Shown here: positions 1-64,000 of the stretch, piece after piece | How positions within the stretch are numbered: position 1 is the first letter of the stretch | Layout of the letters: the number at the start of each line of letters is the position of its first letter | From: a virus | Strand: one strand, 5' to 3' | DNA: 64,000 nucleotides | Virus record (IMG/VR): IMGVR_UViG_3300043436_005236 | Coordinates: 1 to 64,000 of that record | Translations under genes and position numbers: made by a program | The notes under the pieces: generated by a model | The model's input: the letters and a program-made list of their open reading frames with translations, nothing else | What the model was told of the DNA's origin: nothing | Databases searched by the model: none

Positions 1-2
1 CA

Positions 3-128
3 TCTAATATACCTGATGTTATACCGTCAGATGCTAAATCGTACCCTGGTGATATTGATACCGAATCCAAGACAAAAGTATTAGATATGTCAGTAAATAA
101 TACAGATATATACGGTAGTTATTATTAA
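3..128 (+). CDS. 3' end of a gp14-like neck protein paralogue (5' end outside the window)
   Basis: Frame +3 reads SNIPDVIPSDAKSYPGDIDTESKTKVLDMSVNNTDIYGSYY*, 33/41 aa identical to the C-terminus of 57297..58070; absent from the ORF track. Confidence 0.8.
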   Translation, partial: SNIPDVIPSDAKSYPGDIDTESKTKVLDMSVNNTDIYGSYY

Positions 129-137
129 TAGATTGCA

Positions 138-2729
138 CTATAATGGCTGCAATTTAAGACCATACATAGGTCCATTGTCTCGCTTTATCTTTAAAAACGT
201 ATCTACACCGTTAGTACTCAACATAGCTGGAGATATAGATAGACTGCTTAGACCTACTCTTAATACACTCTCATCAATACCTATAGCTATTTCTTGGGCT
301 GAGAGTGTTTCAACTCTATGTCCTATAGCCATGCTTCTATAATGATAAGCTGTAGATCCAAATCCTACAACCGCGGTATCTCTATCAAACCCTTCACAAC
401 TTGGTCCTAGAGCAAATCTTGAAACTACACCTCCGGATTCTTTTAATTCTGACTGTGTGGTAGGATAACGCTCATATGAGAAAAGCTGCAAACCAGCTAC
501 TGGTCTATGTACAGGGTCTTTGTTTCCAGCATAAACATACAGCTGTAAATCAGAAGAAGAAATAGGAGCAAATGAAGCAAATTCCAATCCGCTTTTCATA
601 ATTGGCGGCAGCGTATAATTAACACCATTACTTGACCAAATACCGAACTTATTATTACGGAATGCTGGACTAATGTTGTTTACTATATATCCATTTAGAT
701 CCACAGAAGATAGTCCATTAGGTGGTGTTGTTAAACTGAAAGTACCATTCGTTATTCCCGGTCTATCCAAGAAAAATTCTATGTTTGGGGTTGCGAATTT
801 CTGGAGTCGAGATTCTTCTGTTCCTCTTTGTTGGCCTAACCGTATTATAACTTCAGTTGGCGAAGATCTGTATATATACCCGTCATATGATTGTTGTGAG
901 TAATTTCGCGTTGATGGTATGATTTCCCCGTTTGCTCCTCGTACCATACCATACTGACTTTTTAAACTATCTGGCGTTAGTCCATTATAGTTAATAGCAC
1001 TTAAGTCTCTAGAATCAGACAACAACACAATAACAGGAAGACTCTCGTAAAGAAACGGTAGTTTTGCTGATAACAAGGGAGTATTAGCTGTATTAAACAC
1101 TAACTCACAACTATTACGCATAGATACGGTATTATAACCTCCTTTTGAACTTAAAGAAATAATTTGCGAGTCAGGAACTAATAGCGGATCTCCTGGTAGT
1201 CTTATAACCTCTGCTGTGTTTATTACACTGTTTGTAAAGGCTGGTACAAGACTTGCGCGTGTTGTAGTAGCTCCCAGCCAGTTATCTATTGAGAGATTAA
1301 ACGGCTGTAATCTAAAATGCTTCGTTGCAGTTGCGGGTAGAGCTTGACCTGCAGGTATATCTGCATTAGATTGTGCTGTGCCCGTATCGTTTACTGAAAT
1401 AATTTTTGCGGGAAACGATGCAGCTGTAAATCCTATCTTTCTTAAGGACTCGTTATCTATACCAGTAGGGGAGACAGAAAAATATATTATTTTACCAACA
1501 GTTAGACTTGTATTATAGCTACTTGTCCAAACTGCTAGGTAATTGCTATCACTTACTGGGTCGACTGTATAAGGCGGTGCTATCTGGTTTGCAGTTAAAG
1601 ATGCTCCGTATGCAGCAACAATAGGCGCTGTTACTTCAGGTCCTCTAAATGCTTGTGTATGTTGTGTGATGCGCTGCGACGTGTGAGTATAACCTCCGTT
1701 AATTGTTTGATATCCACCACCGGCGCCGTTTTGAATTAAGTGAAAGTGATCTGACCCATTAGTAAACTTAGGATGACCGCCCTGTAGCGTTAATCCGTGA
1801 ACAAAGTTACCTCTACCTACTGTAGTGAAGGGTGTACCAGGATCTTGTGGTTGAATTGATTCGATTTTTAACTCTGCAGCTACTCCTGAAATATTTTGTT
1901 CTGCTAATGGCTTCGTAACGAAGGTATTATTTCTAAACTCCAAAGAGATACTTCCAGAGTTATACCCGCCGCCTCCTATAAACGATGTAATTGAAATTGG
2001 AGAGCCTCCAAAAGGCGTATAAGTAACACTAAGTCTATTAGTACTTGTACTCCAAATTCCTACAGCATCACCTTCTAAGAAACTGTTAGTTTGCGTTGCA
2101 GATAAATTTAAGACGCAATTAGTTCCTGGTGTAACAGCAACCATCGTCATTCGTCCTGCTCTTTGTAGATTAGCAGTTAGGCTGTTACCTATAGTAACAG
2201 ATAGAACTTTACCTTGGTAAATTGTTTGTGGCTTAACCGTATTTAGGGTAGTAGCGAATACATTAGCTCCGGTAAGATTACTAACTACTGCTGAGCTCAA
2301 TAATACATTATTTGTAGATAGGTAGTTAGTTACAGTTTGCAGTGAATTAGCGCTAGTAGACGCTACATAAGCATGTGTATTATTCCAATTACCGCTATTT
2401 GAGATTACTATAGAGTTTATTACTCCGTTATTTAAATTCCATATACTACTATTACTTTGTACAAGAGAAGTGCTACCATCCCAACTAGCACTATTTGAGA
2501 TTAATATAGAGTTTATTGTCCCGGTATTTTGATTCCATATACTACTATTACTTTGTACGAGAGAGGTACTATTATTCCAACCAGCACTACTCGACTTTAC
2601 AAAAGTATATGTACGCTCCCAATTTCCACTTAATGACTCTCCTGGAATACCTAATATAGATTGCGCGTCAGTTAAAGTATTTGACGTAAGTAAATCATCA
2701 ATGTGTTGTTGTACAAAGAAATTAGCCAT
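138..2729 (-). CDS. Tail fibre/appendage protein with N-terminal SNSxxWN repeats and C-terminal YadA-head-like repeats
   Basis: 863 aa, S/T/G/N-rich; repeats SNSSIWN/SNSASWD/SNSGNWN; C-terminal VVGFGSTA...MAIGHRVE...EIAIG ~14-aa spacing; TAAATA 6 nt before the ATG. Confidence 0.55.
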   Translation of the reverse strand: MANFFVQQHIDDLLTSNTLTDAQSILGIPGESLSGNWERTYTFVKSSSAGWNNSTSLVQSNSSIWNQNTGTINSILISNSASWDGSTSLVQSNSSIWNLNNGVINSIVISNSGNWNNTHAYVASTSANSLQTVTNYLSTNNVLLSSAVVSNLTGANVFATTLNTVKPQTIYQGKVLSVTIGNSLTANLQRAGRMTMVAVTPGTNCVLNLSATQTNSFLEGDAVGIWSTSTNRLSVTYTPFGGSPISITSFIGGGGYNSGSISLEFRNNTFVTKPLAEQNISGVAAELKIESIQPQDPGTPFTTVGRGNFVHGLTLQGGHPKFTNGSDHFHLIQNGAGGGYQTINGGYTHTSQRITQHTQAFRGPEVTAPIVAAYGASLTANQIAPPYTVDPVSDSNYLAVWTSSYNTSLTVGKIIYFSVSPTGIDNESLRKIGFTAASFPAKIISVNDTGTAQSNADIPAGQALPATATKHFRLQPFNLSIDNWLGATTTRASLVPAFTNSVINTAEVIRLPGDPLLVPDSQIISLSSKGGYNTVSMRNSCELVFNTANTPLLSAKLPFLYESLPVIVLLSDSRDLSAINYNGLTPDSLKSQYGMVRGANGEIIPSTRNYSQQSYDGYIYRSSPTEVIIRLGQQRGTEESRLQKFATPNIEFFLDRPGITNGTFSLTTPPNGLSSVDLNGYIVNNISPAFRNNKFGIWSSNGVNYTLPPIMKSGLEFASFAPISSSDLQLYVYAGNKDPVHRPVAGLQLFSYERYPTTQSELKESGGVVSRFALGPSCEGFDRDTAVVGFGSTAYHYRSMAIGHRVETLSAQEIAIGIDESVLRVGLSSLSISPAMLSTNGVDTFLKIKRDNGPMYGLKLQPL
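2395..2586. repeat. Imperfect 96-bp tandem duplication (32 aa) in the fibre gene N-terminus
   Basis: 2395-2490 and 2491-2586 both begin ctatttgagatta and share ttccatatactactattactttgtac. Confidence 0.9.
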
Positions 2730-2767
2730 ATTGTTTATTTAATGTAATAATATATATTTAACAGCTC

Positions 2768-3784
2768 CTATTTTTTTTCACACCACGAATAATTAACATA
2801 AAAATCTAACTTATTATTTCTACTCGGTACTTCAGTAACAGTATCTCCAATACCGTATATATCAAACTTGTCATTAATAAAATTATACAGACATAGTGGA
2901 AATTGTAATTTTGTAGCTAAAAATCCCTCTTGATTAAACTCATAAGGGTAAAACGATGAAATATTGCGAGTCAGCAGTAATGTATTAATTTCGTTATAGA
3001 GGCCTATAGGTGTAGCTGCAACATTGTAAAAAGCAGTCGATACGGTGACTGTTTTTGTATCGTGATTAATTGAACTAGATAATTCCGTCGCGTTAAACGT
3101 AGAATAATTTCTATTTACAATACTATAATCTGAAATACGTGGCCATTTTTCACCAAATTGCGGTAGAGGCTCATCGTTTCTTAACAGCATTAATTGATTA
3201 TCCTTACGATATACTTCACTGTATGGGAAGCTATACGAGACACTACTTATAGGTATAATAAAGCTTGTATCTTTAGTATAAAATGTAAGATCATTAGATA
3301 TAGCGCTGTATCGGTTTAGCTTAACCCTGTATTCAAAAACAATATACTGCCCAGGCTCAATTTCAACACTAGTTAGGAAGACATTCCTCGAAAAACAATC
3401 ACCGTCACTTTTAGAACCTACACCAAATTCATTTAAATTTATCGAGCTCCGCGCTGACGGTAAAGGATCGGTAACAAAATATGAGTAATAAACACGAGAA
3501 GAAATATTTTCAGCATAAGTCTGTATATCGCTACTTTCTATATTACAAAGCTCGCTACGCTGTATAATATTTGTTAACCCGTACCCTTCCGTACCAGGTT
3601 TTTCACGACTCGTACCGAGATGGAGGTATTTAATGAGATTTGTTATATCATTATCATACAAAGCAGATAACCCCCCTGAAAGAATAGTATTTTTACACCA
3701 CCCTGACTCAAATATAGTATTGGTTTTTTCGAGTACTTTAATATTATACTCACCAAAAAGCTCTGTTTTGCATTCTATTTTCAT
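2768..3784 (-). CDS. Hypothetical virion structural protein
   Basis: 338 aa; GEYNIKV...WCKNTIL..GL...EFGV...FSR...FEYRV pattern resembles phage tail/baseplate accessory proteins; translationally coupled to the upstream gene. Confidence 0.45.
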   Translation of the reverse strand: MKIECKTELFGEYNIKVLEKTNTIFESGWCKNTILSGGLSALYDNDITNLIKYLHLGTSREKPGTEGYGLTNIIQRSELCNIESSDIQTYAENISSRVYYSYFVTDPLPSARSSINLNEFGVGSKSDGDCFSRNVFLTSVEIEPGQYIVFEYRVKLNRYSAISNDLTFYTKDTSFIIPISSVSYSFPYSEVYRKDNQLMLLRNDEPLPQFGEKWPRISDYSIVNRNYSTFNATELSSSINHDTKTVTVSTAFYNVAATPIGLYNEINTLLLTRNISSFYPYEFNQEGFLATKLQFPLCLYNFINDKFDIYGIGDTVTEVPSRNNKLDFYVNYSWCEKK

Positions 3785-5055
3785 TATAAGTAGATAATAT
3801 TATATTTGTTATTAGAGTTTATATTAGATGTATATTCTCCTATAGGTATAGTATTTAATTCTTTAATATATGCTACAGGACTATTAGTAGACATTAATAT
3901 CCATTTATTATTGAAAGAACTTAAAGAAAGTGTATGTGTATTATCCAAACTCTTATATTCAAAATAATTTGTTCTATAGAGTATTTCATTTAACCCTATT
4001 ACACTTAATTTATAACCGAAGTTAAAAATATCATCCGTAACACTCCCACTCACATCAAATCCTGACAGCACACCCTTAACAAAATTAACACTCAAAGTAG
4101 CAGTATCTGTTTGGTCTGTTATATAAGCTGGCGCAAAAATTTCTTTAGGTGGTGAAATAAACACAGGCTCGAAAGGTATTTCAGATACACCAATATCATT
4201 AGGTATAATTGTTGTTGCAGCCTTAATATCTAACGTAGTTAAAGGTACCACCTCACTTCCAAAATCAAAAACTGGCTGGTATGCTTTTCCTTCTACATGG
4301 AAATTCTGAATATAACTAACAGGCACTGCACTTATAGATGTAGAGCTTATCGGCTTGGTAAAAATTACACCTGGGCGTAAAAACGCACTACCGGGAATTC
4401 CGAGAGTAACATTTTGTGTTAAAATATTCGTATACTGTTCAAGAGGCGATCGTCTATAATCAATGTATATTGTTCTACCTAAGTTTCCAAGTCTAGCGCG
4501 CATTGTTTTTTTCACGCCATCTACAATAGAAAAATTCGTTAATGCATAGTTTACCGAATACATATTGTAGCTATAAAAGGTTCTATCACCGTATGCGGGT
4601 GACGGGCCGCGAATTGATACAGAATTCGGTATTCTCTGGTCTTCAGACTTACCATCACGTAAAATAAATCCAGAATATGTTGTAGAAAGCGCAAAACACC
4701 CAGTAGAATCAAACCCCACCCCTAAAACTGCGCCTGAAAGACCACCATCTTCATAACGAAGACTAAAAATAGATGTTTGATCTGGTCGCCTAAACAAATC
4801 ACCATTCGGTCTAGTGATTATATCTAAACTTTCATTATTATTCGTATACCCTAGGTTAATACCGAAAGATTGACTTCGTGGCACTATGCTGTTATCTTGT
4901 AAAAAAAATACAAACCCGAACTCTGTTTCTGGCGTTATTTTATCAAGATAATAATCAAAAGACCATACTATATCATAGTATGGTGAAAAACCTCTCTCAT
5001 AAAGCAAAACAGATTTTGCAGTGTATAGATCTAAAAATGAGGAGTTATCTTCCAT
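3784..5055 (-). CDS. L-type lectin/concanavalin-like domain virion protein
   Basis: WSFDY...GFVFFLQD...GGLSGAVLGVGFDS motif typical of legume-lectin-like beta sandwiches. Confidence 0.55.
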   Translation of the reverse strand: MEDNSSFLDLYTAKSVLLYERGFSPYYDIVWSFDYYLDKITPETEFGFVFFLQDNSIVPRSQSFGINLGYTNNNESLDIITRPNGDLFRRPDQTSIFSLRYEDGGLSGAVLGVGFDSTGCFALSTTYSGFILRDGKSEDQRIPNSVSIRGPSPAYGDRTFYSYNMYSVNYALTNFSIVDGVKKTMRARLGNLGRTIYIDYRRSPLEQYTNILTQNVTLGIPGSAFLRPGVIFTKPISSTSISAVPVSYIQNFHVEGKAYQPVFDFGSEVVPLTTLDIKAATTIIPNDIGVSEIPFEPVFISPPKEIFAPAYITDQTDTATLSVNFVKGVLSGFDVSGSVTDDIFNFGYKLSVIGLNEILYRTNYFEYKSLDNTHTLSLSSFNNKWILMSTNSPVAYIKELNTIPIGEYTSNINSNNKYNIIYL

Positions 5056-5059
5056 AATG

Positions 5060-5272
5060 TTATTTATGCTTTACAAACACACAGGTAATTCCTTTTTCAC
5101 CTTTAAATTTTGTAATATGTGTGAGCTTAAACCCAAGCTTTTTATATTCTTTATATATAGTTTTAAAGTATTCTTTTTCGATATTTAAAATAACACTTTT
5201 ACGTTTTTCGTCAACTAGAACGAAATCTGTAAACTCTTCTCCGAGCGTGAAAGCTTTTTCTTTATGACCCAC
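5060..5272 (-). CDS. Small basic hypothetical protein (start re-assigned to GTG at 5272)
   Basis: Perfect TATAAATA 5 nt upstream of GTG GGT CAT; the track start at 5296 overlaps the upstream small ORF. Confidence 0.55.
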   Translation of the reverse strand: MGHKEKAFTLGEEFTDFVLVDEKRKSVILNIEKEYFKTIYKEYKKLGFKLTHITKFKGEKGITCVFVKHK

Positions 5273-5280
5273 ATATTTAT

Positions 5281-5442
5281 TTATACACTTAAACAATCTA
5301 CTACCTGCTTTACCTTAGCGTGTAGATTAACTATATCTTCAAAAGTTACACTATCTGATAGAGATACTTTGTAATTCTCGAGTATTATTTTGAGTTTATA
5401 AAAATCTTCTTCATTAAGACCCTCAATAATTATTTCATTCAT
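5281..5442 (-). CDS. Small hypothetical protein (53 aa), not in ORF track
   Basis: MNEIIIEGLNEEDFYKLKIILENYKVSLSDSVTFEDIVNLHAKVKQVVDCLSV*; fills the gap and starts 3 nt after the upstream stop. Confidence 0.65.
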   Translation of the reverse strand: MNEIIIEGLNEEDFYKLKIILENYKVSLSDSVTFEDIVNLHAKVKQVVDCLSV

Positions 5443-5445
5443 AAT

Positions 5446-7116
5446 TTATAAAGTATAGCCGATAACGCGAATTGTAACGGAGTTTGTTGTCTGGTTTGTA
5501 TTGCTTATTCTTAACGCAGTTGTCAAATCACCAGTTGATGTAGCAGATAAAGGTATTGTTGCCTGCTGGCTTGTAACGCGAGAATGACCACCGATTGCAT
5601 TAATTAAAAATTCTGTTGATCCTACAGCTTGACTCGCTGTAGGATTAAGAAGACTAGTATTCGGAGCAGAACATACAATTCTTAAATCAGTGCCTTTAAA
5701 CATATCACTATTAGCATTCCAACAATCAATAATAAGATTTTTCGCTTCAGGAGGCACACTATACATACCACCACCATTAACAATAGCACCATCCTTATTT
5801 GTTATATAAGGATATGCAGAAATAGTGAAATTGATCCCTGATGTCGCAGTGTATGAATTTACTACCGTACATGGTGTTTCGAAAAATGCAATCGAAGAGG
5901 AAGTAGCATTATAAGCAGGTCGTGTGCCAGGTGCTAGAACCGCTTTTGTTCCTGCAGGTATAGAAGGCCTACCAGTGACCCGACCATACTCATCCACTGT
6001 AATACCGCCAAAAAATGTTGAAGCAGATTCTAACGTGGTTGTTAGTGATAAATTAAAATTACCTGACAAATACGAAACAGTACTATCAGTAATATCTACA
6101 CTATCGCGTGTTGCAGAAAGGGGAGAATTAAATTTAATAAAAGACGTAAAAACACTATCTGGTCTTGCTTTTATTATATAAAGTACACCAGTAGCGCTAA
6201 TTGTTGAGGTACCTGTATTTAAATTATACTTAGTAGATGCACCGGGGGAATCTTGTACACCGTAAAGTACAGTATTTGTAAAATCAGGTACATTGAATGA
6301 TGTTAAATTACCGCCATATGTAGTCCCAATAACAGCTGATAACGTGCGATAATCTGCCCCTAAAACAGACTGCCCATTGCATAAAAGCCAACCACTCGGT
6401 GCGTTAGCTGCAGAAATAAATGGCATAATAGTACCAACAGGTACTTGACCAGCTGACCCTGCTACAACGACTGAAGTACTAGGTACAGCTTCTTTCCATG
6501 TGAATTGACCGGTAGCATCTGTTGCAAGATAATAACCGTTTTCCACACCACCACTAGGCCACTCATATGACTGGTTGCCAATTTTAAATTCTGCTGGTAA
6601 AGATAACCCATTACTACCAGTTATAGTAATACTATCTACAGCTATATCAGGGCTAAGAGAGATTCTATTATTACCATCTAGAGTAATAGAATTACCTAGT
6701 CCAGCGGGATCAAACACCCCGGCGGAAAGTTTATTAACTGTTACTTGATTGTTAGTAGAAATATTAATCGTTCCATTACCTGGAGTGTATGAACCTCCAA
6801 CTATTTCCCAATTATCAATAACTGTAGACAGGCCTGATCCTTTATATCTATATAGTTTTTTTGTATTTGTACTAAAAGCTATATCACCTTCCGCTACGCT
6901 TGGTAATGTTGTTATGTCGTTTGTAGAAACAAGATTGTTATTTGCAACAATATTACCACCGAGTGTCTGGCCATCACCAATATATAATCTTTTGGTGTCT
7001 GTTGTATAGCCGAGCTCGCCCTCGCTCAAAATAATATTCCGTCTATCAGCATCAATACCTCGACGTACAAGAAGCTTGAGTAGAGTGTTTTCAAATATTT
7101 CAATTTTTTTAGCCAT
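5446..7116 (-). CDS. Tail fibre protein, Mtd_N-like N-terminus plus phage tail-collar domain
   Basis: VRRG...LSEGELGYTTDTKRLYIGDG; collar motif PVGTIMPF...APSGWLLCNGQ...YRTLSAVIGTTYG...FNVPDF. Confidence 0.8.
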   Translation of the reverse strand: MAKKIEIFENTLLKLLVRRGIDADRRNIILSEGELGYTTDTKRLYIGDGQTLGGNIVANNNLVSTNDITTLPSVAEGDIAFSTNTKKLYRYKGSGLSTVIDNWEIVGGSYTPGNGTINISTNNQVTVNKLSAGVFDPAGLGNSITLDGNNRISLSPDIAVDSITITGSNGLSLPAEFKIGNQSYEWPSGGVENGYYLATDATGQFTWKEAVPSTSVVVAGSAGQVPVGTIMPFISAANAPSGWLLCNGQSVLGADYRTLSAVIGTTYGGNLTSFNVPDFTNTVLYGVQDSPGASTKYNLNTGTSTISATGVLYIIKARPDSVFTSFIKFNSPLSATRDSVDITDSTVSYLSGNFNLSLTTTLESASTFFGGITVDEYGRVTGRPSIPAGTKAVLAPGTRPAYNATSSSIAFFETPCTVVNSYTATSGINFTISAYPYITNKDGAIVNGGGMYSVPPEAKNLIIDCWNANSDMFKGTDLRIVCSAPNTSLLNPTASQAVGSTEFLINAIGGHSRVTSQQATIPLSATSTGDLTTALRISNTNQTTNSVTIRVIGYTL

Positions 7117-7127
7117 AATCGTAATAG

Positions 7128-8237
7128 TTAGTATGTAAAGACAGGAATTGCAAATCGTGAAATTTCACTACCATCTTGTGCTTCTGTTCCTTCAAACGTA
7201 ACAAACCCAGCAGAAGAAAGCATAACAGCGAGACCATTACTCGAGACGACTGTAAATTGTGTTTGTTGTGTAAGCGGGGTGTTGTTTTCTATCTGCGTAG
7301 GCATACCGTTAAAAACGGATAATAAAGAAGAACTACTCACATTACAAGAAAGCACACCGGTAATTGTTGCAGCCGCGCTTGTTATTTGACCAAAGGTATT
7401 ATAATCTAAAGTCTTGAAGTAATTATTACCCGGTGACATGTGGATAGGTCTTAATTTTATAATACCTGTATCATTAAATAGCGTATCGTTATCAACATTA
7501 ATAACATTTGTCTTTATAGTATTACCATCAATAGTAAACCCATCCCCAAGTACATCGTTGTTAAAGCTAGCTACATTAACTACACTATCAGGAATATTGG
7601 TAATAGTGAGCATATCACTAGATGAACCAAAATATGTAGGATCAGCATCAATTTCTATCTGTGATTCTCCAGTAGTAGTGCTAAAACCACCTTTAATGCC
7701 TCTACCGAATGAGAATTCTGATATATTTGTGTGATTAATAACATTAACACCTATTTGGTTATTTTGTACTTTTAATGTTGTATCTATATTAGCAGAAAGA
7801 CCAGACGATGTAGCGACAATACCACCATAAGCAGCACTATCGGCAAATTTTGTACCTGTAATACCCCTATCTCTTATTTGTAATTTTACATCGTTGTTAA
7901 AATTTAAAGAAGTTTCGTCTGGATTCAAATTATTACTCACCCTAACCCATCCAGATAAGTGACCAAAATACGAACCGGTTAATTGGTAGATTTCTGTACC
8001 AGCATAAATAAAATCATTTGTAACAGCGTTTTCTTGATTTACAAGATTTGTATAAGATTCAATAGGGCTGTGAAAAATATTACTTACTCTTATACCTCCT
8101 GCTGTTATGCCATCACCCACAAAAACACGCTTTATATCAGTCGCATATCCCAACTCACCCTGTTCAAGGACAACAGACTGTCTTTGTTCGTTTGTACCGC
8201 GTCTAATTTTAAGTTTTATAATTGTTACATCAGGCAT
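7128..8237 (-). CDS. Tail fibre protein with Mtd_N-like N-terminus (paralogous to neighbour)
   Basis: KIRRGT...LEQGELGYATDIKRVFVGDG; repeated DxxTL/I fibre-shaft motifs. Confidence 0.7.
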   Translation of the reverse strand: MPDVTIIKLKIRRGTNEQRQSVVLEQGELGYATDIKRVFVGDGITAGGIRVSNIFHSPIESYTNLVNQENAVTNDFIYAGTEIYQLTGSYFGHLSGWVRVSNNLNPDETSLNFNNDVKLQIRDRGITGTKFADSAAYGGIVATSSGLSANIDTTLKVQNNQIGVNVINHTNISEFSFGRGIKGGFSTTTGESQIEIDADPTYFGSSSDMLTITNIPDSVVNVASFNNDVLGDGFTIDGNTIKTNVINVDNDTLFNDTGIIKLRPIHMSPGNNYFKTLDYNTFGQITSAAATITGVLSCNVSSSSLLSVFNGMPTQIENNTPLTQQTQFTVVSSNGLAVMLSSAGFVTFEGTEAQDGSEISRFAIPVFTY

Positions 8238-8262
8238 ATCCTATTGTATTTATTTAATCGAT

Positions 8263-8685
8263 CTATGCTTCGTTGAGAATTTCCGGCCATGTATTTTTTA
8301 TATCTATAATATTGTCAGGAAGATCAATTTTTGTGACATCACGTAACGCAGCTTTGAGCGTTTTTATATTATTAATCTTTTCGCTATTGTCTTGTTCAAG
8401 AGCTAGCATAAATTTATAATCCAACTCTTTTAACTTTTTATTTCTTGCTACACGCCAACAATCTTTTTGTATTTGCTTAGCCTTAAGTATATTGATAGAC
8501 ACATGCATATTATCATCTATCTCCCACGCATCACGAAAATATCCATCCGGTAATGCTGAATCATCAATAATATTATACTTTGAACTAGCTGGTATAGTAA
8601 GAGCTATTACTTGATCTAGTGAGACACCCTCTGCTGGCGTGACGATACAAATTTCTTCTTCTGTTTTATATACTACTATATTCAC
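8263..8685 (-). CDS. Tail fibre assembly chaperone
   Basis: FRDAW...WRVARNKKLKELD...ALRDVT...WPEIL, typical Tfa-like chaperone; lies next to fibre genes. Confidence 0.7.
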   Translation of the reverse strand: MNIVVYKTEEEICIVTPAEGVSLDQVIALTIPASSKYNIIDDSALPDGYFRDAWEIDDNMHVSINILKAKQIQKDCWRVARNKKLKELDYKFMLALEQDNSEKINNIKTLKAALRDVTKIDLPDNIIDIKNTWPEILNEA

Positions 8686-8691
8686 AACATT

Positions 8692-9750
8692 TTAACTTCC
8701 AAACACAACAAAGCAGAACCCAGTTAGATTTTCTACTTCATTAGATTCGTGCGACCAGCAAATAAACTCAAAATAACTAGCTGTTTTCATTTTTACTAAT
8801 ATAAGATTTTCATCACCTCTATTAGCCTGCTTAGTATCGCCCCCTGCTTGACCGCTGTAAGCTGGAGCTTGTCCAAATACCGGATTATTATTACCCCTCA
8901 TATATGTATTTTGTACAATAACAGCATATTGATCATTCGCCATAGGCGTTGTAAATGTAACCCGGTAGCATCCTTTTGACTGCCATGTAACACTAGCGAA
9001 ATTATATCCCGTGGCAGTACTAAATGTCTGCGCGCCAGCTGTAAAATTATTAGTTTTAGCATAACCATACGACTTTGCAGCATTTGGAGCAGTAATACCA
9101 CTGGTTGAAGTAATTGTTTCCGCTGTAATATTTTTACCAAATATCGTACCATCTTTATTCATGTATGCTGCTAACGACCCTGCTTTACCAGCACCAAAAG
9201 ACCCACCATCAGAATAAAAATCAAAAGAAGTAACACCACCGCCCCAACTTGAAGGTTTTGTATATTTTGTTGCGTGAGTTGCTAGCTGCACGTTCATATT
9301 ACCTGTACTATCAACAGTTGTAAGCGGAATAAAATCTTCTGTTGTTCTATAATCAAATCCACCTATAGCAAATTGATCGCCACCTCCTCTAACATTATCA
9401 CCTATTACAACACGTATTTGTGACGAATCGACATCTACGTTTGCCCGCGTTATATACATAACATCAGTGTTATCAGAAAAACCAAACATTAGTTTTGGAT
9501 AACTTGACGCAGAAAGAGAGCGTATATTGCTATTTACTGGTGCGGTGTTAAGAACAATATCGTCATCTGTTCTAATTTTACCTGTAACGGTTATACCCTG
9601 TTTAGCGCGACCTATCTCCAAAGATGACTTATTACCATAACCATCATAAACGCTCTGCAACCCTGTAGCAGGCAGAGGTTCCCCGTTGACATGAAGAACG
9701 CTGGTATAGGTATCAGAAATATTAGTATTAGTTAATGATGCTGTTGCCAT
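8692..9750 (-). CDS. Tail fibre / receptor-binding protein
   Basis: 352 aa; C-terminal YNFASV...GCYRVTFTTPMANDQYAV fibre-tip motif; directly upstream of the chaperone. Confidence 0.65.
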   Translation of the reverse strand: MATASLTNTNISDTYTSVLHVNGEPLPATGLQSVYDGYGNKSSLEIGRAKQGITVTGKIRTDDDIVLNTAPVNSNIRSLSASSYPKLMFGFSDNTDVMYITRANVDVDSSQIRVVIGDNVRGGGDQFAIGGFDYRTTEDFIPLTTVDSTGNMNVQLATHATKYTKPSSWGGGVTSFDFYSDGGSFGAGKAGSLAAYMNKDGTIFGKNITAETITSTSGITAPNAAKSYGYAKTNNFTAGAQTFSTATGYNFASVTWQSKGCYRVTFTTPMANDQYAVIVQNTYMRGNNNPVFGQAPAYSGQAGGDTKQANRGDENLILVKMKTASYFEFICWSHESNEVENLTGFCFVVFGS

Positions 9751-9766
9751 TTTTTATTATTTATTA

Positions 9767-12700
9767 CTACTCACCGAGTATAACAGTACTTTCATTATTA
9801 AATGCTGGAATTAGATCATACCCTCGATCTACCTGCGTACTTTCAAACAGCTTAATTTGAAGGTCGTAAATACTATTAATAGCGCGATTAACAACCCCCA
9901 GTATGCTCTTTTCGTTTTCACTAATGAAGTATTTTTCTATATTTGGTGTATTAAGAAACCCATCAGTAAATTCCTGATCTGTAATATTTAAGAAATCAAT
10001 ATTATAGTTATATCCACTATCTGTTAAAGTAAATACTCCTTTATCGTAAAATCCTGTAAAGCGACCTATAATATTGTTCTTTAATGTGAAAATATCGTAT
10101 AATACCTTATAAAGTTCCTTATTAATAGTTGATGCTTGAATATACTCATCTCTTGCAAGAGAAAAAGAATTAATTCCGTAATTTTTAAAGTTAGGCTGCT
10201 TGAGTATACTAACATAGTTACTAGGCTCTTGCATAAAATATATTCTTCCAGAACTAAAAAGGATAATATTATCGAAATTACCAGCAGATCTTGCTACCCG
10301 ACACGATTTAAATAGATCATCAACAGGCTGTGAAAAATTTACCTGCTTTTTATTTATTATTACGTTTGCGGTTGAGGTATTCGTTTGCACAACATACGAT
10401 GTAAGAGAATATGTAGAAAGATTAAATGTATAACCAGATATATCTTCAACAACAGTATTTGTTAAAATAGTAGATACAGTTTGTGTTTCTGTATTGTATA
10501 CCGTTGATGTTAAAACAGATGTAGCTGTATCATAAACAATTGTTGAAAGATATGTTGTAATCGTATTATACAATATCGTTGAAGAGTCTGTACTGAGACT
10601 TGTTATAATTGTAACAAGCGAAGATAGATTTACAGAACTCACAACATTAAAACTTACATTAATTGAGCTTGTAGATGTTAAGACTGTAGTTATAGTATTA
10701 GCGCTAGTTGTTGAAATTAAAGTTGTAAAAGAGTTTGTACTCAAGCTTGAAACAAGAACGCTAATGCTTGAAGGGACGGTAACAATCGATGTATACCGTG
10801 CACTCTCATATAAATCAACATCAACATACGTATTTTTAATTCCTGGCGTTACAGGTAATGCAGCCGACCCGATAGTGTAAAATGTAAGATGGTCGTTACT
10901 GCCTTGTATAGTAACAAACGGAGGTGTATAGACGTCATTGACAGTATTAACTAAAACTCTCGCACCGCTTAGCGATATTGGATCTACCAAATCAATCTCG
11001 ACAAAACTGTTATTAGAAGTAGCTTCGTTGTCGGTATATAGTGGAACCCAAGGCTTAAGTGAAAGGCTATTATTAGTAGGTATGCTAAATATTTGTGTAG
11101 GTGGGTAAGCATAAACCTGTGTATCATTAAAGGATTCTAATTTTCTATAAAAATCGCCCCTTATAATATAATCCAACCTTTGATATTTTTTTGACCAGCT
11201 AGGAGCATTCCTTTTAAACAGAGGCATAAATTCTGTCTTATATGTCGATTCTCTTTGACCTGTTACAGGGTCAGGGCTCGTTATAGTATCAATTATTGTA
11301 ATAGGCTGTGTAAAGGCTTTTTCTGCTTCTGCAGATTGTACTACAGGCTCCCAATTCCACCCTGTAAAACTATCAGTATTTTCGAGCTTAGGTATATCGA
11401 GCGTGACAGAATAAAGACCTGTTAAATTAGATGGTTGTGAAAGTGCTTGTGTATCTCTTCCTTTCACTGCGCTAAGCGCTCCATCTGTATGCATTAGAAT
11501 GCGATAATACCTATAAGGTTTGGTTATAGGCGTTGAAACTACCTGTGTTAAAGTATTAACTACATTCCAATAAAATTTCGCATCTTTAAATTGTACTTGT
11601 GTATTATTCCAAAAGTTATTAATAGGTATTTTATTATTATAAACAAAATAATCCGTGTTCGGTACCTCAGTAACTACAATACTCGAAATAGGAATATTAA
11701 ATGTCGACACAGTCTCTACAATACTTGTAGCTGTTCCAGCTACTGCTGATATTATCGGTACATCTATAGTGCTAGCACTTAGCGCAGTTAATAGGATTGT
11801 TTGAGTATAGGAACTTAAAATCTGTACCGGAATTTCAATATTCTGCGTACTAACTGTAGTTAAAAAAGTAACAAAAGTATTAGAACTAAGACTCGTTATA
11901 GGCGAAGTAACAGAACTAGCACTTACACTTGTAATAGTGGTTGTAAGTGTAAGTGTACTTAAAGTAGATACAGTGCTTGTAATAGTTGTCGTACTAAGAC
12001 TAGTTAAAGTTGTGTAACTGGTATCCGAGCTAATCCCTGTAACAGTTGTGGTATATGTAGATGTGCTTAATGCTGAAACCGTTGTATGTAGCGTTGTTGT
12101 ACTTAAAGCAGAAATTTGTGATGTTGTCGAAACAACATAATTATCCCACTCTTTTGCTCTATAGGTATTGATATTATTTGAAAAAATATTTTTAACTTGA
12201 AATCTACCCACTAGCGTGTTAGGTCTATTAATAAGTTTTTTATATGTATAATGAGATGTACATAAGTACCATATATTGCTATCGCTATGTGAAAACGAAA
12301 TACTTCCTATTGTTTCTTCCCTCTCAAGAACTTCTGGTAAAATATATTCATTACGTAATTTAAAATCACTATCATATACGTATAGCTTTATAACATTAAA
12401 CTCAGTTGTTGTAATCACATATAAATTGTTTGTAAGCTGGTTAAACTCTATTGCAGCGAGCGTTTCAGATCTAAGCGGTATACCGCGTAATTGTTGTATA
12501 AAGTTAAAGTTTATATCGTATATTTTGCAAATATAATTGCTCGAATCATATACAACTACATTCTCACTATTACATGATATCTGCTTAGGCTGCTTAAACC
12601 GCGAAGGGTCTGTTACTATCCCCTGACCTCCAATTACCTCGATAAAGTTGCGTCGATTAGCGAGAGCATAATCACCGGTAAAATAACCAGCTATTTCGTA

Positions 12701-13411
12701 TTTATAAATAAGATCATTTTTAGAATCTGTTATATAAAGAAACTTATCATTAATAGTAATATCTTCCAAAAATCCAAACGGTAGCTCGTTTTCGACTGTT
12801 TGGATTTTATCAGATACTTCTACAATACTAGCACTTGCGTTATTACAAGTTAATGACACAAAAGCAGTATCTGTAATACCTAGAATAGCGTACGATTCAA
12901 GTTCTGTATTAATCTGCTTAACAACAAACTGCTTAATACCACCTAACGAACTAAAAACAGACGATGCATCAAACGTAACATTACCTTCAAACGATGTTAA
13001 ACGTGTAAGTTCTGTATCATTTGCTGTTTTTACCGCTAAAAACGAAACATTGTCTGAAAACGGTATATTATTATTAGCTAGAAAAAGCCTTGAATATAAA
13101 TATAAGTTATTTTCATGAAGTTTGTTAATCTTCTCCTTTACTATATTGTAATTAAGGTGATCGTTACTACTAATAGTGACACTTTCGCGATTATATGGTA
13201 ACTCTACAACATCATCAACAACACGATCAAGAAAGTATTTTGAGGTTTTTAAATCTGTAGCAAAGCACTGTATCGGCGTTAGAAGCTTGCGTGTATCGCT
13301 CACACAAGGAATACCATTAATTACCTCAACATAACCCTCAAAAGCCTCCGAATCTAACTGAAACTCGCCTATGTTACTAAAAAATCTTTTATATTTGCTA
13401 TAATCTATCAT
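9767..13411 (-). CDS. Large baseplate/virion protein: NHL-like propeller, two Ser/Thr-rich 12-mer stalks around a discoidin-like domain
   Basis: LYITDS, FKQPKQI, VVYDSSN (NHL-like); S/T tracts; YRYYRI, EIDL...IQGSND...ARY (F5/8C-like). Confidence 0.55.
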   Translation of the reverse strand: MIDYSKYKRFFSNIGEFQLDSEAFEGYVEVINGIPCVSDTRKLLTPIQCFATDLKTSKYFLDRVVDDVVELPYNRESVTISSNDHLNYNIVKEKINKLHENNLYLYSRLFLANNNIPFSDNVSFLAVKTANDTELTRLTSFEGNVTFDASSVFSSLGGIKQFVVKQINTELESYAILGITDTAFVSLTCNNASASIVEVSDKIQTVENELPFGFLEDITINDKFLYITDSKNDLIYKYEIAGYFTGDYALANRRNFIEVIGGQGIVTDPSRFKQPKQISCNSENVVVYDSSNYICKIYDINFNFIQQLRGIPLRSETLAAIEFNQLTNNLYVITTTEFNVIKLYVYDSDFKLRNEYILPEVLEREETIGSISFSHSDSNIWYLCTSHYTYKKLINRPNTLVGRFQVKNIFSNNINTYRAKEWDNYVVSTTSQISALSTTTLHTTVSALSTSTYTTTVTGISSDTSYTTLTSLSTTTITSTVSTLSTLTLTTTITSVSASSVTSPITSLSSNTFVTFLTTVSTQNIEIPVQILSSYTQTILLTALSASTIDVPIISAVAGTATSIVETVSTFNIPISSIVVTEVPNTDYFVYNNKIPINNFWNNTQVQFKDAKFYWNVVNTLTQVVSTPITKPYRYYRILMHTDGALSAVKGRDTQALSQPSNLTGLYSVTLDIPKLENTDSFTGWNWEPVVQSAEAEKAFTQPITIIDTITSPDPVTGQRESTYKTEFMPLFKRNAPSWSKKYQRLDYIIRGDFYRKLESFNDTQVYAYPPTQIFSIPTNNSLSLKPWVPLYTDNEATSNNSFVEIDLVDPISLSGARVLVNTVNDVYTPPFVTIQGSNDHLTFYTIGSAALPVTPGIKNTYVDVDLYESARYTSIVTVPSSISVLVSSLSTNSFTTLISTTSANTITTVLTSTSSINVSFNVVSSVNLSSLVTIITSLSTDSSTILYNTITTYLSTIVYDTATSVLTSTVYNTETQTVSTILTNTVVEDISGYTFNLSTYSLTSYVVQTNTSTANVIINKKQVNFSQPVDDLFKSCRVARSAGNFDNIILFSSGRIYFMQEPSNYVSILKQPNFKNYGINSFSLARDEYIQASTINKELYKVLYDIFTLKNNIIGRFTGFYDKGVFTLTDSGYNYNIDFLNITDQEFTDGFLNTPNIEKYFISENEKSILGVVNRAINSIYDLQIKLFESTQVDRGYDLIPAFNNESTVILGE

Positions 13412-16400
13412 CTGCTATCAAGAAAATTTATATTATTAATACTAATACCTATAGGTAGTAGGCTTCTTACCTGCTCAAACACCACATTGCGAATATCATT
13501 ACGTATATTTTCATTTGCTATACTTAAATTTTTAATATTAATATCGATATTTTTAGAAGAATTATCATTAGAGTATTTAAACACGCGTTCTATTTCTTCA
13601 ATATTATTCCGCTGACCGCAAGGAATAGATAAAACAAGATCGTTAATTGTTGTATCATGTAAACTTATTGCTATTATTTCATCATCTCTAACCGCTCTAT
13701 CATAAATAAACAAATTCTTCATTTCAAGTCCGTTAATGAAGTATGAACCTGGCTGACGTAGATATGTTGCGAGATCTACTCCGTTATAAAATCCTGTTGT
13801 ACCGATAAAGATATCATCTGCAAATATATTTTGTATTTTATATTTACCAGGCGATACAGCAAGATTCTTATACTGTACACCATCAACAAAAAGTGTTATG
13901 TTTCCTTGTATCGAGTCGAATCTATATGTAAAGGTATGGTAGCCTATATCTATATCTTGTAAATTAAAAATAATATTTTTATTAATAACATCTTCGGTGT
14001 TTAAATAATTAACAAGTGTTAAATTAAATCTAAGCGCGTTATTAATTTCTGTCGTTGCAATATAATTAAAATTTGTCTGTGGATGCCTAGCACCAACCCC
14101 CGGAGGTGTTTTTATCGCATATTGTGCTGAGAGTCCTAAACTATACGGTGTGATATTAACATCACCTTCTTCTGGTTGTACGAGGGCTAAATGTAGGTTA
14201 TTCGTTCGGTCAAGAAGAAGTAAGCTTAGCGAGGTAAGCCGTTCCGGTAAGCTATAATCTGCCTTAACAAAGTCTACTCCTAAAATTTTACTACCCGATA
14301 ATATATCATTAGTATTAGATAGCGCTATATCGTAAAGCTTTCTTCTTTTATCAGAAAATAATGTCACGTTATCACCCCACGCAATAGCTATATTTTTTTC
14401 ATCATCAATATTAAAGTCAGTAATAGCGTAATTAGACTTCGCAAAAGTATCAAGAACATTTGTCTTGAGATCATATCGAATCAAAGAGCGACCTGACTGA
14501 ACATAAAAAATCTTGCTAGAATTATATGCATCAAATTTTACCCTATCACCTGGCACATAATAATATATATCATTATACTTTATAATACTTTGAGCGTAGT
14601 TTTCTATTAACGGTAAGTCTTTATAAATCGTAAGAGGCTCTGCATTAAAATACGATACTATCTGTAAACTATATTTACGAACCTGTATGCATGCTCCGGC
14701 CTCATTAACAAGAAAAGTAATAGTCTCATCATCTTGGTGAAAGTTTTTATAGCCGACAATCTCAGGTAAAATTTCAAGCTTAACTTTATTTCCGAGTGCA
14801 TTAACTTTATAAATGTAACCATCATTACACGCAACATAAAAATCTTCTAGTGGCTTGTTAATAATAAGATCACGTATAGGCTTATCAAACGTAGTCTGTG
14901 AGAGTAAGACATAATCGGTGTTATAAATATATAGTTTCTCTTTATTACGTACATATATAAACGGAGTTATAACTACATCGTTTTGTACACCGAAGCCATG
15001 TGATGTCTTATTACCGAGTATTTGATAACCGTAAGACTTATCTGGGTTAACATAAAGCTCAAACGATATAGTAAACTGGCTGGTGTTGTTAATCTCTGCT
15101 ACGCTGTATCTATTATATTTTGTAGAGTCGTAGAGTATACTAGTTCCTTCAAAAGGAACTATATTATTTTTCGTATTATAGTAACTTGTAATACCGTATA
15201 CATACGGGCTAGACAAACGAACCACCTGTTTGAAGTCCTGGCTATCCAATCTTTGATACATCATTTTAGCATTCGGCTCCAGACATACATCGCTTGTTTT
15301 ATCAAAAAATGCTTCTTTGGCGACATCAGATGCATAGCGTCTTATAACAGTAGTATCTACATCGTTTAAAAACGACGCTCTAAAATTTTGTGCAGTAAGA
15401 GCTGCTTCTTTTGTAATAGCGTCAGGGTAATAATACCGATCTACCCACAATCCTGATGCTTGTAGGTTATTTGCTGACAGCCATGTACATAAATACCGAC
15501 CATTATTACTTTGGGTGGTGTCTTTTCTTTTTAAAAACACCTTATCAGAAAATAGCGGTGATGGACCGCCTAAACTACCATTTAATACAAACCTAGAATC
15601 GTTTATATTTAACTTATCATATGGGTATATAGAAGAAGGTACGGTGAAGTATGTATCAGTACCGTTTTTTATTTTTATATCTTTATCGTAAAAAACGTAA
15701 TTAAGACTTATATTGTCATTGCCCTTTTCTTGATCGTTTCCCGTATGCAATGTTGTATATTCACGAAAATCTGCATCAGGGGTGTTGTATTTATCTGTAA
15801 AAAGATTAGATCCACGCTTTATAAAGCCTTTTTCAGAGCGATCTGTGTTTAATGTTAGGTAATTGAGATTTAAATTAGATGGGTCGTTGTACGCAGTGTG
15901 TAGAAGGTACTGACCTGGCCTATTGTAACTTGAGCGCTCGTCATCTGGTGTTAAGGTATTGACTTTATTTTTATCATAACCAACCCAACTCGAATTACCC
16001 TTTAATTCAATCTTATTAAAAGCATAATTAATACGAATAAGCGTATTGCTTGACTTATTCAAAGTATTGCCAATTATCGGAATAAGTGTAAGCTTCGTGC
16101 CACTCAATGATAGTATTTTAATTTCATCGTCAACACGCTTAAATAGTTGTAAATAGCCATCATCGTCTACAAGATATCTAAACATATCGCTACGTTCAGA
16201 TGTAAGTGGTATACTTTCCGATCTATAGTTAAAAAATGCAATTTGATCTTCATTTACTGCATTAAGGAAAAAATCATATTTACCATTATTGTGTTTTATA
16301 CGTAAAAATTCATTACTTAAGAACTCTATTTCAAAATAAATATTATTTAAAAAAGTCGTACATAAAGAAGGTGTCACGGTATATGGCCGTGCTGCATCTG

Positions 16401-16740
16401 TCGCAGACAGACCTGTTGTACTATAGATATACAAATATTTAAAATTATCGGCACCGTGTAGGGGGTTAAAAATGAGCGGCGATGTAATATTATTACGAGT
16501 ATTATCCTTTACATCATAAGAAAAAACATCACTGTGAAGGCGCTTATTTGTAATATACTGCGAGGTATAATTGTTTATCGTTGTATCGTTTATACCAGAA
16601 AGGGCGTCAATTTCGTTAAGTGTAAATCCCTGCTCATATGTTGTTTTTTGCTGTTTATAGGTAAAAAACGAATCATTATATGTTGCTGTGGGAGTTAATA
16701 TTGAAGCAACGCTATATATATCTAGAGTATCCACTACCAT
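13408..16740 (-). CDS. Large virion protein with LamG-like domain and beta-propeller-like region
   Basis: FTISFELY; YHTFTYRFD...ITLFVDG; IFIG...MKNLFIYDRAVRDDEI are LamG-type motifs. Confidence 0.55.
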   Translation of the reverse strand: MVVDTLDIYSVASILTPTATYNDSFFTYKQQKTTYEQGFTLNEIDALSGINDTTINNYTSQYITNKRLHSDVFSYDVKDNTRNNITSPLIFNPLHGADNFKYLYIYSTTGLSATDAARPYTVTPSLCTTFLNNIYFEIEFLSNEFLRIKHNNGKYDFFLNAVNEDQIAFFNYRSESIPLTSERSDMFRYLVDDDGYLQLFKRVDDEIKILSLSGTKLTLIPIIGNTLNKSSNTLIRINYAFNKIELKGNSSWVGYDKNKVNTLTPDDERSSYNRPGQYLLHTAYNDPSNLNLNYLTLNTDRSEKGFIKRGSNLFTDKYNTPDADFREYTTLHTGNDQEKGNDNISLNYVFYDKDIKIKNGTDTYFTVPSSIYPYDKLNINDSRFVLNGSLGGPSPLFSDKVFLKRKDTTQSNNGRYLCTWLSANNLQASGLWVDRYYYPDAITKEAALTAQNFRASFLNDVDTTVIRRYASDVAKEAFFDKTSDVCLEPNAKMMYQRLDSQDFKQVVRLSSPYVYGITSYYNTKNNIVPFEGTSILYDSTKYNRYSVAEINNTSQFTISFELYVNPDKSYGYQILGNKTSHGFGVQNDVVITPFIYVRNKEKLYIYNTDYVLLSQTTFDKPIRDLIINKPLEDFYVACNDGYIYKVNALGNKVKLEILPEIVGYKNFHQDDETITFLVNEAGACIQVRKYSLQIVSYFNAEPLTIYKDLPLIENYAQSIIKYNDIYYYVPGDRVKFDAYNSSKIFYVQSGRSLIRYDLKTNVLDTFAKSNYAITDFNIDDEKNIAIAWGDNVTLFSDKRRKLYDIALSNTNDILSGSKILGVDFVKADYSLPERLTSLSLLLLDRTNNLHLALVQPEEGDVNITPYSLGLSAQYAIKTPPGVGARHPQTNFNYIATTEINNALRFNLTLVNYLNTEDVINKNIIFNLQDIDIGYHTFTYRFDSIQGNITLFVDGVQYKNLAVSPGKYKIQNIFADDIFIGTTGFYNGVDLATYLRQPGSYFINGLEMKNLFIYDRAVRDDEIIAISLHDTTINDLVLSIPCGQRNNIEEIERVFKYSNDNSSKNIDINIKNLSIANENIRNDIRNVVFEQVRSLLPIGISINNINFLDSR

Positions 16741-16787
16741 TATTTATGTGTATGAAAGTTTTTAGTGTGGTAATTTTTCGGTACCCA

Positions 16788-16813
16788 TATAAATAGTTTG
16801 AGATTTATAAATA
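16788..16813 (+). promoter_or_regulatory. Two perfect T4-type late promoter boxes upstream of the glycosyltransferase operon
   Basis: TATAAATA at 16788-16795 and 16806-16813, matching the T4 gp55-dependent late consensus. Confidence 0.7.
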
Positions 16814-18069
16814 TGGCCAAAAAAAAATCACAGCCAACAATTTTTATACAAATTGCAGCGTATAGAGATCCACAATTGCAGCCTACAATAGAAGATTGTA
16901 TCTCAAAAGCTAAAGCTCCTAAAAATTTACGCTTTTGCATTGCATGGCAGCATGCTCCGGAAGATGTTTTACCTGAAGATTATTTTAATGACTCGCGATT
17001 TAAAATTATCGATATACCCTATCAAGAGAGTAAAGGCGCGTGCTGGGCGCGCAATCAAATTCAGCAGCATTATAACGGTGAAACATATACATTGCAGCTA
17101 GATAGTCACCATCGGTTTGTACAAGACTGGGATCAACAACTGATCGATATGCTTGAAGGTCTTAGAAAAAAAGGTCACAAAAAACCTTTGTTAACCGGTT
17201 ATATTTCAAGCTTTGACCCTGATAACGACCCAGCTGGCCGTGTTGATGCGCCGTGGAAGATGGATTTTGATAGATTTATACCAGAAGGTGCAATATTCTT
17301 CCTACCAGCTACAATACCAGCAGAGCAACGACACGAGCCCGTGCCTTCACGATTCTATTCAGCACACTTCTGTTTTACTGATGGTATTTTCTGTAAAGAA
17401 GTGCCACATGACCCCGAATATTACTTCCACGGTGAAGAAATATCTATTGCTGTACGAGCATTTACATGGGGCTATGATCTATTTCACCCCAATAAAGTTA
17501 TTGCTTGGCACGAATACACGAGAAAAGGTAGAACAAAGCAGTGGGACGATGACAAAGATTGGGGTATTCGCAATGAAAAATGCCATTTAAAGAACAGAAA
17601 GTTATTTGAGATGGATGGTGAGGTTCGTGATATAGATTTTGGTATATATGGATTCGGACCGGTAAGAACACTGCAAGAATATGAACACTATGCAGGTATA
17701 AGCTTTAAGAAAAGAGCTATTCAACGCGAGACATATAACCACATACCACCACCAAATCCACAATACAAGACGCAAGAAGAATTCGAAGCCTCGCTGCTTC
17801 ATATCTTTAAGCACTGTATTGATATTACCTATACGCAGGTACCTGAAAAGGATTATGAGTTTTGGGTTGTTGCGTTCCACGATGAAAAAGACGATACTCT
17901 TTATAGGAAAGATGCACATATTGATGAAATTAATAATATGATGCAGGATCCTGACGGGTATTGTAAAATTTGGAGAGACTTCCAAACAACCTCTAAACCA
18001 AAATATTGGGTTGTATGGCCATATAGCACATCAAAAGGATGGTGTGATAGAATAACCGGTAATTTATAA
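16813..18069 (+). CDS. GT60-family polypeptide alpha-GlcNAc transferase (Gnt1/Gnt2-like); start probably ATG 16813
   Basis: IFIQIAAYRDPQL, SKGACWAR, YTLQLDSHHRFVQDWD (DSH motif), FYSAHFCF, VPHDP..YFHGEEISIAVRAFTWGYDLFHP...WHEY are hallmark GT60 motifs. Confidence 0.85.
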   Translation: MAKKKSQPTIFIQIAAYRDPQLQPTIEDCISKAKAPKNLRFCIAWQHAPEDVLPEDYFNDSRFKIIDIPYQESKGACWARNQIQQHYNGETYTLQLDSHHRFVQDWDQQLIDMLEGLRKKGHKKPLLTGYISSFDPDNDPAGRVDAPWKMDFDRFIPEGAIFFLPATIPAEQRHEPVPSRFYSAHFCFTDGIFCKEVPHDPEYYFHGEEISIAVRAFTWGYDLFHPNKVIAWHEYTRKGRTKQWDDDKDWGIRNEKCHLKNRKLFEMDGEVRDIDFGIYGFGPVRTLQEYEHYAGISFKKRAIQRETYNHIPPPNPQYKTQEEFEASLLHIFKHCIDITYTQVPEKDYEFWVVAFHDEKDDTLYRKDAHIDEINNMMQDPDGYCKIWRDFQTTSKPKYWVVWPYSTSKGWCDRITGNL

Positions 18070-18072
18070 AAT

Positions 18073-19335
18073 ATGAAGATAGTTGTTTGTCAATATTACA
18101 CTTCAAATATTTCTTATGGTAAATTTTCTGAAGAAATTAATAAAAAATATTGTGAAGATAATGGTTATGTTTATTATCTTGAAAAAGATGGTAATAAAAT
18201 AAAAAATAAAATAGGTTCTCGTTCGTGTCATTGGTATAAACCTTTTTTAATTGAGGAAGTTTTTAATTCACATCCTGATTGTGAGTATATCTTATTCATG
18301 GATATTGATGCAGTTTTCTGTAATAATAAGAGACAAATTGAAGAATTTATTACTAATGACTTTAGTATATTAATGACTGAAGATCACGGACCATCACTAG
18401 TTAATTCTGGTGTTATGTTAATAAAAAATAATCAATTCTCTAAAGATTTTATAAAAGATTGGTGGAATATATGTGAAGAATATCCTTTGTATAAAGAAGG
18501 CTTGTGGCATGATCAAACATGTATTGGTTTATGGTATAACAGACAAGAAAATACTAATGAATTTAAAATAATTCCAAATGACGATTTTAACGCTAGAGAA
18601 TATAAATCCGATAAATTTATCTTCCATGCGTTTTCATATGGTATGTTACCCAATAGAACTATAGATTCAATCTATTACGACAAATTTAATATTGATAAAC
18701 AATTCCAAGATAAAAATTTATATGAGATTGGTGAATATTTTGGGACCGATAAACAATATCTTCACAACTATTACAACAGATTTTATCAAAAATTATTACA
18801 ACCGTATCAAGAAAAATGTGATATTTTAGAAATCGGTGTTTTAGATGGTGCGTCACTAAATGTTTGGAACGAATATTTTGATGAAGGGGTTATTCATGGT
18901 ATTGATATTAATAATTACCAATCAGATATTGAGAGGGTTAGGATGTTTAATGTAGACCAATCTAATGAAGATTCTTTATATGATTTCTCAAACAATGGAT
19001 TTATGTATGATGTAATTATTGATGATGGTTCTCATAAAATGAACGATGTTCAAATTACCGCACAGATTTTATTCGAGAATGTTAAATCGGGTGGTGTACT
19101 AGTAATTGAAGATTTACAAACATCGTTAGAGTGTAGAATGCCGTCAAAGGCGGTATTTGGCTGGGGGGACCCGACTAAAACAACAGCGTTAGACATGTTA
19201 AATAGTATTATTAATGGTAATCCATATACCGATTATAAAACAGAAAGGTGGGAATCTTTCCTAAACAATATAGAATCAATTCAAATATCTAACGATAGAG
19301 ACGATTCAATCTACGCAATTATTATAAAAAAATGA
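18073..19335 (+). CDS. GT34-like glycosyltransferase fused to class I SAM-dependent O-methyltransferase
   Basis: N-term KYCEDNGY, WYKP, ILFMDIDA (DxD), NSGVMLIKN, WHDQ; C-term GTDK..LHNY, ILEIGVLDGASL, GIDI, DVIIDDGSH, GGVLVIEDL. Confidence 0.8.
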   Translation: MKIVVCQYYTSNISYGKFSEEINKKYCEDNGYVYYLEKDGNKIKNKIGSRSCHWYKPFLIEEVFNSHPDCEYILFMDIDAVFCNNKRQIEEFITNDFSILMTEDHGPSLVNSGVMLIKNNQFSKDFIKDWWNICEEYPLYKEGLWHDQTCIGLWYNRQENTNEFKIIPNDDFNAREYKSDKFIFHAFSYGMLPNRTIDSIYYDKFNIDKQFQDKNLYEIGEYFGTDKQYLHNYYNRFYQKLLQPYQEKCDILEIGVLDGASLNVWNEYFDEGVIHGIDINNYQSDIERVRMFNVDQSNEDSLYDFSNNGFMYDVIIDDGSHKMNDVQITAQILFENVKSGGVLVIEDLQTSLECRMPSKAVFGWGDPTKTTALDMLNSIINGNPYTDYKTERWESFLNNIESIQISNDRDDSIYAIIIKK

Positions 19336-20279
19336 ATGCAATAGTATATCATATTTTTTGTGTTGGTGATTACTTAAATGTTGTAAAATCACAAGTAGAG
19401 AAATTAAAAGTATCAGGATTATATGATTGGTGCGATACTTTAGAGGTATCTTGTGTGGACTTAGAAGGTAAATATCAAGGTATTGATGAAATCTTTAATG
19501 GAATGAATAAAGTTAATTTATTCAAAACAAATCAAAACACTTACGAGTATTGGGGTATTAATAAAGTTTGGGAATTATCACAAGAAAATGATGGTAAAGT
19601 ATTTTATTTTCACGCGAAAGGTGTATCAAATACCTACAAAAATTTAGTAACCAAAGAAATTTCAAATTGGAAAGTTGAGGGTATTAAAATTTGGAGGGAT
19701 GCTTTAGAATATTACCTTATAGATAACTTTCAAAAATGTATTGATGATTTAAATGAACACGATACTTGTGGTATGACTTGTGTTGGTAATTGGTTTTGGG
19801 GTAATTTTTGGTGGGCTAATTTGTCATTTGTTAGAGGGAATGATAAACCTGTTCATGGAGATAGATGGTATTTTGAGAATTGGTTACATCATGCTAGACA
19901 TTATAAATCCAAAGAATATTTTCATTTTGAGTGGAACCCCTACTTTTCAAATTTACCAATAAATGCTTATATAGACTTAGAATTTTTTAAGAATAAAGAG
20001 ATTGAGGTGTTAAATGGTTTATTTGGTACAACAGGAATTCAATTAGACGAAGGGTATCCTTCAGAAATCCCGATACAACAAAATGATGTAACAGAACTAA
20101 TTGTTGATAATTTAAAAAGTAATAATGGTAAGTTTATTAATTTACGTGTGGATACTAACATTATGGGTGAACCAATTCATGATATGAGAAAATTTCTAAT
20201 TATGATGATTAAAATTGGTAGTGAAACCTATAGAATTGCATATAATGAAAACTTTAATGTAAGTTTAAAATTTGAGTAA
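19332..20279 (+). CDS. Putative glycosyltransferase-like protein with C-terminal lectin-like domain
   Basis: YHIFC, YFHAKGVS, GNFWWAN, DRWYFENW motifs seen in viral glycan-cluster proteins; C-term DVTELI...RVDTNIMGEP...KFL resembles small lectin-like modules; coupled overlap with the upstream gene. Confidence 0.5.
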   Translation: MNAIVYHIFCVGDYLNVVKSQVEKLKVSGLYDWCDTLEVSCVDLEGKYQGIDEIFNGMNKVNLFKTNQNTYEYWGINKVWELSQENDGKVFYFHAKGVSNTYKNLVTKEISNWKVEGIKIWRDALEYYLIDNFQKCIDDLNEHDTCGMTCVGNWFWGNFWWANLSFVRGNDKPVHGDRWYFENWLHHARHYKSKEYFHFEWNPYFSNLPINAYIDLEFFKNKEIEVLNGLFGTTGIQLDEGYPSEIPIQQNDVTELIVDNLKSNNGKFINLRVDTNIMGEPIHDMRKFLIMMIKIGSETYRIAYNENFNVSLKFE

Positions 20280-20282
20280 AAT

Positions 20283-21965
20283 ATGAATAAAAATATTACA
20301 ATAGTGACCGGTCTTTGGGATTTAGGTAGAGGGGACATGAATGGGTGGGGTAAAAGAGATTTTCAGCACTATAAAGATAAATTTTTTGAACTGCTTGAAA
20401 CAGATTGTCAATTATGTATATGGATTCCAAAAGAATTAGAAGATGAAGTTTTAAAAATTAGAGACAACAAGCCTACTAAGATTTTTATTAAAAATACTGA
20501 AGATTTTGAAGTGTGGAATCCTTTTTTTAATGACATTCAAAAAATTAGAGAAAATAATGATTGGAAAAACTTTGCTGGGTGGTTGCCCGAATCGCCGCAA
20601 GCAGCTTTAAAGTACTACAATCCAATGATGTTCACTAAATTCTTTATGCTGAATGATTCAGCTATTACTAATCCATTTAATAGTGAATATTTCTTTTGGA
20701 TCGATGGAGGATTAACAAATACTGTTAATGAAGGGTATTTTATTCATGATAATGTTTTAGATAATTTAGAGAACTATACTCGCTGTCATAATGATAAATT
20801 TATTCAAATTTCATACCCGTATGAGGGTAATGATGAAATTCATGGGTTTGAAAGAACAGCTATAGCTCGATATTGTAACACAGATTATGTTAATTATGTG
20901 TGTCGTGGTGGTTTTTTTGGTGGTAGTAAGGAAAACGTTCATAAAATGAACCAATCTTATTATTCTATAATGCACGATACATTAAAAGAGGGGCTAATGG
21001 GTGCAGATGAGTGTTTATTTACAATACTCTCCCACAGACATCCAGATTTAATACATAGATTCGAAATTAGCGGCAATGGTTTAGTGTGGCCATTCTTTGA
21101 AGAGCTCCTTAATTATAGTGACGACAAAATAAAGGGTAAAAAAATGCCCCTTGACACCTCAAATACAGCTCTATATGTTATTGGGTTCAACAGTCCAGCA
21201 CAATTTGAAACACTAATAACATCAATGTATTCATATGATGGGGATTTTATTAAAATGCCGAAAAAGTTCCTTTTAAATAATTCAACCGACTTATCAACAA
21301 CAGAAGAATACATCAGGTTGTGCCAAAAACACGGGTTTGAACATATTAAAAAGGATAATTTAGGTATTTGCGGTGGTAGGCAGTGGATAGCAGAGCATGC
21401 CGATGAAGAAGGATTTGACTTTTACTTCTTTTTCGAAGATGATATGTTTTTCTATCCCAAAGAAGGTGAAATATGTAAAAATGGCTTTAACAGACACATA
21501 CCTAATTTATATAAAAGCGCTCTACACATAATTAAACAAAATAATTTTGACTTTTTAAAGTTAAATTTTACAGAATTTTACGGAGATAACAGCACTCAGT
21601 GGTCGTGGTATAATGTACCTCAAAATATTAGGGAAAAATTCTGGCCTAACAACCCAAAATTACCTATTTCCGGTATTGACCCTAATGCCCCGAAAACAAA
21701 GTTCAATTTAATAAACATTTACAATAAAATACCATTTATTACTGGCGAAATATACTATTCTAATTGGCCTCAAGTTGTTTCTAGGCACGGAAACACAAAA
21801 ATGTTTTTAGATACAAAATGGACACACCCACACGAACAAACTTGGATGTCACATATGTTTCAATTGACCAAAGAGGATCAACTTACACCAGGCTTATTAC
21901 TTTTAACACCAACAGAGCATAATAGGTTTGACTTTTACGACGGTAAGTTACGAAAAGAGTGCTAG
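20283..21965 (+). CDS. HtrL/YibB-like glycosyltransferase fused to a GT-A (GT2-like) domain
   Basis: ITIVTGLWDLGR, NPFNSEYFFWIDGG, GGFFGG, ADECLF (HtrL-like); second domain NLGICGGRQW...FFFEDDMF. Confidence 0.7.
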   Translation: MNKNITIVTGLWDLGRGDMNGWGKRDFQHYKDKFFELLETDCQLCIWIPKELEDEVLKIRDNKPTKIFIKNTEDFEVWNPFFNDIQKIRENNDWKNFAGWLPESPQAALKYYNPMMFTKFFMLNDSAITNPFNSEYFFWIDGGLTNTVNEGYFIHDNVLDNLENYTRCHNDKFIQISYPYEGNDEIHGFERTAIARYCNTDYVNYVCRGGFFGGSKENVHKMNQSYYSIMHDTLKEGLMGADECLFTILSHRHPDLIHRFEISGNGLVWPFFEELLNYSDDKIKGKKMPLDTSNTALYVIGFNSPAQFETLITSMYSYDGDFIKMPKKFLLNNSTDLSTTEEYIRLCQKHGFEHIKKDNLGICGGRQWIAEHADEEGFDFYFFFEDDMFFYPKEGEICKNGFNRHIPNLYKSALHIIKQNNFDFLKLNFTEFYGDNSTQWSWYNVPQNIREKFWPNNPKLPISGIDPNAPKTKFNLINIYNKIPFITGEIYYSNWPQVVSRHGNTKMFLDTKWTHPHEQTWMSHMFQLTKEDQLTPGLLLLTPTEHNRFDFYDGKLRKEC

Positions 21966-21990
21966 TTTATTTCTCTGTTAAAGAACAGTG

Positions 21991-23544
21991 CTACTCAACT
22001 GGCGGATAAGGATTATACGGGTCAGTGCCTGCTTGAAACGCTAGCTGGTAGGGGTCTGTTTCGTATGTATATGGTCCAAAATATTCGTCCCATGCTGTGT
22101 CATAACGATAATATTCACTGCATGGATTAGAATAAGTGAATTGAGAAATAGACGGAAACAGGTCATCCCCTGTATAATATCTATCGTACGTGATAGACCG
22201 AGAATCGCCACCGGTTTGATAATTCCAATTGTCAAGTGATGCTTGTATAGTTCCGTACCATGTTCTAACCTCTTCGCCCTCAAGAACTGCAGAGACGCGT
22301 ACCCATGTACTATGTGTTTCATTTCGCGATCTAGATAAAGGGCCAGTGCATACGTTAGTCTCAGAACTCGTTGCCACTCGGTCAGATTCTGCTAATCCGA
22401 AATCTTTCCACGTCCATGTCGTTGTAAAAGAGTTAGGGTTTTGTGTAATATTATAAGTTACATTTTCTATTATTGTATAACTACCACGGTCTGACCAATT
22501 ATACGAATAATTATATGTAGTATAGCATCCTGGCAATCCATTATCCCATGTTCGGTTATCTGCACAAACACCATCTTTATTCGGACCTTCACATATAAAG
22601 GTATCTACCCGCTTTCTAGTTTTATAAAGTGTATTGTTATACCAATATCCAAGAGTCGCACCTCCAATAAAAACCTCATCGGTATTATCAGGACCACCAT
22701 AATTATCGAGATTAAGATCAGAAGGTAAAACCGCGCACATAGACAAAACCTGAGGCGTGGAAGTAGGTGTTGGTGTCTGCGTAAGCGTTTGTGTTGGTGT
22801 TAGTGTAGGTGTTAATGTAGGCGTCTGCGTAGGTGTCTGTGTGGGTGTTAGCGTTGGTGTAAGAGTCGGTGTTAGTGTGGGTGTAAGAGTCGGTGTTAGG
22901 GTGGGTGTCGATGTCTGTGTAGGTGTTAGCGTTGGTGTTTGTGTTAATGTCAGTGTGGGCGTTTGTGTTAGCGTTCGCGTAGGCGTAACAGTGCGTGTAG
23001 GTGTTTGTGTAGGTGTTTGTGTTGGTGTTAGTGTAGGTGTTGGAGTCGGCGTTAGTGTTTGTGTAGGTGTAGGTGTTGGCGTGCCAGTTACTGATGTCTG
23101 GGTTGGTGTTAGTGTAGGTGTTAATGTAGGCGTCTGCGTAGGTGTCTGTGTGGGTGTTAGCGTTGGTGTAAGAGTGGGTGTTAGTGTGGGTGTAAGAGTA
23201 GGTGTTAGCGTCGGTGTCAGTGTAGGTGTTTGTGTTGGTGTTAGCGTTGGTGTTTGCGTTTGAGTCAGTGTAGGTGTTTGAGTAGGCGTAACAGTGCGTG
23301 TAGGTGTCTGTGTCGGTGTTAGCGTTGGTGTTGGCGTCGGCGTAAGACAAGGAACAGACATGTAACATATTTTATCATACTTGTAGATATAGATAGTATA
23401 AACTCCTTCAATTACGCTTGATGTATACGTATAAGGTAATACCACATCACCAATAACAACCTGTGATGTATTAATACACGGATCGAAGAGAATATTAGCT
23501 GCTTCGCCCTCAAAGTTATTAGAAGTTATTATTACCGTTTTCAT
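21991..23544 (-). CDS. Mucin-like protein: small N-terminal domain, ~200-aa Thr-Pro stalk, Cys/aromatic-rich C-terminal domain
   Basis: (TPTL/TPTQ)n tract; C-terminal domain with several Cys and many Trp/Tyr; TAAATA at 23574-23579. Confidence 0.75.
22750..23345 (-). repeat. Thr-Pro repeat tract (TPT[L/Q/R])n
   Basis: Degenerate 6/12-bp period; 74-bp identical blocks at 22793-22866 and 23102-23175. Confidence 0.95.
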
Positions 23545-23599
23545 TATACGTATTTTCTAAACCACGTTGTTGTTATTTAATCATTAGGTAGGAGTATAA

Positions 23600-26563
23600 T
23601 TACGTTACAACCATCCCATTGCTGTATGTACCTTCTGGTGTATGTACTGTTTCAAAGTACGGAGTTTTCCAATCAGATTTTAAGTAACAAGCAAGAGCTC
23701 CACTAGGTCCAGCGGTATTAGCAGCCGCGGTAATTTCCCATCCAATATCAGTCATTTTCATAATAACAGAACCTATGTTCGGGCAGGGATCTCCTGCACT
23801 GTTGTAAGCGGCGAAGTTTCCATTCCACGCACAACTACCCAGTTCGCGGTACACTCGTACGCTGTAAGATCTAGCAAAATATGGTGGATTGTCTGTCCAG
23901 CTAACAGTATATTGAGAGTTGAAGAAATCATAAACATAACCCGCAATAAGATGAGTTTGGAAAGTTTCTACACCATCGCGGTAAACTGCCCAGCCTCCAG
24001 ATCGGAGGAACACACCATTGAAGCCCTCGCCGTAACCAAGGCCAAGACCCGGTAATATTACCTTTTCTCTGACTACACCACCTGAAAGCGGTGTAAGTAA
24101 CCCAACCGCAGAAGGTAAATGATCGTATTCTGCAGTCCATTGAACATAGCCAGCTGTTTCATCATCTGGATCCGGATACAGTGGAACAGAATAACCAGGG
24201 TACCAACCACAATTCTCTAACACCGGCGTCGGCGCTGGTGTAGCAGTATACGTCGGTGTCGGCGTCGGTGTTTCTGTTAATGTCGGAGTTGGTGTCGGTG
24301 CTTCTGTTAATGTCGGTGTTGGCGTCAGCGTTGGTGCTGGTGTTTCTGTTAATGTAGGAGTTGGCGTCGGCGTCGGCGTCGGTGTCGGCGTCGGTGTTTC
24401 TGTTAATGTCGGAGTTGGCGTCGGTGTCGGCGTCGGTGTTTCTGTTAATGTAGGAGTTAGCGTCGGTGTTTGTGTTAATGTCAGTGTAGGCGTTTGTGTT
24501 TGTGTTCGTGTGGGTGTAACAGTGCGCGTAGGCGTCATCGTAGGTGTAACAGTACGCGTAACTGTTTGAGTCGGTGTTAGTGTAGGTGTCGGCGTCGGTG
24601 TTTCTGTTAGTGTTGGTGTTGGGGTTGGGGTCGGAGTACCAGTTACAGAGGTTTGCGTAGGTGTGAGGGTAGGTGTTAATGTCTGTGTAGGTGTTGATGT
24701 CCGTGTGGGTGTTTGAGTAAGTGTTAGTGTAGGTGTCTGAGTGAGCGTCAGTGTAGGTGTTAGCGTCGGTGTTAGTGTAGGTGTTTGTGTTGGTGTTAGC
24801 GTTGGTGTTTGTGTTAATGTCAGTGTAGGCGTTTGTGTTTGTGTTTGTGTAGGTGTAACAGTACGCGTAGGCGTCATCGTAGGTGTAACAGTACGCGTAA
24901 CTGTTTGTGTTAACGTTGGTGTCTGTGTTAATGTAGGAGTTGGCGTCGGTGTCGGCGTCGGTGTTTCTGTTAATGTAGGTGTTTGTGTTGGTGTTAGCGT
25001 TGGTGTTAGCGTTGGTGTTTGTGTTTGTGTTTGTGTAGGTGTAACAGTACGCGTAGGTGTTTGTGTAGGCGTAACAGTGCGCGTAGGTGTAGGTGTTGGC
25101 GTGCCAGTTACTGATGTCTGAGTGAGCGTCAGTGTAGGTGTTGATGTCCGTGTAGGTGTTAATGTCCGTGTGGGTGTTTGAGTAAGTGTTAGTGTAGGTG
25201 TCTGAGTGAGCGTCAGTGTAGGTGTTTGTGTAGGCGTAACAGTGCGCGTAACTGTTTGTGTTAGTGTAGGTGTAGCTGTTGATGTTGATGTTTGTGTCGG
25301 TGTCGGTGTCAATATAACAGGTTCAAAATCGCAAGTTATGTTTGTAAGCGTTGGCGTAGCTGTAGGTGTTTGTGTAGGTGTCTGTGTAGGTGTTAGCGTT
25401 GGTGTTTGTGTTGGTGTTTGTGTTGGTGTTTGTGTTGGTGTTTGCGTTGGCGTCCGTGTAGGTGTAACAGTGCGCGTAGGCGTCATCGTAGGTGTAACAG
25501 TACGCGTAGGTGTCATAGTAGGCGTAACAGTCTGTGTTGGCGTAGGCGGCGGTGTTGTTCCAACAGTAGCAGTTTGCGTAGCTGTCGGAGTTACTGTCTG
25601 CGTTACCGTCTGCGTTAGCGTTGGTGTTTGCGTCGGTGTTAGCGTTGGTGTTTGCGTCGGTGTTAATGTTGGTGTTTGTGTTGGAGTTGGTGTCTGTGTT
25701 AGTGTCGGTGTTAATGTTTGCGTTAGCGTTGGTGTCAGCGTTAGTGTTGGTGTTGGCGTAGCAGTACTTGTTACAGTAGGTGTAGGTGTAGGAGCAGGCA
25801 GAACAGAAATAGCTGTAAAGCTCGTAGCGCTCCCCCTCGTATTACCTACCAAAACAGTATATGTAGTGTTTATTAAAGGGGAAACTACATACATACCACA
25901 TAGTGGTATGTTTCTCGTCGAAAAATCACCACGAGCAATCTCTGCATTTATACTCTTCCATGAAAGGATAGCCGAACCTCCATATTCGATTACTGGTCGC
26001 GATGTAAAGAGCTCTACTTCTGGTAAAAGCTTAACAGGTACATTGCTTAAAGAACCTACATATGTTTGCCTGTTATTATTTCCTTCAAAATTAAAAAAAG
26101 TAAAATTACCTTCTGAAGGAATAATTTGCGTGTTTATTATATCAAAATTTCCTATTTCGTCATAAAAGGAATTTTGAAATATGTTAATAGGCTGAATTAT
26201 ACCAACTGTCGCGCCATTATTATATACAAAAAGAAATTGTGCTGTTAGAGGCGCGTTATAACTACTCAACGTATTGTAATATCTATGTGTATACTGAGTC
26301 GCAATACTACCACCTATTTTACCGTTTACGATTTCATTAAAAATAGACTGCTCTTTATAGTCAAAAATAAGATCCTTTTGAAAAAACTCCTTACTACCAT
26401 CCCCCCAGTCGATTTTCAAAAACAAAACATCATATGACTCTTCATTTACCCCTGTTAAAACAAAATTTACAGCAGAGCTGCCTTTTATATCGAGCGGTGC
26501 CTTAAAAATAACATTGCTACCCTCTACAACAGGTAAGTCGTAATAGATATTAGCGTAATTCAT
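23600..26563 (-). CDS. Mucin-like virion protein: PKD/Ig-like N-terminus, ~520-aa Thr-Pro stalk, Cys-containing C-terminal domain
   Basis: IDWGDGS (PKD-like), [13 protein letters not shown]...TTYTV (Ig-like); [16 protein letters not shown] repeats; coupled to the 1450-aa gene. Confidence 0.75.
24225..25800 (-). repeat. Thr-Pro repeat tract with higher-order duplicated blocks
   Basis: Repeated [18 protein letters not shown] and LTETPTPTP units; 38 bp at 25083-25120 identical to 23063-23100 in the neighbouring gene. Confidence 0.95.
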
Positions 26564-29500
26564 AGGACAAAGCTTCCATTATTTATAATAGCAGTGCCGA
26601 TAATGCTATATGAAGAGAGAAACACTGTAGAAGTAGAATAAAAATCAGAAGTTCGTATTGTTTTATCGTGTTTAAAGTATTTACCTGACTCAAACTCTAC
26701 ATCGCCGTTATTATTAATAAAAAACGCGTAATCAAACAAGTGAAACAGGTTGTTATTGTCAACACCTATAAAAGTTATCTTATATGTATCATTATAACTA
26801 TTGTATACCAGTTGCGGCTTGTGAATACCGACAATATTAAAATTACAATCTTCTGTAAAGCTAGATTGAAGTGAAAATAGTGTTGAGAGACTTTGATTTC
26901 GCGAATCTAACGGGAATAGCTTCTGATATGTGTTGTCTTTTATGTTATATTGATAAATGGATGGTATAAGTGCTTTATTGTTACCAGCAGAAGTATACGC
27001 AACCCCGGTATAGACTACAAAAGTATCTTCTTTTTGAGTAGTTTCAACCGTATAATCGTCATAATCATAAAACGCAAATATACCATCATCATTTTGCGTT
27101 GTAATTGGTATTTCTATTTGTGTTTCGATAGCACCCGAACCACCTGTAGTAGCTAATTCATAATCTACCATATACATAAATGGTGAAACAATGCAGAAAG
27201 TTATTGTTTTATCTTCTTCATTAAAGAATCGATTAGAAAACCTACTTATTGGCGAGTCAGGTAATAGCTTAAACACAGTATTTTTTGTGCTTGGAGGTGA
27301 ATAGTTATTATCCTCATAATGTATTTTATCAAATATAAGATAATTTTCTGTTTCAATAATAATTGTATCGTATACTACATCAAAATCTTTCGGTGTATGG
27401 TAAATTTCTGCTTTTATATTTTGTGAGTATTTATTAAACACAATGCTCAGTGATGTAGATAGAGGAAGCGAAAGGGAATGCGCCTGATTTTTAACAAATA
27501 GCTTACCTTCAAGAGATTTTTTAACTGTTTGTGATAGATATCCACTTTGTGAAGATAGAGGCGACAGTTTTGTTTTTGAAGACTCAGCAACCACATCGTA
27601 TAAATAATAATTACTGCCATATTTATAATCGTTGGTAAGTGTAAGATCATCTGTAAAATATCCACAATCATAATCTTCCACATTACGACTTGATAACATA
27701 GACCGTACATTTATTGTAAAATCGGCGTTTGTCTGCTCCGTTTCAATAGCAAAACCTGACTGCGCCAGTATATCCTCTAACGACAATTCATCAGTAATAT
27801 ATTCAAATGTTGGTATTGTAGAGGATGTTCTTGCTAGCCCACCCTCTGCGAGGGTTGAATAAAAGTAATTTTTCGGAGAAGGGTAATCTTTTTCATCCGC
27901 ATGCAACGGATCAGGCAATGCATCACTATCTAAAAAGGTAAACCTACCACCATCCCGAAATGCCGCTGCAATATTCCGCGCAGCTTGTGAGAAATCTTGA
28001 TAGGGTAAAAATTCTCTAAAATAAAGTGTAAGGGGCGATCCGGACAGTGTAAAGGTAGGCGCGTTATTGAAGTTGACCGTCAGCGCTGAAATTCCTGTAC
28101 GTATAGTGCTACCACTTATATCATCTGTATTATAATTAAAATTATACCCCTCGTTAACATCATAAAAAACATGACCATCTATTAAATTGTTAACGATTTT
28201 AGCATCAGCTACTTCACTTATTTCTCTAAATGTTTGACCAAACTGATCTTTAAATAGTGCATACTCATTACCATAAATATCATACTGTACTTTAGTTATA
28301 TAACCGCGATTATACAAATCAGAAAAATTTAAATTAAGGCTAGTCTCATCAACGATTGTTTTTTCTATATTTTGTTCACGCGCATAATACGGTGTAAACG
28401 TCTGCTCACTTGTACTTACAAGCGGGTCACCCTGCGCAAATCCGAGTGAAGACGTAGCTACATCCGATCTATAATCTTCAATAAATACTATTGGATAATC
28501 AGGCTGTGAATTTATCGATACATTACCGTAAACAGCAGGATCAGGGAAGATATATATCTTTTGTTCTGTTAGTTTATCAGGGTTAATTGAATATGTAGAA
28601 TTATTGCTGTTAAGTTGAAAAAGACCTGTTTTATCCGGCTTAAAGAAAAGGCCTATATTACGAAGCATGTTAACTGATTCCTTTAATCGGGGCGATAACT
28701 TTGTATTAAAAGACGAGACAACACCACCTGCACCACCACCTGCACCGCCACCTAACCCGCTTACTCCACCACCTGCACCACCACCTAACCCGCTTACTCC
28801 ACCACCTGCACCTAAACCGCCACCTAGCCCGCTTACTCCACCACCTGCACCTAAGCCGCCACCTAAACCACCAATATTATTAGAAACAAAAGCAGTAGGT
28901 ATATAATTATTATTTGTATTAATACCTAACGCGCTCTGTACATTAGAATTATTAACATTTGTTCCAGGAATAATAGTACCTAGCGGACTACCACTTTGTA
29001 TCCCTGCATAATCACCTCCTATATAAGGTATACCGACATTTATAGTTTCAACACCTTGTGAACCAACACCTGGACTGCCTGCTCCCGAACCACCACCTAC
29101 AAATCCATCAAACCCTAATGTTCCATTTAGCGCGTTATAATCTGAATTATTAATATTGTTAAGATTTAGATCCTGATTGTTTATCGCTATAGGGTCTAGA
29201 TTTACCACTTCACCGTTTATTCCTACGAATTGATCTATATAGTCTATATCAGGTTGAATCTGCGCTGGTGTTGTAGGTGTATTAGGCAGCTGTAAGTTAG
29301 GTATATTTGCCCATGGCTGCTCTGCTTTAAAAAGAATTCCTGTTACAGGTTGCGTCCCTGTTGTATCAATATAATGAAAATCAACTCCGATATATTTTGA
29401 TATTAATTTGCGTTTAAGTTCAGCTAACTCATCAGAAGGTATTCCATCTTTTAATTCCTGATCCTGTCTAATCAAATCAATAGGGTTAGCAGGATCACAA

Positions 29501-30912
29501 ACCGGGTCATATTGCAAAACAATATTAGCGAGCAGCGGCAAATCTTGCAAGAAAGCAGCACTACCAAACACAGCCGCGTAACTATCATCTGGAAAATATA
29601 ATCTCGGGTCAATAGCATTTATATTTGAGGTATATATTTCGTCTCTAAGAGGCTGTAAGCTTAGTAAATCATTAGGGTTAAACGATATACCTATGCTACT
29701 ATTACTACCTACGCCAGCGCTCGTACTTGTACCTACCCCCGTACCTATACCGCTACCCAACCCTGTACCCGTACCGCCCAAACCACCTGCTCCTACACCG
29801 CCACCTAACCCCGTACCTGTACCTGTACCGCTACCCAACCCTGTACTCGTACCACCTGCTCCTACACCGCCACCTAACCCTGTACCTGTATCACCCAAAC
29901 CACCTGCCCCTACACCTAACCCCGTACCCGTACCACCGCCTACCCCTCCACCTATACCTATATTACCCAAACCACCTGTACCTACTCCACCTGTACCCGC
30001 CCCTGCATTAGTTGTATCAATACCAATAAGTGTATTGTTCACGACACCTGCACCTATTTGCGCTGCAACACCTAAGCCAGTTGTGGGGTTAATTACCCCA
30101 CTCGATATAGTTGGTTGAATTTTTATGCCATTGCCTGAAAACTTAACACCGTCTACCGACTTGTTAATAACTTCCTCAGTAGAATTATTATATGAAAAAT
30201 ATAAATTGTTAATTTCCTTTGTTGATAAAATATCACCATCACGACTAATAATATTACTAGCAAGATTCTTTGCTTGTGTGTCAGGTTTAAAAACCTGTGG
30301 TATATCAAAATAGTTACCATACACATCGACAAACTCATCTATTGAAATTTTTAAATTAGTTTTGAGTGATGAAAGCGTCAAGCCTAAACTTTGATATAAA
30401 GCAGAATCCTGCGCTGAAAATACATACTCATATATCTTTTCAAATATTATCTTTTCAAGAGACTGCCGAGTACCTTTTTGTTTGTTTCTATCTATTACAA
30501 ACTTTACATCATCTCTTTTTTCTTTATAAAATAATATAACCTGTCTAATCTTCTCAGTAAAGAACGGTATAGCAACATCGAGATCGGCAGGATCAGTAAA
30601 GTCAAGATTGTTTAAAAAGCGTTGTTCCTGCTTTGTTGTAAATGTTAGTGTAATTTCCTTTAAAAAATTAATGTAAATTTCTGAAAATAGTTGTGTTGTT
30701 TCGCCTACTCTCTGCTTAATTTCTGTCCACTCTTTAAGATATGCTAAATAAAATTGATTATACTGCTCCGGGCTATAATCAACATGCGTTAAAGTAATAA
30801 ATTCAAGAAATGAAAACGGTTTAATATTATCTTTGACGATGGATACATCTACTTGTGGATTTGTAATTGAATCCGGTATAATATTTGTATTATATATAAT
30901 TACTTCAGACAT
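26560..30912 (-). CDS. Large virion/baseplate-associated protein with Gly-rich insertions
   Basis: 1450 aa in the baseplate block; globular segments interrupted by [12 protein letters not shown] and [11 protein letters not shown] tracts; TAAATA 7 nt before the ATG. Confidence 0.6.
28720..28872 (-). repeat. Gly-rich tandem repeat (33-39 bp units)
   Basis: Repeated cccgcttactccaccacctgcacc units. Confidence 0.85.
29690..30010 (-). repeat. Gly/Thr-rich repeat tract
   Basis: Repeated accacctgctcctacaccgccacctaaccc and ccgtacc units. Confidence 0.85.
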
Positions 30913-30918
30913 TATAGT

Positions 30919-33012
30919 TTATTTAATGAGATCTAAGCCTTTATACAATGCGTTAGATAAGAGATTAGCTATTACACCGTCTTTTTCTGACCACTGGTTA
31001 TACGAGGAGGCAGTATATTGTAACGTTGTATTAAAATCATTAAAATTAATAATACCGTCTTTTATTGACCCTTCGATTCTAGGTATATACTTGTAGAAAA
31101 AATAATAATTGCTTATTGCTGCACCGTAGCCATCCTCAGGTAAGACAAGACCCCAGCCCCATATATCTTCATAGTCTCTTATTTTATACTCAACAATACC
31201 TGGCTTAAATACTTTCATTGGCTGGTTAGTATTAAGCTTAGTATAAACACCGCTAAACCGCTCATATGCAACAATAGATTCACCAGGCGTAATAATATCG
31301 CTTACGGTAATTTCATCGCCGAGATTATAGCCATAGATATCATTATTTATATAGCCGTGTGAATTAAAACTTTCACTAAATTTGTTCTGAGTACCAAATA
31401 ATTTAGTTTGTTTTATTGATAAAAGGTCTACTAACCTAGAAAAGTTACCAGGGTATCGATAATTTACACTATTAAACCGTCTATCTTGTATGTTCAACTC
31501 TTTAACAATCGATAGAAACTTGTCAATATTTGCATAATCGACAATAGAATTATTATCAACGAAATTTTTAATTTTTTCATACGTTAGTTTACCTATTGAT
31601 GTTTGATCTGAACTTAAAGTACCAAATATATTTTGAATATATTCATCAAAAAGTATTTTTTGATCTAAAAATAGAGACTGAAAAGAAATATCTTTAAATT
31701 TTTGGGTAAAATCGATATCTTCCCCCTTTTTGGCGATATTATATATTCCTGATTCCGGGTATATATTAAAGCTATTTGAAATACCCGTAAGCGGAACTGT
31801 ACCTTGTAAAAAAGACGCTGGTACGAAAGCAGATATATACGCATTACTTACTGTTTGAGATGTTGAAAGACGACAGGCACCCTTATAAAAACCACCAGAC
31901 GATAATTCCGGTAGCGTATAAGAGAGATCTGTGAAGATTGCAGGATATACCCGCGTACCGTCTGTTAATGTTAGATTTATATCAGTTAATACAGGTAAAT
32001 TCTTCAACGTAAAGTTCTGACCATCCTTTACCCTCACAACAAAACTAATATCTGTATTACTAAATTTATTTTTATTAATAGTAAAAACGGTATCAGTATT
32101 ATTTTCTTTATCTATCCCGTTAGCGGTTATAGAAAGATGACTAAAATCTTCATTATTCACAATCTTCGTACTTACACCAACTGTTGTTGTGTTAAAAGCT
32201 GGTAACAGCATTGACGGCTGATAACCAAAAAACAAATTAACAGCGTTAGTTGGTAGATCGCTCTTAAAATAAACATCGCGATATCCAGACGTGCCACAGA
32301 AAAACGCGCCACGATCAGCCTTACTGCAATTTACTATTTCAGTGTTAGAAAGTCGACAGTATAACGGCGTAGAAGTCGTTTCAAAAGAATTTATTTCTAC
32401 GAACTCTGTTAACCCTTTTAACCCTGTAAGCAGCAAGTAAAAAGAAGAGTATGGGTAAAGATGACCGTAATGCTTTTTATCAGCGCCTATATCAAAAAAA
32501 TTATTAGTAGCTCCAGACGCGTAAGGTGTTATTGTTAGTCTGGGGATACCATTTTCATATGTTTGATACGAAGTAGATCGCATTACTGTAATAGGGTTAG
32601 CATATTTACCAGATGTAAGGTATGCACTAGCTGTATAATTACCTGTTAGAGTAATAGCATCTGTTATATAATTCTTTACATCAACACGCTGTGTAAAAGA
32701 GTCGTAATAGCTATTACCATCCCTATCATATAAGTAACATGTTACTTCATATTTACCGGGATAACGATACGAATGACGACCAGTGATAGCTTCACTTACA
32801 GTATTATCACCAAAATCCCAAACAATTCTCTTACGCGACAGTATATCTTCAACGTCATTTAAGCGCGGTCTAAAAATAAACCCTGCAAATGGCAAAGCGT
32901 AACTACTTGCTGCTTCTTTTCCAGTATAATTATACGTATTAAAGAAAGAATAAACCGTATTTATATCCCCGCTTTTTTCATACTGAAAATTATTAAAAAA
33001 TACAGACGCCAT
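30919..33012 (-). CDS. PKD-domain baseplate-associated protein
   Basis: WDFGD...HSYRYPGKYEVT PKD motif; directly downstream of gp6, in the position of a wedge subunit. Confidence 0.6.
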   Translation of the reverse strand: MASVFFNNFQYEKSGDINTVYSFFNTYNYTGKEAASSYALPFAGFIFRPRLNDVEDILSRKRIVWDFGDNTVSEAITGRHSYRYPGKYEVTCYLYDRDGNSYYDSFTQRVDVKNYITDAITLTGNYTASAYLTSGKYANPITVMRSTSYQTYENGIPRLTITPYASGATNNFFDIGADKKHYGHLYPYSSFYLLLTGLKGLTEFVEINSFETTSTPLYCRLSNTEIVNCSKADRGAFFCGTSGYRDVYFKSDLPTNAVNLFFGYQPSMLLPAFNTTTVGVSTKIVNNEDFSHLSITANGIDKENNTDTVFTINKNKFSNTDISFVVRVKDGQNFTLKNLPVLTDINLTLTDGTRVYPAIFTDLSYTLPELSSGGFYKGACRLSTSQTVSNAYISAFVPASFLQGTVPLTGISNSFNIYPESGIYNIAKKGEDIDFTQKFKDISFQSLFLDQKILFDEYIQNIFGTLSSDQTSIGKLTYEKIKNFVDNNSIVDYANIDKFLSIVKELNIQDRRFNSVNYRYPGNFSRLVDLLSIKQTKLFGTQNKFSESFNSHGYINNDIYGYNLGDEITVSDIITPGESIVAYERFSGVYTKLNTNQPMKVFKPGIVEYKIRDYEDIWGWGLVLPEDGYGAAISNYYFFYKYIPRIEGSIKDGIINFNDFNTTLQYTASSYNQWSEKDGVIANLLSNALYKGLDLIK

Positions 33013-33041
33013 GTATATATATTTATCACACTCTACCTGTA

Positions 33042-34895
33042 TTAGACTGTTTCAACTACTATACTATTTGCAAGTTTAGATATTTCGTAAAAATAACCAA
33101 ATTGAAAGCGAGATAATTGTATATTTTGCGACGTACAAAATATATCGCTTGTTTCGTAAAGAGGATTCCACACTACACAACTTATAAGAGGCACCTCATA
33201 ATTTACATCTGTACGCCTCGTTGCAATACCCACAACACCCGGTATATTGAGTATATTGTTGCTTATCTTAGTCAAATCTACAATCGATCCTAGCTTTATA
33301 TCTTCAAACGCCTGTTTAAATATTTTTAAGACAGTATTCTTAATAGAAACATCATTAATAGCAATATTTGTATCTCGTTTAATTACAAGCTTGGTGTAAT
33401 CTTTTAACTCAACGCACGGCACTTCATTTATAATATTAACACCTAGGTTAAACGCTTTATATACAGGATCTGACGGTACAATATTGTGTGTAATATCTTT
33501 TATTAAATTACATTCATTAAGCAGTAATTGTTTTTGTGCAGAATTTAAATAGTTTGGTATCCTTTCATTTAGTATTGTTGCTTGAGCAGGGACAGCAAAT
33601 ATATATACATTATTAAACTGCGTCGAATTGGAGTAGTTTACCTGATTAATGAGCACTCTACTATTATTATTAGGTTTAGTCAGACCAATACTATAAAAAT
33701 ACTTAAGATACTGACTTGCATGCTCGTCGTTAGATAAAACTGAAATAGATTTAACTACATTATTAAAATTTTTAGATACAAAGCTTTCATAATCGTCACG
33801 AGTCACTAGACGATTTTGTAATGAAAACATTTTCGGGGCATTTGTCCTTATATCCGCTACACTTTCTGCAGGCACTACAGGTGTTGCGTCGCTAGGGTTA
33901 TTAATAACAATATTTTCTGTGTTTAACGGTGTAATAAAAGTAGTAGTATCAGGATACACATCAGCTAATATCTGATCATAGGTCGGTGTTGTAAACACGA
34001 TAAAAGAAGCTCCTTGCAAAGTATTAGCACTTACAACACCAGCAATATTATCCGAAACAATATAATATATTTGTACAAGATCACCCTCTTTTAGTTTTTT
34101 ACCGTTCAGCCCATTACCGAATTTAAATTCATAATTTCCATATTCATTTAAACGCTTTTCATATCTTGTCCCCGTCGATGATTCAAGATATAACGACGAT
34201 GTTTCTTTCCATTCTCGCCAGACACCGGTATCAATACTTCTAACAAAAATAGTAAACGAATTATCTGCAATAAAGGGTATATTATCTAAGTTATCCAATA
34301 CACGGTCAGGGGCCGGTCGTTCGTTCACTATAGATACCGTTTCGAATGGTTCTCCAGTTGCAGTATAGAGTGGATATTCTACAGGAGACCCCTGATATAA
34401 CGTAGTATTATCCGCTGCTACACGTTCGAAATCATTATTCGTCTTTTCAAAAGAGATATCTCTTACGCTTGCATACTTTGTATTGTTTTTTGTTACGTAT
34501 GAGAGCTTAGGTATTGTATAAAGGTTAGGAGAAAGATTTGAAAGAGCAGATAATGAAATAGTTGCGAGCGATGTCTGCCGACCGATAGGCTTATAGTTAA
34601 TATTTGATACTAACTTGTTTATATTTTCATAAAGTGTCGCGGTTGTAAACGTAGATTCAGATGACGTTGTGTTTAAATAAAACAATAACACATGATACAT
34701 ATACGCAACAATATCAATAAATGCGTTTATGTTTGAACCCTCAAAGTTTTGATCCTGAAAAACACCACTTTCATTTAACCTCTTTATAATTAAATTCTTG
34801 AGAGTCGTAGCATCAAACGTTGCATATGCATCATGCGAGAGATTATACTCAGTAAAGTTACTAATATTCATATTTTTAGACAAAAGTGTATCCAT
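33042..34895 (-). CDS. gp6: Baseplate wedge subunit, T4 gp6-like
   Basis: FQDQNFEGSNI...YLNTTSSESTFTTATL; FKFGNG..GK; ESVADIRTNAP...QNRLVTRDDYE. Confidence 0.9.
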   Translation of the reverse strand: MDTLLSKNMNISNFTEYNLSHDAYATFDATTLKNLIIKRLNESGVFQDQNFEGSNINAFIDIVAYMYHVLLFYLNTTSSESTFTTATLYENINKLVSNINYKPIGRQTSLATISLSALSNLSPNLYTIPKLSYVTKNNTKYASVRDISFEKTNNDFERVAADNTTLYQGSPVEYPLYTATGEPFETVSIVNERPAPDRVLDNLDNIPFIADNSFTIFVRSIDTGVWREWKETSSLYLESSTGTRYEKRLNEYGNYEFKFGNGLNGKKLKEGDLVQIYYIVSDNIAGVVSANTLQGASFIVFTTPTYDQILADVYPDTTTFITPLNTENIVINNPSDATPVVPAESVADIRTNAPKMFSLQNRLVTRDDYESFVSKNFNNVVKSISVLSNDEHASQYLKYFYSIGLTKPNNNSRVLINQVNYSNSTQFNNVYIFAVPAQATILNERIPNYLNSAQKQLLLNECNLIKDITHNIVPSDPVYKAFNLGVNIINEVPCVELKDYTKLVIKRDTNIAINDVSIKNTVLKIFKQAFEDIKLGSIVDLTKISNNILNIPGVVGIATRRTDVNYEVPLISCVVWNPLYETSDIFCTSQNIQLSRFQFGYFYEISKLANSIVVETV

Positions 34896-35361
34896 CGTTA
34901 TTTAATACACCTTTTAAAGATATATTAAAAACATTTAAAGTTGGGATAGTTATTTCAATAGTTATTATGTATTCCATATCCTCAGGAGCAGCAACAATAT
35001 CAACGCTCTCGACTGTTATACGAGGCTCTTGTTCTCCCAAGCCATATAATATACGCTCGCCAATAAAAAACGCTCTTGTTTCTGTAATCGGGTCAAATAA
35101 AAACTCTCGTAAGTCAAGACCAAAGAGCGGATTTAATAGTTTTTGACCTGGTGATGTTGTAAGAATATTTTTAATAGAATTAATAATTGCAGAACTATCA
35201 TATATTGCAGCAATATCTTTGTTGGTTTCTTTGCTATGGAGCTCCGGTCTAGTAATATTAGACTGCTTAATATCAAACAATACATCCTTATAGAGGTAAC
35301 CTGCTTTGAGAGCTTCCTCTATGCGCGTACTAGGTTTAATAATATCGAGCTTAATAGCCAT
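34876..35361 (-). CDS. gp25: Baseplate wedge/sheath initiator, gp25-like
   Basis: AIINSIKNILTTSPGQKLLNPLFGLDLREFLFDP...EPRITV. Confidence 0.9.
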   Translation of the reverse strand: MAIKLDIIKPSTRIEEALKAGYLYKDVLFDIKQSNITRPELHSKETNKDIAAIYDSSAIINSIKNILTTSPGQKLLNPLFGLDLREFLFDPITETRAFFIGERILYGLGEQEPRITVESVDIVAAPEDMEYIITIEITIPTLNVFNISLKGVLNNDGYTFV

Positions 35362-35419
35362 TTACATATTATTTAATCCCGCAACTTATTTAAGCTTTTA
35401 CGTGTAGTTTTAACTTGAA

Positions 35420-35692
35420 TTACCAGTTCTTACACGAGTAATACCGAGCGGTTCCTGGTTTAGCTGTAGAACATTTATGTCTCGCTCTAAACGACTTACG
35501 CTTTTTAGGATTTGATTTTTTAATTCTTAAATTAGGGTCACCATAGTGTATTCTCTTGAGCTTGCCTTTAACTCGTACACATCTCATATATTTTTTATCA
35601 GATCTGGTTGAAGATTGCTGACCTGTTACCTTCGTACACCGACCAGCTGCTTTTTCAGTAAGTATTTCTTGTACAAGACGGTCAAATTCCAT
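35420..35692 (-). CDS. Small basic conserved phage protein
   Basis: IHYGDPNL...KRKSFRARHKC...ARYYSCKNW, a motif recurrent in aquatic T4-like phages; TAAATA upstream. Confidence 0.65.
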   Translation of the reverse strand: MEFDRLVQEILTEKAAGRCTKVTGQQSSTRSDKKYMRCVRVKGKLKRIHYGDPNLRIKKSNPKKRKSFRARHKCSTAKPGTARYYSCKNW

Positions 35693-35724
35693 ATATTTAT
35701 TTATTGGTTTGTATAAATAATAGT
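35693..35724. promoter_or_regulatory. Back-to-back late promoters
   Basis: TAAATA on the minus strand (35694-35703, two overlapping copies) and TATAAATA on plus (35712-35719), 5 nt before ATG 35725. Confidence 0.7.
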
Positions 35725-36306
35725 ATGGCTAGAGCAAAGAAATTTTTAACACTATTTGAAGCGTATTTTTCTCGCTACGAGCGTGGTGGGTTCTTGGTAG
35801 GCGATGTTTTTAAATTTAACGACAATTTTAAATCATCAGAAAACTATAAAAAGTTAGGTCAAAATACAAAAGACATGATTGATCAAATGATTGAAGCTGG
35901 TCTTCATATTAGGGTAACGGGAATTAAAGACTCTACATCTCCAAGATATCCCGGCAATCCGCAGACAAGCTCAAATGATGTAGAATTAACACTCGCACTT
36001 GATAACGGCGGTGGTAGATACACGCATTATGTTAATATTTCGCCTGAATTAGGAACTCCTAATACTTTTTACCCCAACTTACCACCGATTCCCGACGGTG
36101 CTAAGAGACCAAACAACACGCACATAGTTCCTACTGAGGTTGAGCAACAAGACAATATCGCTAATAAGACAGATAGAGGTGATGGTAAACTAAGCGACAC
36201 AAATATTTCTACACCTGATAAAAATACAACAATTCCATCAAAGCCTATAACACCTTCACCAGCTGTTGCTTCTTATACCCACGAATATATGGCAGGTATT
36301 AGCTAA
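35725..36306 (+). CDS. Hypothetical late protein (start re-assigned to ATG 35725)
   Basis: MARAKKFLTLFEAY...; perfect late box 5 nt upstream. Confidence 0.65.
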   Translation: MARAKKFLTLFEAYFSRYERGGFLVGDVFKFNDNFKSSENYKKLGQNTKDMIDQMIEAGLHIRVTGIKDSTSPRYPGNPQTSSNDVELTLALDNGGGRYTHYVNISPELGTPNTFYPNLPPIPDGAKRPNNTHIVPTEVEQQDNIANKTDRGDGKLSDTNISTPDKNTTIPSKPITPSPAVASYTHEYMAGIS

Positions 36307-37222
36307 TACGTTCTAAATTAATCCAACAAGCAAAGCAGTTAATTTCTTTATCAAGAACGAACGCGCTTTTATAGAGATGATCAGCGATAACAGCGATCAT
36401 CTCTTTCTTTTTAAGATCTTGTACAGGTTGATTGTATAGATAGTTAAGATAATCACGCATCAACGTATCATAGTCGCCGTAGAATGTATTTTCGTTTTCA
36501 ATAAGGAACTTTCTCAGTGAAATAACATCCTTTTCATTAATAGCAGTATAAATCGCTTTAAGTAGAGTATTATCTACATTAATATTGGTAATAGCTAATG
36601 AGCCACTAATACAATTCTTTTGAATTTCATTAATAGCCTTACGAAGATCGGGAAAATTAGCCTTCACAAGCTCAACAAACTTCTTCTTCTGTGCATCATC
36701 TATTTCAATACCTTCTTGTTTAAGAATACCGTAAATTCTCTTTACACCGTCTTCTAGTGTGGGCTTGATATCAAGAAACTGACATCTCGACTGTAGTGCG
36801 GGGATGATCTTATGCTTATAATTAGCTGTAAGAATGAACCGAGTATACTTAGCAAAAGACTCCATCGTATTACGAAGAGCTGCCTGTGCTTGACTCGTAA
36901 GACCATCGCACTCATCTAGAATAACCACCTTAACTTTACCATCAAACGACTTAGTTTGTGAGAAATTAGTAACTTTATGTCTAATAGTATCGATACCTGA
37001 CTCATCAGATGCATTAATATATAAGAAATTGCACTTAAGAATATCATTTACAATAATTTTCGCTAGCGTTGTCTTACCTGTACCTGGTGTACCAACAAAT
37101 AATAGGTTAGGAATCTCTTCCACAAACCCCTTAACAATATTTTTATTCCTTTCTGATAGAATAATACTGTCAAGAGTTTGTGGCCTATACTTCTCTACCC
37201 AAATTTTATTGAAATCTAACAT
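36299..37222 (-). CDS. gp44: Sliding-clamp loader AAA+ subunit, T4 gp44/RFC-small-like (start probably 37222)
   Basis: WVEKYRPQTL, GTPGTGKTT, INASDE.GIDTIR, ILDECD, SRC motif. Confidence 0.95.
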   Translation of the reverse strand: MLDFNKIWVEKYRPQTLDSIILSERNKNIVKGFVEEIPNLLFVGTPGTGKTTLAKIIVNDILKCNFLYINASDESGIDTIRHKVTNFSQTKSFDGKVKVVILDECDGLTSQAQAALRNTMESFAKYTRFILTANYKHKIIPALQSRCQFLDIKPTLEDGVKRIYGILKQEGIEIDDAQKKKFVELVKANFPDLRKAINEIQKNCISGSLAITNINVDNTLLKAIYTAINEKDVISLRKFLIENENTFYGDYDTLMRDYLNYLYNQPVQDLKKKEMIAVIADHLYKSAFVLDKEINCFACWINLERIS

Positions 37223-37223
37223 A

Positions 37224-37655
37224 TTATTTACCTGATGAACCAAATCCGTTTGCTCCTCTATCAGATTCTTCTGTATCACCTTCTTCTACAGCTACACTAT
37301 AGTTCCTATACACTACAAACTGCGCGATTCTATCACCAGACTTGACTTCATAATCAGTAGCAGTGTTATTATAAAGCTTAATGCCTGCATTTCCACGATA
37401 TCCGCTATCGATAATACCTGGATGAGGTGAAATACTGTGTTTGAAGCCAAGACCTGACCTTCCTTCTACTTTAACCCAGTAACCAGGGGAAATAAATGCA
37501 AATTCTAAACCTACATCTACAACAGCACTACCTCTCGCAGGAATAACCTTATCTTCTACACAATAAACATCAAACCCTGTATCAGATTCGTTATTTTTAG
37601 TAGGCAGCTTAGCATCAACGCTAGTTTTCTTAAATTTTAATGTAACTTCACTCAT
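37224..37655 (-). CDS. dut: Trimeric dUTPase
   Basis: GFDV, GRSGL, GIIDSGYRG, GDRIAQ, RGANGFGSSG motifs I-V. Confidence 0.97.
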   Translation of the reverse strand: MSEVTLKFKKTSVDAKLPTKNNESDTGFDVYCVEDKVIPARGSAVVDVGLEFAFISPGYWVKVEGRSGLGFKHSISPHPGIIDSGYRGNAGIKLYNNTATDYEVKSGDRIAQFVVYRNYSVAVEEGDTEESDRGANGFGSSGK

Positions 37656-37661
37656 AAAACT

Positions 37662-37689
37662 ATGATAATATTTGATATATAGAAATCAA
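37662..37689 (-). promoter_or_regulatory. Sigma70-like promoter for dut/clamp loader
   Basis: Minus strand TTGATT-N16-TATCAT, then 6 nt, then ATG. Confidence 0.55.
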
Positions 37690-37705
37690 GACTAAATATA
37701 CATTA

Positions 37706-38143
37706 ATGGATACAGATTTAGACGATGCTGTAAATGATATTATCTCTCAGCTAAAAAATACAACTATTTCAGCAAAAAAAGAACCTGAAGAGATACCTCT
37801 TACTAAAGACCAGCTTGAAGATTTTATTATTAAAAATTCAGGTAAACTTGTCACCAGATCACTTAACATTGTGGATGATGTTAAGGAATATGTCGCTTCA
37901 GCTCCCGATGCAAAGGATGTAGCAGCATTAGCTGAACTGATATCTGCAACATCTTCTGCAATAGAAACTCTCAATAAAGTATATATCTCTGACGAGAAAA
38001 ACAAAACACAAGTTCAGGTAAAGCAAATGGATATAGAGTCAAGAGAGAGAATTAATATAACAGATAACAAGACAAAAATTCTCCTTTCGAGAGAGGATAT
38101 AATGAAAGCTATTGTTGATAATAATAATGTTGTAGATGTTTAA
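37706..38143 (+). CDS. Possible small terminase subunit (gp16-like helical protein)
   Basis: 145 aa, predicted two long helices (AALAELISATSSAIETLNK) and short C-terminal strand/helix as in gp16; TAAATA 7 nt upstream; similarity is weak. Confidence 0.35.
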   Translation: MDTDLDDAVNDIISQLKNTTISAKKEPEEIPLTKDQLEDFIIKNSGKLVTRSLNIVDDVKEYVASAPDAKDVAALAELISATSSAIETLNKVYISDEKNKTQVQVKQMDIESRERINITDNKTKILLSREDIMKAIVDNNNVVDV

Positions 38144-40341
38144 GCGAAAGCTTGTCGCAACCATGCCGGTGTACGGCCGCTACCACCTGGTTTATGATCT
38201 CCCCATGTAACTGCTCCGCTACCTGCAGGTACGCTATTGCCCCATGACATATCGATATGTAATCCTACAGCGCCCATGTAACCTGGTCCCATTCCCGCAC
38301 CTGTACAGCCAGCTTGCTTAGCTGCACGTACAAATTCCGATAAAATAGGTATATCATCAGGGTTACGGCAATTTAACTGCTTACCATTAGAATACAACCA
38401 TACATCAGCAGCCCAACCATCATTATGTCTATTTGATCCGGTTCTACGATACTGATCCTGTCCACCGCTATATATAACAACATCTACTTTAGAGGTGTTT
38501 GCTGCTTGCTGTATAGCATTAAACAATCTCGGTTGTAATGGTTTATTTCTTGTAGAAGAAGCGAAGCTTTGCGAATACTTAACATTACCAGACCCCGTAC
38601 CTGTTGTATATGATGCGGTTTTCTTTTGTAGTAACTGCATTATCTCACCTTCAGTACCAATCGCAAACCTGAACTTCATTGGACCGGCATTTGTATGTGA
38701 TTTGTATTTTGTCTCTTTCCATGCACCATATGTCGTAGTCGACGGTGAAGCGAAATCCTTACCTGTCACTTTTTTCCACGCATATGGTGTAAACTTAACA
38801 CGAGACATCTTATCGCTTTCTGAGCAATCAATCATCTGTACTAATGTAGTTTTGTTATTAATCGTTATAACGCCCCAAACTTTATTTTGCTGCTGTAAAG
38901 CTTTAATTTTAGAATATTCAATCGACTGGTTACCAACGCCTAAAAGCTTATTAATAACCGTTAAGCCTAAAGACACACCGTGGTTCATTGAACCGGTTAT
39001 TTTATTAAGGTTTTCGTTTGTTTTATTGCCTTGCGCGTATAATGATGCGTATCCTTTTGTAAAGTTAGCGGGTAGTTTTTTCTTTTCGAGAGCATCTTGC
39101 AATAAAACAGCTTCTGTTATACCAGATTTAATCGGTGTAATAACTTCACCTATATTAGCAATACCAGCTATTTGTTCACTACCTGTTGTTTTTTGCTCCA
39201 GGTTAATATCCTCGACATGTACAGTTTTTGCTTTTTCATCCAACCACGCTCCAAAAACTGTATAGCTATATGGGGCATCAGGTGAGAACTCTAGAGTAAC
39301 TTCGTTTGTTAAGGCTGTATTTCCGTCCCAAGGCTTGACTTCTATATCGTTCGAAGCTCCAGCAACACCTAACGCCTGATCAACTCCCATAGGTAGTGGG
39401 TTACCTGTTGTTTGTCCGTTAGGTAACTGATCATATGCGTTTCCGTTAACATTGTTACCGCGAATATCAGCAGGTGTGCTCTTGTTTTGATTGCTAGAGT
39501 AAGGATTATACTGACTTTCATGCTCCATTTTTCGTGAACATCCGCCAAGATCGCCCATAATGCTCGCCATTATATTCGTAGACGAAAAACTTAAAGATGC
39601 AAACGCGTTTATGTCTGGTGTAAATAAATGACCTGAAGGTTTATCTCTTAGTGTTCCACTGGTTGCTTGCTTAGCTAGTTCTTCCGCTGTTTTCTTTCCC
39701 ATTACCGTGTTACACACATCGCCCCACGCTGCGGTAGTCGCTTGTGAAAGTCGCACAAAAGCGCCCTGAAATATTTCAGGTACTTTGTTCATAATAGTCG
39801 TATCCATGCCCGATGTTATGTTCGACATCTGACCTTTAAGACTACCAACGGGTAAAATAGTACTTTCTGTTAAAGCTGGCGCGACTTGTGTTATTAGACC
39901 AACACTGTTAGATGTTGGGGAAAATAAATTACACGGTGAATTCAAACAATCCTTAAGAGCGTTTTTAAGAAGACTGGCAAAATCACGACTAGCGTCACTA
40001 CCACCGCCACCGATTGTTGTTAGTTCGTCAAGATTGTAATATATAAACTTAAGACGCTCTATTTCCGGATCAAAAACCGGATAATTATACATTTTTTTTG
40101 TCCAAAATTTTACTGTATATGGATCAAATATACCACTGCAAAGAGCTAATGTATTGGTGAAGTTTGTTGCTGCTTCTTTATCACCATTTATACCACGATT
40201 AAAATTAATAGCGAGATCTATCTCTGGCCCGAGTATAGGATCATCGATCAGATCACAAAAAGGTGAACTGTTTTTAATAAAATCTCTACTAATTGCATAA
40301 CCGAAGAGCTTATCAGCGAAATTAGTACTATATATTAGCAT
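38140..40341 (-). CDS. Baseplate hub/tail-tip protein with C-terminal M15-like Zn peptidase
   Basis: SNRHNDGWAADV...LHIDM (SxH-x6-D...H); follows the gp27-like hub gene. Confidence 0.65.
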   Translation of the reverse strand: MLIYSTNFADKLFGYAISRDFIKNSSPFCDLIDDPILGPEIDLAINFNRGINGDKEAATNFTNTLALCSGIFDPYTVKFWTKKMYNYPVFDPEIERLKFIYYNLDELTTIGGGGSDASRDFASLLKNALKDCLNSPCNLFSPTSNSVGLITQVAPALTESTILPVGSLKGQMSNITSGMDTTIMNKVPEIFQGAFVRLSQATTAAWGDVCNTVMGKKTAEELAKQATSGTLRDKPSGHLFTPDINAFASLSFSSTNIMASIMGDLGGCSRKMEHESQYNPYSSNQNKSTPADIRGNNVNGNAYDQLPNGQTTGNPLPMGVDQALGVAGASNDIEVKPWDGNTALTNEVTLEFSPDAPYSYTVFGAWLDEKAKTVHVEDINLEQKTTGSEQIAGIANIGEVITPIKSGITEAVLLQDALEKKKLPANFTKGYASLYAQGNKTNENLNKITGSMNHGVSLGLTVINKLLGVGNQSIEYSKIKALQQQNKVWGVITINNKTTLVQMIDCSESDKMSRVKFTPYAWKKVTGKDFASPSTTTYGAWKETKYKSHTNAGPMKFRFAIGTEGEIMQLLQKKTASYTTGTGSGNVKYSQSFASSTRNKPLQPRLFNAIQQAANTSKVDVVIYSGGQDQYRRTGSNRHNDGWAADVWLYSNGKQLNCRNPDDIPILSEFVRAAKQAGCTGAGMGPGYMGAVGLHIDMSWGNSVPAGSGAVTWGDHKPGGSGRTPAWLRQAFA

Positions 40342-40345
40342 ATGT

Positions 40346-41677
40346 TTATTTAGTAAGAGTGAAAAATTTCACAGCAATTATTTCATTTGTATATAGAGCT
40401 TCTTCAAAAATATGTCGCACTGAAGTAACATACCAGAGACCAGTTAGCTCCGAATCGTTGCCTTTTTTATTAAAATCATTTATACCAATAAACATACCCG
40501 GTTTCCGAAACGTATTACCTGTTACCTTAAAAGATATTGCGGTGTTATCAAAAATAAAACTCCTGAACGTCGAACATTTAACATCGATAAGATTTAAATT
40601 TTGACCATCTTCTACAGGAAATTGACCAGGAATTGCTGTATATTTTAACGTGTCTTTTTTTTCAGTTAATTCATTACGCGTTGGTAAGTTTGATTTTTTT
40701 CCTCCACATACTATTTTTTCAAACTCTAATTTTAAATCATCATATAACAATACCCCATTATCGTTTATATTTATATCTTTTGCAGAATGCTGCGTTAAGG
40801 TATAGTTAAGCCATTTCTTCGCAAACAAATCCGTATAATTAGGTCTATCAAGATCATACTCTTGAATTTTTGTTTCGCGTAAATCTACTTTATTCGATTC
40901 AAGCGGTGATATGGTAAAGGTTTCCGAGACATATGTCGCTAGTGATTGATTACTTTCAACAGCACGGATAAGATTTTTTGTTGTTTCGCCAATTAAAGAT
41001 GATGTAAATACTCGCTTTCCAGATTTATTCCTTAGCTGCACTAAGCCAGGCCCGTGGTCGTTATTAAAGAGAAGCTTGTTATATTTTTCTACTGCGGTAT
41101 AATAAGTATCTCCATTTGTAACAATACCCGGTATTGCTTTTGGTGTACCGGTAGTTCTTACCTCACCCTTTGTACCACCCGTACCAGCACCATATGTCAA
41201 AGTATTCATTAGTACATCGCTAATAGTAGTACCGTTACCTAATTTACTATTACCCGAGTCACAATTTTGTTGTTTGAGCTGACAAATTTGAGACTCTTCA
41301 AAATCATAATGTAATTTTTTTGCGACAGTATTTTTAGTTTTTTCTTGACTTTGCTGCAGCTGTACCGCAGCAATAATCGAAGTTTCATCAGGATTTTTTC
41401 CACCAAAATCATTATTTACTATTTTTATAGTAAGTAAAGGTGGGTTTTTATTTGCTCCAGAATTAAGCCCTAAATCACTTAAAACATTAAAAGAATTATT
41501 AAAGACAGCCTTACCATAAACGCCAATATTTGCTAAATTATCAATAATTTCAAGGTAAGAAAGACCATCCATAGGTATTGCAGAGCCGGTACCGCCAGAA
41601 CCGAACTGTTCTTTATCTACAAAAACATTAAGATCGAAAGTATAAACACTATTTCCAATATTAGACTGATAACTCAT
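40346..41677 (-). CDS. Baseplate hub protein, gp27/gpD-like
   Basis: C-terminal VTGNTFRKPG...LTGLWYVTSVRHIF...YTNEIIAVK. Confidence 0.75.
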   Translation of the reverse strand: MSYQSNIGNSVYTFDLNVFVDKEQFGSGGTGSAIPMDGLSYLEIIDNLANIGVYGKAVFNNSFNVLSDLGLNSGANKNPPLLTIKIVNNDFGGKNPDETSIIAAVQLQQSQEKTKNTVAKKLHYDFEESQICQLKQQNCDSGNSKLGNGTTISDVLMNTLTYGAGTGGTKGEVRTTGTPKAIPGIVTNGDTYYTAVEKYNKLLFNNDHGPGLVQLRNKSGKRVFTSSLIGETTKNLIRAVESNQSLATYVSETFTISPLESNKVDLRETKIQEYDLDRPNYTDLFAKKWLNYTLTQHSAKDININDNGVLLYDDLKLEFEKIVCGGKKSNLPTRNELTEKKDTLKYTAIPGQFPVEDGQNLNLIDVKCSTFRSFIFDNTAISFKVTGNTFRKPGMFIGINDFNKKGNDSELTGLWYVTSVRHIFEEALYTNEIIAVKFFTLTK

Positions 41678-42054
41678 ACGTTAATCTGCGAAAGTATATT
41701 TGTCAAGACAACATCAATATATTCAGGTAAAATATATTTATAATCTTTACCAGCTTCTGCAATAAAGATATTTTCAGGTTTGTTAAGAAGCCAAATTAAC
41801 CACCATAGACTTGTTGTTTCGTAAAGTTCAAAAGAAAACGTCGTCCAGGGGAGATTTTTTGTAAGAGTAAACACATCATAAACGCTTGTATCAATAATAT
41901 CCGAAATTTGAATTTTATTTAGAATATTGTAAAAATAATAGCTTTTATTTTCCTCATTTGAAGTCTTATACACATTAAAAATATTCTCGTACCGCTCTGG
42001 TGGTAGAGCAGGAAGCCGTTTTATTTGATTTTGTTGTGCGCCGAGATCGATCAT
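41674..42054 (-). CDS. gp53: Baseplate wedge subunit gp53-like (LysM-like)
   Basis: SFELYETTSLWWLIWLLN motif; position. Confidence 0.75.
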   Translation of the reverse strand: MIDLGAQQNQIKRLPALPPERYENIFNVYKTSNEENKSYYFYNILNKIQISDIIDTSVYDVFTLTKNLPWTTFSFELYETTSLWWLIWLLNKPENIFIAEAGKDYKYILPEYIDVVLTNILSQINV

Positions 42055-43205
42055 TTTGTTGATGTTGTAATTTTTTGTCTGAAACCTGACGATATCATAG
42101 TATTGCCAATATCTGCTAATAAGCTTTGAAAAGTTAAGGTAACTACGTATGCTTCAGGTATTGTTGTTTCACAGGATATCCCTTCCCCTTTACTAGTCAC
42201 GCTAGGCAGCTTAACCGTCTGCAATCTACGCGAGCCAAGAAAATTAACAGTCATATTAGAAATGTAGCAATAAGGAAAAAACTCTTGACCGGGTAGTGTT
42301 AATGTATATATTTTTGGTGGCAGTATTCTCGAAAAAGACGTTCTATAAGGTTTATTTTGATAAGCTAACAACCATAGCAACTCGTAGTTTTGTTGATACG
42401 GTAAAACTTGATCCTTACCCTGACTAACAACGCCCCTACTAAAAGTGTTAAATAGCGGAAATGTAACTGTTACGCTTTTACCTTCTGCAGGATATTGAAA
42501 ATGCTTTGGTTTTTCAATAAAAGTACCAGGCTGTGCAATATTTACCGCACTCGCAACCTCCTCTACTACTTTCAGCCCTGTATTTACAAGCGACGCAATA
42601 GATTGACTGCCTTGATAGCTCTCATTAAAGCTATTTGCCGTTCCTATCGTATTTTCACCAAAATACGGTAGTACATAGTTAAACCCTGTCTTTTTTGTGT
42701 AATATATACCTATATACGATTTTAAATAATCCGAAGCTGTTAAAAGTGCTTTATCCTCTGATGAAACAGCGTTAGAATTAACGTAGCTTTTAAAAGACGC
42801 TATTCCATCTTTGAAAGTCTGTGTAATACTATTACCGCTACTAGCGTCACCTGTACCTGTGCCTGTAGTAAGATTTTTAAGTTGTGTTATCGCGTTTTGA
42901 CCGTCAGCGCCTAAAAGGTTAGCACCAGCATTTGTTATTGCATTAATATAATACAAAGCGGATGAAATAAGCGAATTAAGCTCTTGTTTTCTCTCTGTTA
43001 GATATACTTTTGGTATTTTTTTTATAGTCTCCGTACCTACAGGCGAAGCAGACCAGATAAAATCATTAACAACATCTATAATTCCACCGCTTGTCTTTGG
43101 ACCAAGGATGATCTCTTTATCGGTATTTTGAAGCGTACCTTTACTACCAGCAAGTGTTGTACTTGCTTTCGCTTCTGAAACTTTAAAATAATAAGGAGCG
43201 CCCAT
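42051..43205 (-). CDS. Baseplate tail-tube cap/initiator, gp48-like
   Basis: VTVTFPLFNT, PPKIYTL, CYISNMTVNF, PEAYVVTLTFQSL tube-fold motifs; follows the tape measure gene. Confidence 0.6.
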   Translation of the reverse strand: MGAPYYFKVSEAKASTTLAGSKGTLQNTDKEIILGPKTSGGIIDVVNDFIWSASPVGTETIKKIPKVYLTERKQELNSLISSALYYINAITNAGANLLGADGQNAITQLKNLTTGTGTGDASSGNSITQTFKDGIASFKSYVNSNAVSSEDKALLTASDYLKSYIGIYYTKKTGFNYVLPYFGENTIGTANSFNESYQGSQSIASLVNTGLKVVEEVASAVNIAQPGTFIEKPKHFQYPAEGKSVTVTFPLFNTFSRGVVSQGKDQVLPYQQNYELLWLLAYQNKPYRTSFSRILPPKIYTLTLPGQEFFPYCYISNMTVNFLGSRRLQTVKLPSVTSKGEGISCETTIPEAYVVTLTFQSLLADIGNTMISSGFRQKITTSTK

Positions 43206-43219
43206 ATATAGTATAATTA

Positions 43220-46200
43220 TTATCCGAAGCTAAATTTACCTCCAAATATGCCTGGAGATGTAATCTTATCAGTTTCACCACGGGTACTAGCAATACCCGA
43301 TTCAATTCCCGGTACAGTACTCTGAGCTACCGAACCGCCACCCCGCGATAACCCTGCAATATTCTTATTAAGCTGAGCAATGCCATTGCGAATTTCTTCT
43401 AAAACGCTTACTTGCTTGTTTGAGCCTTGTTCTGATTTACCCGCTAGCTTATCCACACTGTCAATTAATCCTTGTGAAGATGATTCCATTGCTACCGCTG
43501 GAACGGATGGTGATGAGGTGAAAGGTTGAGACATGCTTGTTGTACCGCCTGTGCTCGAAAATATATCTTGAAGGCCTGTTGTAGCAGAGTTTAGAGAACT
43601 ACTAATACCACCATGAAACGCCCCTATCAAGCTACCTCCGGTATCAGTACTACTGCCTAGTGATGATGAACCACTACTCATTATACCTGCTGCTGCAGGT
43701 GTTGCTGCAGCTATAGCAGTAGGCATTACCGATTGTTCTGTATACGGTGGTCCACTAGATCCGCTACCAGATAAAGCAAATGCTAATTGATCTCCTGAAA
43801 ATTTACCTGACTCTCTTTTTGCACGATACTGAGCTAATGCTGCCTTATTGAGACCGACAGGCTCGATATGCCAAGGCTCAAACAATCCTTTACTCATCAT
43901 CGGCCTGTGTAATCCGTATTTTTGAAGAAGCCCAAGACTATCAGCTCTATTAGCATCCGCTGTATTAATATCTAGTGCAAAACCAAACCCGTGGTTTGAT
44001 GTACCTGGCGTTGCAGCATACCCTGGTCTTGCTGTCTTAGCAATAGCAACTTGCTGCTCATATGTTCTATAACCACTTCTCGCACCAGACACATTTATTT
44101 TCTTGCCTGTTTTTTCTTTATATTCAGCTGCCATGCTTTCAAGGCGACGGCGGAACTCTGAATTAAGTCCTCCCATATTAGCGCCATTTATAACAAAATT
44201 TGACTCGCCACCTGACCATGTCGTTGTGACTGGTGCTCCTCCTGAAGCAGGTACGTTTATTGACTGCGGTTGAAATTGACCAGAAGCAGCAGGTGTTGCA
44301 GCAGGCATTACTGATTGCTCTGTATAAGGTGGTCCACTGGATGAAGCAGCAGGAGTTGCAGCAGCAGGAGTTGCAGCAGCTGCTGCAACTGGTACTGAAA
44401 CTGCTGGAGCAGGAGCTGTAGGTACACTCCCACGAGCTTCTATTTGTTGCGAAGCAGTATACGCTGCATTAAAGCGATTCATTAGCCCCTGTCTAAATTT
44501 TGCTCTACTCGCACGACCACGATCCACTACTTCCATTTCATAAGATACACGAGCTTTGTGTAATTTTTCCAAAGCTTGAGGATCTGTATTAAGTGTTTCG
44601 ATTAATTTTTGATAATCTTTCTCACTAGCCATTCCTGTTGCTCTTTGAAGTATACTTCTCAAGCCCCCCTCGCCGCGGTTATGTACAATATCTGTAAGTT
44701 GTAGCTGTATACCGGCGCGATTTGTATGCTTAATAAAAGGCTCAGCGCGTTTAGCAAAGAATAGTTTTGCTTTTGATTCAGCTTCTTGGTGCCTACCTGC
44801 TTCAACTAATGCTTTAAGCTCTGCTGCTTCTTTAGGTTGATAGCGCGCAGTAATACCTGCAACCTCAAAAGCACCACCACCATCGCCTGCAGGTGGTTTA
44901 TAAACTGCTAATTTACCGCCTTTTAATTGCGCTTCTTTGCGGAATGTGAAGTCAGCTATCGACTCCATCGCGCTACTACCTATGGGCATTGGCGAGCTAG
45001 GCGTTGTGCTTGCTGCTGGCGCAGAAGCTTGATACGCTTGAAACAACGGACTACCTGAAGTAGTAGGCATTGCTAATGCTGCCTGCATACCAGGTGCTTG
45101 TACTTCAGGGGATATTGTAGCAGCTGGTGCAGCGGCCTGTGCAGCGCCTGCTATAATTGCTGGATTCTGCTTCCAGCCAGAATTTTTATATTCTTCAACA
45201 GTATTCCAGCCCATTGCCTTAGCATTACGCAATAAAACTGGATCTTCTGCGCTTTCCGCTCCTTTAACAACAGCTGGATTTTGTTTCCAGCCAGAGTTTT
45301 TGTACTCCTCAACAGTATTCCAACCCATTGCTTTAGCATTCTGCAAAACAGTGGTTGTCGAATCTTTTATACCTTTTGATACAGCGGGATTCTGCTTCCA
45401 ACCAGAGTTTTTGTACTCTTCAACAGTATTCCAACCCATTTCTTTCGCTCTTCGCTCTGTTTCGGTTTGCCCGGTAGCTGGTGTAACAGCTTGTGTTTGA
45501 ACAGGCAATGTTTCTTCTGCGCGTTTAGCTGCTTCCGCAGCCGCAGCACCACGACCTCTATTAGGTGATTGTGTTGCAGGTGCACGCATTTCTGTTGGAG
45601 CTATTGTAGCTGCTGGTGTAGCTGCTTGAACGGGTTGAGCTGGAGGTGTGGATACTTGTGTAGTTGCTGTAAGAGGTGGTGGTGTAGCTGCTGGTGTAGC
45701 TGCTTGAGCTTGTGGACTAGATTGTTGTTTAATTCGTTCATACTCTTCTTTTGACTTCCACCCCGAATCTTCATAACCTTTAACGTCTTCGCCCCATCCG
45801 TACTTTTTAGCGTTTTGCTTTGCTTCTTCTGTATATTCTTTCTCATCAGGCTTTAAAAAGCTAGGAACTAAATCTCCCACAGCTTTGATTTTATCGGCAA
45901 CCCATTTTTGAATTAATTCAACCCACTCAGTTACCTTTTTAACCACGACATCAAATCCATTTTTAACCATGTCGATAAAACCGCCGTTAGATTTTATTTC
46001 TGCCGGCTCTTCTACTTTATTATCGTCAAAAAATGACATAATAAAATCTATACCAAGATTTAGACCCGGTACAATACCTAGAAGAGCTCGTCCAAGTAAA
46101 CCGAAGCCTTTACCCCACTGACCCGCCTTAAAAGCATCCCACGCGTCTGCACCGTAAATTAACGAACCAATAACAGGCATAGTTCTTAGTTTTTCACGGT

Positions 46201-47995
46201 CACTCATGACTTTAACAAATTCTGCTTTTAGCCAACTAAAGAAACCACCTTTTGATTCTTTTGCTTCTTCACCACCTTCTTTTTTATCGGTAAATAAAGA
46301 GGAAATAAGATCAATACCTAAATTAACAGCACTGCCTACACCTGATGGGTCAAGAGAGAGAAAACCTTGACCTAGCTTTAGCAAGCCTGTGCCCCAGTTA
46401 CTTTCCTTAAACGCTGTATAAGCATCACCAAAATAGAAAAGAGAGCCGACAAGAGGTACATAGCGTAAGATAGGTGCGATATACTTCATAAACCCATCAG
46501 CAAGATCTGAAAAGAATCCACCTGAGAAAGGTTTTACGCCTTCTTTTTGTTTTTGTGCTTGATCTTCCTGCATATCAGAGATTAACAAGAACCCATCTAT
46601 TGCCATACTCAATCCTGAGCCTAATCCACCAGTGAAGATACCAGCAATATCCAATAATCCAGAAAGCAATTCTAAAGTACCTTTAAAGATCTCGCCCTTT
46701 TTAAATCTTGCTATAGCAAAGCCAATATTAAAAAAGCCACCTATTACGGGTATAAACTTCGCTTTGCTCATAGCAGCTTTAAGGAATGGAGAGTTTTTAA
46801 ATCCCGTTGTAATTGTCTTTATAAGCCCGCCTTCACCGCCGATTTTAAAAGCATCCTTAACAGTTTCACCTATACCTCCAAATAATGATTTAGCTAACTC
46901 TACCGCAGAATCTATGACCATAGCTGGTAGACTTTTTTTTGCGTCACCTGCTATATCAGCCACACCTTCTGCCTTTTTAAGCCAACCTATATTGGAAATC
47001 CTATCGACCGTGTTTTTCCACCAGTCTCTTACAGCAGCTACACGCTCACCAAGCTTTGTATATTGCGTATCATCTACCCACTGACCATCCACTTTTATAG
47101 CCTTAACATCAATAAAAAGGCTATTGTACCACTGACTAATACGCTTTGCAGCTTGTTGCAATCTAGTTGCTGATTTATCTGGAGTGCTATCAGGCAGCTT
47201 TTCATATAAAATAGCGTCTAAAGATTTTGACCACCACCCCTTAACTCTATCGAGTGCTTGGCCTAATTTCGTACGCATACGCGGACCCTCAACTCCCTCA
47301 GGTAACTTTTCGAAAAATAAATCATCTAAAAACTTACTCCACTTCGATTTGACAGCATCAATAGCACTTAACCATTTTTGCTTTAATTCACCAAAAAGCT
47401 CCGCTGTTTTAGGAAATCTAGCTTTAAGATCATCTAAAAACTTAGATAGTTCGAATCCTTTAAAAAATGCCTTAACTCCTTTAAAAGCATCGACAATATC
47501 ATCGAAATACTTACCGAAAGATGTAAAGACATCCTTGACAACATCAATCCACTTACCAATTTTAAAAGCTGCTTTAATTAAAAAGCGACCAACACCGCCT
47601 AAAGTATCGAATAATGCATATGCAGCAGTTGCTATACCGCCTAGAAGAGCTAACCACTTAAGCCAGTCTGGTAGATTAAAAAGATTCAGTCCCATTTTAT
47701 CGCCTGGTTTTGGCGCTGCTGGTATACCACTACCGCTACCAGCAGTAGGTCTAGCTGCTTGTTCTGCTTTAAGTCGTCCCGCCTCTGGACCCTTCTTAAA
47801 AATACCTACCTGTAATACTTGGCCAAAAATAGTAGCAATTTGCGTTACACGCTTAACTTCAGGGTCCGTTAGACGGTCTAATTCACGCTCATCATCTTTA
47901 ATAACTCCTTTTTTATCTGGTTTTGGGACACCTTTATCCTCATCACGCAGTTGAAAGAGCATTAATGCTTTGCTTACTGAATCACTTATTTCCAC
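43220..47995 (-). CDS. Tape measure protein with GH108-like muramidase and M15B-like peptidase domains
   Basis: Helical W-periodic and hydrophobic Gly-rich N-half; DGGGAFEVAGIT...DIVHNRG...FRQGLMNR (GH108/PG_binding_3-like); SGYRTYEQQ...PGTSNHGFGFALDI...EPWHIE (M15B). Confidence 0.8.
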   Translation of the reverse strand: MEISDSVSKALMLFQLRDEDKGVPKPDKKGVIKDDERELDRLTDPEVKRVTQIATIFGQVLQVGIFKKGPEAGRLKAEQAARPTAGSGSGIPAAPKPGDKMGLNLFNLPDWLKWLALLGGIATAAYALFDTLGGVGRFLIKAAFKIGKWIDVVKDVFTSFGKYFDDIVDAFKGVKAFFKGFELSKFLDDLKARFPKTAELFGELKQKWLSAIDAVKSKWSKFLDDLFFEKLPEGVEGPRMRTKLGQALDRVKGWWSKSLDAILYEKLPDSTPDKSATRLQQAAKRISQWYNSLFIDVKAIKVDGQWVDDTQYTKLGERVAAVRDWWKNTVDRISNIGWLKKAEGVADIAGDAKKSLPAMVIDSAVELAKSLFGGIGETVKDAFKIGGEGGLIKTITTGFKNSPFLKAAMSKAKFIPVIGGFFNIGFAIARFKKGEIFKGTLELLSGLLDIAGIFTGGLGSGLSMAIDGFLLISDMQEDQAQKQKEGVKPFSGGFFSDLADGFMKYIAPILRYVPLVGSLFYFGDAYTAFKESNWGTGLLKLGQGFLSLDPSGVGSAVNLGIDLISSLFTDKKEGGEEAKESKGGFFSWLKAEFVKVMSDREKLRTMPVIGSLIYGADAWDAFKAGQWGKGFGLLGRALLGIVPGLNLGIDFIMSFFDDNKVEEPAEIKSNGGFIDMVKNGFDVVVKKVTEWVELIQKWVADKIKAVGDLVPSFLKPDEKEYTEEAKQNAKKYGWGEDVKGYEDSGWKSKEEYERIKQQSSPQAQAATPAATPPPLTATTQVSTPPAQPVQAATPAATIAPTEMRAPATQSPNRGRGAAAAEAAKRAEETLPVQTQAVTPATGQTETERRAKEMGWNTVEEYKNSGWKQNPAVSKGIKDSTTTVLQNAKAMGWNTVEEYKNSGWKQNPAVVKGAESAEDPVLLRNAKAMGWNTVEEYKNSGWKQNPAIIAGAAQAAAPAATISPEVQAPGMQAALAMPTTSGSPLFQAYQASAPAASTTPSSPMPIGSSAMESIADFTFRKEAQLKGGKLAVYKPPAGDGGGAFEVAGITARYQPKEAAELKALVEAGRHQEAESKAKLFFAKRAEPFIKHTNRAGIQLQLTDIVHNRGEGGLRSILQRATGMASEKDYQKLIETLNTDPQALEKLHKARVSYEMEVVDRGRASRAKFRQGLMNRFNAAYTASQQIEARGSVPTAPAPAVSVPVAAAAATPAAATPAASSSGPPYTEQSVMPAATPAASGQFQPQSINVPASGGAPVTTTWSGGESNFVINGANMGGLNSEFRRRLESMAAEYKEKTGKKINVSGARSGYRTYEQQVAIAKTARPGYAATPGTSNHGFGFALDINTADANRADSLGLLQKYGLHRPMMSKGLFEPWHIEPVGLNKAALAQYRAKRESGKFSGDQLAFALSGSGSSGPPYTEQSVMPTAIAAATPAAAGIMSSGSSSLGSSTDTGGSLIGAFHGGISSSLNSATTGLQDIFSSTGGTTSMSQPFTSSPSVPAVAMESSSQGLIDSVDKLAGKSEQGSNKQVSVLEEIRNGIAQLNKNIAGLSRGGGSVAQSTVPGIESGIASTRGETDKITSPGIFGGKFSFG
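45155..45450 (-). repeat. Three tandem AKxMGWNTVEEYKNSGWKQNPA repeats in the tape measure protein
   Basis: Near-identical ~65-bp cores at about 45160, 45274 and 45386. Confidence 0.9.
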
Positions 47996-48003
47996 TCATA
48001 TAT

Positions 48004-48741
48004 TTATTCGCTAGTGAGGAAGCTCGCATCAATTGTAAGCTTTGTTCCGTCATCAAATGTCAACAAACTTTGCTCATACTCTTTATATTTAGAAATATAA
48101 TCAACAATCTTATTGTTGAGCATAAGGGGTAGATTTTCAATAATATTCTTCTTTTCGTGCAAGTTAAGAGTTTCAAAGTTAAGAACCAATTCGCCAATTT
48201 TTACTGTCTTTACGAATTTAATAATTTCATATGTAAGCAGAATATTAATAGAATCTTTTACTTTTTTCTCTTCTGTTGATAGCTTAGCGAATTCAAGAAT
48301 GCTTTTTTCAGTAATAGAAGTATCTTTGTCTAGAGTAGGAATATCCAACTCAACAAAAATATTTTTATATTCAATATTTGGATCACCATCATACTCATAA
48401 ACAAACTTAGGCAAACTATCAAGATTATACTCATTATCGTTTATTTTAACGGTCTGTCCGATACTCGAGCGACGTAATTGTGTAAGAATATAATTTCTAT
48501 CATATAACTTAAATTCTAATGTCTTATCAACACTATTCTCCTTAATAATGTTATTGAGCGTCACCGGCGATTTAATACTACCATCAAACCCTTCCATTAC
48601 TGTCTTAATAATCTCTTTATGCTGCTTAACGGAAAACGCTCTGAATTTTGCTTTCTTTTTTGTAGAGGGAATTATAATATCGATAATTTCTCCGTCGTTA
48701 ATTGTTTCGAGTTGCTGAATGAATTGCTTAATATCGCTCAT
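48004..48741 (-). CDS. Baseplate hub assembly protein, gp26-like
   Basis: IIIPSTKKKAKFRAFSVKQHKEI...DRNYILTQLRRSSIG. Confidence 0.75.
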   Translation of the reverse strand: MSDIKQFIQQLETINDGEIIDIIIPSTKKKAKFRAFSVKQHKEIIKTVMEGFDGSIKSPVTLNNIIKENSVDKTLEFKLYDRNYILTQLRRSSIGQTVKINDNEYNLDSLPKFVYEYDGDPNIEYKNIFVELDIPTLDKDTSITEKSILEFAKLSTEEKKVKDSINILLTYEIIKFVKTVKIGELVLNFETLNLHEKKNIIENLPLMLNNKIVDYISKYKEYEQSLLTFDDGTKLTIDASFLTSE

Positions 48742-48774
48742 ACTGTAATTTATCTAATCTTGTTAATTTTTCAA

Positions 48775-49602
48775 CTATCTTTGTTGTCTTTGTTGTTGCT
48801 GTTGTTGCTTATTCTGCTCTTGTATATCTTTATTGTATAAATTAAAGAGTACACGCGTTTCAATCGGTGAAATATCAAAAAATAAACGCGAATCGCCCTT
48901 TACATAGCTAAAAAAATTATACAGCATAGAGTAAAAACTCGCAAGACTACCAGCAAATAAACTACAAACAAATACCATAACACCATTTGAAATAATGTTA
49001 ATATTGTGTTGCTCGATATCAAATGCTTCGTTTTTCTCAATAACAACAAAATCCTGCAACGTTTGTGATATTCTATTAATGTATTCTTTTAGTTTAAAAA
49101 ATATTGTTGGTGGTAATAAAGATAGTATCGTTTCTTGATCTTGCTGCGATGCTTGTGAAAAAATAATAACATTATTTTTATAATGTATCTCCCTTATAAC
49201 GCGATTAAAAATATCGTCTGCGGTTTTAAAAAATAGAGTATTGGGGAGACCTACTTTAATTTTAAAATCACCGTCTTCAACGGTAGCTAGAAAATCTTCA
49301 TACATATTTTCTATTTTTTCGAGTATTGACTTTATATCTAAATCAACGCTCCGCTTTTCTTTAGTAGTAAAAGTTATACTACCACTAACAAACATCATTC
49401 GATAAAATATCACTAGATAAAAACGATCAATAATATCAAGATCCTTATCAATAAACAGTTCTTCTTCAAAAAACAAATTCAAACCTTCCATATCTTGGTT
49501 TTCGGCAAATTTAATAATTTGTAAGTAGTACCTATTCGTAAGTTCCTTTATACGGACCTCTTTACCACTCGGCACCGTAACTTTTAAAGTAAAATCTTTC
49601 AT
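48775..49602 (-). CDS. Second gp26/gp51-like hub assembly protein
   Basis: VTVPSGKEVRIKEL...IIDRFYL..YR; C-terminal ISPIETRVLFNL resembles gp51. Confidence 0.55.
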   Translation of the reverse strand: MKDFTLKVTVPSGKEVRIKELTNRYYLQIIKFAENQDMEGLNLFFEEELFIDKDLDIIDRFYLVIFYRMMFVSGSITFTTKEKRSVDLDIKSILEKIENMYEDFLATVEDGDFKIKVGLPNTLFFKTADDIFNRVIREIHYKNNVIIFSQASQQDQETILSLLPPTIFFKLKEYINRISQTLQDFVVIEKNEAFDIEQHNINIISNGVMVFVCSLFAGSLASFYSMLYNFFSYVKGDSRLFFDISPIETRVLFNLYNKDIQEQNKQQQQQQRQQR

Positions 49603-50342
49603 TTATTGTAATCTATATCTGTACCTATAGTTTCGTAGTGTGAAAAAGCAAAAGATACGACCTTTTTAATATCACCATCAGTCAGATCACCATAGCTAAT
49701 CTGATCACCAGCAATATTAAATGGCACGGCATTATAGAATTGCATGCGCTTTCTTAATTGAAATGTAGCAGAATCCGCGACAGCTTGTGAATCTTTATCA
49801 CTTTTAATTTGTACTACAGGATTACTTACTCTTGTACGTGTATAAAATCCAATATTAATATGGCATTTTATATCTTCGGATACGTTGCCATCTTCTATTA
49901 ATCCCTTATGTGACGCAGCTAATATCCAAGGACGTAAAAAATAATCAAGCACATCAATATTCGTTTCTGTAAACGTTATATCTAATTTATTAGAGCTAGC
50001 ATAACCAGCGCGTGCACCTGCAAAATAACCAGGTATGAGACCTCCAATAGCATCAACGGGTGAATCAGATATTTGAAAGCTATCACCCGGGAAAGCAATA
50101 TTTGAGGCAAATAAATAACCCGCTCGACCTGATTGATTCATCATTAATTTTTCTACTACAGGCCATGCTGTAACTTCTGATGTACGACGTTCGTATTTTG
50201 TAAGAACCTTATTAATAGCTTTGCCTATAGCTTCGGAAGTGCCTGCGCGTCTTGGCTCAAATTGAATTACCCATAAAAACTTGAGTGGAATATCGTTTCT
50301 CCACTGCGTTTGAAGGTTAATTCTTTCTTCTAACGGGTACAT
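49599..50342 (-). CDS. Tail tube-like protein (gp54/gp19 family)
   Basis: LDITFTET...FLRPWI...FYNAVPFNI...VSFAFSHY. Confidence 0.65.
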   Translation of the reverse strand: MYPLEERINLQTQWRNDIPLKFLWVIQFEPRRAGTSEAIGKAINKVLTKYERRTSEVTAWPVVEKLMMNQSGRAGYLFASNIAFPGDSFQISDSPVDAIGGLIPGYFAGARAGYASSNKLDITFTETNIDVLDYFLRPWILAASHKGLIEDGNVSEDIKCHINIGFYTRTRVSNPVVQIKSDKDSQAVADSATFQLRKRMQFYNAVPFNIAGDQISYGDLTDGDIKKVVSFAFSHYETIGTDIDYNK

Positions 50343-50357
50343 ATATTATATTTAACA

Positions 50358-50392
50358 AAACAGCCTGTGAATACAATATTCACAGGCTGTTT
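50358..50392 (-). terminator. Intrinsic terminator after the tail tube gene
   Basis: 16-bp inverted repeat aaacagcctgtgaata-caa-tattcacaggctgttt with T-rich flanks. Confidence 0.85.
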
Positions 50393-50416
50393 GTAATTAC
50401 GCTTGCTTTTAAAAAA

Positions 50417-50968
50417 TTAAAGCGTGTAAGGATCTACTGTATAATAATGATAAGCAATTGTAACACCAACATCAACAGTATTACCTGTACCAGTAGCAAT
50501 TTGATAGTCAATACTATTAACGTTACGTAATGACGCACCAACTAATTTGTATTGATTCTGTAATGGTTCGAGGTTTTTATCTAATTGAACAAGATTAATA
50601 AAGAAATCACGTCCAGGAGTACCATATACACCTGTTGAAGATCTATCATCAAATGTAAATCTTGAAGCTTGTTCAAAATAGTTTCTTAAATTACTCTCAG
50701 CATCAAGATAGAAGTTAAGAGCGTAGCTATCAGAACCAGGATACGTTGCACCACCAGGTACATTAATATTAAGGCCCATATATGGAACAGCTACGTTAGC
50801 AATGTTTCTTCCAGGCAGCTGTGCAGCTTTGACATAGACAAGGTCTAGATCGCTAAACACAGGCAAGCCTGGTAAATTCATTGATTGAACACGGAAGAGG
50901 AAGTCACGTGAGAAGTCTCCTGTTTCTGCTGCTCTATAAAATTGTTGAATGTTTTGATTAATTGCCAT
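50417..50968 (-). CDS. gp19: Tail tube protein gp19
   Basis: RDFLFRV, VKAAQLPGR...VPYMG..INVPG...VTIAYHYY; directly after the sheath gene. Confidence 0.88.
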   Translation of the reverse strand: MAINQNIQQFYRAAETGDFSRDFLFRVQSMNLPGLPVFSDLDLVYVKAAQLPGRNIANVAVPYMGLNINVPGGATYPGSDSYALNFYLDAESNLRNYFEQASRFTFDDRSSTGVYGTPGRDFFINLVQLDKNLEPLQNQYKLVGASLRNVNSIDYQIATGTGNTVDVGVTIAYHYYTVDPYTL

Positions 50969-51005
50969 ATAATTATTTAGTTAAAGTTGCTTCTTTTCCT
51001 TAAAA

Positions 51006-53567
51006 TTAGCCACCGATAAGTTCTTGGAAGTTAGCATCTGTTCTTGTAGCGTAGAAGTTGACTCTTATGAATTCAGCAGTTCTAACTGGTTTAAGGTAGA
51101 TATCTACAACCAATTCATTATTATCAATAACTTCCGGTGTATTATTACGCTCATCGCAGACGATAAGATAATCATATAGACCATCCGCTACTTTTACTCT
51201 CTCGAAGAACGGCGCAAGAGTGTTAACAACTTGCGTTCTTGTAAAGAGTGTGTTATTTTCGAAAATAAAGAACTTCATTACTGACTTAGTTGCTTTTTCA
51301 AGATATAAGAAGTTTCTTCTTACATTAATACGATCAAACGCACTTGGCTTCTTAAGCAACGTCTTTTGACCGAAGAAAACAATGCCTTGATCAGGGAACG
51401 TTGTAATAGGGTTTAGGCTAACTGTATAAAGATCATCGCGTTGTCTTTGGTTAGGTACAAGTGCAACATCAAGAGCATTTGTTACAATGCCTCTGTTAAA
51501 TCCTGCTGGCGCGCCCCACGGACCGATATCTGCGTCTGTTGAAACCATCTTCGCTGCAGCAAAGCCAGACGATGGAACATATGCGTAAATGCCCGCATTA
51601 TCATCATATACTTTAAAGTAGTTTGCATAAACTGTAGCGTACGATGTATTAGCCATTTCAAATTGGTGTCTCAACGCCCAATAAATATCTACTGAGAAGT
51701 TCTTACTAGGATTATTAATTACCTTACTGTCTTTACCTGAAACAAGAATCTGTCTGATAGGATCAGCAATATAAAGAATATCACCTCTACCACCGTCCTT
51801 AATAGGACCGGCGAAAGTTGCATATTTACTAAAGATAGCGTTATAAGCATCACGCGCACTTGTATCTACTAACTCATTTGAAGTTCTAAGAGCTTCAATA
51901 CCTGGAGTTGTTTTGGTATCGTCGAAGTAAGAGCTCATTGAAGCAGCAGCTGTGTTAGTATAAGTCCAAATCGTACCTAACCCACCTTCAGCAATAATAT
52001 CTATATCGAAAATATCGGAGTTTCTAACTCTATCTAAAGCGCGTTGAAGTTTATTAGGGACATTACCGATTGTTTTTGCTGTTACTTTAGCTGGTCCGTA
52101 TGCACCAAGCGGGAACAATGAATCGGCATAACCAATTTGATACGCAGCTGCAGAAAGCTGTGTTGTATGAATACCAAAAGAGTTAAACGCTGCTGTTTGA
52201 TTATTCTCAATAGTAACATACGCCGATGAGAGAGTGGACCTTGCTGCTTGATAAGCAGTGTTTCTAACTGCTTCAGCGTCCGCACTCAGTGCTACAGAGG
52301 TTAGTGATAGATTGTAAGTTGCTAAAGCGGCAGCAGACGTAGCTGTTGCTATAGTTGAAGCGGCAGCAGACGCAGCTGTTGCTGTAGTAGTAACAGCAGA
52401 AAGCGCTGTTTCGAGTTGTTTTGAAATAATTCTTACTTTATTCTTTGGTGTGCCATCATCATTTAACAATTCACCGTCAAATTGATTTGACATATAAGGA
52501 TTTACCAAAATATCGATATTTCTCGAATTATTTTCAAGATTCTCGAGGAAGAAGTTTATTGCTTCACCACCTCTTTCGTTGCTAATTTTTCTGTTATAGC
52601 CAATAGAGCCGTTAAATCCTTCTTCAAGAATAGCACCAAGAGAACTAGCATCAGTTCCAAATACTGATGATCTAAGCTTAAACAAGCCGAGATTTAAAGT
52701 ATCATTGAAAGAATTATTAGCGATATTATAACCTGTTATTTTTTCTTCCATTATTTGCGAGATAGAATCTACAGCAGGGTTATCGCCAGCGGCTGATGTA
52801 GCAGATAAAGCGAAATCAAGGCGTGATTTCGGTATTGTTACGAAAGATGATAACGGTGTTGTTGAATTTGCAGATTGTGCAACAGTTACAACACTTCTAA
52901 CTGCATCAAAGTTTGTAGCAGGGTTAATATTTGTATTGTCTGCTAGGCCAAGATAATACCCGCCAAAGCGATCATCAATTGTTGTTTGGCCTTTATTTAC
53001 AACAATAATACCTGCACTACCAAGGCTAGAAATAGCTGTAAATGCTGTAGCAGGTGTGTTAGACCAGTCAAATGCTTGACCGTTCATTATCTTTAAATAC
53101 TCATCAGGCGTTACACTAAATTGGGTTGGTTTACCGATGAGATAAGTAGCACCAGATGTACCATTTGTAAACGTTGAGCTACTTCCTGAACCAGTTAACA
53201 CCTCAGACAATGTATTATTTGCTGAAGCGCTTTTAAAAACATTAACAGGGTAAGCAAGAAGACCTACAGATGAACCAAAGCCTTCGCCGCAATCACAACC
53301 ATATGGCAATCTGTTAACTAAGAGTTTCGATTGCGAATCAAGAATTGCTTTTACAGTGTGGAAAAAGTATCTTTCAGCTGCTGATTTCGGCGTACCGTAG
53401 ATACGTTCGAATTCTGTTAAACTTGAAATTCCAAGCACTTCATCAGTAGGTCCTTGATCAGAAAACCCTGTTGTGTAAACTGTTGTGCCTGCTGGTGTAG
53501 GAACTCTCAAAGAGAGATCTCTTTCTTGGATTTCAACCCCCGGTGATTGTATAATGCGTTTAGCCAT
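51006..53567 (-). CDS. gp18: Contractile tail sheath gp18
   Basis: SPGVEIQERDLS; PWGAPAGFNRG; QRDDLY...NPI; GQKTL...SAFDRINVRR; CDERNNTPEVID...KPVRTAEFI. Confidence 0.97.
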   Translation of the reverse strand: MAKRIIQSPGVEIQERDLSLRVPTPAGTTVYTTGFSDQGPTDEVLGISSLTEFERIYGTPKSAAERYFFHTVKAILDSQSKLLVNRLPYGCDCGEGFGSSVGLLAYPVNVFKSASANNTLSEVLTGSGSSSTFTNGTSGATYLIGKPTQFSVTPDEYLKIMNGQAFDWSNTPATAFTAISSLGSAGIIVVNKGQTTIDDRFGGYYLGLADNTNINPATNFDAVRSVVTVAQSANSTTPLSSFVTIPKSRLDFALSATSAAGDNPAVDSISQIMEEKITGYNIANNSFNDTLNLGLFKLRSSVFGTDASSLGAILEEGFNGSIGYNRKISNERGGEAINFFLENLENNSRNIDILVNPYMSNQFDGELLNDDGTPKNKVRIISKQLETALSAVTTTATAASAAASTIATATSAAALATYNLSLTSVALSADAEAVRNTAYQAARSTLSSAYVTIENNQTAAFNSFGIHTTQLSAAAYQIGYADSLFPLGAYGPAKVTAKTIGNVPNKLQRALDRVRNSDIFDIDIIAEGGLGTIWTYTNTAAASMSSYFDDTKTTPGIEALRTSNELVDTSARDAYNAIFSKYATFAGPIKDGGRGDILYIADPIRQILVSGKDSKVINNPSKNFSVDIYWALRHQFEMANTSYATVYANYFKVYDDNAGIYAYVPSSGFAAAKMVSTDADIGPWGAPAGFNRGIVTNALDVALVPNQRQRDDLYTVSLNPITTFPDQGIVFFGQKTLLKKPSAFDRINVRRNFLYLEKATKSVMKFFIFENNTLFTRTQVVNTLAPFFERVKVADGLYDYLIVCDERNNTPEVIDNNELVVDIYLKPVRTAEFIRVNFYATRTDANFQELIGG

Positions 53568-53598
53568 AAAATTATTTATAGCTAGCTTAATTATTTTT

Positions 53599-54177
53599 TT
53601 AGTAATTTATAAGTTTAGTGTGAAGCTGCGAATAAACAAACGTAAACGATGATTGTATCTCTTCTGCTTCTCTGTAATTATAATTTATACCGCCTAAGAT
53701 AGTGGGAAAAGCACGCTTATATGTAAATTGCACACGCTTGTTATCATATTCATCGAGACCAAAGACTGTTAGATCAGCTTGATAATCTTTAAATCTATCA
53801 TCTGTTATTAAATTGCGCTTATCAAAAGTACCTGTTTTTTCATCGTGAAGTAAATTTAACCAGCTGTATATTACCCAGTAATTATTATAAGAGTTATCTA
53901 CAGTAAAATTTACAGTTACAGGTGGGAAGGGGCTTCTCGAATGAGTAGAATTATATAAAGTACTACCACCGTAGCGTATCTCAAGAGCTGGCACTGTTAG
54001 CTCTGGAACCACGGTACCGTAAATAGAAAATTGAATAGCATCTTGTATTACTGTGCTACTTTTCCTATCTGTATGTGTATTAATTTTTTGTAAAGCAGGT
54101 GGTAGAGTAAAAACCATCTTAAACTTATCTACACGTGATTTATTAAGTGTAGATTGTTGTAACGCATTAGTAGCCAT
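53599..54177 (-). CDS. Tail completion/sheath stabiliser, gp3-like (start re-assigned to 54177)
   Basis: VTVNFTVDNSYNNYWVIYSWL...FTYKRAFPTILG; TAAATA 5 nt before ATG GCT ACT. Confidence 0.7.
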   Translation of the reverse strand: MATNALQQSTLNKSRVDKFKMVFTLPPALQKINTHTDRKSSTVIQDAIQFSIYGTVVPELTVPALEIRYGGSTLYNSTHSRSPFPPVTVNFTVDNSYNNYWVIYSWLNLLHDEKTGTFDKRNLITDDRFKDYQADLTVFGLDEYDNKRVQFTYKRAFPTILGGINYNYREAEEIQSSFTFVYSQLHTKLINY

Positions 54178-54185
54178 AAGTATAT

Positions 54186-55892
54186 TTATTGTAGTCGCAT
54201 CCAACCTTCAGCCTGTAGATCGGCTATATCGTCTATCGCGCTTTCCTCACCCATACCAAAAACAATAGCTGGTACGTAGTTTGAACCTATCCCCATAATT
54301 TCATTATCAAGATATATAGACGTTGACTGCTCGAACATTGCGACTCCGAAATCCATCGGCTCGATTAATATCGGCTTGCCCTGCTCATCTAATTCTACAA
54401 CATCAAAATACCGCTCTGTCAATTCTTTTTCAAGAATATAGAGAGCATATATTAAAGACATAACTCTATCATCATGCGTGGTACCCTTAGCTCTCCACAC
54501 TCCGTTTGGATACCGTACAAAATCTTTAAGCTCTTTTAATGTTTCTATATCTCGAAATTGTACCGCCTTAACCTCATTTACAAAATAACGCATATTTAAT
54601 ACGCCCTTATACTTAGTGTTTGTATGTGCGATCATGCCCATCTGAGGCCTCTGCCTATTAGCGACTTTAGCACCGTACGATACTACCTTCTCATACCCCA
54701 TATCAAAAGCTAGTCTATCTACTACCTGAGCGCCGCAATTATTACGTTCGATAAGAGCAAGGGGAGATCCCCAATTTCTTAAAACACTGTATACCTTATT
54801 TGCAAACTCTAGCGGTGGCATTACTCTAGTGTGGTAAACAGCTACCTGTTTAATAGCTCTAATATCAGTTATATCTAGAATCTGTATAACAGAAGCATCA
54901 ATCCCTACTCCTTCAGATATATCCACCCCGGCTACATAAATTCTAGACGGATCTGGCTCTTCCCATATTTTATAATGCCCGTCATCTAAAATAATTTTCG
55001 CTGGAGTACACTGCTGCGATAAATTATAAAATAACTCTTCATCGATAGATGAATCTCCAAGCGAGAGAAATTGACATTCATACTCTTGCAAGAAAGACTC
55101 CATACTGCCTAAAGCTTTAAGCTGTTCTTGCTTCCATCGCTCATCTCTACCTGGCACCTCTGACCAGATGACCTTTTCACAAACAAATCCATTCTCATTC
55201 CTATCAGCACCATCTACCAACTTGTAAAAGAGATTACCCGTACCGTTCGGTGTAGATGCTATTAATACTTTTGATTTTTTAGATCGTGAGATAGTAGGGA
55301 ATACCGATCTCCAGAAATCCTCGAGTATGGATTCTGGTTCGATGAAAGCCATCTCATCAATAATAATACAATTGATAGAGGCACCACGAGCTGCAGATCC
55401 GGTAGTGGTGCTGATGCTTATACGTGATCCATTTTCAAATTCGCATGAAGTCTTGCCATACTCTTTAACGCCTGGTTTCAGCCAGTTAGGTAATTCTTCA
55501 TATGCTAGTCTTATTCTCCTAAAAATTTCTATAGCTGTTGCTTCTTTATTAGCTACAATAACTATATTTTGATAATCATTAAAGCATGCAATCCAAAGCG
55601 CGTATATAGTAAGTACAGTAGTCTTACCTACCTGTCTACTTGCAAGTAATATAGCTTTTCTGTTATCTCTTATAGTTCTTAAGCATCTTTTTTGATAAGG
55701 GAACAACTCAATACATACTTTACCAGCATCTGGATCAATAATATAGAAAAAATTCTCAGCAAAATGTAAAAGGTTTTGTTTACTCTTTTTAAGATGATTA
55801 ATCATCTCTTTCGTATACTCATCCTTCCAGTGCTTATTTGGAAGATTAGGATTACCTAAATAAAATTCGTTTTTTGTAGATTTAGCAGGCAT
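54186..55892 (-). CDS. terL: Terminase large subunit, T4 gp17-like
   Basis: YLGNPNL; RQVGKTT (Walker A); IIDEMAFI (Walker B); STPNG; QEYECQF; GVDISEG; HDDRVMS nuclease motif. Confidence 0.97.
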   Translation of the reverse strand: MPAKSTKNEFYLGNPNLPNKHWKDEYTKEMINHLKKSKQNLLHFAENFFYIIDPDAGKVCIELFPYQKRCLRTIRDNRKAILLASRQVGKTTVLTIYALWIACFNDYQNIVIVANKEATAIEIFRRIRLAYEELPNWLKPGVKEYGKTSCEFENGSRISISTTTGSAARGASINCIIIDEMAFIEPESILEDFWRSVFPTISRSKKSKVLIASTPNGTGNLFYKLVDGADRNENGFVCEKVIWSEVPGRDERWKQEQLKALGSMESFLQEYECQFLSLGDSSIDEELFYNLSQQCTPAKIILDDGHYKIWEEPDPSRIYVAGVDISEGVGIDASVIQILDITDIRAIKQVAVYHTRVMPPLEFANKVYSVLRNWGSPLALIERNNCGAQVVDRLAFDMGYEKVVSYGAKVANRQRPQMGMIAHTNTKYKGVLNMRYFVNEVKAVQFRDIETLKELKDFVRYPNGVWRAKGTTHDDRVMSLIYALYILEKELTERYFDVVELDEQGKPILIEPMDFGVAMFEQSTSIYLDNEIMGIGSNYVPAIVFGMGEESAIDDIADLQAEGWMRLQ

Positions 55893-55895
55893 TTA

Positions 55896-55903
55896 TATAA
55901 ATA
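55896..55903 (+). promoter_or_regulatory. T4-type late promoter
   Basis: TATAAATA 5 nt before ATG 55909. Confidence 0.7.
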
Positions 55904-55908
55904 ATTAT

Positions 55909-56868
55909 ATGTCAAGTATGAAAAAGAAAGACATAAATAGTCTAGGTGCTATTTATGGCGATATCCTCAATAACATTAAAAAGAACCTAGTAAAAGAATC
56001 TAAAGTAAAAGAAGAGATAGGTGAAGCTCCTCTACAAAAAGGAGGTCCGCAAGAAACAGCAGGTTATAAGCCTACTAAAGTAGACAGACGTAAAATGTCT
56101 AAAAAGGAGCTCGAAGATAATCTCTATAATATTAAAGATCTCTCTGAAGAAGATGAAGAAACAGCGAAGAAAGCTAAAAAATCTAAAAAAGATTACGATA
56201 AAGATGGTGTTGTAGAAACCCCTGAAGAAGAATATAAAGGCTCAAAAGATAAAGCTATAAAAACAACTTTACAAAAAGAAAGTAATAAAGAAAGTAGAAA
56301 AATTGCACGGAGAAGCCTAAATAATTTTATGAGAAAAAAATCTATTTTTGACAAACTTTATGAAAATGTAATGTTTGACGGTCCGCAGCAAACTAGCGGT
56401 GAAGATGATCTTAATGCACTTGGCATTGATGATGCTACTCCTGACGATGAGCTAGGCAGCGAAGGTGAAGACGAAGTAACGATCACACTTGATCGCGACA
56501 CAGCAATGAAACTTTATGAAGTTCTCGGAGCATGCTGCGGTGAGACCAGCGAAGGTGAAGACGAAATGGGTGGTGAAGACGAAATGGGCGGTGAAGGTGA
56601 AAGCGAATTCGGTGGTTATGGTGATAACGAAGAAGACGAAGAAAACCTCGGCAATGCTTCTACCTTCTCAAAAACTATTGATTATGGTAAGAGCAACAAA
56701 GTAGGTAACCTAAGACCATCAGGCGGCACTGCATCATCAGCTGTAACTGATAAAGTAGGCAACGACGGCGAACACGGCCATGCTCTCGTTAATGGCAAAA
56801 AGCCTGACATGGGTAAAGCTAACAAAGTCGGAAACCTCAAAACAGGTCAAGTAGCTTTTCAACGCTAA
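55909..56868 (+). CDS. Highly charged protein, probable prohead core/internal protein
   Basis: K/E-rich N-half, acidic GEDEMG repeats, repeated GKxNKVGNL; own late promoter and terminator. Confidence 0.55.
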   Translation: MSSMKKKDINSLGAIYGDILNNIKKNLVKESKVKEEIGEAPLQKGGPQETAGYKPTKVDRRKMSKKELEDNLYNIKDLSEEDEETAKKAKKSKKDYDKDGVVETPEEEYKGSKDKAIKTTLQKESNKESRKIARRSLNNFMRKKSIFDKLYENVMFDGPQQTSGEDDLNALGIDDATPDDELGSEGEDEVTITLDRDTAMKLYEVLGACCGETSEGEDEMGGEDEMGGEGESEFGGYGDNEEDEENLGNASTFSKTIDYGKSNKVGNLRPSGGTASSAVTDKVGNDGEHGHALVNGKKPDMGKANKVGNLKTGQVAFQR

Positions 56869-56887
56869 TACAACTTAAATAAAAGTA

Positions 56888-56921
56888 AAAAAAGCCCAGT
56901 AGCTAGCTACTGGGCTTTTTT
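56888..56921. terminator. Bidirectional intrinsic terminator
   Basis: Perfect 34-bp palindrome aaaaaagcccagtagctagctactgggctttttt. Confidence 0.9.
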
Positions 56922-56922
56922 G

Positions 56923-56930
56923 TATAAATA
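56923..56930 (+). promoter_or_regulatory. T4-type late promoter
   Basis: TATAAATA immediately after the terminator, 5 nt before ATG 56936. Confidence 0.75.
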
Positions 56931-56935
56931 ATAAT

Positions 56936-57307
56936 ATGATTAGCTTTAAAGAGTATCTATTAGAATACGCGACAAAGCAGAATAGCCGGTTTTTTGGTAT
57001 ATCTAAACTTAGAGCAGGTAACAATGGTAAATTGTTAGATGATCCTCATGATAGGAAAATAAAAACTTCTTTCCCTCAAGTTTACAACCACAAGCACCCT
57101 ATAATTAATAATATATGCCAAGGTAAAGCAAATAATGTACAAATGTCAGGTGCGCCTTTACTATCTATCTTAAATCTATATAACACACAGTTTAAACCAG
57201 GTGTCAAAACGTTAGGAAACTCAGATGTTGAAATAGAAATGTATGAAGATGAGGAAGGTCAGCAAAGAGGAATTCTAAGGAATAGAAAGAATAAAAATGG
57301 CTTGTAA
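56936..57307 (+). CDS. Hypothetical protein with capsid-targeting-like N-terminus
   Basis: MISFKEYLLE resembles the T4 internal-protein targeting sequence MKTYQEFIAE. Confidence 0.6.
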   Translation: MISFKEYLLEYATKQNSRFFGISKLRAGNNGKLLDDPHDRKIKTSFPQVYNHKHPIINNICQGKANNVQMSGAPLLSILNLYNTQFKPGVKTLGNSDVEIEMYEDEEGQQRGILRNRKNKNGL

Positions 57308-58070
57308 TACTTATAGGAACTGTTCTCCAGAAAACGTTTTCGCGGGTGTATCTAAACCAGAATGTGCACAATTTTTTAACCCCGGTAACTTCCAAGCTGA
57401 ACAATTAATATACGATTCTGCTTATAGTGATTTAATTAATAGTTATGGTATACCTATTAACTATTACGTCAATACCTTTAATTTACTCTCAGCTGATCTG
57501 TTCTATGGAGAAGAACCAACAAAAACATTCAAGGGTCCATATGAATTGCAAATGTATATCGAACTTACAGAAAATGCAATTAATTTATCAAAATTCGGTT
57601 TTGCGTCAGATGATGAACTGACTGGTTATCTACATATTCATACATTTACAACAACAATGAGCAGCTTGGTTAATTACGCTGCTTTTAATCAAGTTATAGA
57701 GCCAAAATCAGGTGATATTATAGAGCTCTCCATTTTGGGATGTGATAGACCAAATGGCCGCGGTCCAAAGTGGTTTGAAATCACAGAGCGCGTTGAGCAA
57801 GATGTAGCACAATTAAATCCGCTTCTCGGTCACTATGTTTACCGTGTAAAGGCTAAGAGATACGAGCATTCGTTCGAACCTGGATTATCAGGCGAAAAAC
57901 AAAATCAACAAGTATACGAGAATTCATTCTCTGGTGTTATTTCGTCAAATATACCCGGAGTTAGCGCGTCAGAAGCTAAATCGTATAATTTTGATATCGA
58001 TAACGAGTCAAAGAATAAGGTATTGGATATGTCTGTAAATAATACCGATATATACGGCAGTTATTATTAA
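57297..58070 (+). CDS. gp14: Neck/head-completion protein, T4 gp14-like
   Basis: LINSYGIPINYY...LFYGEEP...LSKFG..SDDE...PKSGDII...FEIT.V. Confidence 0.8.
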   Translation: MACNTYRNCSPENVFAGVSKPECAQFFNPGNFQAEQLIYDSAYSDLINSYGIPINYYVNTFNLLSADLFYGEEPTKTFKGPYELQMYIELTENAINLSKFGFASDDELTGYLHIHTFTTTMSSLVNYAAFNQVIEPKSGDIIELSILGCDRPNGRGPKWFEITERVEQDVAQLNPLLGHYVYRVKAKRYEHSFEPGLSGEKQNQQVYENSFSGVISSNIPGVSASEAKSYNFDIDNESKNKVLDMSVNNTDIYGSYY

Positions 58071-61000
58071 GTATTAGTTACTGGGTATTTAGTATAGCTC
58101 GTTCTCTTATACACCCGACCCTCAAAATTGATAGTTTCAGAATCATCATCTGCAATAATATATTTTTTAGGGTAGGGCTGCAAAAGTAAGTTAGGTGAGT
58201 TATAGATATTATGGCCATTAATAAATATATTTTTATTATACTTTACATGCTCTGCAGTTATATTAGAATCACCATCTTCAAAGTCTGTAGAGTTAATTCT
58301 AAAAGTTACAAATCTTGCTGTTTTTGGCGATGTATATATACTTTGATAATCAGTTGGTAAGCTCTCATTAGCATATAAAATAGAGAATGTTGTGCTATCA
58401 TGAAAACAACATCTCACAGGGGACGAGCCGTAGAAATTATTAAAGTTACCATCACCCACGCCATTTAAATACGACGCAGTTATAACCGGCCATCTTGAGC
58501 ACATGAACGGATATTGATTAGTAAATCCATGTAAAATTGTAAATGTCTTATAACCTGTCTCGCTCGTGTTATCAGGTACAGAAAAATATACCAGCCCGGT
58601 GCTTTCTTCTACCTCCAGTATATTCCCCGACTCATTATGTTTAGCAATATACGTTATTGATCTACGATCAAACCATTGTTTATCGTTATATGCAATCCTG
58701 ATATTCCAATTTTCATGATTAATCATACCTGTATATAAATTTACCACCGGTATTGTATGAGTACGAGGAGTTTTTATTGTCGTTGTGCCGATACCTCCGC
58801 TAGCGTGTAGGTTGATCGTATAGCCATATCCATTAAGATCTTTATATGTTGGAGCTACCCACCACACACCGACCGGGCTTAAAGAGTAGTACTCTGTAGA
58901 TGCTACTACGTGATCTGTTTGACCGCCCCCAGCAAATGTGTAATTATAATTACGCATAGTTCCATTATCTAAAGAAAAGATATTGTTATTATTTTCGTAA
59001 TAATTAAAAAAATGATTTGTAAATCTTCTCTGTTGCTTAAAATTTGATGCATATAATTCATATCCAGGTAGCCCTCCCCAGTCAGCCCAGTACTGTGAAA
59101 ATCCTGAACCGCAAAAATAGGATGTATTTGTTATAGCGCTAGTACCAATTACAAATGAGGTATCAGCTTTGTAAGAGGTAGGACCAGAAACTATATTATT
59201 ATCTAACTCGTAAATTTCAAAATGACCGCCACTATTACCCCAAAATGGCCAAACCTGCTCTACATTGCCTCTACTTCCTGAAATTGTTTGAGTTTCTATA
59301 ACACCCATTGCATAATAACTGAGGTATAATGCACTATTACCACTAAAAATACAATGTGTATTTCTCGAATTATTATTGTAGCCGATAAATGACGAGAGGG
59401 AGTTTTTCGCGTTTCCTATCGTGTCTGCTGCGCTTAAAGCATAACTGGTTTGTAGAGTAGATAATAATTTATACGTAGTATTATCACGTCTATAAAGCGC
59501 GGTAACGCTACCGGTTCCATAATGCACATCAAATATAAACGAATAACCGTCATAATTATTGACATCCAATAAAGCAGATAAAGGCACAGTTACGCCTCTA
59601 TTACGAGCAAACCCCGAGAGAGTAGCGTTGCGTGATAGATATGATCTTTTTGTATAGCCATGCATAGGTATAGCGAGATATTCGCCATTTTCCGATAGTG
59701 CTATCTTACCTGCTCTCCTTCTTCCAAATCCGCGAAATATATCTGAATATTTTAGAATGTTAGGGTACTGTCGTTCATTCTCTGTATAATAATCTACAAT
59801 ATCATCTTGTATTTCTAATGATGAGATTACCTGTGTAAGTGTAAACTTATCGTTTTGATCTTTATTATAAATATACCAACAATCAGTACCAGCATCACCA
59901 ACAACAAGAGTATTGTTTTTAAACGTAATATGACAAAAGTTTACAAGATTTTGTGTATTAAGAGTCTCTTCCTCATTTAATATTTCTGTGTAGCGTTGTT
60001 GACCTAGGCCACCTACTAGCGGCATAGCTACCTTTCTTGCTGATGGTGCTGTAATTGGACTATAACGATAAGTCTTAGGTACTAACACATCGCTATTAAT
60101 AATATTTCCTGGATGTGGTATAGAGGTTAAATACACCAGAGCTGTACTGTGTTTTTTAAACACGCGTATTTCGTTACCTATGTAATTTGGATTTTGTAAG
60201 TAATAAGAATCTACTATAGGTAGAGGCAATACACTGTTTGAAAGTTTCCACCAATATTCAAAGACAAATGAACTTAGTTCGTAATATGGTGTATTATAAT
60301 TATTCCAATTATACCCCACAGTATCTGGATTTGCGAAAGAAGATATATGAAATACAGCGCTTACTTCTTTATTAAAAACAGGCATACTGAACGAATAAAT
60401 ATGCAAAGCTGGCAAGAAAACATACCCATCTGATTCATGCCAGGCAGAGTTTAACTTCCAATCATAAATCCAAGGTAACTGAACAGCTGTTGTTGTGTTG
60501 AGTATAGTAACATTATTATATCCGATATCGTTATATACCTCTTCAAAGTAATTATTGTAATTTTTTATTAATGGTAGTTTGAAAGATGTTAAATTAGCTG
60601 TATTAGAGCCGCTAAAAAGCGCAGTAGTTGATCTAACGGTCTTTGTGTTATCAAATTCTGCAATTCTACCTGAAAGAGCATTAGCATAAAGCCAATCTTT
60701 ACAATCTGTATATGTAGCGTTTAAATTATCATTTAAGTACTGTACTAAACACCCAACAACTTGAGGACATGCAAAAGAAGTACCAGACGCAACACCATAT
60801 TTATCATTAAGAGCATTATACCAGGTCATACTACTGCCAGTAGCTGTCGCACCAATTACATTATAACCACATGCATACAAATCAATTGTTTCACCAAAGT
60901 TACTGTATTCTGACTTAATAAACAATGAACCACGCTCACCGCGGTTAAGGCATCCGCTTTTTTCATTTATAATTTTATTTTCATGATAAAACCCAAAATT

Positions 61001-62641
61001 ATTTTCTGGAAACACACACCCCACATTTATAACCGGTGATTCGCGCTGCGTGTTAAATGCACTGAGCGTGTTAGGAGACCAGCCAGCGTAACTTTCCTCT
61101 GTAAAATATTGATAGCTTGATGTAGGGGGGTTAGTAGAAAAGAAATTTTCTAAAGCTTTAACATTACACACAGGTCCAGGAAACTCTAAATAAGGCTTAA
61201 GCCAGTCGGAAGTTCCACCCCACGTGCGTAAATACAAGGTAGGTATATTAATTTCATCTTTCGGCAAAACATTACACTTATTAAAATTACCAGCTGCTCT
61301 AACCATTATGCCGCCCTCTCTAATAATTTCATCCACTAAGCTATTAACAGAAACAACAGTTGCATCGAGCAATGTAGCGTATTGATAAGCTGCTTCAAAC
61401 CAACCCCCGTAAATATCTGAAGTATGATTTTTCCACCATGGAGAAGGCATCCTAATATATCCCCAACTATTATTAATAATAGTTGGTCGATTTATACCAA
61501 GCTGCTTTTTGCGCTTAATAAAAGCTTTAATAAGCTTAAGTGCCTGTATTACAGTAATACCATCTTTTGTATAAGTTGTAATGCTTTTTAATGAATATAT
61601 CCTACACCCCGGCGCCCATCCACACGTATTGCCTCCAATAATTGATGCACAAAACGTACCGTGCCCATCTATGTCGGAATAATAATTTGGTGGTAATGTA
61701 CTTACTATTTTTTTATTCGAATCATCAACATATGTTGTCCAATCTTCTCGTATAACGCGACTCGTACCGTCAGGGTTTAAAAATTCTGGGTGATTTAACT
61801 CTACACCTGAATCTAGTACTATTACATCAACATTTTCGCCTATATTTTTTGACGAAAGATCAAATCCTAAACTATATGGATATGTGTTCGTATCACCAGC
61901 AACAGGAGTAAAATGAGTATATAGTCCATAATTACGAGCTTTTGCTCCTGTGTAAGTGCTAAGAGGCAAGCAATAGCTTGCCAATTCATTAAGATCGTAA
62001 AATTTCGTTCCGTCTACTTTAAGATCGCCATATGATATATCATTGTACCATGTTGCATATATCGGTGGTAAAATACCAAACCTACTTTTTCCAATCGCAG
62101 GATATATTTTACGGTCTAGCGCTAATTTGACACCTTCTTGTATTTCATCTTCAAGCTCCACGCACACGACACTTTCGAGAGAATTTATAGATAAAGCTTG
62201 CTCACCTGTTACATCTAAAAATAAAAGATTGGTATCGTGGTAGAAATTAAACTCGTCTATAGGCTCCTTAATACAATCATCTAGTTCATCGCAATAATTA
62301 CAAAGTTTATCGCGCACCTCGCACTTGCAATCGCCGCGTACTGTAACTATTGCTCTGCGCTTATCTGTAAAATTATACTTGTTGTTTAGTGTATCTAATT
62401 TAAATTGACTGCTAGTAACAGTGTGTTGCGAGGGCAGTATAGCGGTGTGAAATGTATTAAAACTGTTTGATAGGTTACTATTAACGTTCATTGTAATAGG
62501 CTCTATATCTGTAGAACCCATTCCTGTCTTTTGCGGTTTGTATATGAATGGACTTAGAGGTAAGGCTTGTGCTAACGAGTTATTAATTAAATCATTATTA
62601 AAAGCACTCTTTCCAGGCAGCATATTTTGATAATCAAGCAT
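58067..62641 (-). CDS. Large subtilisin-like (S8) protease with propeller-like C-terminal region
   Basis: Triad VIVLDSG / DGHGTFCAS / SGTSFACP; NNSWG; AAGN oxyanion motif; TATAAATA at 62665-62672. Confidence 0.88.
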   Translation of the reverse strand: MLDYQNMLPGKSAFNNDLINNSLAQALPLSPFIYKPQKTGMGSTDIEPITMNVNSNLSNSFNTFHTAILPSQHTVTSSQFKLDTLNNKYNFTDKRRAIVTVRGDCKCEVRDKLCNYCDELDDCIKEPIDEFNFYHDTNLLFLDVTGEQALSINSLESVVCVELEDEIQEGVKLALDRKIYPAIGKSRFGILPPIYATWYNDISYGDLKVDGTKFYDLNELASYCLPLSTYTGAKARNYGLYTHFTPVAGDTNTYPYSLGFDLSSKNIGENVDVIVLDSGVELNHPEFLNPDGTSRVIREDWTTYVDDSNKKIVSTLPPNYYSDIDGHGTFCASIIGGNTCGWAPGCRIYSLKSITTYTKDGITVIQALKLIKAFIKRKKQLGINRPTIINNSWGYIRMPSPWWKNHTSDIYGGWFEAAYQYATLLDATVVSVNSLVDEIIREGGIMVRAAGNFNKCNVLPKDEINIPTLYLRTWGGTSDWLKPYLEFPGPVCNVKALENFFSTNPPTSSYQYFTEESYAGWSPNTLSAFNTQRESPVINVGCVFPENNFGFYHENKIINEKSGCLNRGERGSLFIKSEYSNFGETIDLYACGYNVIGATATGSSMTWYNALNDKYGVASGTSFACPQVVGCLVQYLNDNLNATYTDCKDWLYANALSGRIAEFDNTKTVRSTTALFSGSNTANLTSFKLPLIKNYNNYFEEVYNDIGYNNVTILNTTTAVQLPWIYDWKLNSAWHESDGYVFLPALHIYSFSMPVFNKEVSAVFHISSFANPDTVGYNWNNYNTPYYELSSFVFEYWWKLSNSVLPLPIVDSYYLQNPNYIGNEIRVFKKHSTALVYLTSIPHPGNIINSDVLVPKTYRYSPITAPSARKVAMPLVGGLGQQRYTEILNEEETLNTQNLVNFCHITFKNNTLVVGDAGTDCWYIYNKDQNDKFTLTQVISSLEIQDDIVDYYTENERQYPNILKYSDIFRGFGRRRAGKIALSENGEYLAIPMHGYTKRSYLSRNATLSGFARNRGVTVPLSALLDVNNYDGYSFIFDVHYGTGSVTALYRRDNTTYKLLSTLQTSYALSAADTIGNAKNSLSSFIGYNNNSRNTHCIFSGNSALYLSYYAMGVIETQTISGSRGNVEQVWPFWGNSGGHFEIYELDNNIVSGPTSYKADTSFVIGTSAITNTSYFCGSGFSQYWADWGGLPGYELYASNFKQQRRFTNHFFNYYENNNNIFSLDNGTMRNYNYTFAGGGQTDHVVASTEYYSLSPVGVWWVAPTYKDLNGYGYTINLHASGGIGTTTIKTPRTHTIPVVNLYTGMINHENWNIRIAYNDKQWFDRRSITYIAKHNESGNILEVEESTGLVYFSVPDNTSETGYKTFTILHGFTNQYPFMCSRWPVITASYLNGVGDGNFNNFYGSSPVRCCFHDSTTFSILYANESLPTDYQSIYTSPKTARFVTFRINSTDFEDGDSNITAEHVKYNKNIFINGHNIYNSPNLLLQPYPKKYIIADDDSETINFEGRVYKRTSYTKYPVTNT

Positions 62642-62667
62642 AATTTGTAGTTAGTTCTTATTGTTAT

Positions 62668-64000
62668 TTATACGAGGCTGTATACAGCGTTAAATAAAGG
62701 AGGCACAGGTATAGTAGAAAGAGGAAAACTACTCACTGTATAGCCTGTTTGTGTACTCAATCTACCCATCGCAATAGCGTTAGCATCAGCTGCTGTAATT
62801 AGTTGATTAATTGTATATGGGTCTGCTGTCCTGAACCCCCATGGTGCGTTAACCAGTATACCGGTGAGATAAACCGTACTATCAATATTAAGAAAAACCG
62901 GTGTGCCTGAATCTCCATCCCATACATCATATCTAAAGCTCGATAGTGGATGTGCATATGGCTGCGGAGAAATATGCAGCATTATATCATTATATAGTGG
63001 GTATTTACTTGCCGGGGTAGGTGGGATGGTGTTTGTAGCTCTCCCCGCGCCTTGAGATACAGCTATATATGGAGTAGATAGCCCCGTAGTCGCAAAGCTA
63101 GTAAGCTCCAAAAAATCCATCACGCCCCCCCTGTACGAACTTTCAAGATTCGTAGCCCACATAGTTTTTTCATGCAACCGATCGAGTATAGGCGTCACAT
63201 GCAAACCTAAAGCTTCCATATCACGATCTAACACCGCTACAGCTAAATCTGCTGTAGGGTCAGAAGCTTGGTGAAGTTGTGTACAGCTTACAGGTATATT
63301 ATTCGAAGTAACAAACGTTAAATCGCACTGTGTGTTTAGATTTGGAGGCCATGTGCCTTTAGCTTGCGGATGCGCATGCTGACAATATAGAACATGTCTT
63401 GGCGTTATTAATACACCACCAAACGACTCATACCCAAACGTTTTATATACCACGCATCCAGTAAATTGCTCTGCCAGGTCTGGTAGTGCGTCTCTTTCCC
63501 TGCACCATAAATTTGGATTACGTACATATGTTCTAGTATTATGATTCTTTACCGTGAACATATTCATACTCGCTGAACCGCCAGGTTGATTAGTAGTTCT
63601 TGCTAAAATCTCCTGACACGCGTTTGCAGCATAACGATACCCAGATAGTGTAATGTAAAAAGGCGCAGACGTATAACTTTCTACACCTCTATGATTTTGT
63701 GCCGATATAGAGAACTGCAAGAGACAATTATCAGCAGTCGGTGTATGGGTAAAAGTATTAGCTGTATTAGGTATTGGTACTCCGTTTTGCAACCACAGTG
63801 CACTTAGCGGTTGTGGAAAAAGAGGTTTATTTAAAACAGAATCCTTTACATTCGCAAACAATTCTCTGTCAAAAGTGTGTTGTAAAGAACTAAACGCTAC
63901 CCTGAAAGTCGTGCCTGGTTGATTTAGACCGTCATTATTATAAGGTGCTAAAAATTGATCGCCATAACGAGTAAAGAGACCCTGTCCAGCATCAGATCTA
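62668..64000 (-). CDS. Trypsin-like (S1) serine protease domain protein, 5' end outside the window
   Basis: GGVLITPRHVLYCQH, DLAVAVL, GDSGTPVF; the frame stays open from 63861 to the window end. Confidence 0.8.
   Translation of the reverse strand, partial: RSDAGQGLFTRYGDQFLAPYNNDGLNQPGTTFRVAFSSLQHTFDRELFANVKDSVLNKPLFPQPLSALWLQNGVPIPNTANTFTHTPTADNCLLQFSISAQNHRGVESYTSAPFYITLSGYRYAANACQEILARTTNQPGGSASMNMFTVKNHNTRTYVRNPNLWCRERDALPDLAEQFTGCVVYKTFGYESFGGVLITPRHVLYCQHAHPQAKGTWPPNLNTQCDLTFVTSNNIPVSCTQLHQASDPTADLAVAVLDRDMEALGLHVTPILDRLHEKTMWATNLESSYRGGVMDFLELTSFATTGLSTPYIAVSQGAGRATNTIPPTPASKYPLYNDIMLHISPQPYAHPLSSFRYDVWDGDSGTPVFLNIDSTVYLTGILVNAPWGFRTADPYTINQLITAADANAIAMGRLSTQTGYTVSSFPLSTIPVPPLFNAVYSLV

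Follow-up and report, generated by a model that had tools for sequence, protein, structure and literature searches.

Why should an uncultured lake-water phage carry, inside its baseplate/fibre block, four predicted soluble sugar-transferase genes beside two open reading frames (ORFs) with Thr-Pro stalks? An operon of sugar transferases led by a GT60-family gene lies next to fibre-like Thr-Pro proteins, and the phage therefore probably sugar-coats proteins of its own particle. With moderate confidence, we read the four plus-strand genes as a cassette for cytoplasmic protein O-glycosylation with Thr-Pro stalks as preferred acceptors, here those of two proteins of 517 and 987 aa (TP517 and TP987). 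The features of the locus within the window (the whole stretch of 64,000 nt that was analysed) are:

5446–8237: Mtd_N/Collar fibre proteins of the baseplate/fibre module around the operon
16813–21965, plus strand: four-gene operon
16798 or 16813 to 18069, plus strand: ORF1 (ORF list); from 16813, a GT60-family (PF11397) predicted soluble glycosyltransferase of 418 aa, by profile match
18073–19335, plus strand: ORF2 (ORF list), two-domain enzyme; GT34-like or PBCV-1 A064R-D1-like GT-A domain (about aa 1–200) and class I SAM sugar O-methyltransferase of TylE/MycE type (C-terminal half, about aa 215–382)
19332–20279, plus strand: ORF3 (ORF list), DUF8361-like; GT-A/nucleotide-diphospho-sugar transferase fold (aa 1–204) and Cys-free SUEL (rhamnose-binding) lectin-like C-terminal domain (aa 220–295)
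20283–21965, plus strand: ORF4 (ORF list), dual GT-A enzyme; HtrL_YibB domain (aa 1–273) and GT2/GT13-like GT-A domain (aa 291–550)
21991–23544, minus strand: TP517
23600–26563, minus strand: TP987
33042–34895: gp6-like protein of the same baseplate/fibre module
34876–35361: gp25-like protein of the same module
Same module: 697-aa PKD protein

The junctions within the operon measure 3 nt, −4 nt (a 4-nt overlap) and 3 nt, and these, the ORF coordinates and the gp25-like and gp6-like neighbours agree with a sequence-only reading which had described a tightly coupled four-gene operon, antisense within a tail/baseplate block. The gp6-like protein had no match among cultured phages. The operon and TP517 are convergent, with their stop codons facing each other 25 nt apart, and the start of TP987 overlaps by 4 nt the stop of an upstream 1450-aa ORF of the structural module. 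The same reading had placed two perfect late boxes at the head of the operon. Three copies of the motif lie at the ends of the locus:

16788–16795, plus strand: TATAAATA box 1, candidate late-type promoter 25 nt ahead of the ATG of GT60
16806–16813, plus strand: TATAAATA box 2, overlapping the ATG at 16813
26580–26587, minus strand: TATAAATA box, 17 nt ahead of the start of TP987

T4-type late promoters carry this motif at −10 of late genes, in genomes that also encode a late sigma factor of the gp55 type. Box 2 was ruled out as a promoter for the ATG at 16813, since the two overlap, and only box 1 can act for that start. The boxes at 16788 and 26580 (minus strand) stand at plausible promoter distances, and inspection showed about 7 copies on the correct strand at most 60 nt ahead of a long ORF; across the window the motif is no commoner than chance predicts (20 found, 15.2 expected), and the motif was not conserved upstream of GT60 in relatives (2/59). 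Both copies ahead of the operon are thus present as described, but the claim of two late boxes was overstated, given the overlap of one with the start codon and the lack of conservation of the motif ahead of GT60 in relatives.

ORF1 matched PF11397 with an E-value of 1.8e-70 in a profile search (238.6 bits, against a cut-off of 21 bits), spanning profile positions 1–44 and 93–351 over the catalytic domain. Residues D97-S98-H99, H233 and D245-D246 were invariant in 27 phage and bacterial GT60 homologues, and DxH is the metal/nucleotide-sugar motif of enzymes of the GT27/GT60 type. A C-terminal extension (about aa 305–418) is also conserved and has no assigned family, and the N-terminus, read by eye, has no hydrophobic segment, from which the enzyme appears soluble. 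Homologues are scarce among cultured phages, with PF11397 found in 4 of 50,697 records (XacN1, Xoo-sp13, Stenotrophomonas CM1 and RAS14, at 47–50% identity), and among 301 genomes from one order of Bacteroidota, 3 carried the family. Sugar and acceptor specificity are not readable from the GT60 sequence.

Profile, solved-structure and fold searches bore out the architectures proposed earlier for all four enzymes. The N-terminal half of ORF2 matched PF05637 (GT34; E 1.3e-13, 51.7 bits against a 23-bit cut-off) and, among solved structures, a PBCV-1 capsid-glycan glycosyltransferase (2p6w, 1.3e-4) and GT34 xyloglucan xylosyltransferases (2e-3), while residues 216–382 matched sugar O-methyltransferases (8ia9, E 1.5e-15; 3ssm, E 6.5e-14); ORF2 also matched the methyltransferase family phrog_21658 (1e-21). 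The model of ORF3 (pLDDT 93) has an N-terminal GT-A fold by structure comparison (Z about 13), in which the DxD motif is absent and H94-x-K96 is conserved instead. Homologues of ORF3 mostly follow a GT34 domain in the same chain. A profile of 28 of its homologues matched SUEL lectins (5h4s, 1.1e-3; 2zx0, 5.3e-3) on every lectin repeat, with YG and GDP..G..K.L aligned; of the hallmarks of rhamnose-binding lectins (YGR, DPC and KYL motifs and conserved cysteines), the cysteines are absent, and the C-terminal domain is a putative lectin domain. ORF4 was modelled with a pLDDT of 90.7 and folds as two GT-A domains, the first (residues 1–273) resembling retaining-type GT6/GT15/GT24 enzymes and A64R (Z 11–13) and the second (residues 291–550) B4GALNT1, POMGnT1, GnT-I and TarS (Z 13–15.6). 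Matches to the whole ORF4 chain included LARGE1, CHSY3-CHPF, K4CP, PmHS2 and Mimivirus R699, and the only residues seen as invariant were W139/D141 in the N-terminal and E385-D386-D387 in the C-terminal domain. GT60 and ORF4 form the conserved core of the cassette and occur together in nearly all relatives, in some of which a single chain of about 1,090 aa unites the GT34, methyltransferase and ORF3-type domains.

The two minus-strand proteins have the same three-part layout:

23371–23544, minus strand: TP517 N-terminal small domain (aa 1–58)
22738–23370, minus strand: TP517 Thr-Pro stalk (aa 59–269, 211 aa; 46% Thr, 22% Pro)
21994–22737, minus strand: TP517 C-terminal tip, orphan and aromatic-rich (aa 270–517)
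25817–26563, minus strand: TP987 N-terminal globular region (aa 1–249)
24206–25816, minus strand: TP987 Thr-Pro stalk (aa 250–786, 537 aa; 47% Thr, 21% Pro)
23603–24205, minus strand: TP987 C-terminal tip, orphan (aa 787–987)

The measured stalk lengths and Thr contents fit the earlier description of an operon converging on two ORFs with Thr-rich stalks of about 200 and 520 aa. Both stalks follow a strict T-x-T-x period with Thr at every second residue, and a T-P-T-x-T-P-T codon pattern occurs 77 times on the 74-kb contig, each time within TP517 or TP987, the reversed control pattern giving 0 matches on that contig. No family or homologues were found for the globular parts of either protein, so that membership of the virion has to be argued from position rather than kinship: the surrounding baseplate/fibre module and the 4-nt overlap, together with a fibre-like hypervariability of the TP517 tip, make TP517 and TP987 candidate virion proteins. 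Most differences between near-identical phages fall in fibre genes and in the tip of TP517, which is the main polymorphic spot of the locus and varies between and within lake samples; single samples contained two tip alleles side by side, although 4.1 kb of the operon was identical. Such polymorphism is as might be expected of a domain in contact with the host. Among the runs listed as RNA, none contained more than about 3% of the words of the stretch.

Co-occurrence of GT60 with Thr-Pro proteins had been named beforehand as a test, and it proved positive in both directions and again in bacterial chromosomes. A Thr-Pro ORF lies within 10 kb of GT60 in 66 of 80 related viral loci. After dereplication of these loci to 44 clusters for position counts, a Thr-Pro ORF was found directly upstream of GT60 (position −1) in 19/44 (43%), versus 14/338 (4%) at distant positions, with other flanking positions at 9/43 (−2) and 13/76 (+5/+6), and 25 of the 44 clusters having none at −1. 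The Fisher p-value for position −1 is 7e-12, from clusters that are related to one another, so that the positional signal may in part reflect synteny by descent and not repeated association. Grouped by their globular parts, the 127 Thr-Pro ORFs at most about 10 kb from GT60 make up at least 23 families, which indicates that it is the stalk, and not a particular protein, that stays near GT60. In the reverse direction, 19 large viral contigs were picked solely for a TPTxTPTxTPT pattern, among the matches listed, and 11 of them carry PF11397. Finally, the Bacteroidota chromosomes of Jiulongibacter sediminis and an Arcticibacterium MAG carry GT60 together with HtrL/GT-A and a gene for a protein of about 530 aa, directly adjoining a divergent Thr/Ser-Pro protein with a twin-arginine-like N-terminus.

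The linkage is not obligatory, as is seen both from XacN1 and RAS14 and from Thr-Pro phages that lack GT60, and this leaves room for another explanation, in which the targets of the cassette are a glycan of the host envelope or different proteins of the fibre or baseplate, the Thr-Pro tracts serve as flexible spacers that stay unmodified, and the adjacency reflects a shared fibre module. In XacN1 and RAS14, the GT60-HtrL/GT-A core lies beside baseplate and giant fibre genes, and no Thr-Pro ORF was found in its flanks of about 9 kb or in the XacN1 giant-fibre region, so the enzymes need not act on such stalks. Moreover, viral contigs very commonly contain Thr-Pro repeats, the cassette was present in only 5–6 of 80 short Thr-Pro loci (among the matches listed), four complete Thr-Pro-bearing viral contigs had no PF11397, and relatives have further Thr-Pro loci 40–100 kb from GT60. 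We nevertheless consider this explanation doubtful, as the enrichment drops sharply from −1 to more distant positions of the same loci and stays even though the neighbours exchange their globular parts, the otherwise rare PF11397 recurs in the contigs selected for Thr-Pro among the matches listed, and the pairing is seen again in bacterial chromosomes, outside any phage fibre module.

A second alternative keeps the stalks as acceptors, with GlcNAc added in the manner of Skp1/Gnt1 to 4-hydroxyproline of the Pro-rich repeats and not to Thr. It is in line with the Pfam description of PF11397, which was built around the Skp1 hydroxyproline GlcNAc-transferase, with the apparent solubility (by eye) that the phage GT60 shares with Gnt1, and with stalks of 21–22% Pro, but the strictly periodic residue is Thr and not Pro, and a search for prolyl hydroxylases of the PF13640 type gave matches in control genomes but none in the 74-kb contig or in three relatives, of which one is 100% complete. 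This search covered phage genomes and a host hydroxylase could still supply the activity; overall we regard modification of hydroxyproline as very improbable. That the operon would hypermodify phage DNA by glycosylating hydroxymethylated bases is more improbable still, for the C-terminal GT-A domain of ORF4 does match TAGT (E 7.5e-5 to 2e-4, weak and below cut-off) and phrog_842, a beta-glucosyl-HMC alpha-glucosyltransferase (3.6e-5), but these matches reflect general GT-A resemblance and stay under the curated cut-off, the structural neighbours of ORF4 are protein and polysaccharide glycosyltransferases, the complete relative G001 has no gene of the thymidylate-synthase/hydroxymethylase family (control genomes matched), and the cassette genes lie within a structural module and adjoin a Thr/Ser-Pro protein in bacterial chromosomes. 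Both alternatives had been named in advance as findings that would speak against Thr glycosylation, and neither gained support.

Our proposal of a cassette acting on Thr-Pro stalks starts from what is directly supported: gene architecture, enzyme families and folds, the conserved proximity of Thr-Pro ORFs, seen in phages as well as in two genomes of Bacteroidota, and tip polymorphism. From these we infer a glycan, its sugar and acceptor residue, the place of the two proteins in the virion, and an order of initiation, extension and capping. GT60 would start the chain on threonines of the stalk, and the analogy with its family makes alpha-GlcNAc, taken from UDP-GlcNAc, the most likely first sugar. 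ORF4, the dual GT-A enzyme (HtrL plus GT2/GT13-like), may then add the next sugars, possibly as alternating units, although polymerase activity of ORF4 is pure conjecture. The variable middle genes, ORF2 (GT34/A064R-like plus O-methyltransferase) and ORF3 (GT-A-like plus lectin-like), would tailor and cap the chain, and the lectin-like domain of ORF3 may hold the enzyme on an already glycosylated stalk. The product would be an extended, protease-resistant and hydrophilic stalk, which would hold a rapidly evolving globular tip away from the baseplate/fibre region.

No publication describing a phage GT60 operon beside Thr-Pro stalk proteins was found, and the proposal is best placed against systems that share parts of it. 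XacN1, a phage of Xanthomonas, and RAS14 are cultured jumbo phages. The XacN1 cluster (ORF334-ORF330; also in Xoo-sp13 and the Stenotrophomonas phages CM1 and RAS14) likewise has GT60 followed by an HtrL/GT-A fusion homologue (38–40%) beside baseplate and giant fibre genes, but its middle genes differ, with a carbamoyltransferase instead of the GT34, methyltransferase and lectin-GT domains, and its examined flanks lack the Thr-Pro ORF. Chlorovirus PBCV-1 builds and methyl-caps its capsid glycan with soluble multidomain glycosyltransferases, of which A064R combines two GT domains and a methyltransferase (PMC9614988). The phage likewise encodes its own glycosyltransferases, and the N-terminal domain of ORF2 matches the structure of A064R-D1 (2p6w) and is fused to a sugar O-methyltransferase; the PBCV-1 glycans, however, are N-linked to a folded capsid protein, whereas the presumed acceptors of the phage cassette are O-sites on long disordered repeats. 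Mycobacteriophages also modify their own virion proteins with phage-encoded glycosyltransferases (Freeman et al. 2023, cited in PMC12619734). Their glycans lie at the C-termini of capsid and tail-tube subunits, the enzymes belong to other families, and the system includes neither GT60, a dual GT-A enzyme nor mucin-like repeat acceptors.

The protist GT60 enzymes of Dictyostelium and Trypanosoma cruzi start mucin-type O-glycans by placing GlcNAc on Ser/Thr-rich mucin domains, and they lack the ricin-type lectin domain of GT27 enzymes (PMC8724618). The phage GT60 shares PF11397 and the conserved DxH with these and with Skp1 Gnt1, and adjoins Thr-rich repeats. It differs in being encoded by phage and a few Bacteroidota, in its apparent solubility, compared with a Golgi type II membrane protein, in its conserved extension of about 110 aa without an assigned family, and in that its activity is predicted. 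In the serine-rich-repeat adhesins of Gram-positive cocci, O-GlcNAc-type glycosylation is started in the cytoplasm on Ser/Thr repeats by GtfA/B and extended stepwise by enzymes of the same locus (PMC7948813). A fibrillar repeat protein with a globular binding region, and initiation followed by same-locus extension, are common to these adhesins and to the phage proposal, but the former are cellular adhesins exported by accessory Sec and not phage proteins. GtfA/B are GT-B enzymes, of another family than the phage GT60. ORF4, finally, resembles LARGE1, K4CP/CHSY3-CHPF and PmHS2 in carrying two GT-A domains in one chain and aligns with them over both, but the domain orientation differs (rmsd about 20 Å over both domains) and there is no sequence similarity to these enzymes; the dual GT-A proteins ColGalT1 and R699 are not known to be polymerases. 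The mucin-like domain of alpha-dystroglycan bears an O-glycan that LARGE1 extends.

Four tightly coupled genes converge on two Thr-Pro ORFs in the window, as the sequence-only reading had proposed, and the ORF coordinates bore this out. The operon, the Thr-Pro proteins and the structural genes around them are as follows:

16813-18069, + strand, ORF1, GT60 glycosyltransferase
18073-19335, + strand, ORF2, GT34-like domain and O-methyltransferase
19332-20279, + strand, ORF3, GT-A-like and lectin-like domains
20283-21965, + strand, ORF4, HtrL/GT-A protein
21991-23544, − strand, TP517, Thr-Pro protein of 517 aa
23600-26563, − strand, TP987, Thr-Pro protein of 987 aa
26560-30912, − strand, structural-module protein of 1450 aa, upstream of TP987
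33042-34895, gp6-like gene of the structural block
34876-35361, gp25-like gene of the structural block
5446-8237, Mtd_N/Collar fibre proteins, further along the structural block
697 aa, PKD-domain protein of the structural block

The junctions from ORF1 to ORF4 measured, in order, 3 nt, a 4-nt overlap and 3 nt, the convergent ORF4 and TP517 genes are 25 nt apart from stop to stop, and the TP987 gene overlaps the stop of the upstream 1450-aa gene by 4 nt. The 1450-aa protein contains long Gly-rich low-complexity tracts, including GTG/LGG repeats, and no Pfam or PHROG family was found for it. No convincing terminator was found between ORF4 and TP517, and terminator-like matches within the Thr-Pro repeats were rejected as artefacts of the repeat sequence. 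Both TATAAATA boxes previously read as late promoters are present ahead of GT60 (at 16788 and 16806), but the second overlaps the GT60 ATG and thus is unable to serve it, the motif is not more frequent in the window than expected by chance (20 found versus 15.2 expected), and it stands upstream of GT60 in only 2/59 relatives. Several copies lie directly upstream of long ORFs, TP987 among them, and a function as late promoter is plausible for the window's phage only, since the motif is not kept upstream of GT60 in the relatives. Three genes have a copy of TATAAATA 0–5 nt from their ATG (53573-53580, − strand; 55896-55903, + strand; 16806-16813, + strand). A promoter with a leader of normal length would not fit in this distance, and these copies may belong to an A/T-rich start context or indicate leaderless transcripts.

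The viral contig, from IMG/VR, is 74 kb long with an estimated completeness of ~35% (CheckV), and the window covers its first 64 kb. DNA comparison with 50,697 cultured phage records did not detect a close relative, nor did the gp6-like baseplate protein have a protein match in these records, and the label 'T4-like' was dropped on these grounds. Near-identical sequence is present in lake-water metagenomes, with three runs from three studies containing 86–95% of the words of the stretch, and at least part of it was found in runs of 17 studies; among the runs listed, none on record as RNA holds it.

The domain descriptions proposed earlier for the four enzymes were all supported by profile searches, matches to solved structures and AlphaFold models. 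ORF1 belongs at the sequence level to the PF11397/GT60 family (238.6 bits); D97-S98-H99, H233 and D245-D246 do not vary among 27 homologues from phages and bacteria, and no hydrophobic segment was seen when its N-terminus was read by eye. No family was found for its conserved C-terminal extension, sequence searches with GT60 and ORF4 gave no solved relative, and an NCBIfam search added only YibB. ORF2 combines a GT34-type GT-A domain (PF05637, 1.3e-13), with as best solved relatives the plant xyloglucan xylosyltransferases and 2p6w (1.3e-4), which is domain 1 of the PBCV-1 capsid-glycan enzyme A064R, and a class I methyltransferase domain, with as best solved relatives the macrolide sugar O-methyltransferases 8ia9 (1.5e-15) and 3ssm (6.5e-14). 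ORF3 had no Pfam match in the local library and was grouped in the ESM Atlas with DUF8361, a family found in phages and giant viruses; most of its 142 homologues are fused behind a GT34 domain. In its AlphaFold model (pLDDT 93.3), residues 1-204 adopt a GT-A/nucleotide-diphospho-sugar transferase fold (Z ~13), in which H94-x-K96 is conserved in place of a DxD motif. Residues 220-295 match each repeat of rhamnose-binding (SUEL-type) lectins with an ORF3-family profile, with the YG and GDP..G..K.L signatures aligned, and we refer to this putative domain as lectin-like only, given the borderline E-values (1e-3) and the lack of the cysteines.

ORF4 matched HtrL_YibB and, weakly, TAGT, and was modelled as two GT-A domains (pLDDT 90.7). 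Residues 1-273 resemble the retaining enzymes BoGT6a, UGGT, Kre2p/Ktr4p and A64R (Z 11–13), and residues 291-550 resemble B4GALNT1, POMGnT1, GnT-I and TarS (Z 13–15.6), while the whole chain aligns with the two-domain LARGE1, CHSY3-CHPF, K4CP, PmHS2, LH3/ColGalT1 and Mimivirus R699. E385-D386-D387 is invariant, and from the model the HtrL family appears here to be a GT-A domain. In some relatives, GT34, methyltransferase and ORF3-type domains are joined with a further C-terminal domain in a single protein of ~1,090 aa (L051:4053-7313, L053:2951-6223, L054:11296-14568 and L057:3775-7035), a fusion reminiscent of the three-domain A064R of PBCV-1.

The long stalks, proposed to be about half Thr, were confirmed in both facing proteins, with a Thr-Pro tract of 211 aa in TP517 (residues 59-269, T 46%, P 22%) and of 537 aa in TP987 (residues 250-786, T 47%, P 21%), and Thr at every second position in both. 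The codon pattern for T-P-T-x-T-P-T had 77 matches on the whole contig, all within TP517 and TP987, and none in the reversed control. Both proteins consist of a globular part, the stalk and a globular tip, and both are encoded within the fibre/baseplate block. Their globular parts matched no Pfam family even at E 5 and had no paralogue in the window, and the two tips, when compared, were not related. The TP987 N-terminal region had no homologue in the near-length class and its tip gave no ESM Atlas lead, while the TP517 tip had only three matches among 1.8 billion representatives, one being a 76%-identical fragment. Short-read contigs from the lake metagenomes break inside both tracts. Over the tracts (22656-23307 and 24286-25915), contig depth was 3–6 times the flanking level and many matches were partial; repeats of this kind are plentiful in co-occurring organisms or phages, and disrupt short-read assembly.

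The same phage was assembled a second time from a different sample (L003); the two assemblies are 98.9% identical over 19 kb, and their differences cluster in the TP517 tip (with 56 in 22000-22500) and fibre genes (8000-9500). The latter, an Mtd_N fibre gene region (L003:20-2042), is ~90% identical against 98.9% for the rest, and forms a second hypervariable spot. Two alleles of 22089-22404 coexist in two lake metagenomes, differing at 31–33 positions in ~300 nt, where the operon is identical over 4.1 kb. A diversity-generating retroelement is not indicated for the tip, because the substitution spectrum is not adenine-specific. The variation fits a putative receptor- or surface-binding tip under diversifying selection. 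Together with the layout of TP517 and TP987 and their position in the block, it is indirect evidence that the two may be host-contact fibres, and they are candidate virion proteins at most.

Scanning viral contigs for GT60 yielded 146 relatives, and 80 loci were retained (59–77% identity, plus L003 at 100%). The conserved core, GT60 with the HtrL/GT-A fusion, was present in 74/82 loci (78 kept viral contigs, L003 and three regions from phages XacN1 and RAS14), with variable middle genes (GT34/methyltransferase in 12–15 loci, ORF3 type in eight). The predicted co-occurrence of GT60 with Thr-Pro proteins was found in both directions: a Thr-Pro ORF lay within 10 kb in 66 of the 80 loci, and among 19 large contigs selected solely by the TPTxTPTxTPT pattern, 11 carried PF11397 somewhere, a family otherwise rare (4/50,697 cultured phages; 3/301 genomes of one Bacteroidota order). 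Viral contigs contain this codon pattern very often, going by the matches listed, and the cassette was present in only 5–6 of 80 short loci chosen for it. After dereplication to 44 clusters, Thr-Pro ORFs were concentrated at the borders of the cassette, with 19/44 directly upstream of GT60 (position −1), 9/43 at −2 and 13/76 at +5/+6, versus 14/338 at distant places (three or more genes upstream, seven or more downstream). As the clusters are related, part of this signal may be inherited gene order. By their globular parts the 127 Thr-Pro ORFs fall in at least 23 families, and the globular domains of TP517 and TP987 occur in no other locus except L003; the constant feature next to the cassette is the stalk. 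The globular modules on Thr-Pro proteins adjacent to GT60 vary among relatives, and include Laminin_G_3/ConA-like, DUF5122 beta-propeller and FGE-sulfatase-like ones (L012:5458-9372, L043:1835-8161, L025:16934-20281). In many relatives, Thr-Pro proteins encoded directly downstream of the HtrL/GT-A gene are headed by a ~134-aa N-terminal domain (L017:9939-11717, L048:12677-14482, L016:17260-18681, L069:13694-14731 and others), which has no Pfam family and is absent from the window.

Taken with the enzyme families, this co-occurrence makes it moderately probable that the cassette glycosylates the Thr-Pro stalks. The link is not universal, however, as four complete Thr-Pro-bearing contigs lack GT60, and no Thr-Pro ORF was found in the ~9-kb flanks of the core in XacN1 and RAS14. 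Whole relatives have one to six Thr-Pro loci each, some 40–100 kb from GT60. Cultured carriers of the cassette exist, namely Jiulongibacter sediminis and, as sole cultured phages, XacN1, Xoo-sp13, RAS14 and CM1, in which the core lies beside baseplate and giant fibre genes. Were DNA the substrate instead, the GT-A similarity to TAGT and phrog_842 would be in keeping, but this was sub-threshold only, and no thymidylate-synthase/hydroxymethylase-family gene was found in the complete relative. A TET/JBP search matched nothing, in the controls as well, and carries no weight either way. Hydroxyproline as acceptor is disfavoured, with no PF13640 prolyl hydroxylase found in the contig or in three relatives (one complete).

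The closest cellular GT60 homologues are from Bacteroidota (57–61% identity), and J. sediminis and an Arcticibacterium MAG have a cluster of GT60, a gene of ~530 aa and HtrL/GT-A, directly adjoined in both by a divergent Thr/Ser-Pro protein (L089:6947-7813 and L090:6660-7640, both − strand). These proteins have an N-terminal twin-arginine-like motif, NRRLA(L/I)(R/K)ELFLGSS, and a conserved C-terminal globular domain of ~70 aa; the N-terminus suggests Tat export of a protein that would be glycosylated in the cytoplasm. In J. sediminis, the Thr/Ser-Pro gene is flanked by two GT60 genes, the one on the far side being a shorter paralogue with 30% identity (L089:5978-6865, − strand, corresponding to G004:C26:770300-771172).

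We consider it a rather unlikely scenario that GT60 and the dual GT-A enzyme are the core of a previously undescribed proteoglycan-type system that Bacteroidota share with their large phages. GT60 would prime stalk threonines, on which the dual GT-A enzyme would polymerise an alternating disaccharide, like LARGE1 or glycosaminoglycan synthases; the variable middle genes would cap the chain, for example with a methylated deoxyhexose, and the lectin-like domain of ORF3 would read the growing coat, giving a phage with polysaccharide-carrying bottlebrush fibres and hypervariable tips.

Mucin-type O-glycosylation has so far been treated as a eukaryotic trait (GT27/GT60), and a GT60-led stalk system, if true, would extend it to bacteria and tailed phages. 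To our knowledge, virion self-glycosylation by phage-encoded enzymes is experimentally established only in mycobacteriophages, and among larger viruses in chloroviruses and mimiviruses. Such a system would also account for the Thr-Pro tracts that are so frequent in the structural proteins of large aquatic phages, supply the HtrL/YibB family, modelled here as a GT-A glycosyltransferase domain, with a function, and place glycan coats among the factors that determine how lake phages adsorb, how stable they are and how well they resist grazing or enzymes. Searches of the literature on mucin-like phage proteins, HtrL, DUF8361 and the occurrence of GT60 in phages turned up no account of it; the 'moraphage' paper describes four core GT groups in large aquatic Bacteroidota phages (PMC12619734). 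The proposed system resembles the GT60 mucin-type initiation of protists (PMC8724618), and the cassette can be likened both to chlorovirus self-glycosylation, with its GT-methyltransferase enzyme (PMC9614988), and to the cytoplasmic glycosylation of serine-rich-repeat adhesins (PMC7948813).
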